A stretch of DNA of 64,000 nucleotides from Macrostomum lignano (taxonomy: Eukaryota). The stretch is taken from assembly GCA_002269645.1 (NCBI GenBank), contig NIVC01000422.1, positions 186,001-250,000 on the forward strand, in the 5' to 3' direction. Below the pieces are notes generated by a model. It saw only the letters and a program-made list of their open reading frames with translations, ran no database searches and had not been told where the DNA came from. Positions within the stretch are counted from its first letter, which is position 1. Each line of letters starts with the position of its first letter. The position numbers and the translations under genes are program-made. Shown piece after piece: positions 1 to 64,000 of this stretch.

Positions 1-159
1 CACGTACATATACGTGTAAATCAATGATTAATCACTTTATTAGTAACTTTTATGATTCACTAAATACGATAATAAAACGTTTTATACTGAAAATAAACAG
101 TAAAATCATGGATGAAAAACATACATGTAGTTATTATAGTGAGTACTCCATTGACGTTG

Positions 160-2314
160 AGCTTACCGGGGACGTACTCGATGCCGAAGTCGTAGACGAA
201 GAGTCGCTCGCACCAGCGCTGAAGTCGAAGAGGTCGTTGGCCGACTCCTCGAGGTGACAGCAGGGTCGTCAGCACTTGATGGTCGCTGAGAAGCTTGAAC
301 TTTCGACTGTACAGCAGCAGATGCCAATGCTCGCATCTCCAGACGCAGGCCAAGGCCTCCTTCTTCGACGCGTTCGGTGTCGGACAGGACTCGCGAGGTG
401 AAGGCGACTGGCCGCAGCTGTCCATGCTCGTCGATTTGGCTCAGGGTCGCGCCCATGGCGACGTCGCTGCTCTCGCAGGAGACAACGGTCTCGTGATCTT
501 GGTCGAAGAACTTCAGGCACGGTGCTGATGAGATGAGCCGCTTCACCTCGCTGAAGGCTGCCTCACATTTCGCGTCCCAGTTCCATGGCGTGTCCTTGCG
601 CAGGAGCGCAGGAGCGCCGGAGCCGGTCTGAACCGGTAGAGACCGGATTCGGTGGGAAAGCAGGTCAGATTCTTGACGTCATCGTGAAGAGGTAGCTGTA
701 GATACGACTGGTTGAGGTCGATCCGTGTGAAAAACTTTGAATTGTTGAATTTGGTCACCAGATCGGCGAAAGTAGGTAGTGAAATCGAGTCCGGGATGAT
801 CGTTTTGTTGACGCTTCGCAGATCAAAGCAGAGGCGCAGCTTCCCATCGGCCTTGCGGGCGCAGTCGGAGATGTCACCGTCGACTCGCTCGATGATACCT
901 TCTTCCTCCCAGCGTTGAATCTCGCTGTCGCACTCCTGGCGCAGCGCTGGAGGCAGTCGACACAGTTGCTGAGCTACGCACGGCACTCTGGGACGGTGGC
1001 AGAACCCTTTTATCTCACCGAATCCGGTGCCCAAGGCGTGGTATTTGGCTGGAATCCATTTGGGCATCGACGTGGTCGGAGGCTCCTCGGACTCGACCGC
1101 AGCAATCTGATGCCCGGAAGGCCGAGAACTCTGCAGTTCAGCTTGTCCGTCAGGTCGATTCCCATCAGGTCATCGCCGTCCATGACTATGGTGAAGGTGA
1201 ACGTCGGGAGCTGGACTCAGTGGAATTCAACCGTGGCGTCGACGTCGCCGGTGACGCTGATGCTGGAGCCGTTGTACGACACGAGCTGTCTCCCCGACGG
1301 TCGCAAGGGGGCCGAAAAGCTTCCGGCAGGTCTGCATGTTTATGATGGAGACCTTGGCAGCTGTGTCCACCAACAGCGGAGTGCTGAACCCGTTGATCCT
1401 GACACTGGCTCTCTTGTACTCGCCCTTCTTGTCCGTGCTGACGGCGAAGATGCTTTGCTAAGCGGAGCTGTCGAAGTTGACGCCTTAAACTTTCTTCTTA
1501 GCCGAGTGCGGTGCCGTGGTGCTGCTCTTTCACACGCTGGGGAAGTGGTTGAGCTTCCCGCACTTCTTACACGCTTTGCCACGGGCAGCGCAGCGCGGGT
1601 CGCTGCCTGTGAGGTGGCCCGGCTTACCGCAGTGCGAGCAGTGGGGCTCTTTCGATGGTCGAGCTGCCTGGCCTCTGATGCCGATCGGAGCTCTCTTGGC
1701 GTTAATCTTCTTGATGCCGTCGTCAGCTGCATTCTTGCCAGTCAAGGACTTCTCACTCTAGACAACTTTTTCCACCTGGGCAGCAACCTGGATATCTCCG
1801 TCCAGGTGAGCTCTTGCTCTAGGAGGAGGCGTTTGCGCACCTTCGCTGATGAAGTGCCGAAGATCAGCTGGTCCAGGATGAGATCGTCGTGAAGCGTCTG
1901 GAACTCGCAGTCTCTTGCGGCATGGCGCAAGTTTGCCATGAATGCATTCACGCCTTCCCCGCATCGCTGGACGCACTTCCGGAAGTCATGGCGCTTGGCA
2001 TACACGCTGACGGTGGCTGAAAGTGCTTCTTGAGCAGTTCGCGTGTTGCTTTGAGTGTCGCTGGAGCTTCATCTGGAGACTTGATGAGAGTCCGGTAGAC
2101 TCGCACTCCTTCCCGCCCGAGGCAGTGCACCAGCAGTGCGATCTTCCTGGCTTCTTGCAAGCCGTCGACTCCTGACACTAGCAGGTCAGGTGTCGAACTC
2201 AGCGGCCCAAGTTTCCCATGAAACCACAGGTGTTCCTGGGTTGCCGAGAAATGGAGGCGGTTCTCTGAGGCTCAGTCGTAGCGCTTGCGCTGTGGCGTTG
2301 TCAGAGCTGCCCAT
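160..2314 (-). mobile_element. Degenerate or truncated Ty3/Gypsy LTR retrotransposon internal region (gag, protease region, RT, RNase H); no integrase or LTR visible
   Basis: Consecutive minus-strand fragments. Gag starts with ATG at 2314 (MGSSDNA...PPPFLGNPGTPVVSWETW), then KIALLVHCLGREGVRVY and FRKCVQRCGEGVNAFMANLRHAARDCEF. Zinc knuckles CSHCGKPGH and CKKCGKLNH (1530-1745). RT RLCFDLRSVNK...FTRIDLNQSYLQLPL (543-1067). RNase H GATLSQ...RPVAFTSRVLS and FVYDFGIEYVPGK (about 140-546). Many frameshifts. Confidence 0.88.
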
Positions 2315-2386
2315 TTCTAACTTCGCTGCGTTGAATTTGCAGAATTGCAAGGCGATAGCGAGAGTCGGGCTTGTGGGCCTTAGGAG

Positions 2387-2396
2387 AAAGACAGAC

Positions 2397-2427
<31 letters not shown>
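2387..2427 (+). repeat. (GACA)n microsatellite
   Basis: About 10 GACA/GATA units read directly. Confidence 0.9.
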
Positions 2428-3619
2428 ATTTAACGATAACCTTTTCAGTTTAGGACGTCATATACTCGTGTAATAGTGCAAAACAATGCATTAACTGAAA
2501 ATTAGACAAATTATTTCAGCCAGACTCTCTCATTTGCAGGCCATCTCGCAGTCCACGCAGATCGACCTCCTCCGGCAGCTCGCCACTGATGAGCAGGCAC
2601 ATTTGTGTATTCTGATAAATCGGATGACCGAAGCAGTCAGAGATAATCATCTAACGTTGGCTGGACGGCAGGACGTCGCATCGAGCGGTTTTCCAGCGAA
2701 AGCGGTCTAGTCTCTGCCACGATTCGTTTTCTGACCATGTGTGGGAAGAGGATCCGCATCCGATAGCAACCGAGAGCTTCGATATGAGGCGGATTCAGAA
2801 TCCAGCCACCCGGTCGACTGGCGAAGTCGACTGGGAAGAAGTTGCCTAAACTGCCAAGCGACGTGTCGATATTATCGCTAAAAAACTGCAGAACTTGGCA
2901 TCCTGTGGACGATGTCCGTGTTGCAACAAGCTTGAATTCAAAGTTGAAGCGAAGCTTAGCTCGTACGTAGCCTGACCTAGATTGCCCAGAGCATTGATCG
3001 AGCACTTTAACGCTAAAACCGGACTCTTGACCTTTGAACGAGTTCAATTGACTGTAGCGCAAGTAGACTAGGGCGACCTTCTCTGCGCCGAACTCTCGCA
3101 CAAGCTGGGGGATTCGGCTACATTTGGGCGTTCTGAATCACCCATCACTATTCTGCCAAATGACTGGTTCTCTGAGTACATGTAGCTTGCGTTGATATCA
3201 TTGGCAGCTGGTTCTAGGAAGAAGGCGGGAGAGATGCTCAGTTTATAGCCAGTTAATGGCGGTTTTCAAGCACTGCCTAAAATCAGGGAAACAGTCAAAA
3301 TGCAGCCTCGAAGGAAATTTCTCAGATACTCATGCAGTAAAAACTTGATTGGAGTCTGTCAGGTAAGACACGCGGATTGCTCAGAAACGAAGTAGCGCGA
3401 TGATCAGGTAACACCAGGATCGTAAGATCTGAGGCCATACTCAAACAAAAATGTAATAATAGTTAGTAGGATAGAGGTAAGCACAAAATGGAGTATATTC
3501 GTGTAAAATTAAGATTTAAGGCAAACATTTGATATTTCTGGCTGGGATGCTGCGCAGCATGTCAGGCAATGCCTGTCTGCCTTTAAAACGTATTGGCAAA
3601 CTCTAGCCTCTGCCTCTGA

Positions 3620-4030
3620 CTCTCCCTACGTCCCTTGGATCCCTTAAAACTTCTATCCTCTCTTTTGTTTCCTCTCTTCTCCCTCGTCCCTCGTTTATCC
3701 TCTCTCTTCTCTCCCCTCTTCTCTCGTATCTTCCCTCATACCTCTTCTCTTTCATATTTCTTATCCCATCTCTTCTCTCTTCTCTCTCTATCTCTCTCGT
3801 TCTTTCTCGCTATTATCTCACCTCTCGCATCTCTCTTCTCCTCTCTACTCTCTCCCCTCTCCGTTCTCGTTTTCCCCCCTCTCTCCTCGCTCACTTCTCT
3901 CTCCATTTCTATCTCCTCTCTCCTCTCGTCTCTGTAATCTCTTCTCTTTTATCTCTCCTTTGTTCTCTCTACTATCCCATCTCTCGCCTGTTTACTCTCG
4001 TCTCTGCTCTCTCATACCCCCTTTCATCTG
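3620..4030. repeat. CT-rich pyrimidine low-complexity tract
   Basis: Almost only C/T; produces the spurious L/S/F ORF 3635-3937. Confidence 0.85.
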
Positions 4031-4986
4031 TCATCTTTACTGTCTTACAAGCTGTTGAAACCTGCGGATTTTGAACCTGGTGAATTTCAAACCCTTGCAA
4101 TTTTGCAAATCAGGATCCATGCAAATATTTTTGCATGGATTCTGAAATCTGCGGCCATACTTAAACAAAAACTTGTTAATATAGTTGAGTAGAATAAAGT
4201 TAACAATAAAATGGAGTACATTCGTGTAAAATAAGGATTTGAGACAAGCATTTGATTTTGTTGGCTGAGGTGCTGCGCATTTTCTGAAGTTTTTTCCGAA
4301 CTTTTAGTGCTATTTTGTATTAGTATGTTACGAGCTTATGTATTTTGTGATCGACCGACAGCTGCAGAAAGTGCAAAAGCTACGAGCTATTTGCATCTGC
4401 TGGACAGAGACTCCAAAGCAAAGTGCTTCAAGTTTCTACCTCTATATCTCTCTCCTGTCTCTCCACCGCTCTCCTCATTTATCTCCCGCTTCATATTTCT
4501 TAGTCGATCATACTTTGCACTTTACTCAATAAAACTTTTCCTCTATCTCTCTCGTTTCTCAAGCGCATACTTCATTTTCTTTTCCATCTCCCTTGATCTT
4601 CCTGAGCATTTTTAGAGAGTATAGTGACTATCTTTTTCTTCTTTTTCTCTCTGTTTGAAATGAATTGTGAGGTTGGGTAGTGAATCACATGTCTATTTTA
4701 TGGCTGCACTACGTATACAGAACAGATCGTTTGTTAGAATTGCATGCTCGGAATACTGACAATTAAATCTAAAATTTCCGGGAGTAGGGGAAACAATCTA
4801 CATGTACGAGCTAATTATTATTCCCTTGTCCGCATTTGGAGTCCGCTGCACCGAGAAATTTATTAATGGAGGGGGTAGCTAGTTGAGAGAAAGGTGGCAC
4901 TGGCAAGGCGCATCCAAGCCTCCCATGAAGATCTTCATCGACCCGACGGAGGGCGGCCGAATGAGGGCGCCCCTATCCCAGAACAG

Positions 4987-5046
4987 GTGACGGTTACTTT
5001 GATTGGGTTACTTTTGATAATAGTATACGCGATTCCCTGTTTGCTT
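4987..5046 (+). CDS. Possible exon of the TRPM-like gene (hydrophobic S5-like segment VTVTLIGLLLIIVYAIPCLL)
   Basis: Bounded by cag| and |gtaag, 60 nt, phase 0 at both ends, in frame with the exon at 5554. Confidence 0.35.
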
Positions 5047-5051
5047 GTAAG

Positions 5052-5361
5052 CTGTGTTGGCAAACCTTTTTATTCTCAAGGGCCAGATAAAGAATCCAGG
5101 TCATGGCTGCGGGCCAGATGCAATAGAAACGGAGAGAGAATAGAAGGTAAGAGATGATAATGGAGAGGAAAGTCGAGAGATGCAATGAGAAGAGAGGAGA
5201 GAGGGTAGGGAATAGGAGAGGAAAGGAGAGGAGGGAGAGAGAAGAGGGGAGAAGAGAAAGGGAGCTAAGAAGAAACAAAAACCTGGAGCGGGACGGATTG
5301 CTATTGCAAAGTTTCAAACGACCGAAGAGCCGGATAGAGAGCCAGAGTTTGCCAACCCTTG
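5052..5361. mobile_element. hAT/Charlie-like MITE remnant (imperfect TIRs, GA-rich interior); a second similar terminus starts at 5370
   Basis: CTGTGTTGGCAAACCTTTT...AAGGGCCAGATA at 5052, GAGTTTGCCAACCCTTG at 5345-5361, then CAGGGGTAGGCAAACTC...GCGGGCCATATGCAGCCCGC at 5370. These resemble hAT MITE termini. Confidence 0.4.
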
Positions 5362-5553
5362 GCTTAAAGCAGGGGTAGGCAAACTCCGCATGCGGGCCAT
5401 ATGCAGCCCGCAAAGCCTCTTCATCCGGCTCAGTGTGAATGTGCAAGTGCAAATCTACACTAAGAATCGTATACCAATATATCACTTCGTTACCATGACA
5501 AGCATGGAATTGAGCCAGGAGAATTGAACTAAAAGCGGAGCATACTCGTACAG

Positions 5554-5955
5554 GTATTTACGCTTCCCCTGAAGCTGATGTTCACTAATTTTGACGAGAT
5601 TAAATTCAATAGCGTGAACAGTACCAACCTTACTGGGTATAAAATCGGCTCCATGGCCTATGACAAAGGCAGTGATGCGTTCTACAACTGCTTCATGTTT
5701 GTGTTCCTTCTGCTGGTCAATATCGTCATGGTTAATCTGCTGATTGCATTGTTCAGCCTGAGAGTGAGCAAAATTGCCAGCAAGTCCAAGATAGTCTGGA
5801 GAAGAATGTACTTCGACATGCTGATTGAGTGCAACCGGATGTGCGCCGTCCCGTCACCAATCTATGTGATTTATGCGATTTTTACCTATCTTTTCTCCAC
5901 GTACTTGTTATTTCGCGATGCATTAAAAAATTTCGAGCACTGCAGTAAGAGCACG
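5554..5955 (+). CDS. TRPM-like cation channel exon (pore helix, S6, TRP helix)
   Basis: VFTLPLKLMFTNFDEI (pore-like), FLLLVNIVMVNLLIALFS (S6 signature NLLIA), IVWRRMYFDMLIE...VPSP (TRP-box-like). Acceptor tacag|5554, donor 5955|gtaagt, phase 0. Confidence 0.8.
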
Positions 5956-6484
5956 GTAAGTGACAGTCGTTTTTAAAGCATTTATAAAATTATATTCATC
6001 CTTCAACACTTTCTACGAGCTAACACTTCTAAACTCAACTTTGTTGTCCTCTGACAATATTGGAATCGAACCCAGCTTCTATATAATGTTGCCATTGTAT
6101 GGGTTTTGTACCCTTTCACAGATACTAAATACCCTGGATTTAATCAACAAACGTTTAGCAGAAATTCTCTCTGCTCATTAGTAAGAGCGTAAAAAGCAAC
6201 ATTCCTTTTTCAACTAGTAGATTCATTCCAGATTGCTCCTGCTCGTAAAACGGATCCCTTATAGCAGCCCCAGATTCTGGCTGATATACAAACTATAGAT
6301 TTCTTTTATAAACAGATATGGATAAAGTTAAAACGTGGTTGCTATTGGTTGCAAGCTCTCTCATTCATACTAAGTGCAGGCATGTAATAAGATGGCTTTA
6401 TCCAACCAAATAGCCTCTTTGGAGTGACTAGACGATCTAAAACTCAAATGTTGGCCCTAAATTCGTATCGCCCTAACCTTGCAG

Positions 6485-6835
6485 AACTGGTGGTACAGTC
6501 AGACTGACTACCCGAAGGTGTACATTCAGTTCCTGAAGTTTCAAGCCAAGCAGTTCCGACGATTCGGCCGAAGAAATCTGACTCGTCGAATTGTAGATGC
6601 CAATAGCGACCCAGACGGAGTGCAGGCTCGCGCCGACAACAACTTTGCGGCTGTAAAACGAGGCATCGATTCGCTGGGCCGGACTCGGTCGTCGGCAACT
6701 TCAAAGCGGTCGGACTCAATCGGCATCGAAGCAAAGCTGGCCAACCTGAAAATGCAGTCGAAACGTCGACGAAAACAGATTAACGACGTTGAAGCGAAGT
6801 TGGATCGGTTGATTCAACTAATGGAGAGACGTTGA
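6485..6835 (+). CDS. TRPM-like channel terminal exon with C-terminal coiled coil
   Basis: Acceptor ccttgcag|6485 in phase 0 with the 5955 donor; ends IEAKLANLKMQ...INDVEAKLDRLIQLMERR-stop. Confidence 0.7.
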   Translation, partial: NWWYSQTDYPKVYIQFLKFQAKQFRRFGRRNLTRRIVDANSDPDGVQARADNNFAAVKRGIDSLGRTRSSATSKRSDSIGIEAKLANLKMQSKRRRKQINDVEAKLDRLIQLMERR

Positions 6836-7211
6836 GTTGAGCTTAGGTTGGTATAATGTCTGAATCGATTAATTATTGATAATTGAGCTAAAAACTGGTT
6901 AGATAGACTACGCAAGACATATTTTAAAAACAGAACAGCTCGTATATTTTGTTTTACTTTTCCTTTAGAACTAACCATCGTAAAATATTTAGTTGAGAAA
7001 TCAGCTCTCTGTATTTTAATATTCTTATGTTTTCCAAAAAGATTTTACTGTGGGTAATAATTATCCAGTGTAAAACAACTTTGCTTACTTTTTTTATCAG
7101 CAACACTATTTTTCTACTTTTTTAATGAATTGTTTTCATTAATTCTGTAGGTTGCAAGATATCTGTTTTATCCGGTTCTGTTTATGGCTACGGGCACATA
7201 CATAAGAAGCT

Positions 7212-7785
7212 AGTAGAAGGCATGAGGGGGCTTCTGGGACAAAATTTTTCACGTCCTCCATAATCCACCTAAATCCATCCATATTATCCCTGACAGAATC
7301 AGAAAAAAGGGGGGTCGCACTTACTCCAAAAACTTCGAACATAATCCCATTAAATCCATCCATATTATCCCTGACAGAATCAGAAAAAAAGGGGGGTCGC
7401 ACTCGCTCACAAAACATCCTCCATAATCCACCTAAATCCATCCATATTATCCCTGACAGAATCATGAAAAAGGGGAGGGGCCGCACTTGCTCACAAAACA
7501 TCCTCCATAATCCTATTAAATCCATCCATATTATCCCTGACAGAATCAGAGCAGGTGTCAACTGATACCTGTTATGCTCACTGACACCGACATCCACCCA
7601 TAGCATCTTCGAAACAATCAGAAAATAATCTGCATTCTTCTCCCCATGGGGCCCACATTCAATCCAAAGCGGCGAAACCAGATCCCTAAAACTTTAAATC
7701 CCCTAACCCAGGGTCCTTACCCTTTGAAAAAAAATTAAATTTTCTCTAAAAATGTTTCCAGTTGTCTCTCCAGGTTCTTATTACA
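7212..7785 (+). repeat. Polinton left TIR (near-perfect to about 7680, imperfect to about 7785) with four ~82-bp internal subrepeats
   Basis: Reverse complement of about 28487-29058. Subrepeat ATAATCC...TAAATCCATCCATATTATCCCTGACAGAATC starts at 7260, 7341, 7423 and 7507. Confidence 0.95.
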
Positions 7786-8012
7786 AAGCGCACGAGCCTA
7801 ATTACAAGAGTAAGTACCGATGCAAGAAGGAATGCAGCGAGTACATGAGAAAATATTGGCCCGACGTTGATATCAATGTCCCTAATATTAATCTAGCTCT
7901 CCAAAGACACTGGTTTCATAAGTATGGAGTAACCTATGTAAAAGATTACGACAGCTACTATAACTTTGTAGAAATCATTAGACAGTTGAAGTTTCTTACA
8001 TTCTTTCAATGA
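7752..8012 (+). CDS. Polinton hypothetical protein (86 aa)
   Basis: ATG in the AAAAATG context shared by the element's genes; converges on the penton gene; no recognisable domain. Confidence 0.5.
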   Translation: MFPVVSPGSYYKAHEPNYKSKYRCKKECSEYMRKYWPDVDINVPNINLALQRHWFHKYGVTYVKDYDSYYNFVEIIRQLKFLTFFQ

Positions 8013-8859
8013 TCAACGTCAATACAAACTCTTCCCCATTAAAATCAACGCCCATCCCATCTTCAGTCTCAAACTGTAGCACAATCTCGTGAATCTCTTT
8101 ATTACTCAATACAACTCTTTTCACTGGATTTGGTTTCTCTACCACCATCTGTCCTCCAGCAACAGAGTTGGAGATGTTGTACAAAATATTCGTTCGCTTT
8201 CCCTTAAATACCCAATCAAGACTGAGATTGCTTCTGATTAGAATATTCAAACCCTTTACAATGTCTGCAATATTGGGTGCTAAGAACAAACCGCTTACAT
8301 TTTCCCGGGCCATTTTAACGGTCCCCGATGCTTGAGTGGCGGTCTGCGCCGCGGATTCTGCCTTATAAACTTTCTTCTCGAATCCTAGTTCCCTATACCA
8401 AGTGTCATCTTTAAACTCAACCTCCGCATTTTTGTGAACTTGCATGACCACTCTCATTACAGTGAGATCATAGGTTAGTTTGACAGGGAACAGTTTCTTC
8501 TCTGGCTTACTCGCATCAGGTGTCTCAAAATGGCCTCTCTTAGTAAAGACATTTTCTAGAAAGTTATTGTAGGTATCCACACTTTGCGTGCTCACATGGA
8601 ATACCACAGGGTCTGCTGCTGCACCTTTCCATTTGTAATAAAACTTATTATTTGCTGCCATCACATTAGGAACGTTTGACCAACCGGTGAAGTCGTTAAG
8701 ATAGACATGGTAATTAGCGCCTGGATCCAGGCGAATCGCCTGCTCTAATTTTTCAACAAACATCCCGTTTGAGTCATTAATTCGCCCGGTTATTGTAATA
8801 GGAATGCTCTCCTTAGAGTGTGAAACAATGTTGTTTAGTCTTTCGGCTATGGCTTCCAT
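7996..8859 (-). CDS. Minor capsid protein (penton, single jelly roll)
   Basis: Probable ATG at 8859 (MEAIAE). About 287 aa, with WSNVPNV..NNKFYY near the N-terminus and a VDFNGEEFVLTLII end typical of Polinton pentons; adjacent to the MCP. Confidence 0.8.
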   Translation of the reverse strand: MEAIAERLNNIVSHSKESIPITITGRINDSNGMFVEKLEQAIRLDPGANYHVYLNDFTGWSNVPNVMAANNKFYYKWKGAAADPVVFHVSTQSVDTYNNFLENVFTKRGHFETPDASKPEKKLFPVKLTYDLTVMRVVMQVHKNAEVEFKDDTWYRELGFEKKVYKAESAAQTATQASGTVKMARENVSGLFLAPNIADIVKGLNILIRSNLSLDWVFKGKRTNILYNISNSVAGGQMVVEKPNPVKRVVLSNKEIHEIVLQFETEDGMGVDFNGEEFVLTLIIERM

Positions 8860-8882
8860 TTTTTCACCCACAAAAAAAATAT

Positions 8883-10169
8883 TTAAACTTTACTGGATGA
8901 ATTGTTGATCATGTTAAGCTTCACCTTCCTCTCAAATGCATAGATAATGTACAGGTCCACGGGTGTTGCGGTAGTCCTTTCAATGTTAGTCACGATATTC
9001 ACAGGGCTGTTATCAGTAGGCATTTGTCTGGCAGACACATCAGCGCCAAACATCGGATATAGAGTTCCATATTGAAGAGCAGTGATAGCAATTCCATTGT
9101 TCTCTTTCACAGCCAAGTCGACCAACTCGCTGTAAAATTTGCTAATCTTGTTCTGACTGAAATCTCCATTTTGTGGCAGTGCAGGGTAAAGATTATCACT
9201 GATTTCATGCTGAATGGACCGCACGTCTCCATGCATGTAGCGTATGATGCTATTTGGGTTTCTCATATTAATAATGATATACCTTGGATTGCTGCATGAT
9301 CCCTCTTTAATGCAGATATTTGTTCTAGTTTCGTTTCGCTCATCTCGACACATGTAGGCTGTGTATGCAACATCAATGTCCTTCTCTATTGCCTTAAGAT
9401 AATCCGCTTTTAGTGCAGTCTTTGGCTCAATGACTTCCAAATACAGCTCGATTCCGGTTAGCTTCACCTCCATCCTTGTGTGGTCCGCCCCAGTCCACAA
9501 CACTCTACTGCGATCATCTCTAGTCATCCTAAATGTGTAGCTAAAGTTACTAGTCAGTCGATTAAATGTATTACAGAATCCACTCATGAATCTCAATGGT
9601 ACAAATACATCAACAGACCGATACTGCGGGTTCTTAGCAGCATCATCTGCACCTTGCAATGCATAGTTGTATCTCTTCTTCCTATTTTTATAGCCACTGT
9701 CATTGATATCTCCTTCTTTTTCGTCTGCAATAAAACCCGCACCACTTCCCAATTGAATAAAATCAGGATTCTCGATCAAACAATGAGCGTCATAGACAAT
9801 TCCAAAGTTGGCGATTCGCTCCAACTCAGTGCTCCCATTCGATACACTAAACTCCTTGAACATGTACGCCCAAAAGTTACTGATCAGAGCCACATCCGCA
9901 TCATGCTTGTCAACGTTAGCACGAGCCGCATCCGCACCACCTTTTGTCTTGAATTGAAATGTCATATGGAAGCCGCTCTTAAGACTGTGCACACTAACCA
10001 GAGACGAACATCCATTGTATGTAAATGTCAGTGTTTGACCTGGACCCAAATTAGTTTCATTCTGGTTCTCGTGACTCGGAACTCTAACTTGTGTCGCTTT
10101 GATTGTGCTATCATCACTCAAAATAGGCTTGTTAATTTTGTAGAAAACTGGTGTCAGTGGGTCGTTCAT
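8883..10169 (-). CDS. Major capsid protein (double jelly roll)
   Basis: 428 aa, beta-rich. N-terminal DDSTIKATQVRVP..NLGPGQTLTFTY, VDVFVPLRFMSGF, and late PRYIIIN / LYPALP / YGTLYPMFGADVS segments match the Polinton MCP pattern; position next to the penton. Confidence 0.85.
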   Translation of the reverse strand: MNDPLTPVFYKINKPILSDDSTIKATQVRVPSHENQNETNLGPGQTLTFTYNGCSSLVSVHSLKSGFHMTFQFKTKGGADAARANVDKHDADVALISNFWAYMFKEFSVSNGSTELERIANFGIVYDAHCLIENPDFIQLGSGAGFIADEKEGDINDSGYKNRKKRYNYALQGADDAAKNPQYRSVDVFVPLRFMSGFCNTFNRLTSNFSYTFRMTRDDRSRVLWTGADHTRMEVKLTGIELYLEVIEPKTALKADYLKAIEKDIDVAYTAYMCRDERNETRTNICIKEGSCSNPRYIIINMRNPNSIIRYMHGDVRSIQHEISDNLYPALPQNGDFSQNKISKFYSELVDLAVKENNGIAITALQYGTLYPMFGADVSARQMPTDNSPVNIVTNIERTTATPVDLYIIYAFERKVKLNMINNSSSKV

Positions 10170-10200
10170 TTTTTTAACTAAAAATAAAATAAAATAAGAA

Positions 10201-11411
10201 ATGAAGCGGAAAAGTTCATATCATATCTCTGAACTAGAAAAGCTGGCGCAAGCAGAGAAACGAGTTACCGGACTAATCAACAAAGAACAACAATCTTACA
10301 ATGAATTCGTCCAAGCAGCCACCGAATTTCACAAACCTGGATACACAGAAGCGAAGAAAAACATCGACACTGTGAAGGAAACAATTGATGATATTCAAGA
10401 GAGCCAGTTGCAAAACACATTGGGTAAAATCCCATCTTCACCGGGACAACCACAGGCTCAGCAACCAGGACAACCAGTGCAGATGAAAGTGACGGGTAAC
10501 TTTTTTGGCCCCGTAACGGATGATGGAAAATATATATTTGGAATTAGCGCCTGGCGAAAAAATATCACCGGGGAACCGGCGGATTACAACATTGAAGTGA
10601 CGAAGGAAACTATTTCAATCAATAAAGGCGCAGAAACTAAACGAATCCCCTTCACTCAAAGTTTACTCGACTACATGACTAAAAATCAGGAAAAAATATC
10701 CGAGAAGCAATTAAAGAATTATAGAGATCTGGTTACCTTCGCTTTAGAGAGGGACATAGACATTCTCAAGAACAACGGTGTTTTGAAAGTTTTACATGAA
10801 AACAGGATTGACTTGAACAGGTTTAGAAAATACAAATACTTTAAACAATGGTTTGGTTTGCCGGATCAAGAAGAGGTCATAAGACAACAACCACAACAAC
10901 CACAGCCACAACAGCAGCAACCACAACAGCAGCAACCAAAACAACAACTACAACAACCACAACAGCAACCACAAACACAACCACAACCACAACAACCTCC
11001 ACCGCCACAGCAACAAATCACACCCGAACAAGTACTAGAAGCGCTTGAAAAAGCAGGGCCAAATGAGATTTCCCAGTACAAAGATACGAACCCTGATACT
11101 TGGCGACAATTAGAGCGGCTCTCCCCAGAACGAATGAAGCGAATCAATGACAGAGTATTCACACCTCAACAAAGACAAGCGCCACATGACAGTTCCTCCT
11201 CTGACCAATCATTCGAATCACCTCCAAGCTCTTCCGGAAAAGGCATGCCTGAATTCTACAAGCGGTTAGCTGTTCTTCTAGGAGCGGCAAAGACCGGAAT
11301 GAAAGACGAGAATAGAAAAGAATTTGTCAACATCCTGGACAAAATGCTTGAGAGAAAATATATCGATAAAAAGCAAGAGAACTTTTGCTTTCACGGTTTA
11401 ACAAAAAATAA
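10201..11411 (+). CDS. Polinton conserved protein with Q/P-rich linker (probably about 400 aa if a 1-nt loss in the A run at 11368-11372 is restored)
   Basis: ORF 10201..11808. C-terminal KRLAVLLGAAKTG...EFVNILDKML..KYI resembles a helical motif common in Polinton proteins; CAA/CAG tract at 10885-11020. One extra A gives DKKARELLLSRFNKK-stop at 11409-11411. Confidence 0.6.
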
Positions 11412-11427
11412 ATTTCTATTTAAAAAG

Positions 11428-11808
11428 ATGCCGATTATTTTTGAGAAAGACGTGGACAAATACTATGACAAAGAGGAACTTAATCTTATTAAACGCGGAT
11501 CTGGACTTTTCCCTGCAGGCCACTATCCAAGAAAAGAACGCTCTGGGAACGGTCTTGCTGATTTGATCGCTCAAGGGGCCAAGATTTTTAAGGTCATTGG
11601 AGAGAACAAAGAGAACATCAAGAACGTTGCCGAAGCGGCTGGCAGTGTAGCCACAGCAGCCAAAAAGATAAAGGATACTGTAACACCTAAACAAGAGATT
11701 CAACCTCCACTGGCCCCGCTGGCCCCAAACCCAGACAGTGTGGACCCTGCAGTCTATGAGAAGATGAGAGCAAGCATTAAAAAAGGAAGTGGTTTCAAAT
11801 TTGACTAA
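11428..11808 (+). CDS. Small putative virion core or membrane-active protein with GxG processing motifs (126 aa)
   Basis: ATG after an AT-rich spacer (TAAAAAGATG); KRGSGL, RSGNGL, KKGSGF; amphipathic LADLIAQGAKIFKVIG. Confidence 0.55.
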   Translation: MPIIFEKDVDKYYDKEELNLIKRGSGLFPAGHYPRKERSGNGLADLIAQGAKIFKVIGENKENIKNVAEAAGSVATAAKKIKDTVTPKQEIQPPLAPLAPNPDSVDPAVYEKMRASIKKGSGFKFD

Positions 11809-11855
11809 AGGTACTTTCCGAGGGTACAAGAAATGTAAAGGTACAAGACTAGTCT

Positions 11856-11977
11856 CAAAATGACACATCTAAGTCCCAAAATGACACATCTAAGTCCCAA
11901 AATGACACAATTAAGTACCAAAATGACACATCTAAGTCCCAAAATGACACATCTAAGTCCCGAAATGACACATCTAA
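11856..11977 (+). repeat. 21-bp tandem repeat CAAAATGACACATCTAAGTCC, about 6 copies
   Basis: Read directly; translates as (MTHLSPK)n in frame with the ATPase. Confidence 0.95.
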
Positions 11978-12015
11978 ATTATTTATTATTTAATTTTTTT
12001 TTCATCATAGAAAAA

Positions 12016-12816
12016 ATGGACTTTTCAAACGACTTCAATCCTCACTGGACGCGTAATCAGATTAAGTTTTCTCATCATGAGTCAATCCCGAGTCACTTCA
12101 GATGCATTGTTGTTGGTTCGTCAGGTTCAGGTAAAACATTCAGAGTCTTTAACATGCTTCTTAGACCTGGATTTATCGACTATGACACTCTGCACATCTA
12201 CTCTCCCACACTGTATCAAGATGAGTATAGAATGCTGATTGCAGGGCTTCAAAACAAGCTGAACAAAGAGGACATTATTGCATGTTTTAATAACCAAATG
12301 AGCCTTCCCAGTAACCCTGAAATTGTAGCTGCCGAATATGCAAAGCACCTCAAAGACAATGAAAAATGGCAGAACATTAAAGTGTTCACCTATGGAGATC
12401 CACAGGCTGATCCAAAGACCAAACTTCTACCCCAACCAGATGAGCTAGAAAAGGGGAGAAAGCATTTGATCGTCTTTGATGATTGTATGACAGGCCCACA
12501 GAAGCAGATAGAAAACTATTTTACAAGAGGGCGACATAACAATTGTAATGTAATTTACATTGCACAGAACTGGTTCGAGCTCCCGAACAAAACAATTCGT
12601 GGGAACTGCAATCTGATTCTCCTGTTTCCAACCATTCCACAGGACAGGTTAAAAAGATTTTACAATGAGGTCATTGCGCCTGCCTATTTTATAAATCCAA
12701 CAAAAAACTCAAGCAGAAAGATTTCACAAGAGGAATTCGTTAATCTTTGCTATGACAAGTGGAATCAGCCTTACCAGTTTGTGATTATCAGCAAAGAAAA
12801 AAGAACTGTAATTTAA
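12016..12816 (+). CDS. Genome packaging ATPase (FtsK/HerA superfamily, A32-like)
   Basis: Walker A IVVGSSGSGKT, Walker B LIVFDD, arginine finger FTRGRH, then VIYIAQNWF; probable start MDFSNDF at 12016. Confidence 0.95.
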   Translation: MDFSNDFNPHWTRNQIKFSHHESIPSHFRCIVVGSSGSGKTFRVFNMLLRPGFIDYDTLHIYSPTLYQDEYRMLIAGLQNKLNKEDIIACFNNQMSLPSNPEIVAAEYAKHLKDNEKWQNIKVFTYGDPQADPKTKLLPQPDELEKGRKHLIVFDDCMTGPQKQIENYFTRGRHNNCNVIYIAQNWFELPNKTIRGNCNLILLFPTIPQDRLKRFYNEVIAPAYFINPTKNSSRKISQEEFVNLCYDKWNQPYQFVIISKEKRTVI

Positions 12817-12832
12817 AATTTGCTATTAAAAG

Positions 12833-13411
12833 ATGTCGATAAACTTTGCAGGTGAATCCATTTCTGGCAACAGCGCTCTTACATCAGCTCAGATATCCAT
12901 CCTTGACAGGCGATATATCAACAGCGACGAAAAGATCCCAGAGATCAAACTGAATAAAAACAGACTGAAACAATTAGAGCGCTCCATGCACCAGTTGCAA
13001 ATAAACATGGAAGATCTCAGGCTTAAAGTAGCTAGGCAGAAGTTTGAAAGTGATAAGCTTTATGTGCCGTTGTTAAACGCAACTAATGAACTTAGGTCAG
13101 AAATAACTTCGATAGTCTCGCTAATCAACGGCTTGAGATCATCAGTTAATCTTCTGGGAAATTCCACTGATAGACGGATGCGTATTCTCGAAGGAGGAGT
13201 TTTCACAAACACAGCTAAAGTAAATAATTTAGAAGAGTTCATGAACCAGTCAACAGCGTTGCATGATAGAATTAAAGAAAACGTCGCAACCAACACAGTT
13301 AAAGTCAATAATTTAGAAGAGTTCATGACTCAGTCAACATCGTTGCATGATCGAATCAAAGAAAGACTTGAAGCATTAAAGAGAAAGGATGTATCAACAG
13401 TAGCTATCTAA
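12833..13411 (+). CDS. Coiled-coil protein (192 aa) with an internal duplication
   Basis: Heptad-rich; TAKVNNLEEFMNQSTALHDRIKE is repeated as TVKVNNLEEFMTQSTSLHDRIKE. Confidence 0.7.
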   Translation: MSINFAGESISGNSALTSAQISILDRRYINSDEKIPEIKLNKNRLKQLERSMHQLQINMEDLRLKVARQKFESDKLYVPLLNATNELRSEITSIVSLINGLRSSVNLLGNSTDRRMRILEGGVFTNTAKVNNLEEFMNQSTALHDRIKENVATNTVKVNNLEEFMTQSTSLHDRIKERLEALKRKDVSTVAI

Positions 13412-13416
13412 ACGGA

Positions 13417-13650
13417 ATGTATAGCTCCTGGGGTAAAATACTAAGGAGGCTTGATCGTCTGGAGAGAACACTCAATCTTCGTGACATTGCTATTGATGAA
13501 GCAGAATCTGCTGCTCGTCCGGTCATGTCTACAGATCGAGTAGAAGGAGCTCTGGACCCCGCCGGAGTAATCCGGCACGCTCTCAAACGTCAGCCGCCCA
13601 GCCGCTGCCTGCTGGACTCGCGATCCTCCGGCGTCACGAGAGCCGCCTAG
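13417..13650 (+). CDS. Polinton hypothetical protein (77 aa)
   Basis: ATG 5 nt after the previous stop, co-oriented in the gene block. Confidence 0.4.
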   Translation: MYSSWGKILRRLDRLERTLNLRDIAIDEAESAARPVMSTDRVEGALDPAGVIRHALKRQPPSRCLLDSRSSGVTRAA

Positions 13651-13740
13651 ACAACCGGCGGTGCAGATGGAATTATCAAAAAGAAAACAGATCTTTCAAC
13701 CGGTAGTTTTATAATTTTTTTTTTTTTTCTAGAGAAAAAA

Positions 13741-13923
13741 ATGGCCCAACAAAATTCTCTATACGATCAGTCTCAATACGTTGAACCTAAAATACCGACA
13801 GCACCAAACTCAATGGCACCGAATTCGAACACACAAAACCTGGCACCGAATCTGAATGCACCCAATATGAGCAACAAAAACTCTACCCTGTCATTACTTG
13901 TAACTCTCAGCAGTTTCGACTAG
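13741..13923 (+). CDS. Polinton hypothetical protein (60 aa, N/P-rich)
   Basis: ATG in a T-run-TAGAGAAAAAAATG context shared with the pPolB start. Confidence 0.4.
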   Translation: MAQQNSLYDQSQYVEPKIPTAPNSMAPNSNTQNLAPNLNAPNMSNKNSTLSLLVTLSSFD

Positions 13924-13937
13924 TGGAGATTCAAAAA

Positions 13938-14453
13938 ATGCGCGATGATCTTGAAAAAAATATTTTCCACAACACAAAGAAAATTAAGCGCTATGACAAC
14001 CACTGTAAATTTTTCGACTACAGCAATATGATTCTAGGATCTGTGTCTGTTCTATCTGGATCTGCTGCAGCTGTCTCAGTGTTGCCAGTCATCACAGCCC
14101 CAATCGCAATCCCGCTCGGCTCTGTGGGTGCTGCATGTGGACTTATTTCAGCAATTACTGGAGCATTAGCGCGAAACAGGCGAAAAAAACTAAAGCAGCT
14201 ACAGGAGAAGCAAGTAAAAGAGAAAGGGGTGCACACTTCAATCATAGGGTACATTTCAAGGGCAATCGAGGATAAGTTCATTTCAGAGGATGAGTTCAAA
14301 ACCATTCAGGATCTTTATGAACAATCAATTCGAATGAACTTGAACATGGTCGGTACTGATGACATGAGTCAGCTGAGAAATGAACTGGAGAAAGTTCTTC
14401 AACATTATGCGGAAAGAAGGACAACGAGAAGTACAACGAGGAATGCACAATGA
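13938..14453 (+). CDS. Polinton small membrane protein (two hydrophobic helices, basic tail, acidic helical end)
   Basis: ILGSVSVLSGSAAAVSVLPVITAPIAIPLGSVGAACGLISAITGALARNRRKK...YISRAIEDKFISEDEF; probable ATG at 13938. Confidence 0.7.
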   Translation: MRDDLEKNIFHNTKKIKRYDNHCKFFDYSNMILGSVSVLSGSAAAVSVLPVITAPIAIPLGSVGAACGLISAITGALARNRRKKLKQLQEKQVKEKGVHTSIIGYISRAIEDKFISEDEFKTIQDLYEQSIRMNLNMVGTDDMSQLRNELEKVLQHYAERRTTRSTTRNAQ

Positions 14454-14457
14454 ACTC

Positions 14458-14859
14458 CTATGAAACACAGGTACGAATAATTTCCTTGTAGGTCTTTCGT
14501 GTTTTGGTCATTGCATACAAAACAGTCATGCACAGCTCACCGCAAATATCACTGCTAAGACCTTGAAGAATAAAGTCTGAGCGATAAATTTTTTTATTCT
14601 TTTTTCCCTTCATATAATTTCTTAGCTCTTCTGGTACTGCCGTCCCATAGCTATCAAAGTAATAACACTTGTGCTTGCGATCGGGATCAATCACCCAGCA
14701 AACCCAATGAGATCCCGGCTTATCAGTGGTGTCAAAGTTCATGATGCCGCATTCCTTTCTTAGAGGAAAATCAGGCAGAGTGTCCCTCATAAATATTCCT
14801 CTAAAGTTTGGGATTTCCAGTTCGTTAGCCAAATCTTCAAGAAAGTTATTTGTCGTCAT
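14458..14859 (-). CDS. Adenain-like cysteine protease (capsid maturation)
   Basis: Catalytic motifs GSHWV (His), YYFDSYG (Asp), Q...DICG (Gln/Cys). Confidence 0.95.
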   Translation of the reverse strand: MTTNNFLEDLANELEIPNFRGIFMRDTLPDFPLRKECGIMNFDTTDKPGSHWVCWVIDPDRKHKCYYFDSYGTAVPEELRNYMKGKKNKKIYRSDFILQGLSSDICGELCMTVLYAMTKTRKTYKEIIRTCVS

Positions 14860-14892
14860 TTTTTATGAGGTTTATTAAACTTTCTCTTAAAC

Positions 14893-17800
14893 CTAAACCC
14901 AATATCCACCTCCTAAACCTAACCTCCAATGCCCGAACGGTAGACTGTTGATATTGTCATCAAAAATGAATCTCTTGTTATCTGCACCTGACAGTCCAAT
15001 CTTCTTTTGCTGAATTGTGTGAATAATATGGTTTTTAGATTGTAGCTTTGAGAACTCATGTGATGTCTTTTTGTTGCAATTCAAGGCGTCTCTGTATTCA
15101 GCTTCATTAATTTCCTTCCTAACTACACGTTTCGGAATTCCCTTTGATTTTTTGATTGGGTCTGACGACTCACATTTTATAAAATAGGACTTTGCTCTCA
15201 ACCCAATGAATTCAGTGATTATATCACCAGCAATCTCGTCCTTCATTTTCCCAATCACTTTCTTGTTAGTGGCGTCAAACACTTGATCACCATTCAGCGT
15301 CCTGCAAGATTCGTCATACTCAGACAAGTCAAACAACTCTTTTTGCTGCAGCATGTCCTGATAAATGTCTTCTGTTTGAATGTCGATAATAAAACTGTCT
15401 GTGTCAGTGTACAAGAGTTTCATTTTATCCTTGTACTGCTGCTTCATGCCATAGAAGAATTGGTACATCAGACGTTTTGATTCGTCGAGAACAGTGACAC
15501 CTGTATAGATCGGCTTGCGCAGCGTCACCTTGGTTTTGTAAAATATGATCACACCTAAGTAGCTATTAAAGATATGGAGTTCTTTGAATGTTGGCTTTGA
15601 CATATTTGCCTGAATAACATCAGGCTCTGATGAGGTAACAAGTTTCAGGTTTGTTCTTTTCCGCTCATTCTCAAGAGTCTTGCCATAGACAGAGTTGTTG
15701 GCCAACTTAAAGAGGTTCTTGTCAAAGTCGTTGGTTGCTTTGGTCCTAAACTGGGTGTTCTTATCAATGTAGGGTTTCATCCACGCTTCCTCTGTAAATG
15801 TAAGAGCCCTGTGAACTTTGGTGACCCTGCAACCAAGTGAGATAAAATACTGAAGCAGTTTGTAATGAATTTTGTAACGTGTCTTGTTGTTTAGATTCTG
15901 TGTTAGCTTCTCTGTATGTTCTTTTTCTGTTCCTGACAGGTGCCAAGTTCCATTATTATCATTGGGAGTTTCGATTATTTTCGGGCACTTGATGTTCTCT
16001 GGGAAGGGTGGAAAGTCAGAGAAATAGTCGTGAAGCTCTGGTGGAATGTAAACATCAACCTCATAAATGGCAGCCAATGAAAAGTCCCATTTGAATTCTG
16101 ATGAGGGTAGCCATCGAAAATCTCTAACTGGAAGATCTTGACTCATCGCCCACCCGTAGAGATTATTAGCGTCCAAGTAAGTAATGTAGTTTGTGGGCTG
16201 CTCCTTATTTTAAGATTCAATGTAGGGATTGTTTGCTTTTGCATACCTGTTAACGCAAATTGAGATTCCCCCTCGTTTTGACGATTCGACAAAATTGTAC
16301 ATGTCAATGTCTGTAAGAAGTTCAATGTACCAATCTGGATCTTGATCCCATTTCATTTTAAGCAAAGATTCCCAGCTAGTGGCAGGCAGAGACACATAAT
16401 GTGCTGGATCGAGGCCATATGCTGTGTACCAGGTGTCTCTGAAGGTTTCAAACACATCGGCCAGCAGAAACACATCTGTGTAGAGGTAAAGCAGGTGATA
16501 CTGGAAGAAGTTTTGACAATTAAAGTAATTATAGACATGCTTCGCGTGCTCATAGTCTTTGTCAGAGATTCCAGAGTCTGTTAGCTTTGAAAAGAACTTC
16601 TCCTGTGGTGGTAAACCTTCTTCAAATACATGATACCCAGTAATATTCTCATAGGGGTAGAAGCCTTTCTTTCTTAAAAGTTTAAATGATTCATCAGTGT
16701 TGTTAATTTTACTTGCAAACATCTTTATATATGTACATTGTTCATCTTTTAGATTCTTGCTTAGTTCGTCTAGACTGGCAGCTAGAAATTGATATGAATC
16801 CTTCAGTCTTATTTTACCTGTACCCGAATTATCCTGTTTAATATCAACACACTTAAACTTCTCCTTGTTCTCTGCGATGCAATCAAGGTGTATGTCTGGA
16901 ATCATGCCGATTTTTTCAACTATTAAATGCATGTCATAGTTCTTTGCGTTGTGACAAAATATCGTTAGATCATGAATGTTCGATTTTAGCTTTAGATTAC
17001 AGGTGTTATGCGCTGCACCTCTAAATTTCCCAGTAAAGTGGCAGTGGTCCCTAACGGTGGGGTTTTTAATATTAGTGCAAGTTAAATGTTTCCTGCAGAT
17101 GTGACAATGAGTTGCTGATAGGAAATTGCTTTCATCCTCAGACATACTTATTGGAACAGGTTGAAGGGTGCTAATCACTTTTTGCAACTCTAACATTCTG
17201 GCAATAAACTGCTCCACACACTGCTCTCCAAAGAAATAATTATACTCAACAAGTCCTTTTGTATTAATAAAGGCATATGCTACTGAATTGGGGATATGTT
17301 TTTGAGTTTGAGTTTGTTTTTGAGTTTCTGGCATGATTGAACATTCGAAATCAGCATATACAACAAATGGGAGCTTCTCCATCTTATGATAGTTCTTAAA
17401 CCGGAGATACTTCTCTTCAGCTGAAGGAAGAGAGCAGTTTGTTGGGTGATCCTCGCATGATAATTCATGCTCTGCTAGTTTTTCAAAGCGCTCAGGCCCA
17501 CTGTAATGCTTAAGGCACAAGCGGCAGATGGCAACAGCCTCGTGATGATTATTCAATTGCTTGTGAATGAGTCTTGAAAGATCTTTAATCCAAACATAGT
17601 GAGCCTCCTCTAGTAAATTACCAATCACTAGAAGATCCACTTCAGTCCGCCTTTTCCCCTCAGGATCTAAAACGTCTTTGCTACATCTGACCGGTTGAAC
17701 ATTCTCAGCTTTTTCACTCCACTCAAAGACTGTGATTCTTATTTTGTTATTAAACACTTCTTCTAGCTTTGGGATCTGAGAGATCGCCAAGCCTCCTTTG

Positions 17801-18726
17801 TCAAACCTGATTCCCTTCTTTTCGCATTCAATGAGATAGTAGTTGAAATAATTTTGATAATTTGAGGTTCTTTCGGGGTGGTGAGGGACACAAAAAAGTG
17901 CAGAAAGAACTGCCCATAGGGCACAGCAATTGTCTTTATTTTTAACATTTATGCAAGCTTTTTTGCCGGCTAGCTTGTGTGGGAGCTCTATATAAGAGGA
18001 GGCTTTAAGTGGGTCATATTTCATGACCATGACAGTCGCTCTTTGAATCCCTCCCACGACCCATCCGGAACCTCTGGATGTAAACGCTTCAATTTTCTTA
18101 GTGACATCTTGAAGGAAAGGATCCAGTGTGTCTGTTGGGGTGAATGGCTTTGCCTTTGTTGTCATGTAATACTCGAGATGCTCAGTGGGTTTCGCAGGCA
18201 TATAAAACGCAATCTTGAATGATATCTGTAGTTTAAAAGTCTTGCGTGTTTTGAGTGTGTGATCAACAACTGATTGGATGCTGTGTTTATAGTCGTAGAT
18301 GTTTGCGGTGGTATCATTAATTGGGATTGTGTACTCTATGTAATGTTCTGTAAACTTCCTCTGTGCAAAATTAATCTCTTCAGTGGCAAGCTCCGACTCT
18401 TTTAAATGGATTAATTGCTCTAATTTCTCTTGTTCCTGCTTATTTTGTGGGTACTTTGCTTTTTCACCAGTGAGAGTTTCATATTTGTTAACTAAGTTGC
18501 GACTCCTCTCTTGGTGTTCCTTTGCAGGATTTTTTATAGGCGTATACTGGTTGGATTCTAATTGATTGATGATTTCCAACTGTTTTTCATAGCTTCCCAG
18601 GTGACCAGGGTCGGTGTTAAACTTTTGTTTACATTCTTCTCTTAGTAAATTACTTTTGTCTTGAAATGAGACGCCTTTTGAAAAATATTTGTTGACCAAA
18701 TCTTTTGCTGGATTGGCTTTTGGCAT
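14893..18726 (-). CDS. Protein-primed family B DNA polymerase (about 1277 codons) interrupted by one in-frame TAA at 16210-16212
   Basis: N-terminal INVKNKDNCCALW...HYVWIKD (OTU-like), C2H2 CRLCLKHY...HELSC, ExoI VYADFECS, EndoVII-like RDHCHFTGKFRGAAHNTCN, Pol motifs YLDANNLYGWAM, KLANNSVYGKT, YTDTDS. The two ORFs share a frame, separated by stop + NKEQPTNYITY. Confidence 0.97.
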
Positions 18727-18850
18727 TTTTTTCTCTAAAATAAAAAAAATTTTTGAGGGTGACCACCCTGATAGAAAAGTTGAACTGTTTCTACATCCTA
18801 TCAGTAGCGCTAGGTTTATGAAGCTGGATAAAGTGGGGTTTTAAACCTCA

Positions 18851-19297
18851 TCACATCCGCATTATTGTAAACCCAGCATTGTGCAGTGTCATGATTGCTT
18901 TGACAATGTCAGACTTGCTTACAGAATTTTCATTCTCACAATCATCACGATCGGGGCAGCCCTCTCCTGCCTTAATTGTTATACCTTTGTCTCTTGCAAT
19001 CTTTTGCAATTCAAGCTGGTGGGCCCTATCATTCCCAGCTTTAACGGCAGTTGCTACACCTCCAGCTACACCACCTGCGGCACTTACAGCGCCTGCAATA
19101 ATCGGGATAAGAGCTGCTAATGGTAGGATTCCTCCTGACTTTTCATCTGTGATGCTGTGTCTTTGCTCATTACACTGAAGTATTTGCTGCGTGGGATCGA
19201 TTTTTACTTTGGCACCTTTAATTGATATAATACCTGGTTTCTTTGATTCAATGATTTTATTGAGTTTATTGATGGTTCTGGTTTCAATCTTTGTCAT
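18851..19297 (-). CDS. Adenovirus pX/Mu-like core protein (148 aa)
   Basis: KSGG-ILPLAALIPIIAGAVSAAGGVAGGVATAV resembles the adenovirus pX C-terminal GG-(F/I)LP-LIP-IA-AIGA segment. Confidence 0.7.
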   Translation of the reverse strand: MTKIETRTINKLNKIIESKKPGIISIKGAKVKIDPTQQILQCNEQRHSITDEKSGGILPLAALIPIIAGAVSAAGGVAGGVATAVKAGNDRAHQLELQKIARDKGITIKAGEGCPDRDDCENENSVSKSDIVKAIMTLHNAGFTIMRM

Positions 19298-19313
19298 TTT
19301 TTATTTTAATATT

Positions 19314-19613
19314 TTAATTAATTTCTGTGTCAGCTGGTATCACTAGGAGTTCAGCTCTAGTGAATGACCGCGTGGGGGATTTAGGGTTAAAGGCCTGAGA
19401 TAAAAAGTAATAGTCACCGGAGTCGGAGGTAAAATGTCTGTCTATTTTATGTACATCAAGGCTGAAGTATGGATCTGTAGCTCTTCTTTTGGTGTCCTTC
19501 TCTAGCTCTCCAGGTAGATATAAAAAGCGTAGAAACTCAGAGTTTGTCAGTATGTATGGTGATTCAACTCCTGGAAGCTTAGGGTAGTTCGAGGTGTGTT
19601 TTGTGTTGTGTGT
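19314..19613 (-). CDS. Polinton integrase, C-terminal part separated by the LINE insertion
   Basis: My translation: THNTKHTSNYPKLPGVESPYILTNSEFLRFLYLPGELEKDTKRRATDPYFSLDVHKI...LLVIPADTEIN-stop; in frame with 25376-26113 once one TSD copy is removed. Confidence 0.9.
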   Translation of the reverse strand, partial: THNTKHTSNYPKLPGVESPYILTNSEFLRFLYLPGELEKDTKRRATDPYFSLDVHKIDRHFTSDSGDYYFLSQAFNPKSPTRSFTRAELLVIPADTEIN

Positions 19614-19734
19614 GTTGTGTGGGGTGACTTACTTGACTTAGCTGCAGGGTGGTCCGTAGACACAGCGGGGAGGCGAGGGTCGCCCATTCCGCTAGCCCCT
19701 GAAGGCCCGCAGACAGGCAGAGGCGTGGGGCCGG

Positions 19735-22700
19735 TCAGGGTGGTCCGCCGGTCCGTCCTGCAGCGTGATCTTCCGTTGGGAAGAAACTGGCTCGTCTAGT
19801 CGCCCGAAGGAACTGGATGAGCCGTGGGATGCTGTCGGGCTGGCAAACCTCGTCAATGGACGGGTTCGGCCCGAGGTAGCGTAGCCGGTCTCTGTTAAAG
19901 AAAGGGCAGTGACAGACAAAGTGCTGAGCATCTTCATTGTCGCACTCGCAAAAGGGGCAAATTTCGCTCTCGAGGTCGCCTCGGAGGAAGCAGTGCCTGG
20001 CGAGGTAGCCATGGCCGGTAAGGGTCATGACAAGGGCTCGAATATCCTTCCGATTCTGGTTCAGAAGGATGTTTCTGAGCCTGTGAGACGGGCAAGGAAC
20101 CGCGGCACGAGATTGCCGGCAGTTTTGGGTGCCCGCCCATCTGTCCCTGTGGAGGGAGTCAGCCCAGTCGTCGATCTGACGATTGATGACTGTCAAGGGC
20201 ATAGGGACCAGGGGGGCAGGGCCGAAAAAAGAGCCAGAGCCGCCCCTCTTGGCGAGGGTGTCTGCCAGCTCGTTCCCCGGAAACCCTGCGTGCCCTGGGA
20301 TCCACTTCAGCCTGACAGTATTGCTTCTGGCCAGGAGGTTGAGCTGCCGGGCGCAGTCGGCGACTGTCCGGGAGTTCGTTGTGGTGTGGCAAAGGGCCTG
20401 TAAGGCCGCTTGGCTGTCGGAGTGGATGACAATAGTCTTTCCTCTCGTAACCTTGGCGTTTAGCTCTGCAGCGCAAGAGCTGATGGCAAGGACTTCGTTC
20501 TGGAAGACTGTGGAGAGTCTACCAGTGTGCTGGGCATGCGTGGCAATTACGCGGCCGTTGATGATGATGCAGACCCCAAAGCCGGCGCGACCGTCTTTGA
20601 TGGATCCGTCCGTGTAGCAATGGACCTCCTGGAAATTCCAGTGGTCATTGGCAGCATCCCTAGAGGGGATGGTGACCTTGTAGCGCTGAAAGAGGTTGAG
20701 AGTGCGGGGTTCGCCGTCAGATAGGACGTGGAGCCCGCCGCTGTCTCTCAAGTCCTTGAGGCAGAGGTCAGCGTGGGGCAGAAGCTTGCGCTTAGCCATG
20801 GCCCTATGGGGCTGGATTCGAATGCCAGCGTCAGCTAGACGGCGGGCAGTCTTAGCCGCTTCCCTGCGGACAAAGATGTCCAGCGGAGGAATGTTGAGGA
20901 AGGCGTTGAGGCCATCGTAAGGAGCAGACGGAGGGGCGCTCATGATCGTGCGACAAGCGCGCCCTTGCGCTCTCCTGAGAGCCTCTAGACAGGTCTTTAT
21001 CTGCAGGGCGCTAGCCCAGATCAGGCCGCCATACGAGATAGCGGGCCTAACCATTGCAGTGTAGATCCACCAGAGGCGCTTGGGGTGAGCCCCCAGGTGG
21101 TGCCGACGGCCCTGCGCAATTGCGCGAGGACTGCGAAGGCCTTTTTGGCTTTTGTTTGAACGTGGGGAGACCAGTTCAGCCTGTGTCCAGGGTAATACCC
21201 AGACATTTAGTCTGCTTGCAGAAGGGGATTTCCCTTCCGTAAAGCGTGAGCGGCCGAATCTGCCACTTGGTCCTGCTGGTGAACATGATCGCTGCGGTCT
21301 TAGTCTCAGAGAGCCTTAAACCACAGCGGTCCGCCCATTGCTCAGCAGCGTAGATGAAGTTCTGAAGAAGGTCCCTGAGGGTATCAGGGGACGGACCAGA
21401 TGCCACCGCGGTGACATCGTCCGCATATCCAACTTTCAGAATGGGGTCAGGCCGAACATCCCGGAGGAGCTCATCATGACCATATTCCAGAGAACTGGAG
21501 ACAGCACCCCACCTTGCGGGCTACCTTTGCAGACGGGGACCGTCCTCTGGTAGCCCAGCAGACTGGCGGTGGCCGTGCGATGGCTGATCATGTACATGAT
21601 CCATCTGGTGAGATGTGAGTGCGTTAGCCTCTCACAAAGAGCTCTTCGGAACGCCTCAAAGAGGACGTTATCGAAGGCGCCAATGATGTCCAGGAAGATC
21701 CCCAGAGCAAAGCCACTACCAAGCACGGCCTTCTCGAGTTTATCGACCAGGACGTGCAGCGCGCTTTCAGTGGAGCGACCCGCCCGAAAAGCGTGCTGGT
21801 TCTCGCTGAGAGGTTTGTTCTTCAGCTCAACAGAGAGAAGGCGCCAAAGCACCAGTCTCTCCATCAGCTTGACCAGGGAGGAGGTCAAGCTGATCGGTCT
21901 GAAGGATTTGATAGAATGGTAGTCCGGGCGGCCTGGCTTAGGGATAAAGATCACCTTTGCCTCGGTCCATGCCTGCGGGACATAACCAAGCGTGATGCAT
22001 GCCCGAAGAAGGCTGCAAAGTTTGCGCAGGAAGCCTGGGCATTTAACCGCCTCTCTTAGAAGGGCCGGTACAATGCCGTCGGGTCCTGGGGCTTTGAAAG
22101 GCTTGAAGGAATTTGCCGCTCTCACAATGCGGTCCTCCGTGATGATAGATGCAGCCAGCGCGTGACCTCCCTCCGAGTGATCCGGAGTGGTCTGGTTAGC
22201 TGGCTCGTTAGGGAAAAACGCAGTGAGCATTACATCAAGCGTTTCCCCTGGGTTGTCCGTGGACGTACCGTCGGTGCGTTTGACCGAGGAGAGCTTAGAC
22301 ATTTTGTCCAGCGTGAGCGCTTTCACAACTCTGGAGGTGGGGCGTGAGCCCTCTAGCTCCTCACAGTATTGTCGCCATTTTTGAGCCTTTGCATTCCTAA
22401 CCTGCCTTTTAAACTCATGAATTGCTTCATGATAGGCGGTTTGGTCTGCAGGGCTCTTAGTTTTAGTTGCTCTGCGGTGGAGTCTCTTAGCCCTGCGACG
22501 GAGGTTGCCGAGCTCGGGATTCCACCACGGCGCCGATTTTTTCCCTTTATAGGCTTTTAAAGGGCAGGACGCCTCAAAGGCGGCGGTTAGCGTCTCTGTC
22601 AAAACAGTCGCGCACTCATCCGCCTCTCGGCACGACGTGATCGTGGATGGTTGGCCAGGAGACCGATGGAATTCCTTCAGGGCGAGCCCGAAGGTTTCCC

Positions 22701-23442
22701 AATCCGTATTTCTGGCGTTCCGTCTCCACATAACACGAGTTGCGCTACGCGCGGCCATTAGGTTGAAGGAGATGAACTTGTGATCCGATAGTGAGGACAC
22801 TGGAAGCACCCGCCACGCCCCAATACTCTGGTAGAGTCTGGGCGTTGCGAGCGTAGCGTCGATCACCTCCGACCACCGTCCGTTGTCAAAGGTAGGGGTG
22901 GACCCAGAGTTGCAGAACTCGAGGGTCGTAGAGGCAACGTAGGCTAGGAGGTCTTCGCCTCTCTGATTAATGCCAGTGCTGCCCCAGTGAGTGTGGTGGG
23001 CGTTGATGTCGCCGGCAACCATGAGCTCGTAGTTTTTGGCAGAGCAGAGCTCTACCAGCGTAGCGAGGGCTCTGGGGACGACCGCAGCATCGCCTGGTAG
23101 GTAAACCGAGGCAATGAGGGTGGTCTTCCCAGGAAGAAGGTCCTCGGATTGGATGACGCAGATGTCCCTGTTGGACAGGTCCGATCTGAGCCACGCACTG
23201 AGCGTTTTGCTCGCAAAGATGCAAGCTCTGGGAGGCTGGTTGGCCTCGCGAGGGTAAGTATAAAAACAATTGTAGCCAGCAGGGGCGTTTTGAGGCTTAC
23301 CTCTGAGAGTCCAGGGTTCCTGGACGAGGATGAGCCCCGGCTTGTCGAGCTCGGCGTAACGCATAAGGTTGACCGAGGCTGCGACGCAGTGCTGCAGATT
23401 AATCTGCAGGCAATGGATTCCCTGGTTGCTGATCATTATCAC
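19735..23442 (-). CDS. LINE copy 1 ORF2 (APE endonuclease, RT, RNase H); three 1-bp frameshifts near 21480, 21190 and 21090
   Basis: CLQINLQH, LVQEPW, AGDINAHH, SDH; RPISLTS, FLDIIGAFD, GSPQGGVLSP, GYADDV; RNase H CYTDGS, NEVLAI, HSDSQAAL, WIPGH, GNELAD. Confidence 0.93.
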
Positions 23443-24904
23443 GCAGTTGGGGAATCGTTGAGCAGGTCATCCTCCTCCTTTTCAGTGGTGGGTGACCCGC
23501 AGACCTCCATGGGAGTTTCAGCGTCCTCAGCAGTTAGGGTGGCTGTGGAGTCCTCCGCGGACGTGAGCCCAGCGTGGACGTTACCGTCGCCTCTCCTGCG
23601 TGCTTCGGTGCTGTCACTGCCCGTCCCCTCTGCCTCGTCGGTCAGGTCGATGCGGGTGGCGCCAGCCTCCTGGTGAGTCACAGACTCGAACCAGTCGGTC
23701 GGAGCCTCCCCGCTTAGAGTCTGGCCTTCTGGCTGTTGGGGTGGAGCGCGAGAAGCGCGGGCCCGCTCACGATGCGCACGAAGGTTCTTGGCCTGGTCCA
23801 GCGCGCGCTGGATCAGGCCGGACCTCCGGGTGCTCCTGGCGGGTCTGCGATTGCGATTTCCGGTTTCAGCAGCGCGAACTGCCTTACCGGGCATAGGATC
23901 GGCCGTTTGCCTCGGCTTCTTTGCCGGAGGAGCCTGGGCCCCAGTTCCGGTTTCGGAAGCTTTGGCATTCTTGGCTTCATCAGCTTTCCGCTCCTCGCAA
24001 CGGAGGATGGTCAGCTGAGTCAGACCAATATGAATTGTGGACTTAGGCGGCAAGCGCTTAGCCCAGTCATCAGAGAGCCCTAGGATCACCGTAGCCCCCT
24101 TCTCCTTGCGGGAAGTGGCGTGGTGTAGGAGCCCGTTGACCTTAAGGTCGGGGTGCAGCTTTAGCAATATTTGCCTAAGCTGATCTCCGGACTTAATGGC
24201 ACTGCCGGCCGGGATCCAGACGCGAAAGCGCTGGGTCTTCTGTCGTTCGCCCTCGCTGGCGAAGACGAGCTTGCCGAGCTTCTTGGGCCAGTTCAGCTTT
24301 GGCAGAAGCTCGCGTAGATTGCGGCTGCTCTCCTCCGAGCTGCACCAGATGAAGATGCAGCCGTCGGTCTTGGCAGACTTGACCACGCTCACAGGGCGGC
24401 CCGCCAGGAGCTGGTCGATGAGCGCAGCATCGATGGTGCGCCAGGCACTGTCGAGCTCGTCGGCCGTGAGGTCCTGCTCTTCCCCGAAGACGATGACCGC
24501 CGGTTGGAGCTTGACCTTTGAGGCGTAGTTGGTGGCGGCGGTTCCCGAAGGCCCGGCCGCGCTTGTAGCAGGTATACTGGGTGGCTCACCAGCGGGGGTT
24601 GTATCCTGGGGGCAGGGGTTGCTGTGGTTCCTTTCGGCCCAACAGCAGCCTCGCCCTCCCTAGGTTCCCCTTCCGCCGGTGGCCGGCCCGCAGTACCCCG
24701 TAGTCGCCGTCGCCGCTCGTTGCGGCGTTGGTTGCGGGTGCGTCGGGCTTCAGCGGAGGGCCCGGTTGCGCGTGCGGGCATGTCACCAGCCGAGCCGGCG
24801 GCAAGCCCATCTGCCCCCGGTGGGGCGGCGCTGGTGCCAGAGTCACCGGCCGGAGTTGCCGGGGCCCCGGCTTCAGCGGGGGTTAAAGAGGCGGATGACG
24901 CCAT
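23439..24904 (-). CDS. LINE copy 1 ORF1 (gag-like nucleic-acid-binding protein), frameshifted near 24600-24390
   Basis: Fragments 24389..24904 and 23439..24392 lie directly upstream of ORF2; basic RRNQRRNERRRR patch; the central domain resembles ORF1 of copy 2 (ILLKLHPDL..GLLHH vs VLLRLNPDL..GLVYH). Confidence 0.75.
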
Positions 24905-25087
24905 AGCTGAAAGCGGGAAGGAGTGAGCTGAGTCACAAAAGAAAGAGGAAAGAAGAAAAAGAAAAGGACCGCTAGCGACCGGACAACCCCCCGGCCTTCC
25001 AGCCCATCGGCACGGTCAAACACCTTAGGCATTAGGGGGTACGTTAAGCAGTACCACGGCCTGCAGGCTGGCAAGCCAGACCCGCAT

Positions 25088-25375
25088 ACCCAAATTCGGC
25101 CGAAGCCACTGGATGGGTCGCCAGCGTCGGAGCCCAGTCTGTCCAGCAGCCCTAGGGTCTGCCTTGAACACACGCGGGACGAGTACCCTGGGTCGACTTG
25201 TGAAACAGCGTGAGGGGGGGGGTCTGCGGCTGCCAGTGGCAAATAGCGGGTGCAGACCTCCCTCTCCAGCCTTGACCTGCTGAATATAGGGGCAGGCGTG
25301 AAGCATCGCAGACCGTAGCCCTTAGGCCTGGTCTGTCTCATACTTCACTGGCGTGCTGAATACACCTTCGCGTGC
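25088..25375 (-). ncRNA. Predicted HDV-like self-cleaving ribozyme at the 5' end of LINE copy 1
   Basis: P1 GCACGC (25375-25370) / GCGUGU (25175-25170); P2 ACCCA/UGGGU; P3 GGG/CCC; L3 UACUCGU; P1.1 AC/GU; J4/2 CGAAU with candidate catalytic C at 25098. One C shorter than copy 2 at the P3/P1 junction. Confidence 0.7.
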
Positions 25376-26113
25376 GTTGTGTGGGGTTGTAGTGTTGTTG
25401 TCTGTTCTATGAGATGGCTTAAGTTCGACAGTGTCTTGTTTAATTGCATGGGATGGTTTCAATCCAGTCATACGTGTGACTTCATTGTTCAGTTGTTCTA
25501 TAACAGTGGGGAGCCGGTCTGTCCATTTTGAATAGTACTGACCACTTTTTAGTTTCAGCTCTTCAGCTGTCTGCTTAGTGAATAGCCTCTTGGCTAGAGT
25601 TAGATTGAATCTTTCCACAAAAGCCTGGTCTCTGTGGAGCTCAGTTCTGCCATAGCGAATCTCTGTGTTTTTCTTTTCCATAAGGGATTTCACTGCACCC
25701 ATGAATTCCTTACCCGGGTCGGTCATAAAGGTTTGGGGGTATGTGAGCGGAGAGTTTTTATAAATATCTTGCAGTGCGCTGGCAACAACCTCTGACTTCT
25801 TCGTCTTGAGTGGGCGAGCTTCCTTATATCTGGAAGCAATGTCAATAATTGTAAGAGCATACTTGTAGCCCGAGTCATTGGGGAGAAACAGAAGATCTGC
25901 TTGGTGCGCCTCATTAGGTTTATAAATACTGAAATGGGGCCTTTCAAATTTTACTGGTGGCAAATAGACTTGAAAGACAGCCTGCTTAGAGAGCCATTTT
26001 TCTACTGTAGCTTTTGGTTCCTTACTCAGCTCCATGAGTTTACTAACAGCATTTTTGCCTACAAAGAATCCTTTGTCGCTGTAGTAGAGTTTTTTAAGTT
26101 TCTGATCTGTCAT
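25376..26113 (-). CDS. Polinton retroviral-like (rve) integrase, N-terminal and catalytic part
   Basis: DDE motifs HQADLLFL, TIIDIASRY, FMTDPGKEF, VERFNLTL; cut by the LINE after codon 246. Confidence 0.95.
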
Positions 26114-26143
26114 TTATTTAAAAAGAAAATTTTAAATAAAATA

Positions 26144-26599
26144 ATGCAGCGCTCTGGTGGTAAAATAGATTCACATGGACTGATAGAAAAGCTTCCTCGT
26201 CCAAACAAAGGCTGGACAGTTCCCGGCTATAAATATTGCGGGCCTTTGAATCCACTTGAAATACAGTTAGATAAAAACAATAATCCACATCCTGGGCATG
26301 AGCCTGTGAACGAGCTAGACTCTGTCTGCATGTGGCATGACATCAAGTATAGAGATTTTCCTGAGGAGAAGAATCGGTGGGACAAAGAAATGCTTAAGAG
26401 ACTAGACCATATGGGGGCTTCAAGCGGATTTCGTGAGTCGATTGCTAGGAAATTAGTCAAGGCGGTTATTTTTGGTAAGACAAAGTTGGGGTTGGGGGTG
26501 GGCGGTTGTTTGAGAGAAGGGGTGGGCTTTATATTGCACGCGCCGCGTAAAGAACCTGGAAGACTGCTGAAAGAGCTGGGGGTTAAGAGAGCAGAATGA
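26144..26599 (+). CDS. Parvovirus VP1u-type phospholipase A2 domain protein (151 aa)
   Basis: TVPGYKYCGPLN (Ca-binding loop-like), PVNELDSVCMWHDIKY (catalytic HD); ATG at 26144 after a 30-bp AT-rich spacer. Confidence 0.88.
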   Translation: MQRSGGKIDSHGLIEKLPRPNKGWTVPGYKYCGPLNPLEIQLDKNNNPHPGHEPVNELDSVCMWHDIKYRDFPEEKNRWDKEMLKRLDHMGASSGFRESIARKLVKAVIFGKTKLGLGVGGCLREGVGFILHAPRKEPGRLLKELGVKRAE

Positions 26600-26844
26600 T
26601 TCAAGCAAGAAAATTCAAGAGAAACTTTTTAAGAAAATAACAGCAAAAGAAAAATAAATGGATGACATGATATACTTTTGAGCAGCAGTTAGTTTCCCAA
26701 ATTTGGTACTCACACAGGCTGCCACTCGAAGGCCGCTGCTACAGCCCGCGCATCTTTAAAAGAAGAAAAAAAGTAATTTGATATTAGCAATCTCCTTACT
26801 TTCTTTTTCCTTTTAAAGATGGAAAAAAATTAACTTGTCTGAAA

Positions 26845-26992
26845 CAAGAAAGAGAAGATTTAGAGAAGAAGAGAAGAGAAGAGAAGAAGAGAAGAGAAGA
26901 GAGGAGGAGAATAAGAAGAAGAAGAAGAAGAAGAAGAAGATTTAGAGAAGATGAGAATTATCTTCTTATTATTAAGAAGATAAAGAAAAGAA
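26845..26992 (+). repeat. Purine-rich (GAA/GAGAA)n tract
   Basis: Read directly, between convergent gene ends. Confidence 0.85.
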
Positions 26993-27001
26993 AAGTTATA
27001 T

Positions 27002-27796
27002 TTATTTTCTATTTTTAATATTTTTATTTACTATTCTTTTTTTTTGAATAACACCCATGCTCCAATAGGTTTTATATTTATTTGAACACATTAACATGTC
27101 TTCAATATCATTTTTTAAGGTGTAAAGTTCCTCAAATGTTATATTTAGCTTAAAAAAACGAGGATAATCATGTAATGTTTTACTAAGAGACAACATTTTT
27201 CTAATAGTGCTTTTAGCATATGTTATCCCATGTCGTTGCAAAAACTCCAAAACCTGATCATCACAACTTTTACATTTAACAGTTTCTTCAGGATGTTCTA
27301 TTCTATATTTCGCTGCGTTGTGGTTAAACCATACACCACAGATGTATGTGGCAATGAGCATACGATTATTACATCTTTTTAAACTTGTGACTGCCGTCTG
27401 TAGTTGTTCTTCTACAGATAACGGCATATTTGTATCAACAATAGAATAGGGGTGAATAAATTTATCGACCCCTTCAAATTCAAATACTTTTGCGCAAAGA
27501 TATTGATGAAGCGTCTCACCAGTTGGCCGTAGTTTTTGCTTCTTTACTTTTACTTTCTTTCTTGCTGGTTGATCTTGATCCTCATCTACATCCATGCGCT
27601 CTTCATTTAATTTTTTTGATCGATCTTCTAAATTGCCACAACTAGGTACTAAGGGGCAATCTAATGTAACTTTTAAATGAATTAAATCATCTTCAGATAA
27701 GAGTAGTTCGTGTTTATTGTTATCTTTTGCTAACTGATTTAGCTGTAAAATTTTAGAGAATAGAGATAGATCTGGTGTGACAGACAAGTCAGACAT
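27002..27796 (-). CDS. Polinton accessory protein of unknown function (264 aa)
   Basis: Long ORF in AT-rich DNA with AAAAATG start; basic patches ARKKVKVKKQK and KKRIVNKNIKNRK. Confidence 0.7.
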   Translation of the reverse strand: MSDLSVTPDLSLFSKILQLNQLAKDNNKHELLLSEDDLIHLKVTLDCPLVPSCGNLEDRSKKLNEERMDVDEDQDQPARKKVKVKKQKLRPTGETLHQYLCAKVFEFEGVDKFIHPYSIVDTNMPLSVEEQLQTAVTSLKRCNNRMLIATYICGVWFNHNAAKYRIEHPEETVKCKSCDDQVLEFLQRHGITYAKSTIRKMLSLSKTLHDYPRFFKLNITFEELYTLKNDIEDMLMCSNKYKTYWSMGVIQKKRIVNKNIKNRK

Positions 27797-28225
27797 TTTT
27801 AACCGAGTAACTCTTCAAAAGTAGTTGTATAAATAAGCTTTCTTCCTTACCCGACAGACTTTGGGGGGGGGGAGGGTGTCCGCCTGATAGCGGCGAGACG
27901 ACTTGGCTTTGGGGATAAGGGGAGAGAATTGAGTAGACTGAGAAGAGCTGTGGGACGAGGGACAATGGAGGATCGGGGGTATGGTTTTGGTTGGCCATAC
28001 GTATGCCATACGTAGCATACCCATACGTGCTGCGGGATTGACTGTAGGTAGAGAAGTGGAAAGAGAGAGAACTTGCTATGTAGAAATAAATGCTCACGGT
28101 GAGGAGAAGCTTGTGTATAGGAAGAGAGGTTCTCTCTGTATACGGGGCCTGCGTACTCTGAGTTAGTAAGGGCATAAAGCTTTTGCATGGGGGAAGAGAT
28201 ATTTGCTCTGTACATGTTCGGCGGC

Positions 28226-28332
28226 GGAACATTTGTTGGGCTGAGGAACAAATGTTCGGCTGAGGAACATTTGTTCGGCTGAGGAACATTTGTTCGGCGA
28301 CAGAACATTTGTTCGGCTGAGGAACATTTGTA
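28226..28332. repeat. 19-bp tandem repeat containing the palindrome GAACA-NN-TGTTC, about 6 copies
   Basis: CTGAGGAACATTTGTTCGG units read directly; one copy reads GAACAAATGTTC. Confidence 0.9.
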
Positions 28333-28486
28333 GCTGGCTCTGTAGCTGGTGCCCTAGAGGGTAGTTTTACATTTTCCCTTAGATAAATAGTTGCAAGCGT
28401 TGATTTTAGATGTAAGAGCATTGTGTATGAATAGATCTTAGTAGACATTAACAAGCTTGGCAGAACTGTTCAGCGTGAGTTACTAT

Positions 28487-29058
28487 AATAAGAACCTGGA
28501 GAGACAACTGAAAACATTTTTATTGAGAATTTATTTTTTTTTCAAAGGGTAAAGACCCTGCGCTGATGATTTAAAGTCTTAGGGATGTGGTTTCGCCGCT
28601 TTGGATTGAATGTGGGCCCCATGGGGAGAAGAATGCAGATTATTTTCTGATTGTTTCGAAGATGCTATGGGTGGATGTCGGTGTCAGTGAGCATAACAGG
28701 TATCAGTTGACACCTGCTCTGATTCTGTCAGGGATAATATGGATGGATTTAATAGGATTATGGAGGATGTTTTGTGAGCAAGTGCGGCCCCTCCCCTTTT
28801 TCATGATTCTGTCAGGGATAATATGGATGGATTTAGGTGGATTATGGAGGACGTTTTCGGAGCGAGTGCGACCCCCCTTTTTTTTCTGATTCTGTCAGGG
28901 ATAATATGGATGGATTTAATGGGATTATGTTCGAAGTTTTTGGAGTAAGTGCGACCCCCCTTTTTTTCTGATTCTGTCAGGGATAATATGGATGGATTTA
29001 GGTGGATTATGGAGGACGTGAAAAATTTTGTCCCAGAAGCCCCCTCATGCCTTCTACT
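28487..29058 (-). repeat. Polinton right TIR
   Basis: Reverse complement of the left TIR with a few substitutions and homopolymer length differences. Confidence 0.95.
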
Positions 29059-29448
29059 GAAGCTAAAAATGAATATGCAAGCGTTTTGTGATTGTAGTAT
29101 GGCCAAATTTTTGCTAACATAGTATCTTAACAATAGTAACTTAAAAATTATCTTATCGTAGTATCTTAACAATAGTAAATCCTTTCTTAAATTGTGAAAA
29201 AATATTTGGTAATTAGTTTAAGGTTCGCACGAAGTAAACGTATGCCAGCAAACTTGATTTTTTTACAAATTGAAGACATCACTTAATCAATTAACACTTT
29301 TCAATAGCTAGATCGCTTAGTTGGTGTACGTACCATACGTTGTATCTTTGGCTATTGGTAGAATAGCCACAAGAGTAATTCACTGTATCTTAACTGCAAC
29401 TATTATATACAGTTAATTTAGTTCTATAAGGGATGTAAAGCTAACGAT

Positions 29449-29521
29449 GGGGCCGTAGCCCAGTGGTTTAGCGCGGCGCTCTGGTGTGCCAGCGGCCCAG
29501 GCACGATCATGGTTGTAGTGT
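29449..29521 (+). pseudogene. Degenerate tRNA-like sequence
   Basis: GGGGCCGTAGCCCAGTGGTTTAGCGCGG resembles a tRNA 5' half with an A box; the B box and acceptor stem are decayed. Confidence 0.3.
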
Positions 29522-29942
29522 AGTTTTTGAGCACTGTATTTGCAATTGAAAAGAAAGGGTACTTGAGCTATGAGCGCTCTAATATTTTTATATTTATAAG
29601 TACTTGGCTGGACGGCCGCGAAATACCGCCGTATATAAAAAGCTAAAAGATCAATAGATAAAAATACAACCTGCAGCAAAAATATACAAGTCTAATTTAT
29701 ACAGAACTTTATAGTACTCTACTGACAGTAGAAATATAAGGAATATCATCTAAGAAAACAAATTTTCTGTCACTGGAAAAAACGTTTAGAATAATGACTA
29801 GCAATCTTCGCCCCCCATTGGGGGACATTTGTATAGAATCTCTGTTCTCTGCAAGTAACAAAAAGATAGCCAAATAAAGCCTTCACAAAGAAAACAGACA
29901 AAATACTCAAATGAAGTGCAATGCAAAAAGAAATCATCCTAA

Positions 29943-30093
29943 GAAAGCAAGCATCCCCCAGATTGCAAGCATCCCCCAAATTGCAAGCATCCCCCGGATA
30001 GCAAGCATCCCCCGGATAGCAAGCATCCCCCGGATAGCAAGCATCCCCCAGATTGCAAGCATCCCCCAGATAGCAAGCATCCCCCGGATAGCA
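29943..30093 (+). repeat. 18-bp minisatellite CCCAGATAGCAAGCATCC (also at about 36680-36848 and 61630-62093)
   Basis: Read directly at three loci. Confidence 0.92.
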
Positions 30094-30344
30094 AGTGTGA
30101 TGACTTGATATTGTGAGTAACAACTAGCAATCTACGCCCCCCGTTGGGGAGCCAAAGAAATGCAATACACGTTTTTTTAATAAGCTACATGTAGCCTTGA
30201 AATCTTAAAAAATCTCCTGTCAAAACTTGTCAGCCTTTAAATGTCAGTAATTCCCCCCACAAGCTTTAACATATCAACTTCCCCCCTTGACATCTCAGCA
30301 ATGCCCCCAATAAGCCTTGGAAATCTAAAAATATCTGTCAACCT

Positions 30345-30424
30345 TCTAACCCTAACCCTAGCCTAACCCTAACCCTAACCCTAGCCTAACCCTAACCCTA
30401 ACCCTAACCCTAACCTAACCCTAA
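30345..30424 (+). repeat. Interstitial (CCCTAA)n telomere-type tract (shorter copy at 34847-34879)
   Basis: About 13 units with variants, read directly. Confidence 0.95.
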
Positions 30425-31299
30425 AGCATTGAAATTTCAGTAATTCTGAGTCATTATAGCACTACTACAGCGTTATAGCGATTCCCTGCAAGCCTCGACA
30501 TCGTAGGGATTCCCAAATGAATCTCTTAACTTCGACATGAAGCTTCTTTTATTTTTTACATTACGCTTTTTTTATCAGCGATCCCTCCCCTGAGGAGGCA
30601 TCAAATAATGTAATAAAAAGTTTTCAATAAACTACATGTAGCTTCTGGCTTTAGCCTTGAAATCTCATTTATACCCCCGTGAGCCTTGACATGTCAGCGA
30701 TGGCCTCCATAAACCTTGAAATCTAAAAAACCCCCCGTTAACCTTGAAACCCGATAAAATATAACCCTCAACCCAAACCTGACCTAAACCTAACTTTAAC
30801 CCAACCTAAAGTCTTGAAATCTCAGCAATTCTTCTCCCCTAAGCCTTGACATTTTAGTGATTCCTTCTTTAAGAATCACAGCACTATAACGATCTCCACC
30901 AAGCTTTGACATCGTAGCAATTCCCAAAGGAATCTTTTAACTTCGACATGACTTTTCTTATATGTATACATAGTGCTACTTTTATTTTTTACATGACTCT
31001 GCTTCTATCAGCGCCCCCCTGTGGCGAGCAAACAATGAATGTAATAAAAATTGAGTAAAGTACATGAACTTTGAAGTAGCTTTTGACTTTTGCTTTGACA
31101 TCTCAGAAACCCCACCCCCGTAATCTCAGTTATTCTCTGTGAGCCTTTACGTCTCAGTTTTTCTCCCTAGCCCAGCACTATAGCTTCATTTAGTTTTTAC
31201 ATGACACCTTTCATGTCTGACATGACGCTTCTTTTATTCTACCATGATGCTTCTTAATTTTTTAAATGACACTTTCATTAGTTTTTAATGAGGCTTCTA

Positions 31300-33285
31300 T
31301 GATTTTTTCATGACGCTTCTATGATTGTTTACATGACGCTTCTATGATTTTTTCATGACACTCCCATGATTTTTTCATGACGCTACTATGATTTTTTACA
31401 TGACGCTTCTATGACTTTTTAGATGACGCTTCGATGATTGTTTACATGACGCTTCTATGATGGTTTACATGACGCTTCTATGATTTTTTCATGACGCTTC
31501 TATGATTGTTTACATGACACTTCTATGATTTTTACATTACGCTTCTATGATTTTTTACATTACGCTTCTATGATTGTTTACATGACGCTTCTATGATTGT
31601 TTACATGACGCTTCTATGATTTTTAACATGACGCTTCTATGATTGTTTACATGACGCTTCTATGATTTTTATATGACGCTTCTATGATTGTTTACATGAC
31701 TCTTCAATGATTTTTTACATGACGCTTCTATAATTGTTTACATGACGCTTCTATGATTTTTTTAAATGACGCTTTTATGAGTTTTATATGACGCTTCTAT
31801 GCTTTTTACATGACGTTTCTATGATTTTTTATATGACGCTTCTATGATTGTTTACATGACGCTTCTATGATGGTTTACATGACGCTTCTATGATTGTTTA
31901 CATGACGCTTCTATGATTGTTTACATGACACTTCTATGATTTTTTTAAATGACGCTTCTATAATTGTTTACATGACGCTTCTGTGATTTTTTCATGACAC
32001 TCCTATGATTTTTTCATGACACTTCTATGATTGTTTACATGACGCTTCTATGATTTTTTTAAATGACCCTTTTATGATTTTTAACATGACGCTTCTATGA
32101 TTGTTTACATGACGCTTCTATGATAGTTTACATGACTCTTCAATGATTTTTTACATGACGCTTCTATGGTTTTTTTATGACGCTTCTATGATTTTTTTTA
32201 AATGACGCTTCTATGAGTTTTATATGACGCTTCTATGCTTTTTACATGACGCTTCTATGATTTTTTACATGACGCTTCAATGATTGTTTACATGACGCTT
32301 CTATGATTTTTTTACATGACGCTTCTATGATTTTTTTAAATGACGCTTCTATGAGTTTTACATGACGCTTCTATGATTTTTTACATGACGCTTCTATGAT
32401 TTTTTTAAATGACGCTTCTATGATTGTTTACATGACGCTTCTATGCTTTTTACATGACGCTTCTATGATGGTTTACATGACGCTTCTATGATGGTTTACA
32501 TGACGCTTCTATGATTGTTTACATGACGCTTCTATGATTGTTTACATGACACTTCTATAATTGTTTACATGACGCTTCTATGATTTTTTACGTGACGCTT
32601 CTATGATTTTTTACATGACGCTTATATGATTTTTTACATGACGCTTCTATGATTGTTTACATGACGCTTCTATGATTTTTTACATGACGCTTCTATGATT
32701 TTTTTAAATGACGCTTCTATAATTGTTTACATGACGCTTCTATGGTTTTTTCATGACGATTCTATGATTTTTTACATGACGCTTCTATGCTTTATACATG
32801 AGGCTTATATGATTTTTTACATGACGCTTCTATGATTGTTTACATGACGCTTCTATGATTTTTTACATGACGCTTCTATGATTGTTTACATGACGCTTCT
32901 ATGATTTTTAACATGACGCTTCTATGATTTTTTACATGACGCTTCTATGATTTTAGATGACGCTTCTATGATTTTTAACATGACGCTTCTATGATTGTTT
33001 ACATGACGCTTCTATGATTGTTTACATGAAACTTCTATGATGGTTTACATGACGCTTCTATGATAGTTTACATGACGCTTCTATGATTTTTAACATGACG
33101 CTTCTATGATTTTTTAAATGACGCTTCTATGATTTTTACATGACGCTTCTATGATTTTTACATGACGCTTCTATGACTGTTTCATGACGCTTCTATGATT
33201 TTTTACATGACGCTTCTATGACTGTTTCATGACGCTTCTATGATTTTTTACATGACGCTTCAATGACTTTTTACATGACGCCTTT
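31300..33285 (+). repeat. 21-22-bp minisatellite CATGACGCTTCTATGATT(G/T)TTTA, roughly 90 copies
   Basis: Read directly; count estimated from length. Confidence 0.97.
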
Positions 33286-33331
33286 TGTCCTTTTTTTGAC
33301 CTTGAATAAAAGCTTTTAATAAAAAACTTTT

Positions 33332-33400
33332 CACTACTAAGATTCGAACCCAGGTCGCTGCATTTGCAGTCCAGTCTGTTCACATCTAGGCTAGCTCTTA
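33332..33400 (-). ncRNA. tRNA-derived Pol III-type module (A box, B box), repeated at about 36570-36635, 39785-39850 and 63541-63605
   Basis: Minus strand TAGCCTAGATG...GGACTGCAAAT...CTGGGTTCGAATCTTAG. T-arm retained, acceptor stem not; followed by a T-run. Confidence 0.6.
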
Positions 33401-35844
33401 TCGAATTTTATAAATGAAATTGTAGCACTTATATAATTCAACACTCACTCACAAAGCAGTTATGACATAATCAATTTCCCAGGCAAGTCAGTATCAGTCT
33501 CTATTAAAGTTGACAATATGGTTACGCAATCTAAATCAAGTCTGGTGCTACGCTTCCACACTGCATTTTCAATACTGTGACGCAATTCAAGTTGGAGTTA
33601 CAATTCAGTGATGATGCAAACTATTTCAGAATCAGAATTCAACCAGTCAGTTTTTTCTCTAGCATTATTACAATGCATTTAAAGTCGAAAAGTTTGCTTG
33701 ACCTTTGCAAAAAAGCATGTTTTTCGAATATTTAATCGCTTTAACATGGAGCAATTTCTTAGCCAAGATGCATGTACCGTCACGGGAAAATTTCTGATCG
33801 AACAGTGCAAGTTCGAAGAAAATCGGTCCAGCCATTCTGGAGATAATCGATTGCGCACATACAAGATTTTCATTTTTAGTATATTGGACTAGCAGGGGTA
33901 GGCTGTCTGCCAGCATCCAGAATTTTTATTATACCCCCGGGTAGGCTTGCGCAAGTTAAATAGAGTAATTATCTCGGCAGTGGGGCGGGGTGAGTTTTCT
34001 TATCAGTTGGCTCTGGCGCAATCATTAAAATTGGCAGTGAAGTTTCTCGCTGATAGAATTTTGCATTGAAAAAGCCCATTTAAAACAGTTTTTCGAATAT
34101 TTAATCCCCTTAGCATTGAGCTAGAGCTTAATAAAATTACATGTACCGTCCCGGGCACATTTGACATGTTTTGGCGAAGAAACGGAGAAAATCGGTTGAG
34201 CCGTTAGGGAGATAATCGATTGCATACAAGCAAGCAAGCAAGATTTTCATTTTTAGTATATTAGACTAGCTAAAGTTTTGCCCCCCTTCGGGGAGCAGAA
34301 ATAATTAATATTCGTCTAATATAATATACCTTTTAGCAGGAGTACTTTAAGTGTTTTTCTTAAGCTTAAGCTTAAAATAGGAATTTTTGGAGATCGTTAA
34401 TAACGCATTTTAGGTAAAACAAAACTATCAACTTTTTACAGTTTTTAGTTTAGAGCCCTGTATATGTCAACGTGTTTGATAAAAATTATTTTTATCATTT
34501 TTGATAAAAAATGGCCTTCGGGGTGGCCAATAAGCAAGGGACGAATCCTTTTAAATGAAAAAAAATTCTTAGGGAGGGGGGCTAGGAATCGAATTCTCAT
34601 TTTAATTCCAGGCTTATGTACCAATAAAACATGTTTGTGCAGAATTTTATAACAGACATTGAAATTCAACCATACTTGCCTTCTTTCAGAGCTACTTCTA
34701 CCAGTATGCTTCAGTACGCTACCAGTACCCTTGTAAGCCTTGACATGTCAGCAATCCCCCCCACAAGCCTTAACATATCAACTCCCCCCTTGACATCTCA
34801 GCAATGCTCCCACAAGCCTTGAAATCTTAAAAAATCTGTCTATTTTCTAACCCTAACCCTAACCCTAACCCTAACCCTAAAGCATTGAAATTTCAGTAAT
34901 TCTCTCTAAGAGTCTATAGCACTACTACAGCATTATAGCGATTCCCTGCAAGCCTCGACATCGTAGGGATTCCCAAATGAATCTCTTAACTTTGACATGA
35001 AGCTTCTTTTTTTTTACATTACGCTTTTTCTATCAGCGATCCCTCCCGTGAGGAGCCAACAAATAATGTAATAACTTTTTTCCAATAAACTACATGTAGC
35101 TTCTGACATTAGCCTTGACATCTCATTTATTCCCCCGTGAGCCTTGACATCTCAGCTATAGATAGATAGATAGATTCCCCTCGTAAGCCTTGACATGTCA
35201 GCGATGCCCCCCATAAACCTTGAAATCTAAAAAATCCCCTGTTAACCTTGAAACGCGCTAAAATCTAACCCTCAACCCAAACCTGACGTAAACCTAACTT
35301 TCACCCAACCTAAAGCCTTGAAATCACAGCAATTCTTCTTCCCTAAGCCTTGGCATTTAAGTGATTCCTTCTTTAAGAATCACAGCACTATAACGATTCC
35401 CTCCAAGCTTTGACATCGTAGCAATTCCCAAATGAATCTTTTAACTTTGACATGACTTTTATTTTATGTATACATAGTGCTCCTTTTATTTTTACATGAC
35501 TCTTCTTCTATCAGCGCCCCCCCCCACCGTGGCAAGCCAACAAAGAATGCAATAAAAAACTTAAGTAAAGTACATGTACTTTGAAGTAGCTTCTGACTTT
35601 TGCTTTAACATCTCAGAAACCCCCCTGTAATCTCAGTTATTCTCTGTGAGCCTTGACGTCTCAGTAATTCTCCCCAGCACAGCACTGTACTATAGCTTCA
35701 TTTAATTTTTATATGACATTTCTTTCATGTCTGACATGACGCTTCTTTTGATTTTTACGTTACGCTTCTTTTATTCTTCCATGATGCTTCTTAATTTTTT
35801 AAATGACACACTTTCATTAGTTTTTATATGAGGCTTCTATAATT

Positions 35845-36520
35845 TTTTCATGACGCTTCTATGCTTGTTTACATGACGCTTCTATGATTGTATACATGAC
35901 GCTTCTATGATTGTTTACATGACGCTTCTATGATTGTATACATGACGCTTCTATGATTGTTTACATGACGCTTTTATGATTGTTTACATGACGCTTCTAT
36001 GATTTTTACATGACGCTTCTATGATTTTTACATGACGCTTCTATGATTGTTTACATGACGCTTCTATGATTGTTTACATGACGCTTCTATGATTTTAACA
36101 TGACGCTTCTATGATTTTTTTACATGACGCTTCTATGATTGTTTACATGACGCTTGTATGATTGTTTACATGACGCTTGTATGATTTTAACATGACGCTT
36201 CTATGATTGTTTACATTACGCTTCTATGATTGCTTGCATGACGCTTCTATGATTTTTTATGACGCTTTTATGATTTTAACATGACGCTTCTATGATTTTT
36301 TTACATGACGCTTCTATGATTGTTTACATGACGCTTGTATGATTGTTTACATGACGCTTTTATGATTTTAACATGACGCTTCTATGATTGTTTACATTAC
36401 GCTTCTATGATTTTTACATGACGCTTCTATGATTTTTACATGACGCTTCTATGATTGTTTACATGACGCTTCTATGATTGTTTACATGACGCTTGTATGA
36501 TTGTTTACATGACGCTTCCA
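35845..36520 (+). repeat. Second array of the 21-22-bp CATGACGCTTCTATGATT minisatellite, about 30 copies
   Basis: Read directly. Confidence 0.96.
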
Positions 36521-36885
36521 TAATTTTTTTTGTCTTGGCGTTAAAAGGCTTTAATTAAAAAAACTCTACTCTCTAAAAATTCGAACCATCGTCCCTGCAT
36601 TTAGCAGTTTAGTCTGTTTACCTCTAGGCTAGCTCTCATGAATTTTAGTCATTACCCCTAAATAGAAAATATTCCCAAGACAGCAAGCATCCCCCCAGTA
36701 GCAAGCATCCCCTAATACTCCTAGCAAGCATCCACCCAGATAGCAAGCATCTTGCAGATAGCAAGCATACCCCAAATAATGTAGAAGCATCCTTCCAGAT
36801 AGCAAGCATCCTGCACATAGCAAGAATCCCTAAATAGCAAGCATCCCTGGATAGAAATAATCCTATACATGTAGCCAAGCTTATC

Positions 36886-39721
36886 AAGCGCAGTAATCCT
36901 TGGCTATCGAGTGCAGTAATCCTTGGTTTATTAATAGCAATAATCCATGGCTTATCGAGTGCAGTAATCCTTGGTTTATTAATAGCAATAATCCTTGGCT
37001 TATCGAGTGCAGTAATTCATGGTTTATTAATAGCAATAATCCTTGGCTTATCGAGTGCAGTAATCCTTGGTTTATTAATAGCAATAATCCATGCCTTATC
37101 GAGTGCAGTAATCCTTGGTTTATTAATAGCAATAATCCTTGGCTTATCGAGTGCAGTAATCCTTGGTTTGCCAAGTGCATAATCCTTGGTTTATTAATAG
37201 CAATAATCCTTGGTTTATCGAGTGCAGTAATCCTTGGTTTATTAATAGCAATAATCCTTGGCTTATCGAGTGCAGTAATCCTTGGTTTATTAATAGCAAT
37301 AATCCATGGCTTATCGAGTGCAGTAATCCTTGGTTTGCCAAGAGCAATAGTCCTTGGCTTATCGAGTGCAGTAATCCTTGGTTTGCCAAGAGCAATAGTC
37401 CTTGGTTTATTGAGTGCAGTAATCCTTGGTTTATTAATAGCAATAGTCCTTGGTTTATTGAGTGCAGTAATCCTTGGTTTATAATAGCAATAATCCTTGG
37501 CTTATCGAGTGCAGTAATCCTTGGTTTGCCAAGTGCATAATCCTTGGTTTATCGAGTGCAGTAATCCTTGGTTTATTAATAGCAATAATCCTTGGTTTAT
37601 CGAGTGCAGTAATCCTTGGTTTATTAATAGCAATAATCCATGGCTTATCGAGTGCAGTAATCCTTGGTTTGCCAAGAGCAATAGTCCTTGGCTTATCGAG
37701 TGCAGTAATCCTTGGTTTGCCAAGAGCAATAGTCCTTGGTTTATTGAGTGCAGTAATCCTTGGTTTATTAATAGCAATAGTCCTTGGTTTATTGAGTGCA
37801 GTAATCCTTGGTTTATTAATAGCAATAATCCTTGGCTTATCGAGTGCAGTAATCCTTGGTTTGCCAAGTGCATAATCCTTGGTTTATTAATAGCAATAAT
37901 CCTTGGTTTATCGAGTGCAGTAATCCTTGGTTTATTAATAGCAATAATCCTTGGCTTATCGAGTGCAGTAATCCTTGGTTTATTAATAGCAATAATCCAT
38001 GGCTTATCAAGTGCAGTAATCCTTGGTTTGCCAAGAGCAATAGTCCTTGGCTTATCGAGTGCAGTAATCCTTGGTTTGCCAAGAGCAATAGTCCTTGGTT
38101 TATTGAGTGCAGTAATCCTTGGTTTATTAATAGCAATAGTCCTTGGTTTATTGAGTGCAGTAATCCTTGGTTTATTAATAGCAATAATCCTTGGCTTATC
38201 GAGTGCAGTAATCCTTGGTTTGCCAAGTGCATAATCCTTGGTTTATCGAGTGCAGTAATCCTTGGTTTATTAATAGCAATAATCCTTGGCTTATAGAGTG
38301 CAGTAATCCTTGGTTTGCCAAGAGCAATAGTCCTTGGCTTATCGAGTGCAGTAATCCTTGGTTTGCCAAGAGCAATAGTCCTTGGTTTATTGAGTGCAGT
38401 AATCCTTGGTTTGCCAAGAGCAATAGTCCTTGGTTTATTGAGTGCAGTAATCCTTGGTTTATTAATAGCAATAGTCCTTGGTTTATTGAGTGCAGTAATC
38501 CTTGGTTTATTAATAGCAATAATCCTTGGTTTATCGAGTGCAGTAATCCTTAGTTTATTAATAGCAATAATCCTTGGCTTATCGAGTGCAGTAATCCTTG
38601 GTTTATTAATAGCAATAGTCCTTGGCTTATCGAGTGCAGTAATCCTTGGTTTGCCAAGAGCAATAGTCCTTGGTTTATTGAGTGCAGTAATCCTTGGTTT
38701 ATTAATAGCAATAATCCATGGCTTATCGAGTGCAGTAATCCTTGGTTTATTAATAGCAATAATCCTTGGTTTATCGAGTGCATTAATCCTTGGTTTATTA
38801 ATAGCAATAATCCTTGGCTTATCGAGTGCAGTAATCCTTGGTTTATTAATAGCAATAATCCTTGGCTTATCGAGTGCAGTAATCCTTGGTTTGCCAAGAG
38901 CAATAGTCCTTGGTTTATTGAGTGCAGTAATCCTTGGTTTATTAATAGCAATAGTCCTTGGTTTATTGAGTGCAGTAATGCTTGGTTTATTAATAGCAAT
39001 AATCCTTGGCTTATCGATTGCAGTAATCCTTGGTTTGCCAAGTGCATAATCCTTGGTTTATTAATAGCAATAATCCATGGTTTATCGAGTGCAGTAATCC
39101 TTAGTTTATTAATAGCAATAATCCTTGGCTTATCGAGTGCAGTAATCCTTGGTTTATTAATAGCAATAATCCATGGCTTATCGAGTGCAGTAATCCTTGG
39201 TTTGCCAAGAGCAATAGTCCTTGGCTTATCGAGTGCAGTAATCCTTGGTTTGCCAAGAGCGATAGTCCTTGGTTTATTGAGTGCAGTAATCCTTGGTTTA
39301 TTAATAGCAATAGTCCTTGGCTTATCGAGTGCAGTAATCCTTGGTTTATTAATAGCAATAATCCTTGGTTTATCGAGTGCAGTAATCCTTGGTTTATTAA
39401 TAGCAATAATCCTTGGCTTATCGAGTGCAGTAATCCTTGGTTTATTAATAGCAATAATCCATGGCTTATGAGTGCAGTAATCCTTGGTTTATTAATAGCA
39501 ATAATCCTTGGCTTATCGAGTGCAGTAATTCATGGTTTATTAATAGCAATAATCCTTGGCTTATCGAGTGCAGTAATCCTTGGTTTATTAATAGCAATAA
39601 TCCATGGCTTATCGAGTGCAGTAATCCTTGGTTTGCCAAGAGCAATAATCCTTGGCTTATCGAGTGCAGTATTCCTTGGTTTGCCAAGAGCAATAATCCT
39701 TAGCTTATCGAGTGCAGTAAT
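36886..39721 (+). repeat. 24-bp monomer / 48-bp dimer satellite (GAGTGCAGTAATCCTTGGTTTATT + AATAGCAATAATCCTTGGCTTATC)
   Basis: About 2.8 kb read directly; recurring variant monomers GCCAAGAGCAATAGTCC and GCCAAGTGCATAATCC. Confidence 0.97.
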
Positions 39722-40587
39722 CTAAGTGTTTTTATTTAGTCCTTTAATAAAAGCTTTTAATAAAAAATTTTACACTACTACTTTTAAACTACTTAGATTC
39801 GAACCCAGGTCGCTGCATTAGCAGTCTGGTATGCTCAGCTCTAGGCTAGCTCTCATCGAAGTTATCAGTGAATTTGTACCACTTATATAATTCAACACTC
39901 ACACCAAGTCAGGTAGAGTAAAAAGTCACGCGAAGCAGTTATGACATAATCAATTTCTTAGGCAAGTCAGTACCAGTGTCTATGAAAGTTAACAATATGG
40001 TTACGTAATATAAATTCAGTACTGCACTATACTTTCACCCTCAAAGCTGTGACGCAATTCAATTGAGTGTCAAATTCAGCCAGTACACAGACGATAAATA
40101 AAGTGTATTGTGATGCAATCTATTTCAGAATCAGAATTCAACCAGTCAGATTTTTCTCTAGCATTCTTACAATGCATTTCAGGTCGAAAGAGCTGCTTGA
40201 CCTTTGCAAAAAATCATGTTTTTCGAATATTTAATCCCTTTAACATTGAGCAATTTCTTAGCCAATATGCATGTACCGTCCCGGGAAAATTTCTGATCGA
40301 ATGGTGCAAGTTTGAAGAAAATCGGTTGAGCCGTTCGGGAGAAAATCAATTACAAGCAAGCAACCAAGCATTTCATTTTTAGTATATTAGACGAGGCCAA
40401 CTCCTCCTTCGGAGAAGAAAGGGGAAGAACTCCAATCAGCGGAATTCCATTCCCTGAACTCCATCAGCGGAATCCCATTTTCCAACACCTTGACTTACTT
40501 TGACTTAGCTGCAGGGCTGTCCCGGAGGGGACACAGCGGGAAGGCGCGGGCGCCCATTCCGCTAGTCCCTGAACGGCCGACGCGTCG

Positions 40588-43500
40588 CTATGGACGGAGG
40601 GTTGGCGCCGCCCAGGGAGGTCCCCCAGTGTCGCCAGCAGCTATGGTGCTCTCTGGAAAGGAGAGTTCAGCCCTGCGGGTGGCCCGAAGGTAGCGCATGA
40701 GCTGATTAAAGTTTTCGGGTTTGCACGCTTCAGTAATAGATGTGTGTGGCCCGAGGTAAGTGAGTCTGGCCCGCGTGAAGGCGGGACAGATGCTGACGAA
40801 ATGCTCAGCGGTTTCGTCACCTGAGTTGCAGAAACTACAGGTGGCGTTGGTGGCGTTGCCCTGCAGGTACTGGTGCCTGGAGAAGCAGCCGTGACCAGAG
40901 AGGGTCATGGTGGCAGCCCGGATGTCTCTGCGCGAGAGGCGCAAGAGGAGCTTCCGGAGCTGGTGAGAGGGCTGAGGGACAGCGCCTCTGGATTGCCTGC
41001 AGTTTGTGCGGTTCGCCCAAGTCGAGCGGTGCTGAGTCCTGATCCACGCTTTGATGCGCGAGTCGATGACACAGCCAGGGATCGGGACAAGAGGTTCGGG
41101 GCCGAGAGAGGAGCCGGAGGCACCAACTTTTGCAAGGGTGTCAGCCAACTCATTTCCTCGGATCCCCACATGCCCCGGAACCCACTTAAGGGTAATTTTG
41201 TTGGCGGAACCCAACACATTGAGGAGTTTGATACAGTCAAGGACTGTAGCAGAGTTGGTGCTGCAGCCACTGATGGCGTGCAAGGCAGCTTGGCTGTCCG
41301 AATGGAAAATGATGTTCTTACCAGTAACGCCAGTGGCGAGAAGCTCTGCAGTGCAGGAGCTGATGGCCAGAACTTCATTTTGGAAAACACTGGAGTTGAC
41401 CCCAGTGTATTGAGCGTGGGTAGCGATGACCCTCCCGTTCAGAAAGATTCCAACACCAAAGCCGGTGTTGGCTGACTGCTTAGAACCGTCGGTGTAGCAA
41501 TGAAGCTCACCAGGGTTCCAATGGTCATTGATGTTATCGCGCGAGTCGATAGCTACGGAGTAGCGCTGTCTCAGGTTGAGCGTTGAGGCAATGCCATCGG
41601 TGAAGACGCGATTGGCCTGACACTCGTTGAGAAAGTTGAGGCACAGATCGCTATGCGGGACAAGGTTCCGCTTAGCAGGTGCTCTCATGTAAATGAATTT
41701 GACGCCGGCATCAATTAGACGCCGCGTCGTTCTAGCCGCCTCACCCCTGATGAAGAGGTCAAGAGGCGGAAGATTAAGAAAGGCCCCCATGCCAGCAAAG
41801 GGCGTGGACCTGGTGGCGTTGCAGATGAGCCTACACGCTCTGCCTTGGATCGTGTTGAGCAGGTCTGCATGGCTTTTGACCTGGGTAGCGCTAACCCAGA
41901 CAACAGAGGCGTACGTAATGGCAGGTCTAACTACGGAAGTATAGATCCACCAAAGCCGCTTTGGGGATAGACCCCAAGAAGTGCCAAGTGCTCGTCGGAG
42001 CTGGGCCAGGATGGCTGAGGCACGCTTAGCTTTTGCTTTCACGTGGAAGGACCAGTTGAGCCGGTGGTCAAGTGTGACCCCGAGACATCTGGTCTGGTGC
42101 GCGAAGGCAATATCTCTGCCGTAGAGCTGCAGAGGACGTATGTTCCAGCGTAGTCTGCTGGTAAACATAATGGCAACGGTTTTGGGCTCAGAGAGTTCCA
42201 AACCATTGTCATTGGCCCAGGATTCTGCTTTGCGGATAAAGCTCTGCATCAGATCCCTGAGCGTGCTGGGAGACGGTCCTGCCACAATGGCCGTGACGTC
42301 ATCAGCATACCCGACTTTGAAGACGGGGTCAGGTCGGGAGTCACTCAGAAGAGCGTCCATGACCAGGTTCCAGAGCGTCGGGGTGAGGACTCCGCCTTGG
42401 GGTCCACCCTTACAGACTCTGGTGGAGGCAGTTTGCCCAAGAAGTTGGGCAGTGACCGTACGGTTGGAGATCATGTACATGATCCACCGTATGAGGGTAG
42501 CATGAGCTTTGCGATTTTGAAGGGCCCTCTGAAACGCTTCAAAGATAACGTTGTCGAAGGCGCCAACAATGTCAAGAAAGAGAGCCAGGGCGTAACCGTC
42601 ACCCAGTACCGCCCGTTCAATCTTTTCGACAATCGCATGCAGGGCGCTGTCAGTCGACCTCCCGGTACGGAAGGCGTGCTGATTATTGCTGAGGGGCATC
42701 GCTGTCAGCTCGCAGGAGAGCAGCCGCCAGAGAATAAGCCTCTCAGTGAGCTTAAGCATTGCTGACGTTAAGCTAATTGGCCGGAAGGCCTTGACGCTTT
42801 GGTAGTCACCCTTCCCAGGTTTGGGAATAAAGACTACTCGAGCTTCAGTCCAGCTTTTGGGAACGTATCCCAGCTGGATAGAGGCCCGCATAAGATTGCG
42901 GGTGAGTCTCAGGAACGAGGGTATCTTGGCTGCTTCACGAAGGAGAACAGGGTAGATACCATCAGGTCCAGGAGATTTGAAGGGTTTGAAGGTTCTGACC
43001 GCACGAGCGATTAGGTCTTCAGTGACAATGCCCGCCGCTAGGGTGGCTCCATCCATCGAATGGTTGGGCTCCGGTCTAGCAGTAGGTACCCTCGGGAAGA
43101 ATGTGCTAAGCATATGCTGAAGCACTTCTTCAGGGTCTTTAGTAAGAGAGCCATCATCTTTTTTATCATGGCTAATTTGGACATTTTGTCCATTGTAAGG
43201 GCCTTGACAAGCCTAGAAGTAGGTCTGTCTTGATCCAATTCATTGCAGAATTGGCGCCACTTACATTCCTTGGCCTTGCGCACTTCAGATTTGAAATTGC
43301 GGGAGGCTTGCCGGAAAAGCTCCATGTCCTCCGGGTTTCCGGTCTTCATGGCACGGCGATGAAGGCTTTTGGCCTTCCGCCTGAGTTTCCCCAGCTCCGG
43401 GTTCCACCACGGCGCCGAGGTCTTGCCTCTGTAGGCGCGAGCAGGACAAGCCGCTTCGTAGGCTGCAATAATGCAACCTGTCAGCGTCTCAGCCATATGA

Positions 43501-44326
43501 TCCACATCCTCGCAGGTCTCAATCGGACGTAAGTCCGTGAGTTCCTGCAGGTGCAGATCAAGGGCAGCCTTGTAGGCCGCCCAATCTGTGTTGCGGATAT
43601 TGCGTCTCCAAGTGATCGGAGACTGGGTTTTAGTGTCCGCGATATTAAAGGCGATAAAGCAGTGGTCAGACAGGGAGGGCTCCTCAGACCAGACTCTCCA
43701 CTCCTTGACTCTGTCAAAGAGTCTTGGGGTAACGAGTGTGGCGTCGAGGACCTCGGTCCATCTGCCATTATTAAAGGTAGGAGTGCTGCCGCGGTTGCAG
43801 AGCATGAGGTTTGTGTTAGAGATGAGGGCCAGAAGCTCCTCTCCTCTAGTGTTGGTATCTTTGCTGCCCCAGTGCTTGTGGTGCGCGTTGAGGTCGCCCC
43901 CTAAGCACAGCTCAGCGTTCTGGGACTCGCAGTACTGCGCAAGGCGCAGTAAACTCTCGGAGCAGGGTCTCTGTCGCCTGGGATATAAACCGAGGCAACA
44001 AGACACGTACGCGGAGAGAAATGATTAGATTGGATGACGCAAAGGTCTCCATCAGAGAGATCAGTCCTCAGCCAAGCCTGGAGATGGCTAGCAGCGAGGA
44101 TAGCCGCTCTAGGGCGGCTGTTCCCCGGGCCACACACATAAAAATCAGAGTAGCCAGAGGGAATGTTGGGCAACTTACCGTTGCGCATCCAGGGTTCCTG
44201 GATCAGGATGAGGCCTGGCCTGTACAGCTCAGCAATCTTCATCAGATTTACTGACGCAGATACGCAATGCTGTAAATTTATTTGCAGACAGAATGTCGCT
44301 CCTTTGGCAGCGTGGAGCTTAGTCAT
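40588..44326 (-). CDS. LINE copy 2 ORF2 (APE-RT-RNase H), two frameshifts near 44000 and 43150
   Basis: CLQINLQH, LIQEPW, GGDLNAHH, SDHCFI, APWWNPEL, RPISLTS, FLDIVGAFD, GGPQGGVLTP, GYADDV, CYTDGS, WVPGH, GNELAD; C-terminal CSFC...HFVSIC. Confidence 0.94.
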
Positions 44327-44365
44327 ACTGTATTAAATGCAATATCTGGCTAGAGCCCAGGGCCA

Positions 44366-45870
44366 TCAAGGAGACTTGGACAACAGATCGTCCTCGTCCC
44401 AGGCCGCTGGGGCTTGACTGGGAGATGGGAGTTGGTCGACGTCCATGGCCTCCTCACCCCCACCGGCCCCCCCAGCAGAGTCCTCAGGCTCCGATGACAG
44501 GATGGAGGAAGCTTCCTCACCTGCATCTTTACCTTCAGACCCCACCAAGGTGGCCGAGGAGAGCTCGGATTCCGAAGACCCGGCCTCGTCCTCAACTCCT
44601 TCTCCGACTGGCAGGTTTGGTTCCCGGGGCTCGGCCGGAGCCGTTACCGCGGTCGCCGAACTGCTGCTAGCAGAGGGGCGAGATGCAGCTTTGGCTTTGG
44701 GATCGGCTTGCGCCTTTCCTTGGGCCTTAGACTGCGCCCCGCTCTTGCCGGAGATGCCGGGGTTGGCAGTAGCCTTCCCTTTGGCAGACTTTCCTCGGCG
44801 CAACTTGAGCTTGAGGGCACCCAGCTGGAAAGAGGATCCATTGGGTACCGACTCGCCCAAGTGCTGGAAAGGCCGAGGACAATTGAGTTGCCCGTCTCCC
44901 CCCTGCGGACTTTGCGGTGATACACCAGTCCACTAGCAGGGAGGTCGGGGTTCAGACGCAGTAGGACCCGGCGAATAACGTCTGGTCCAGCTGCGGTGCT
45001 CTTAGCAGGGACGAAAACCACATAGGGTATCGTCTTTGGACGCTGGCCCTCGCGAAGAAAAAGAGCTCCACCAAGGTCAGCATCCAAGGAGACCGTCGGT
45101 AGCCGCTGGAGCAGCCGCCGAGCGTCCTCCTCGCTGCTAGGAGCAATAAGAACGAATGTGCTTCGCAGCACCATCCGCTCAACGCCGATGGAGATTCCCT
45201 CCTCGACAGTCAGCTCAATCAGATAGGAGTCAACAGCACTCCACACTTTTTGAAGCTGATCAGTGGTCCAGTCCTGGTCGCGACCTTGGATGATCACTCC
45301 CGGGATTTTGGCCTTGGCCTTCGCCGCAAAGGTAGCTCCCGAAGGAACCTCCTTGTTGGCAGTGGCCATTTGTTGCGCCGTGGTTTCGGCCTCAGCAGCC
45401 GCGGCAGCAGCTCCAGGGAGCGCCGCCGCTGAACTACTGGAGCTTCCACCGGCCGGCCCGCCTGGTTGCCTTGGGACTCCAGTCGCTTCAGCATCCATGG
45501 TGGACGCCGCCGCTTTGGCCCCCGCAGCTCCCTTCTTGGCCTGCCTTTTGGCGCGTTGTTTAGCGCGTTTGCGCTCAAGCCGAGCCCGCTGAGCTTCATC
45601 GGATCTGCCAGATTTGGCCGGTCCTTTAGGCTCAGAGCTCGCGGTTCCCTTAGATCCACCAGCGGAGCTGGCAGGTCTTAGGATATTTTGAGTTTGGTAG
45701 CTCTGGTCGGATCTGCCAGCAGAGCCAGCCGGTCCTTCCTTTGCCACAGTTGAATCAGTCGGTTGGGATCTGCCAGCAGGGCCGGCCGGTCCTTCGGACT
45801 GAGGTTGGGGTTTAGAAGGGTCCCCGTCCCTAGAAATAGCTTGTTTATCCATAGTCGGCTCGAAGGCCAT
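44366..45870 (-). CDS. LINE copy 2 ORF1, frameshifted near 44850
   Basis: Probable ATG at 45870 (MAFEPT); basic RAKQRAKRQAKK patch; fragments 44644..45927 and 44366..44860. Confidence 0.72.
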
Positions 45871-46102
45871 GATAAAAGGTTGGTGGGCTACCCTCAAAGG
45901 GGCGCGGTACCCACCCGGCCGCTCCACCTGACCGGGCAGTAGGCCAATAGCACCCTCAAGGCTGGCCCGACACCAGGAGGGGGACCGCTTGCGACCGGAC
46001 TACTCCCCGGCCTTCCAGCCCATCGGCACGGTCAACACCTTAGGCATTAGAGAGTACGTTGAGCAGTACCACGGCCTGCAGGTTGGCGAGCCAGACCCGC
46101 AT

Positions 46103-46387
46103 ACCCAAATTCGGCCGAAGCCACTGGATAGGGTCGCCAGCGCCGGAGCCCAGTCTGTCCAGCAGCCCTAGGGACTGCCTTGAACACACGCGGGGACGAG
46201 TACCCTGGGTCGACTTGCGAGACAGCGTGGGGGGGGTCTGCGGCTGCCAGAGGCAAATAGAGGGTGCAGACCTCCCACCAGCCTTGACCTGCTGAAGATA
46301 GGGGCAGGCGTGAAGCATCGCAGACCTTAGCCCATGGGCCTAGTCTGTCTCATACTTCACTGGCATGCTGAATACGCCTTCGCGTGC
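46103..46387 (-). ncRNA. Predicted HDV-like self-cleaving ribozyme at the 5' end of LINE copy 2
   Basis: P1 GCACGCG (46387-46381) / CGCGUGU (46192-46186), 7 bp with G1-U wobble; P2 ACCCA (46210-46206) / UGGGU (46107-46103); P3 GGG/CCC; L3 UACUCGU; P1.1 AC/GU; J4/2 CGAAU with candidate catalytic C at 46113. Confidence 0.8.
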
Positions 46388-46402
46388 CATTTTCCAACAC
46401 CT

Positions 46403-49400
46403 CTCCGCGCAACAGAAATCGTCTCCGTGAAACTGAACACACTATCGAAATCCTCTCCGTGAAACTGAACACCATCGAAATATTCTCCGCGAAATAGAAA
46501 TCCTCTCCGTGAAACTGGACTAAATCGAAATTTCTACGTCAAACAGCCCAGCTCTCAGAATTCATTGGTTAGGGTTAGGGTTAGGGTTAGAGCTACACAC
46601 AGCTGCGTGTTGAAAGGCGCCGTAAAAACATTGAACCAATTAAATTGCGCAACTTATTTCTCAGGCAGTCAGTATCAGCCTCAGTTAAAGTTAACAAAAA
46701 GATTGCGCAATCTAAATCAACCCTCAAATACACAGCAACCGACCCCCTTCCAATATGCAGTGCAGCTAGAAATTGAACCCCCCCTCACCAACTATTGGGG
46801 GGTCGGTCGAACCCCCATTGAACTCCAAAATGAGAACAATCTTTGCAGAAAGCTAAAAGTATGAAAATCTTTTCTTGAATGCTGTGAATTTAATTTTCAT
46901 ATTTAAAGCAAAAAACTTATATCCCCGAACTCATCGCAGCAAGATCTTTCCAGCAATATAAGTCTCTCCTCTCTAAGTTCAAAACTCGAGCAACAGTTAG
47001 TGTTTGAAACTTTCTGATTTTAAGCATTGAAATATCGAGTGTACGTTCACTGCCTGCAACAGTTAATTGCAATTGTCTATACAGTCAGCCCGTGCGCCAA
47101 GGTCCAAGTGCACACGAAATGATTGCGCAATCTAAATCAACCCTCCAATACACAGCGACTGACCCCCTTCCGCAGTGGCAATTAAAAGTTGAACCGCCCC
47201 CCCTCCCACCAACTGTTGGGGGGTTGGTCGAACCCCATTGAACCCCAAAATGAGTACAATCTTTCCAGAAAGTAAAAAGTATGGAAGTTGTTTTCGATCG
47301 CTGTGTTTTTTCTTTTCACATTTAAAACAAACAACTTATATCCCCGAACTCAGTGTTGCAAGATCTTTCCAGCAATATAAGTCTATTCTTTTAAAGTTTA
47401 GAACTCGAGCAACAGTTAGCGTTTGAAATGTCCCGATTTAAAGCATTGAAGTATCGAGTGTACGTTCACCTGCCTGCTAAAAAGGCTCGCATGTTGATGC
47501 ATTGAATTTCAGTGTGCAAAAAATACACCGGGCTGCCTAATTGAAAATCAGAGCACGTATCGTTGCGCAATTGTCTATACAGTCAGCCCGTGCGCCAAGG
47601 TCCAAGTGTACACACGCCGCCACTGAGAACGCGAGCACCCCCACTGGAGAGAAAATACACTGCAGAGATAGGAGAAAGTTATGGCGCAATCGCTCAAAAT
47701 TCATGCAAATTTTTAGCTCCAAGCAGAAAGAGGGGACAAATAAGATTATCAAAGGTCAAGATTGCAGTGTTTTGCTTTTTTCGGGATCTTAAAATGTAAA
47801 AATAAAAAATTGAAATAGCCCACTGCCATCCTCGGAAAATTTGCAGTTTTCCCATATAAGTTTCGACGCTGACTTGCAAGTCGTCTAGGAGGAGATATGT
47901 ATCACACAGACAAACAACGCACCAGTTTTAGTATTAAGACGAGGCCAACTCCTCCTCTGGAGGAGAAAGGGGAAGAATTCCCATCACCGGTACTCCATTC
48001 CCTGAAATGCCATTCCCTGAATCCCATCATCCAACTCCTCTCCGCGAAACTGAACATCATCGAAATCTTCTCCGTAAAAGAGAACTCCATCAAACACCTC
48101 TCCGTGAAACTGACATTCATCAAAATCCCCTCCGAGAAATAGAAATCCTCTCCGTGAAACTGGACTCCATGGAAATCCTCTCCGTGAAACTGACATTCAT
48201 CAAAATCCCCTCCGAGAAACAGAAATCCTCTCCGTGAAACTGGACTCCATGGAAATCCTCTCCGTGAAACTGACATTCATCAAAATCCCTCCGAGAAACA
48301 GAAATCCTCTCCGTGAAACTGGACTCCATGGAAATCCTCTCCGTGAAACTGACATCCATCAAAATCGTCTTCGCGAAACAGAAATTCTCTCCATTAAACT
48401 GGACTGAATCGAAATTTTCTCCGTAAAAAAGAATCAACTCTCAGGATTTAGTGGTTAGGGTTAGGGTTAGGGTTAGGGTTAGAGCTACAACGCAGCAGCG
48501 TGTTGAACCAATTGAATTAATTGAATGCGCAACCGATTTCACAGTCAGTCAGTATCAGTCTCGGTAAAAGTTAACAAAAAGATTGCGCAAACTAAATCAA
48601 CCCTCCAATACACAGCGACTGACCCCCTTCCAATACGCAGTGGCAATTAAAAGTTGAACCCCCCCCTCCCACCAACTGTTGGGGGGTTGGTCGAACCCCC
48701 ATTGAACTCCAAAATGAGTACACTGCCGAAAGTTAAAAGTATGGAAATCGTTTTTTAAATGCTGTGCTTTTTGTTTTCACATTTAAAGCAAACAACTTAT
48801 ATCCCCGAACTCAGTATTGCAAGATCTTTCCAGTAATATAAGTCTCTCCTCTGAAAGTTTAAAACTCGAGGAACAGTTAGCGCTTGAAATTTCCTGATTT
48901 AAAGCATTAAAGTATCGAGTGTACGTTCACAGCCTGCTAAAGAGGCTCGCAAGTTTATTCATTAAATTTTACTGCCCAGCAAATACACATGGCTGCCTAT
49001 TGAATGCCGCCGATAATAAAACCAATTAAATCTCGACACAGTCCTAGCTATCTCCTTACACTGTACAACTGCTATGTACACTCAGCCCAAGCCCAACCCC
49101 CCATTCCGGGGGAATCGTTAAATTTAATTGAACCCCCCAACACGCGGGGGTTTTGCATTTAACGCAGAACACGCGCACCCACCCCCCCCCAAAATACACA
49201 GCGACCCGCGGGCGGAGGTTGGGGTGGCTATTTTTACAAACAGACTGCAACCCCTCCACTGGAGAGGCAGAGTGGCCACAGAAGGGGCAAAGAAGGTTAA
49301 GAAATCAGTTTTCTGCTTTTTTAGGGATCTTAAAATGTAAAAATGAAAGATTAAAATAGCTATAAACCCAATCCGGAAAATTTGCAGTTTTCCCATATAA

Positions 49401-52400
49401 GTTTCAACGCTGACTTGCCAGTAGTTTAGGAGAAAAGTTGCAACATACGGACAAACAAACAAACATCGCACCACTTTTAGTATTAAGACGAGGCCAACTC
49501 CTCCTTCGGAGAAGAAAGGGGAAGAACTCCAATCAGCGGAATTCCATTCCCTGAACTCCATCAGCGGAATCCCATTTTCCAACACCTCTCCGCGCAACAG
49601 AAATCGTCTCCGTGAAACTGAACACACTATCGAAATCCTCTCCGTGAAACTGAACACCATCGAAATATTCTCCGCGAAATAGAAATCCTCTCCGTGAAAC
49701 TGGACTAAATCGAAATTTCTACGTCAAACAGCCCAGCTCTCAGAATTCATTGGTTAAGGTTAGGGTTAGGGTTAGAGCTACACACAGCTGCGTGTTGAAA
49801 GGCGCCGTAAAAACATTGAACCAATTAAATTGCGCAACTTATTTCTCAGGCAGTCAGTATCAGCCTCAGTTAAAGTTAACAAAAAGATTGCGCAATCTAA
49901 ATCAACCCTCAAATACACAGCAACCGACCCCCCTTCCAATACGCAGTGCAGCTAGAAATTGAACCCCCCCTCACCAACTATTGGGGGGTCGGTCGAACCC
50001 CCATTGAACTCCAAAATGAGAACAATCTTTGCAGAAAGCTAAAAGTATGAAAATCTTTTCTTGAATGCTGTGAATTTAATTTTCATATTTAAAGTAAAAA
50101 ACTTATATCCCCGAACTCATTGCAGCAAGATCTTTCCAGCAATATAAGTCTCTCCTCTCTAAGTTCAAAACTCGAGCAACAGTTAGTGTTTGAAACTTTC
50201 TGATTTTAAGCATTGAAATATCGAGTGTACGTTCACTGCCTGCAACAGTTAATTGCAATTGTCTATACAGTCAGCCCGTGCGCCAAGGTCCAAGTGCACA
50301 CGAAATGATTGCGCAATCTAAATCAACCCTCCAATACACAGCGACTGACCCCCTTCCGCAGTGGCAATTAAAAGTTGAACCGCCCCCCTCCCACCAACTG
50401 TTGGGGGGTTGGTCGAACCCCATTGAACCCCAAAATGAGTACAATCTTTCCAGAAAGTAAAAAGTATGGATGTTGTTTTCGATCGCTGTGTTTTTTCTTT
50501 TCACATTTAAAACAAACAACTTATATCCCCGAACTCAGTGTTGCAAGATCTTTCCAGCAATATAAGTCTATTCTTTTAAAGTTTAGAACTCGAGCAACAG
50601 TTAGCGTTTGAAATGTCCCGATTTAAAGCATTGAAGTATCGAGTGTACGTTCACCTGCCTGCTAAAAAGGCTCGCATGTTGATGCATTGAATTTCAGTGT
50701 GCAAAAAATACACCGGGCTGCCTAATTGAAAATCAGAGCACGTATCGTTGCGCAATTGTCTATACAGTCAGCCCGTGCGCCAAGGTCCAAGTGTACACAC
50801 GCCGCCACTGAGAACGCGAGCACCCCCACTGGAGAGAAAATACACTGCAGAGATAGGAGAAAGTTATGGCGCAATCGCTCAAAATTCATGCAAATTTTTA
50901 GCTCCAAGCAGAAAGAGGGGACAAATAAGATTATCAAAGGTCAAGATTGCAGTGTTTTGCTTTTTTCGGGATCTTAAAATGTAAAAATAAAAAATTGAAA
51001 TAGCCCACTGCCATCCTCGGAAAATTTGCAGTTTTCCCATATAAGTTTCGACGCTGACTTGCAAGTCGTCTAGGAGGAGATATGTATCACACAGACAAAC
51101 AACGCACCAGTTTTAGTATTAATAAGAGAGAGAAGAAAACATATCGTTGCGCAATTGTCTATACAATCAGCCAGTGAGCTAGGGTCCGATTGTACACATG
51201 CAGCCACTGAGAATGCCCCCATTCCCCCATTGGAGAGAAAATACACTGCCGAGATAGGAGAAAGTTGTGGCGTAATCACTAAAAAATTGATGCCAACTGG
51301 CCCAGTTACACCCCTTCAGCTAAAAGAATACACTACACAGATAGGCCAGCTGTTGTGGCGCAATCACTAAGAGTTGCGCAAGGTGGATCATATTCCCTAT
51401 TGTTTTATTATTTCTGCTTTTTTAGGGATCTTAAAATATAAAAATGAAAGATTAAAATAGCTATAAACCCAACCCGGAAAATTTGCAGTTTACCCATATA
51501 AGTTTCAACGCTGAGTTGCAAGTAGTCTAGGAGAAAAATTGCAACATACAGACAGACGCACGTCGCACCACTTTTAGTATCAAGACAAGTAGTCTAGGAG
51601 AAAAATTGCAACATACAGACAGACGCACGTCGCACCACTTTTAGTATCAAGAAATTGCAACATACAGACAGACAAACATCGCACCACTTTTAGTATTAAG
51701 ACGAGGCCAACTCCTTCGATGGAGGAGAAAGGGGAAGAACTCCCATCACCGGAATTCCATTCCCTGAACTCCATCAGCTGAATCCCAAGACCCGAATCCC
51801 ATTATCTAACTGTTCTCCAAATCCATCAAAATCCTCTCTGTGAAACTGAACACGATCGAAATCCTCTCCGCGAAACAGAAATCCTCTCCGTGAAACTTGA
51901 CTCAATCGAAAGTTTCTCCGTCAAACAACTAAACTCTCAGGATTCAGTGGTTAGGGTTAGGGTTAGGGTTGGAGCTGCACAGAGCTGCGTGTTGAAAAGG
52001 TCCGATAAAAAATGAGATAATTGAATCAAAAGATTGCGCAATTTACGCTCGTATTTCTAAGTAAGTCAGTATCAGTCTCAGTTAAAGTTAACAAAAATAT
52101 TGCGCAATCTAAATCAACCCTCCATCCAATACACAGCGACCGACCCCCTTCCAATACGCAGTGGCAATTAGAAATTGAACCCCCCCCCAACTGTTGGGGG
52201 GTCAGTCGAACACCATTGAACTCCTAAAATGAGTACAATCTTTGCAATAAGTTAAAAGTATGGAAATAGTTTTTCCAATGCAGAGCATTTAGTTTTCATA
52301 TTTAAAGCAAACAATTTATATCCCCGAACTCAGCGTTGCAAGTTCTTTCCAGCAATATAAGTCTCTCCTCTCAAAGTTAAAAACTCCAGCAACAGTCTGA

Positions 52401-55400
52401 GTTTGAAATTTGCCGATTTATAGCATTGCAATATTGAGTGTACGTCCATACGTTCACTGCCTGCTAAAGAGGCCCGCAAGTTTATTCATTGAATTTCACT
52501 GTCTAACCAATGCACAGGGCAGTCAATTGAAAGGCGCTGATAATAAAACCAATTGAATCTCACACAATAGCCATATAATTGCGCTTACTTACCCACCACG
52601 CCACGAAATACACGCAGTTCTATTTTTCAGCCGGGGTCCGCTTGTACACACGCTGCCACTGAGAACGCGACCAACCCCCACTGGCGAGAAAATACACTAC
52701 AGAGATAGGAGAAAGTTGTGGCGCAATCGCTCAAAATCATGCAAATTTTCGGCTCCGAGCAGAAAAAGTGTCCAGAGAAGGTTAGGAAATCAGTTTTCTG
52801 CTTTTTTAGGGATCTTAAAATGTGAAAATAAAAAATTGAAATAGCCCACTGCAGTCCCCGGAAAATTTGCAGTTTCCCCATATAAGTTTCAACGCTGACT
52901 TGCAAGTATTCTAGGAGGAGTTATGCAACACACAAACAAACAGACAAACAAACAAACAATCATCGCACCAACTTTAGTATTAGGACGAGGCCAACTCCTC
53001 CGATGGAGGAGAAAGGGGAAGAACTCCCATCACCGGAATTCCATTCCCTGAAACCCCTTAGCTGAATCCCATGACCCGAATCCCATCATCAAAACATCTC
53101 CAAATCCATCAAACTCCTCTCCGTGAAACAGAAATCCTCTCCGTGAAACTGAAAACCATCGAAATCCTCTCCGTAAAACTGGACTCAATCAAAATTTTCT
53201 CCGTCAAAAAGAACTCAACTCTCAGGGTTTAGTGCCATCAGTGGTCTAGGGTTAGGGTTAGAGCTGCACAGAGCTGCGGGTTGAAAGCCGCCGATAAAAA
53301 TATTGAATTAATTGAATCAATTTATTGCGCAACCGATTTCTCATTTAGTCAGTTCAGGCTCAGGTAAAGTTAACAAAATGATTGCGCAATCTAAATCAAC
53401 CCTCCAATACACAGTGGCAGTAAGAAGTTGAACCCTTCCCATAACTTTATCTATTACGTCTCGCGAAACTAAGTGCAATCTTTGCAGAAAGTTAAAAGTT
53501 CGGAAATAGTTTTTGAATGCTGTCCTTTTTGTTTTCATATTTAAAGCAAACAACTTATACCTCCAAACTCAGTGTTGCAAGCTCTTTCCGGCAATATAAG
53601 TCTCTTCTCTTAAAGTTTAGAACTCGAGGAGCAGTTAGCGTTTACAACTTTCCGATTTAAAGCATTGAAATATCGAGTGTACGCTCACCGCCTGTTAAAG
53701 CGACTCGCAGGTTATGCAATGAATTTAACTGTCCTACAATACACAGGCTTCATATTGAAAGGCAGAACAACTTAACAGTAGCCAAATCATTGCGCAATCA
53801 TCTATACAGTGCGCCAGTGAGCTAGGGTCCAATTGTACACACGCAGCCACTTAGAACGCCCCATCCCCCAACTGGAGAGAAATGCACTGGCGAGATAGGA
53901 GAAAGTTATGGCGCAAGCAATCAAAATTGATGCATTTTATCAGCTCCGAGCAGAAAGAGGGGACAAATAAGATTATCAAAGGTCAAGATTGCAGTTTTCT
54001 GCTTTTTTAGGGATCTTAAAATGTGAAAATAAAAAATTGAAATAGCCCACTGCAGTCCCCGGAAAATTTGCAGTTTACCCATATAAGTTTCAACGCTGAC
54101 TTGCAAGTATTCTAGGAGGAGTTATGCAACACACAAACAAACAGACAAACAAACAAACAATCATCGCACCAACTTTAGTATTAGGACGAGGCCAACTCCT
54201 CCTCTGGAGGAGAAAGGGGAAGAATTCCCATCACCGGTACTCCATTCCCTGAAATGCCATTCCCTGAATCCCATCATCCAACTCCTCTCCGCGAAACTGA
54301 ACATCATCGAAATCTTCTCCGTAAAAGAGAACTCCATCAAACACCTCTCCGTGAAACTGACATTCATCAAAATCCCCTCCGAGAAATAGAAATCCTCTCC
54401 ACCAAACAGAAATCCTCTCCGTCAAAATTAAAACATTGAAATCGTCTCCGCTAAACTGGACTCAATCGATTTTTTCCGTCAAACAACTCAACTCTCCAGA
54501 TTCATTGGTTAGGGTTAGGGTTAGGGTTAGGGTTAGAACTACGCACAGCTTCGTGTTAAAAGGCACTGATAAAAATATTGAACTAATTGAATCAATTCAT
54601 TGCGCAACCGATTTCACAGTCAGTCAGTATCAGTCTCAGTTAAAGTTAACAAAAACATTGCGCAATCTAAATCAACCCTCCAATACACAGCAGCAGTGAG
54701 AAGTTGAACCCTCCCCCCCAACTTTATCTATTACGTCTCGCAAAACTGAGAACAATTTTTGCAGAAAATTAAAAGCATGGAAATAGTTTTTTTAAATGCT
54801 GTGCTTTTTCTTTTCATATTTAAAGATAACAAATTATATCCCCGAACTCAGCGTTGCAAGATCTTTCCAGCAATATAAGTTTCTCCTATCAAAGTTAGAA
54901 ACTCGAGCAACAGTTTGCGTTTGAAACTTTCTGATTTAAAGCATTGAAATATCGAGTGTACGTTCACTGCCTGCTAAAGAGGCTCGCAAGTTTATGCATT
55001 GAATTTCAATGTTCAAAACTTCACAGCGCAGCCTATTGAAAGGCACAGATAATAAAACAAATTGATGGCGCAACCGATTTCACAGTCAGTCAGTATCAGT
55101 CTCAGTTCAAGTTAACAAAAAGTTTGCGCAATCTAAATCAACCCTCCAGTACACAGCGCCCGACCCCCTTCCACTACGCAGTGGCAGTTAGAAATTGAAC
55201 CCCCAACTGTTGGGGGTCAGTCGAACGCCCATTGAACCCCAAAATGAGTACAATCTTTGCAGAAAGCTAAAAGTCTGGAAATAGTTTTTTTGATGCTGTG
55301 CTTTTAGTTTTTCTATTTAAAGCAAACAATTTATATCCTCGAACTCAGTGTTGCAAGATCTATTCAGCAGTATAAGTCTCTTCTCTTAACATTTAGAACT

Positions 55401-58400
55401 CGAAGAGCAGTTAGCGTTTGAAACTGTCTGATTTATAGCATTGAAGTATCGAGTGTACGTTAACTACCTGCTTGCTAGCTGATGCATTGAATTTCAATGT
55501 CCAACAAATACACAGGGCTGCCCATTGAGAGGCAAGAAAACTTATCAGTAGCCAAATCATTGCGCAATTATCTATACAGTCAGCCAGTGAGCCAGGGTCC
55601 AATTGTACGCATGCAGCCACTTAGAACGCCCCATCCCCCCACTGGAGAGTAAATGCACTGGCGACATAGGAAAAAGTTGTGGCGTAATCACTCAAAATTC
55701 ATGCAAATTTTCAGCTCCGAGCAGAAAGAGGGTACAATTAAGATTATCAAAGGTCAGAATTGCCGTTTTCTGCTTTTTTAGGGATCTTAAAATGTAAAAA
55801 TAAAAGATTAAAACAGCCTAAAGCCATCCTCGGAAAATTTGCAGTTTTCCCACATAAGTTTCAACGCTGACTTGCAAGTATTCTAGGAGGAGTTATCCAA
55901 CAAACACACACACACACACAGACAAACAACGCACCAGTTTTAGTATTAACGAGTGGAACTCCTCCTTCGGAGGAGAAAGGGGAAGAACTCCCATCACCGG
56001 AATTCCATTCCCTGAAATATCCATCAACTGAAATTCCATGTCTTGAACCCTATCTTCCAAATCGTCTCCAAATTCTTTAGAAAACCTTTCAAAGACCATA
56101 GCTCAAAGACTCTCACGTCTCTCATATCTACTCTCTCCACTCTGTGCTATTATCGTGACTCTCTTCTCTCTCCTCTCTCTCATCTCATCTCTACCCGTAC
56201 TCCCTTATTTATGTTTTCTCCCTCGTCTTTCGTCTGTACCCTCTCCTGTCTCTTGTCTCCTCTCTTCTCTCATATCTCTCCTCTTCACTTCTGTCTCCTG
56301 TCTTCTCTCTTCTCTCTTATCTCTCCCTCTTCTCTCCTCTTTTATATGTCATCCCTATTCACTTATCTATCGTCTCTCTTAACCCTCTCTCTCTTCTCTT
56401 TTCTTTCCTCTCTGCTCTCATTTCTCATATCTCATATACGCTCTCACACTCCACTTACTTGTCTCCAATCTTTCTTTCCTCCTTTCCACTTTTCCCTGTC
56501 TCTTCTCTTCTCTCTTTTCTATCCTCTCCATTCTCTCTTTTCTCCTCCCCTTGCTCCTTTTATCTTCTCCCCTCTCTTCTCTAATCTCTTCTCTCTTCTC
56601 TCTTATGTTCTCACTCATCTCTTATCATCGCATCTCTCATCTCTCCTCTCCTCACTACTTTCCTCTCTTAACTCTCTTATCTATTTCATCTCTCTCCTCT
56701 CTCCTCTTTCTCTTCTCCTCTCGCTTCTTCTCTCGCTTCTCTCTCCTATCTCTCCTCTCATCTCTACTACCGTATTTATATCTTCTAACTGGTCCTTCGT
56801 CTCTACTCTCTCCTTTCTCCTTTCTCCCCTCTTTTCTCCTTTCTTGTCTCTCCTGTCTCCCCTCCTCTCTCATCCCTCATCCCCTCATCTCACTCTTTCT
56901 TTCTCCTCTACTCTCCCCTCTCTTCTATTTTCTCTGTACGCTCTTATCCCTAATCTATTTTCTCTCCTCTCTCCTCTTTTCTTCTCTCTCCCTCTTCGTT
57001 CCCGCCTAAATCCCCTCTTCTCTCCAATCTGTCATGTCTAATATCTCCACTTATTTCTACTCTGTTTTCTATCATCTCATCTCTCTTCTGCTTTCATTCT
57101 TCTCTTTACTCTTTTCTCTGACTGATTGAAGATGCCAAATCCATCAAGATCCTCTCCGCGAAGCAGAAATCCTGTCCGTGCAACTGAAAACCATCGAAAT
57201 CCTCTCCGTGAAACTGGACTCCTTCGAAATCCTTTCCGTGAAACTGAAAACCATCGAAATTTTCTCTTTTAAACTGGACTCAATCGAAATTTTCTCCGTC
57301 AAAAAAATAAATATCAGGATTCATTGGTTAGGGTTATTGTTAGGGTTAGGGTTAGGGTTAAAGCTACACACAGCTGCGTGTTCAAATAAAAAATTGAACC
57401 AATTGAATCAATTGATTGCGCAACCGATTTCTCAGTCAGTCAGTATCAGTCTCAGTTAAAGTTAACAAAAACATTGCGCAATCTAAATCAACCCTCCAAT
57501 ACACAGCAGCAGTGAGAATTTGAACTCTCCCCCCAACTTTATCTATTACGTCTCGCAAAACTGAGTACGATTTTTGCAGAAAGTTAAAAGTATGGAAATA
57601 GTTTTTTCAATGCTGTGCTTTTTCTTTTCATATTTAAAGCAAACAATTTATATCCCTGAAATCAGCTTTGCAAGTTCTTTCTAGCAATATTAATTTTTTC
57701 TCTCAAAGTTAAAAACTCGAGCAACAGTTTGCGTTTGAAACTTTCTGATTTAAAGCATTGAAATATCAATTGTACGTTCACTGCCTGCTAAAGAGGCCCG
57801 CAAGTTTATGCATTGAATTTCAAGGTTCAACAAAACACAGGGCTGCCTATTGAAAATTAGAACACAAATCTTTGCGCAATTGTCTATAAAGTCAGCCGGT
57901 GAGCCAGGGTCCGATTGTACACATGCAGCCATTTAGAACGCCCCATCCCCCCACTGGAGAGAAAATACACTGCAGAGATAGGGAAAAGTTGTGGCGCAAT
58001 CACTTGAAATTCATGCAAATTTTCAGCTCCAAGCAGAAAGAGGGGACAATTAAGATTATCAAAGGTCAAGACCGCCGTTTTCTGCTTTTTTGAGGATCTT
58101 AGAAATTAAAATTTCAGAATTAAAATAGCCTATAGCCGACCTCGGATAATTTCCAATCTTCCCATATAAGTTTCAACGCTGAGTTGGCACTATTCAAGGA
58201 GGAGTTGTCGAAATGACAGACAGACAGACAGACAAACAACACGTCAACTTTAGTATATATAGAGAGTGGAACTCCTCCTTCGGAGGAGAAAGGGGAAGAA
58301 CTCCCATCACCGGAATTCTATTCCCTGAAATATCCATCAACTGAAATTCCATATCTTTAACCCTATCTTCCAAATCGTCTCCAAATTCTTTACAAAATCT

Positions 58401-60480
58401 TTCAAAGACCATAGCTCAAAGACTCTCAAGTCTCTCATATCTCCTCTCTCCTCTCTCTCATCTCATCTCTACCCCTGCTCCCTTATTTATCTCTTCTCCC
58501 TCGTCTTTCGTCTGTACCTTCTCCTGTCTTCTGTCTCCTCTCTTCACTCTTATCTCTCCCTCTTCTCTCCTCTCTCATATGTCATCTCTACTCACTTATC
58601 TATCGTCTCTCTTAACCCTCTCTCTCTCTTCTCTTTTCTCTTCTCTCTGCTCTCATTTCTCATATTTCATATACGCTCTGACACTACTTTCTTGTCTCCC
58701 ATCTTTCTTCCTCCTTTTCACTATCCCCTGTCTCTTCTCTTCTCTCTTTTCTATTCTCTCCATTCTCTCTTTTCTCCTTTCCTTGCTCCTTTCATATCTC
58801 TCCTCTCTCCTCACTCTCTTCTCTTTTCGCTTCTCTCTCCTCTCTCTCCTCTCATCTTTACTACCTTATTTATATCTTCTCCCTAGTCTTTCGTCTGTAC
58901 TCTCTCCTTTCTCCTCTCTCCCCTCCTCTCTCATTCCTCATCTCCTCATCTCACTCTTTCTTTCTCCTCTACTCTCCCCTCTCTTCTATTGCCTCTGTAC
59001 GCTCTTATCCCTCATCTATTCTCTCTCCTATCATCTCCAATCTGTCATGTCTAATCTCTCCACTCAATTATACTCTGTTTTCTATCATCTCTTCTCTCTT
59101 CTCTTTTCAGTCTTCTCTTTACTCTCTTCTCTGACTGATTGAAGATGCCAAATCCATCAAGATCCTCTCCGCGAAGCAGAAATCCTGTCTGTGCAACTAA
59201 AAACCATCGAAATCCTCTCCGTGAAACTGGACTCCTTCGAAATCCTCTCCTTGAAACTTAAATCCATCAAAATTGTTTCCATAAAACAGAAATCAATCAT
59301 AAATTATCTCCGCGAAACAGAAAGCCTCTCCGTGAAGCTGAACATGATCGAAATCCTCTCCGTGAAACTGAACACCATGGAAATCCTTTCGTGAAACTGA
59401 ACATCATCTAAATCCTCTCCACGAAACAGAAATCTTCTCCGTCAAAATTAAAACATTGAAATCGTCTCCGCTAAACTTGACTTAATCGAATTTTTTCCGT
59501 CAAACAACTCAACTCGCCAGATTCATTAGGGTTAGGGTTAGGGTTAGGGTTAGGGTTAGAACTACGCACAGCTTCGTGTTAAAAGGCACAGATAAAAATA
59601 TTGAACTAATTGAATCAATTCATTGCGCAACCGATTTCACAGTCAGTCAGTATCAGCCTCAGGTAAAGTTAACAAAAACATTGCGCAATTTTAATCAACC
59701 CTCCAATACACAGCAGCAGTGAGAAGTTGAACCCTCCCCCCAACAATCTTTGCAGATTAAAGTACAATCTTTGCAGAAAGTTAAAAGTATGGAAATAGTT
59801 TTTCAAATGCTGTGCTTTTTCTTTTCATATTTAAAGCAAACAACTTACATCCCCGAACTCTGCGTGGCAAGATCTTGCCAGCAATATAAGTTTCTCCTCT
59901 CAAAGTTTAAAACTCGAGGAACAGTTAGCGTTTGAAACTGTCTGATTTATAGCATTGAAGTATCGAGTGTACGTTCACTGCCTGCTTGCAAGTTGATGCA
60001 TTGAATTTCAATGTCCAACAAATACACAGGACTGCCCATTGAAAGGCAGGAAAACTTATCAGTAGCCATATCATTGCGCAATTATCTATAAAGTCAGCCA
60101 GTGAGCCAGGGTCCAAGTGTACACACGCAGCCACTGAGAACGCTCCCACCCCCACTGGAAAGAAAATACACTACAGAGATAGGGAAAAGTTGTGGCGCAA
60201 TCACTAAAAATTCATGCATTTTTTCAGCTCCAAGCAGAAAGAGGGGACAATTAAGATTATCAAAGGTCAAGATTCAAGTTTTCTGCTTTTTTGAGGATCT
60301 TAGAAATTAAAATTTCAGAATTAAAATAGCCTATAGCCGACCTCGGATAATTTCCAATCTTCCCATATAAGTTTCAACGCTGAGTTGCCACTATTCAAGG
60401 AGGAGTTGTCGAAATGACACACACACACACACACACACAGACAGACAGACAAACAACACGTCAACTTTAGTATATATAGA
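46403..60480. repeat. Head-to-tail array of about 1.2-2.3 kb diverged Helitron-like units (family B), each with a short (TTAGGG)n tract
   Basis: Heads GACGAGGCCAACTCCTCC / GAGTGGAACTCCTCCTTCGGAG at 40390, 47938, 49487, 51700, 52984, 54185, 55949 and 58263. Internal GAAATCCTCTCCGTGAAACT repeats, TTAGGG x2-5, and (GACA/CAAA)n before the tail TTTTAGTAT. Confidence 0.8.
56100..57125. repeat. CT-rich tract inside a family-B unit; paralogous tract at 58390-59140
   Basis: Both tracts have the same flanks CAAAGACCATAGCTCAAAGACTCTCA and GACTGATTGAAGATGCCAAATCCATC. Confidence 0.9.
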
Positions 60481-60554
60481 GATATCGGTTTTAGGGTTGG
60501 CCTGCGCTGGGGGGGGGGTTGGGGCACGCTCAAGTTGCCTTTTAATTTATCGAT

Positions 60555-61629
60555 TGTAATGTACGCACGTACTTTGTGCATGCCTAATATTAAAATATAT
60601 ATATCGACTGATTTTGGCTTTTGAGCCCTCGTGTAATTTGTTTTCGTCCGCCAAATATTGCAGTAGTTGACTCTGTTAAAGTGGCGACGAGGAATGAGTC
60701 TATAGGCTCAATAGGACCCTTTGAAGAGGGCACTGAGACCTGGCAGAAGTACCAGGAGCGCTTAGTACAGTTTTTTTACAGAAAATGAAATCAGCAATGA
60801 AAAGAGACGAGCCGTGCTGCTGAGCATCTGTGGCAGGGACACCTACCAGCTGATATCAAACCTGCTGTCACCGGCACTGCCGAAGGACACGACCTACGAC
60901 GCCATCTGTGCTAAGCTGAAGGAGCATTTTGATCCAACCCCACCAGAGATTGTACGGCGATTCAGGTTCTACAGCAGAAGTCGTCAGGCAGGCGAGTCGG
61001 TGGCAGAGTTCCTGGCTGAGCTGCGTAAGCTAGCTCGGGACTGCAATTTCGGCGTTGGCCTCAGCAGCATGCTCAGGGACCGGCTGGTCCTGGGGATCAG
61101 TGATGATTCCATTCAGCGGAGGCTCTTCACAGAGAAGGAGCTCTCGCTGGACACGGCGCTGTTGCTGGCGCAGACGCACGAGTCGGCCGCTCAAGGCAAC
61201 CTGCTGGTGGCTAAAGGCGCCGGCTCTGACACGGTGCACGCTCTTCACCATTCTGCCCGGCGGGAGGCGGCCAGCGGGCCGCCAGCGAAGCGTTGCTATC
61301 GATGCCTGTCCCAGCGCCACCTGGCTGCCCGTTCATCAATAGTAGGTTCTACGCATGCTCGAAAACCGGACACATTGCTGCTGCGTGCAAGGCAGCGCCG
61401 CCTGCTCAGCGGGACGAGAGATCGGCTGGGCCTCAGCGAGCTTCGAATCGTCGCATCGACTCGACCGTCCAAGAGCTGCAGGCGGAGGAGGCAGATGAGG
61501 AGGCTTTTTCGCTGCACGTGATGGCTGCTGCCGTAGGCGGCAAGATTCCGCCGATCAAGACAACCATCGACATCGACGGCACGCCAGTCTGCATGGAGGT
61601 CGATACTGGGGCGTCTGTGTCACTCACTC
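60555..61629 (+). mobile_element. 5' fragment of a Ty3/Gypsy element (LTR-like segment, PBS, gag, start of protease), cut off by the 18-bp minisatellite
   Basis: TGTAAT at 60555; PBS-like TGGCGACGAG at 60682-60691; gag IGPFEEGTETWQKYQERL...RAVLLSICG...FRFYSRSRQAGESVAEFLAELRKLARDCNFG; knuckles CYRC...H and CSKTGH; protease MEVDTGASVS. Confidence 0.88.
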
Positions 61630-62184
61630 ACCCAGATAGCAAGCATCCCCCGGATAGCAAGCATCCCCCAGATAGCAAGCATCCCCCTGATAGCAAGCAT
61701 CCCCCAGATAGCAAGCATCCCCCGGATAGCAAGCATCCCCCAGATAGCAAGCATCCCCCGGATAGCAAGCATCCCCAAGATAGCAAGCATCCCCCGGATA
61801 GCAAGCATCCCCCAGATAGCAAGCATCCCCCAGATAGCAAGCATCAACCCAGATATCAAGAATCTACCCAGATATCAAGAATCTACCCAGACAGCAAGCA
61901 TCCACCAGATAGCAAAAATCTACCGAGATAGCAAGCATCCACCCAGATAGCAAGCATCCACCCAGATAGCAAGCATCCACCCCAATAGCAAGCATCCACC
62001 CAGATAGCAAGCATCCACCCCAATAGCAAGCATCCCCCAGATAGCAAGCATCCCCAAGATAAATAGCATCCCCAAATAGCAAGCATCCACCAGACAATAA
62101 GTAGCTAGTGCGACAATTTACTTAGCATTATGGTGGCTCCTTTAAAATTCGCTTACTTTTACTTTTGAAATTGTGTATCTTTTA

Positions 62185-63490
62185 CGTTTGACATGATGGC
62201 TCTTTTATGTTTGACATGGGGGCTCTTTTATGTTCTACATGGTAACTCTTTTATGTTTGATACGATGGCTTTTCAATGTCTGACATGGTGCCTCTTCTAT
62301 TTTTAACATGGTGGCTCTTCCATGTTTGACAAAGTGGCTTCTTAATGTTTGACATGGTGACTCTTTTATGTTTGACATGGTGGCTCTTTAATATTTGACA
62401 TGGTGGCTCTTTAATATTTGACATGGTGGCTGTTTAATGTTTGACATAAAGTCACTTATATGTTTGACATAAAGTCACTTATATGTTTGACATGGTGGCT
62501 CTTTTAGGTTTGACATGATGGCTCTTTTATGTTTGACATGGTGGCTCTTTAATGTTCGATATGGTGGCTCTTATGGTGGCTCTTTATTGTTTGACATGGT
62601 GGCTCTTTAATGTTCGACATGGTGGCTCTTTTATGTTTGACATGGTGGCTCTTTAATGTTTGACATGCTGGCTCTTTAATGTTTGACATGGTGGCTCTTC
62701 TATGTTTGACATGGTGGCTCTTTATTGTTTGACATGGTGGCTCTTTAATTTTTAACATGGTGGCTCTTTTATGTTTGACATGGTGGATCTTTAATGTTCG
62801 ACAAAGTAGCTCTTTAATGTTTGACATGGTGGCTCTTTAATGTTTGACATGGTATATCCTTTTTGTTGGACATGGTGGCTCTTTTATGTTCGACATGGTG
62901 GCTCTTTTAGGTTTGACATGGTTAGCTCTATAATGTTTCACATGGTGGCTCTTTAATGTTTTACATAGTGGCTCTTTAATGTTCGACATAGTGGCTCTTT
63001 AATGTTCTAAATGGTGGCTCTTTAATGTTTGACATAAAGTCACTTATATGTTTGACATAAAGTCACTTATATGTTTGACATGGTGGCTCTTTTAGGTTTG
63101 ACATGGTGGCTCTTTTATGTTTAACATGGTGGCTCTTTAATGTTCGATATGGTGGCTCTTATGGTGGCTCTTTATTGTTTGACATGGTGGCTCTTTAATG
63201 TTCGACATGGTGGCTCTTTATTGTTCGAAATGGTGGCTCTTTTATGTTCGACATGGTGGCTCTTTAATGTTCGAAATGGTGGCTCTTTTATGTTAGACAT
63301 GGTGGCTCTTTAATGTTTGACATGGTGGCTCTTTAATGTTAAATGTTAAATGGTTTGACATGGTGGCTCTTTAATGTTTGACATGGTGGCTCTTTTAATG
63401 TTCGATATGATAGCTCTTTTATGTTCGATATGGTGGCTCTTTAATGTTCGACATGGTTGCTCTTATATGTTTGACATTGCGCTTCTTTTA
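62185..63490 (+). repeat. About 23-bp minisatellite GTTTGACATGGTGGCTCTTTAAT
   Basis: Read directly; followed by the tRNA-derived module and family-A tail. Confidence 0.96.
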
Positions 63491-64000
63491 TGTTTAGCAG
63501 TTTTGTGTGTTTTAAAGTGTTTAAATAAAAAAATTTTTTGCACTACTAAGATTCGAACCCAGGTCGCTACATTAGCAGTCCAGTCTGTTCGCATCTAGGC
63601 TATCTCTTTTCAATTGGAAAACCTGAATTGTGGCCCTTATAATTCAATACTTACAGCAAGTCGGTTAGAGTAAAAAGTTATGACATAATAAATTTCTCAG
63701 TCAGCCAGTATCAGTCTCAATTTAAGTTAGCAATATGGTTACGCAATTTAAATCAAGTCTTGTGTGCATTTCTTCGGCACTTTTTTCAACTTGTTGTGAT
63801 GCAATCTTTATCACAATCGGAATTCAGCCAGTCAGTTTTTTCTCTAGTAGCATTCTTAAAATGCATTTCAAGTCGAAAATTTTGCTTGACTTTTGCAAAA
63901 AAAGCATGTTTTTCGAATATTTAATCCATTTAACATTGAGCAATTTCTTAGCCAAAATGCATGTACCGTCCCATGAAAATTTTTGATCGAATGGTGCAAG

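Follow-up and report, generated by a model that had tools for sequence, protein, structure and literature searches.

Organization of the locus

The window analyzed is a 64,000-nucleotide stretch of the Macrostomum lignano genome (assembly GCA_002269645.1, contig NIVC01000422.1, forward-strand positions 186,001 to 250,000), and all coordinates refer to it. Two full-length LINE copies, called here A and B, reside in the window. Copy A and its target site feature the following parts.

40491..46387, minus strand: LINE copy A, 5.9 kb, delimited by ORFs, Pfam matches and target site duplication (TSD)
44644-45927, minus strand: ORF1 of copy A, 427 codons, from the ORF list
43901-44326, 43038-44006 and 40588-43125, minus strand: ORF2 of copy A (APE, RT, RNase H), in three frames, from ORFs and Pfam
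46388..46402, minus strand: left (5') TSD copy AGGTGTTGGAAAATG, 15 bp, adjoining G46387
40476..40490, minus strand: right (3') TSD copy AGGTGTTGGAAAATG, directly after the 3' end
49573..49587, minus strand: uninterrupted paralogous empty site, where the 15-mer is present once

ORF2 of copy A matches the Pfam domains Exo_endo_phos, Exo_endo_phos_2, RVT_1 and RNase_H, and features in addition a C-terminal Cys/His motif. On this basis the element can only be placed among the RNase-H-bearing APE LINEs. ORF1 is 87–99% identical to M. lignano gene models in UniRef, and shifts frame near 44860 (ORFs 44366-45927). The ORFs of both copies are split by frame changes, and several differences between copies A and B fall in homopolymer runs, which denotes either decayed copies or indel errors of long-read assembly. 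The 3' tail of copy A reads ...TAAGTCAAAGTAAGTCA, and the element ends with ...GCTAAGTCAAAGTAAGTCA at 40491.

A 1.1-kb duplicate at 49472-50585 aligns to the joined flanks of copy A, reaching 97.7% identity over the junction. This local segmental duplication either predates or escaped the insertion of LINE A. As the empty site is intact, the boundaries of the copy A insertion are firm. The base following the 15-mer in the empty site is also a G, and the copy A boundary is thus ambiguous by 1 nt.

Several repeats surround copy A. An interstitial telomere-like run, (CCCTAA)x4, is found on the minus strand at 46567-46590, about 180 nt upstream of the LINE. Members of a repeat family with units of ~30–32 nt (GAAATCCTCTCCGTGAAACTGAAC...) reside at 46415-46494, 48025-48428, 49600-49679 and 51829-51927, and make up the surroundings in which LINE A inserted. 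On the other side, a 24-bp satellite (consensus TTATCAAGTGCAATAATCCTTGGT; ~119 copies, 73% matches) spans 36881-39722 and gives rise to long spurious ORFs in all frames. A 23-bp tandem repeat (TGATTGTTTACATGACGCTTCTA) occupies 36000-36529 in ~23 copies, its higher-order periods being 68 and 181.

A predicted HDV-like ribozyme at the 5' end of copy A

The first 285 nt of copy A can be parsed into the segments of an HDV-like ribozyme. They are given below in the 5' to 3' order of the minus-strand RNA (46387 to 46103), and their lengths were verified by a regular-expression parse of this RNA.

46103..46387, minus strand: putative HDV-like ribozyme of copy A, 285 nt, predicted cut 5' of G46387 (sequence; sole strict-descriptor match in the window)
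46387-46381, minus strand: P1 5' strand GCACGCG, nucleotide +1 being G46387; pairs with 46192-46186
46380-46211, minus strand: J1/2 peripheral domain, 170 nt, stacked hairpins; own fold -68.3 kcal/mol
46210-46206, minus strand: P2 5' strand ACCCA; partner UGGGU at 46107-46103, duplex -5.8 kcal/mol
46205-46203, minus strand: P3 GGG, forming the catalytic-core hairpin with L3 and P3'
46202-46196, minus strand: L3 UACUCGU, 7 nt, the core hairpin loop
46195-46193, minus strand: P3' CCC, core hairpin
46192-46186, minus strand: P1 3' strand CGCGUGU (pair check)
46185-46184, minus strand: GU, the P1.1 partners of the A and C of L3 (pair check)
46183-46114, minus strand: P4 domain, 70 nt, imperfect (A/B consensus fold)
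46113-46108, minus strand: J4/2 CGAAUU, C46113 being the predicted catalytic cytosine; fits the descriptor C-N-R-A, with two additional U residues
46107-46103, minus strand: P2 3' strand UGGGU (sequence parse, duplex energy)

A scan with our own descriptor found the strand order of the nested double pseudoknot, P1-J1/2-P2-P3-L3-P3'-P1'-P1.1-P4-J4/2-P2'. P1 measures 7 bp in copy A, and is made by six Watson-Crick pairs plus a basal G1·U202 pair, a G·U pair being typical of the cleavage site in HDV-like ribozymes. P3 is made by three G-C pairs. P2 consists of five Watson-Crick pairs, where HDV-like ribozymes usually have about 7 bp. A 4-bp extension of P2 (CGCA/UGCG) was considered and rejected: it is broken in copy B, which keeps an alternative helix closing J1/2.

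The helices and junctions listed in the preliminary description, made from the letters of the DNA, are all present at their coordinates, the catalytic C included. The same holds for two departures from the common scheme that it pointed out. P1.1, described as AC/GU in place of the usual CC/GG, is formed by the pairs A187-U204 and C188-G203, the A-U pair being a variant of the more usual one. J4/2, described as two U longer, consists of CGAA (46113-46110) and two further U that precede P2', and the descriptor matches when two extra residues are allowed. The view of P4 as one long helix did not stand. Folding rejected a single clean hairpin in favor of an imperfect 70-nt domain, the best model of which has a long-range 11-bp helix (GGGCUGCUGGA/UCCAGUGGCUU in the A+B consensus fold) separated from the core by 4–15 unpaired nt, and P4 is not closed beside the catalytic C. 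In an alternative pairing, a GGC-UUCG-GCC hairpin could sequester C46113.

To call the variant unusual, as had been done, was an overstatement, since a large J1/2, an A in L3 and a variable J4/2 have precedents in R2 elements (PMC3774820). In silkmoth R2, J1/2 loops measure 216–498 nt, and activity depends on a portion of the loop; C. hercules has an A as residue 2 of L3, the conservation of J4/2 is poor, and P4 is absent (PMC3774820). P4, a helix stacking beneath P1.1, is dispensable in some HDV-like ribozymes. The G and C of L3 are important in HDV-like ribozymes (PMC3774820).

Descriptor and Rfam searches

The strict descriptor was defined by a 7-bp P1 starting with G·U and including at most one wobble pair; a J1/2 of up to 220 nt; a P2 of 5 Watson-Crick bp directly abutting a 3-bp Watson-Crick P3; an L3 of 6–8 nt; a P1.1 of two Watson-Crick pairs; a P4 region of 8–130 nt; and C-N-R-A plus 0–2 nt before P2'. 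It matched the 64-kb window once, exactly at 46387..46103, both strands being scanned (128 kb of strand). The null model consisted of 300 shuffles in which dinucleotides were preserved within 2-kb blocks. Shuffled windows hosted on average 0.017 strict matches, and any match at all occurred in 5 of the 300. For a strict match to begin by chance on a base and strand fixed in advance, the probability is ~1e-7. Relaxed descriptors are unspecific, with many matches in the window and up to 7.6 per shuffle; hence the argument is carried by the strict match together with its position.

The search against Rfam that had been suggested as a check found no match to HDV-family models in the window at gathering threshold, in the interval 45900-46600 at E≤10, or with the core alone. 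This negative result is weak, because the curated models are short, and insertions of 170 nt and 70 nt are expected to defeat them. Weak matches to other Rfam families were judged to be due to chance. One, to the Mycobacterium sRNA ncrMT1302 (45943-46037, minus strand; 22 bits, E=0.09, gathering score 45), sits past the ribozyme, within the conserved leader; the second was to the NPPA antisense RNA.

Energy calculations place the pseudoknot within reach of nested folds. The nested minimum free energy of the 285 nt is -119.1 kcal/mol, in a fold in which the P1 and P2 strands take alternative partners. Forcing P1 and P3, and leaving the strands of P2 and P1.1 free, yields -109.7 kcal/mol, to which P2 contributes about -5.8 kcal/mol more, and P1.1 a further small amount. 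The double pseudoknot is therefore predicted to be energetically competitive, while its dominance is not demonstrable from these values. The folding z-score of the whole ribozyme, -1.18, is uninformative.

Copy B and the 5' module shared by two LINE families

BLAST comparison of copy A with the window identified a second LINE, which belongs to a different family of the same clade.

19625..25375, minus strand: LINE copy B, 5.75 kb (BLAST of copy A against the window)
25088..25375, minus strand: putative ribozyme of copy B, 288 nt, 6-bp P1 (alignment; descriptor match with P1 set at 6 bp)
25386-25376 and 19624-19614, minus strand: TSD of copy B, CCCCACACAAC, 11 bp, unambiguous (sequence)
45976..46387 (24966-25375 in copy B), minus strand: 5' module common to A and B, ~410 nt, ribozyme plus 127 nt (BLAST, sliding window)

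Homology between the copies starts exactly at G46387 in A and at G25375 in B. In copy B the duplication CCCCACACAAC is followed directly by GCACGCG, and because the two abut, the G is unambiguously the first base of the element. The 3' tail is the same as in copy A. Position +1 of the predicted ribozyme thus coincides with the LINE 5' end, beside the TSD, in both of the full-length copies in the window. The preliminary description had placed G+1 as the first base inside the TSD, and had proposed to map the 5' ends of further copies. The first claim stands as to the cut site lying at the LINE 5' end; the exact base, ambiguous by 1 nt in copy A, is settled by copy B, and the latter, the further copy so mapped, begins at the same G after its 11-bp TSD.

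Copy B lacks one C of the CCCC run which spans P3' and P1', and its P1 is reduced to 6 bp; P3 and L3 are otherwise identical. The missing C, located within a homopolymer run, could be an assembly error. A 6-bp P1 is within the range of 6–7 bp of the HDV-like family (PMC4908430). The catalytic C, the C and G of L3, and the G·U base pair are intact in both copies. ORF2 of copy B is broken near 21436 (21054-21436).

Similarity between the copies is markedly uneven. Nucleotide identity, measured in sliding windows, is 94–95% over the first ~400 nt, falls to 48–67% throughout the coding sequence, and is 77% over the last 130 nt. At the protein level, identity is 53–63% for ORF2 and 37–41% for ORF1. 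This mosaic pattern reflects either a module recently passed from one lineage to another, or local gene conversion between copies located 21 kb apart.

Copy B lies within a virus-like DNA transposon of Maverick/Polinton type, which extends from ~8000 to 28500 and includes ORFs at 8883-10169, 11860-12816, 16210-18726 and 25322-26113. Pfam matches in this element are an rve integrase, a packaging ATPase of the Pox_A32 type, DNA_pol_B_2 (a protein-primed polymerase) and, weakly, a double jelly-roll. The LINE is inserted in the integrase ORF in the same orientation, an arrangement which suits co-transcription followed by ribozyme-mediated release of the LINE RNA.

Substitutions in the ribozyme preserve predicted pairs

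Folds of J1/2 and P4 were predicted from copy A alone, the core helices were added, and the copy B substitutions were mapped onto the resulting structure. Fourteen substitutions distinguish the two ribozymes: 10 involve unpaired residues, 3 preserve pairing, and 1 breaks a pair. The pair-preserving changes include both halves of C12-G170, replaced by U-A in the helix closing J1/2, and one U·G to C-G change. None of the 12 substitutions located in J1/2 breaks a predicted pair. The only pair-breaking change is found in a P4 hairpin, at a residue that is unpaired in an alternative P4 model. Random placement of 14 substitutions breaks on average 6.5–7.3 pairs, and results in as few broken pairs as observed, or fewer, with P≈0.001. 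The same test, applied as an internal negative control to the downstream 127 nt of the module, revealed no structural bias (P=0.34). P1, P2 and P3 are invariant between the copies, and core covariation is absent from this comparison of two sequences. As read on the predicted folds, the pattern speaks for selection on the RNA fold of the peripheral domain, and has no direct bearing on the catalytic core.

Relatives of the element

Relatives of copy A ORF1 were limited to three chimeric M. lignano gene models in UniRef, which have no DNA on record, and a search with an alignment of the ORF1 domain found nothing. Relatives of ORF2 share at most 36% identity with it, a short M. lignano UniRef fragment aside. 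One cluster of ORF2 relatives from organisms other than Macrostomum includes 75 members. Four distant relatives (L001-L004; ~31–36% identity), among the closest outside Macrostomum, were fetched from eukaryotic ENA assemblies, L001 and L002 from ENA ERZ25067590. The region upstream of ORF1 of all four was searched for HDV-like motifs with strict, relaxed and L3 regular-expression scans, and none was found. The ORF1 of L002 matches Pfam DUF4780. A metagenome scan with the 18-nt core gave three matches, all attributable to chance and lacking the fold.

Interpretation and alternative explanations

The significance of the descriptor match, the TSD and empty site of copy A, the start of copy B at the same G, and the structure-preserving substitutions are four independent lines of support for an HDV-like ribozyme at the LINE 5' end, and agree with the original proposal, in which the predicted cut coincides with that end. 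We consider it likely that the first 285 nt of this M. lignano LINE are a genuine HDV-like 5'-processing ribozyme. Counting against this reading are the negative Rfam searches, the short P2, the lengthened J4/2, a P4 that does not close beside the catalytic C, the hairpin that could sequester this residue, the alternative partners of P1 and P2 in the nested fold, the invariance of the core helices between the two copies, and the negative scans of the four distant relatives. In addition, both copies have frameshifted ORFs, and neither is necessarily live.

The broken ORFs would also suit an HDV-like descendant which is catalytically dead or very slow, and whose fold serves mainly as a platform for cap-independent translation or for binding of the ORF proteins. 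The short 5-bp P2, the two additional U in J4/2, the A-U pair within P1.1, and the 1-nt deletion in P3'/P1' of copy B point in the same direction; cleavage can become >100-fold slower where a structured J1/2 with long linkers occurs together with a short P2 (PMC4908430), and roles in translation initiation have been proposed for the R2 and L1Tc ribozymes (PMC6765202). Yet both full-length copies start exactly at +1, which requires source RNAs ending there, the key residues (catalytic C, C and G of L3, G·U pair) are retained in both, and the 6-bp P1 of copy B is inside the family range (PMC4908430). We regard loss of activity as unlikely.

Precise 5' ends are likewise predicted by a fixed transcription start site. 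Internal promoters located in a conserved 5' UTR are known in I, jockey, Doc and L1 elements. G46387 might mark the start of transcription from an internal RNA polymerase II promoter, the HDV-like arrangement having arisen by chance in a GC-rich structured leader. A conserved module of ~410 nt in two families is also expected of an internal promoter, and no ribozyme is recognized by Rfam. A DNA promoter does not predict that substitutions avoid RNA pairs and that one pair covaries, nor that a strict match expected 0.017 times per window starts exactly on the junction base; by reading of the sequence, moreover, no initiator-like YYANWYY with A at +1 is present. The two functions can coexist and are not mutually exclusive: promoter and ribozyme occupy the same bases in L1Tc (PMC3383444). 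As a replacement for the ribozyme, a promoter seems to us rather improbable, slightly more so than an inactive descendant. A chance motif in a GC-rich LINE leader, devoid of structural or catalytic role, would suit the unremarkable z-score (-1.18) and the frequent relaxed matches (7.6 per shuffle), but is most improbable given the strict expectation of 0.017 per window, the positional coincidence at two independent junctions, and a substitution pattern with P≈0.001 whose internal control is negative.

Under the favored reading of an active 5' ribozyme, the LINE would be transcribed within read-through transcripts of the host or of a neighboring transposon, as the element apparently lacks a canonical initiator at +1. 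The RNA would fold into P1, a structured J1/2, P2, P3/L3, P1.1 and P4, and C46113 of J4/2 would catalyze the cut immediately 5' of G46387. Cleavage would release a 5'-OH LINE RNA beginning at the first nucleotide of the element, and target-primed reverse transcription, if complete, would place a full copy of the ribozyme in each new insertion, beside the TSD. The 170-nt J1/2 is probably a 'pinch' domain drawing P1 and P2 together, and the cleaved ribozyme may assist the translation of ORF1 without a cap, a role put forward for R2 and L1Tc. Catalysis, co-transcription and the role in translation are all inferred.

Comparison with known systems

HDV-like ribozymes have been described at the 5' ends of R2, R4, Dong, RTE, Baggins and L1Tc LINEs (PMC3774820, PMC3185411, PMC6765202). 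Outside R2, elements are typically cut at their very first base, with precedents in R4, Dong, Baggins, L1Tc and RTE (PMC3774820, PMC6765202). Baggins1 (LOA clade, Drosophila) and L1Tc/ingi are likewise APE-type, RNase-H-bearing LINEs which are not site-specific. They are cut at the first nucleotide, and new copies carry the whole ribozyme beside the TSD, as is predicted here (PMC3774820, PMC3185411, PMC6765202). In contrast to the Macrostomum ribozyme (285 nt, with a J1/2 of 170 nt and a P4 of 70 nt), the L1Tc ribozyme L1TcRz is compact (77 nt) and doubles as promoter. The hosts differ as well, Macrostomum being a free-living flatworm. In trypanosomatids, the 5' ribozyme/promoter module Pr77 is common to several element families, a spread which resembles that of the module shared by copies A and B (PMC4035085).

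Features in common with R2 ribozymes are the double pseudoknot, the 3-bp P3, the 7-nt L3, the catalytic C in J4/2 and the very large J1/2. R2 itself is site-specific for 28S rDNA and encodes a restriction-like endonuclease; Pol I co-transcribes it, and the cut often lies upstream in 28S. The Macrostomum LINE encodes an APE and is flanked by TSDs at sites that vary; it has kept a P4 domain, and would be cut at its own 5' end. Among flatworms, planarian R2 is predicted to carry an HDV-like ribozyme (PMC3774820).

The ribozyme drz-Agam-2, found in an RTE element of Anopheles gambiae, also has a structured J1/2 (the P1.2 domain), and structured J1/2 domains speed cleavage by 'pinching' P1 and P2 (PMC4908430). 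J1/2 is predicted to be strongly structured in the Macrostomum copies, and its pairs are preserved between them. Agam-2 has a single P1.2 helix and a P2 of 12 bp, whereas the Macrostomum ribozyme combines a multi-hairpin 170-nt domain with a 5-bp P2; combinations of this type were slow in engineered Agam-2 variants (PMC4908430).

Perere-3, an RTE element of Schistosoma mansoni, is a flatworm LINE in which a 5' self-cleaving ribozyme adjoins the TSD and releases the element from co-transcripts (PMC8501958). The Perere-3 ribozyme is a twister variant, that of Macrostomum is HDV-like. The TSD contributes to the P1 stem in Perere-3, while the Macrostomum ribozyme is wholly inside the element.

Significance

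Release of LINE RNA by a 5' ribozyme is already a textbook mechanism in the field, known in other LINE families. No description of HDV-like ribozymes in Macrostomum emerged from the literature search. The present analysis extends the set of elements whose 5' ends would be defined by an HDV-like ribozyme to a free-living flatworm and to an RNase-H-bearing APE LINE. Together with the Schistosoma twister variants, it suggests that ribozymes of at least two classes have been taken up by flatworm LINEs to do one and the same job. The ribozyme serves as a tag of full-length copies, and predicts uncapped 5'-OH LINE RNAs in a model organism for regeneration. It also provides a natural large, structured J1/2 for testing the 'pinch' model.

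The most interesting aspect is the module common to two diverged LINE families. The ribozyme 5' UTR may be a portable cassette, recently transferred between LINE lineages by processes such as template switching or recombination, with J1/2 possibly having a second role in protein binding or translation; this is a tentative suggestion, which we hold a little less likely true than false. If true, the gain of a ribozyme cassette would be a possible general route by which promoter-less LINEs become autonomous of their insertion context.
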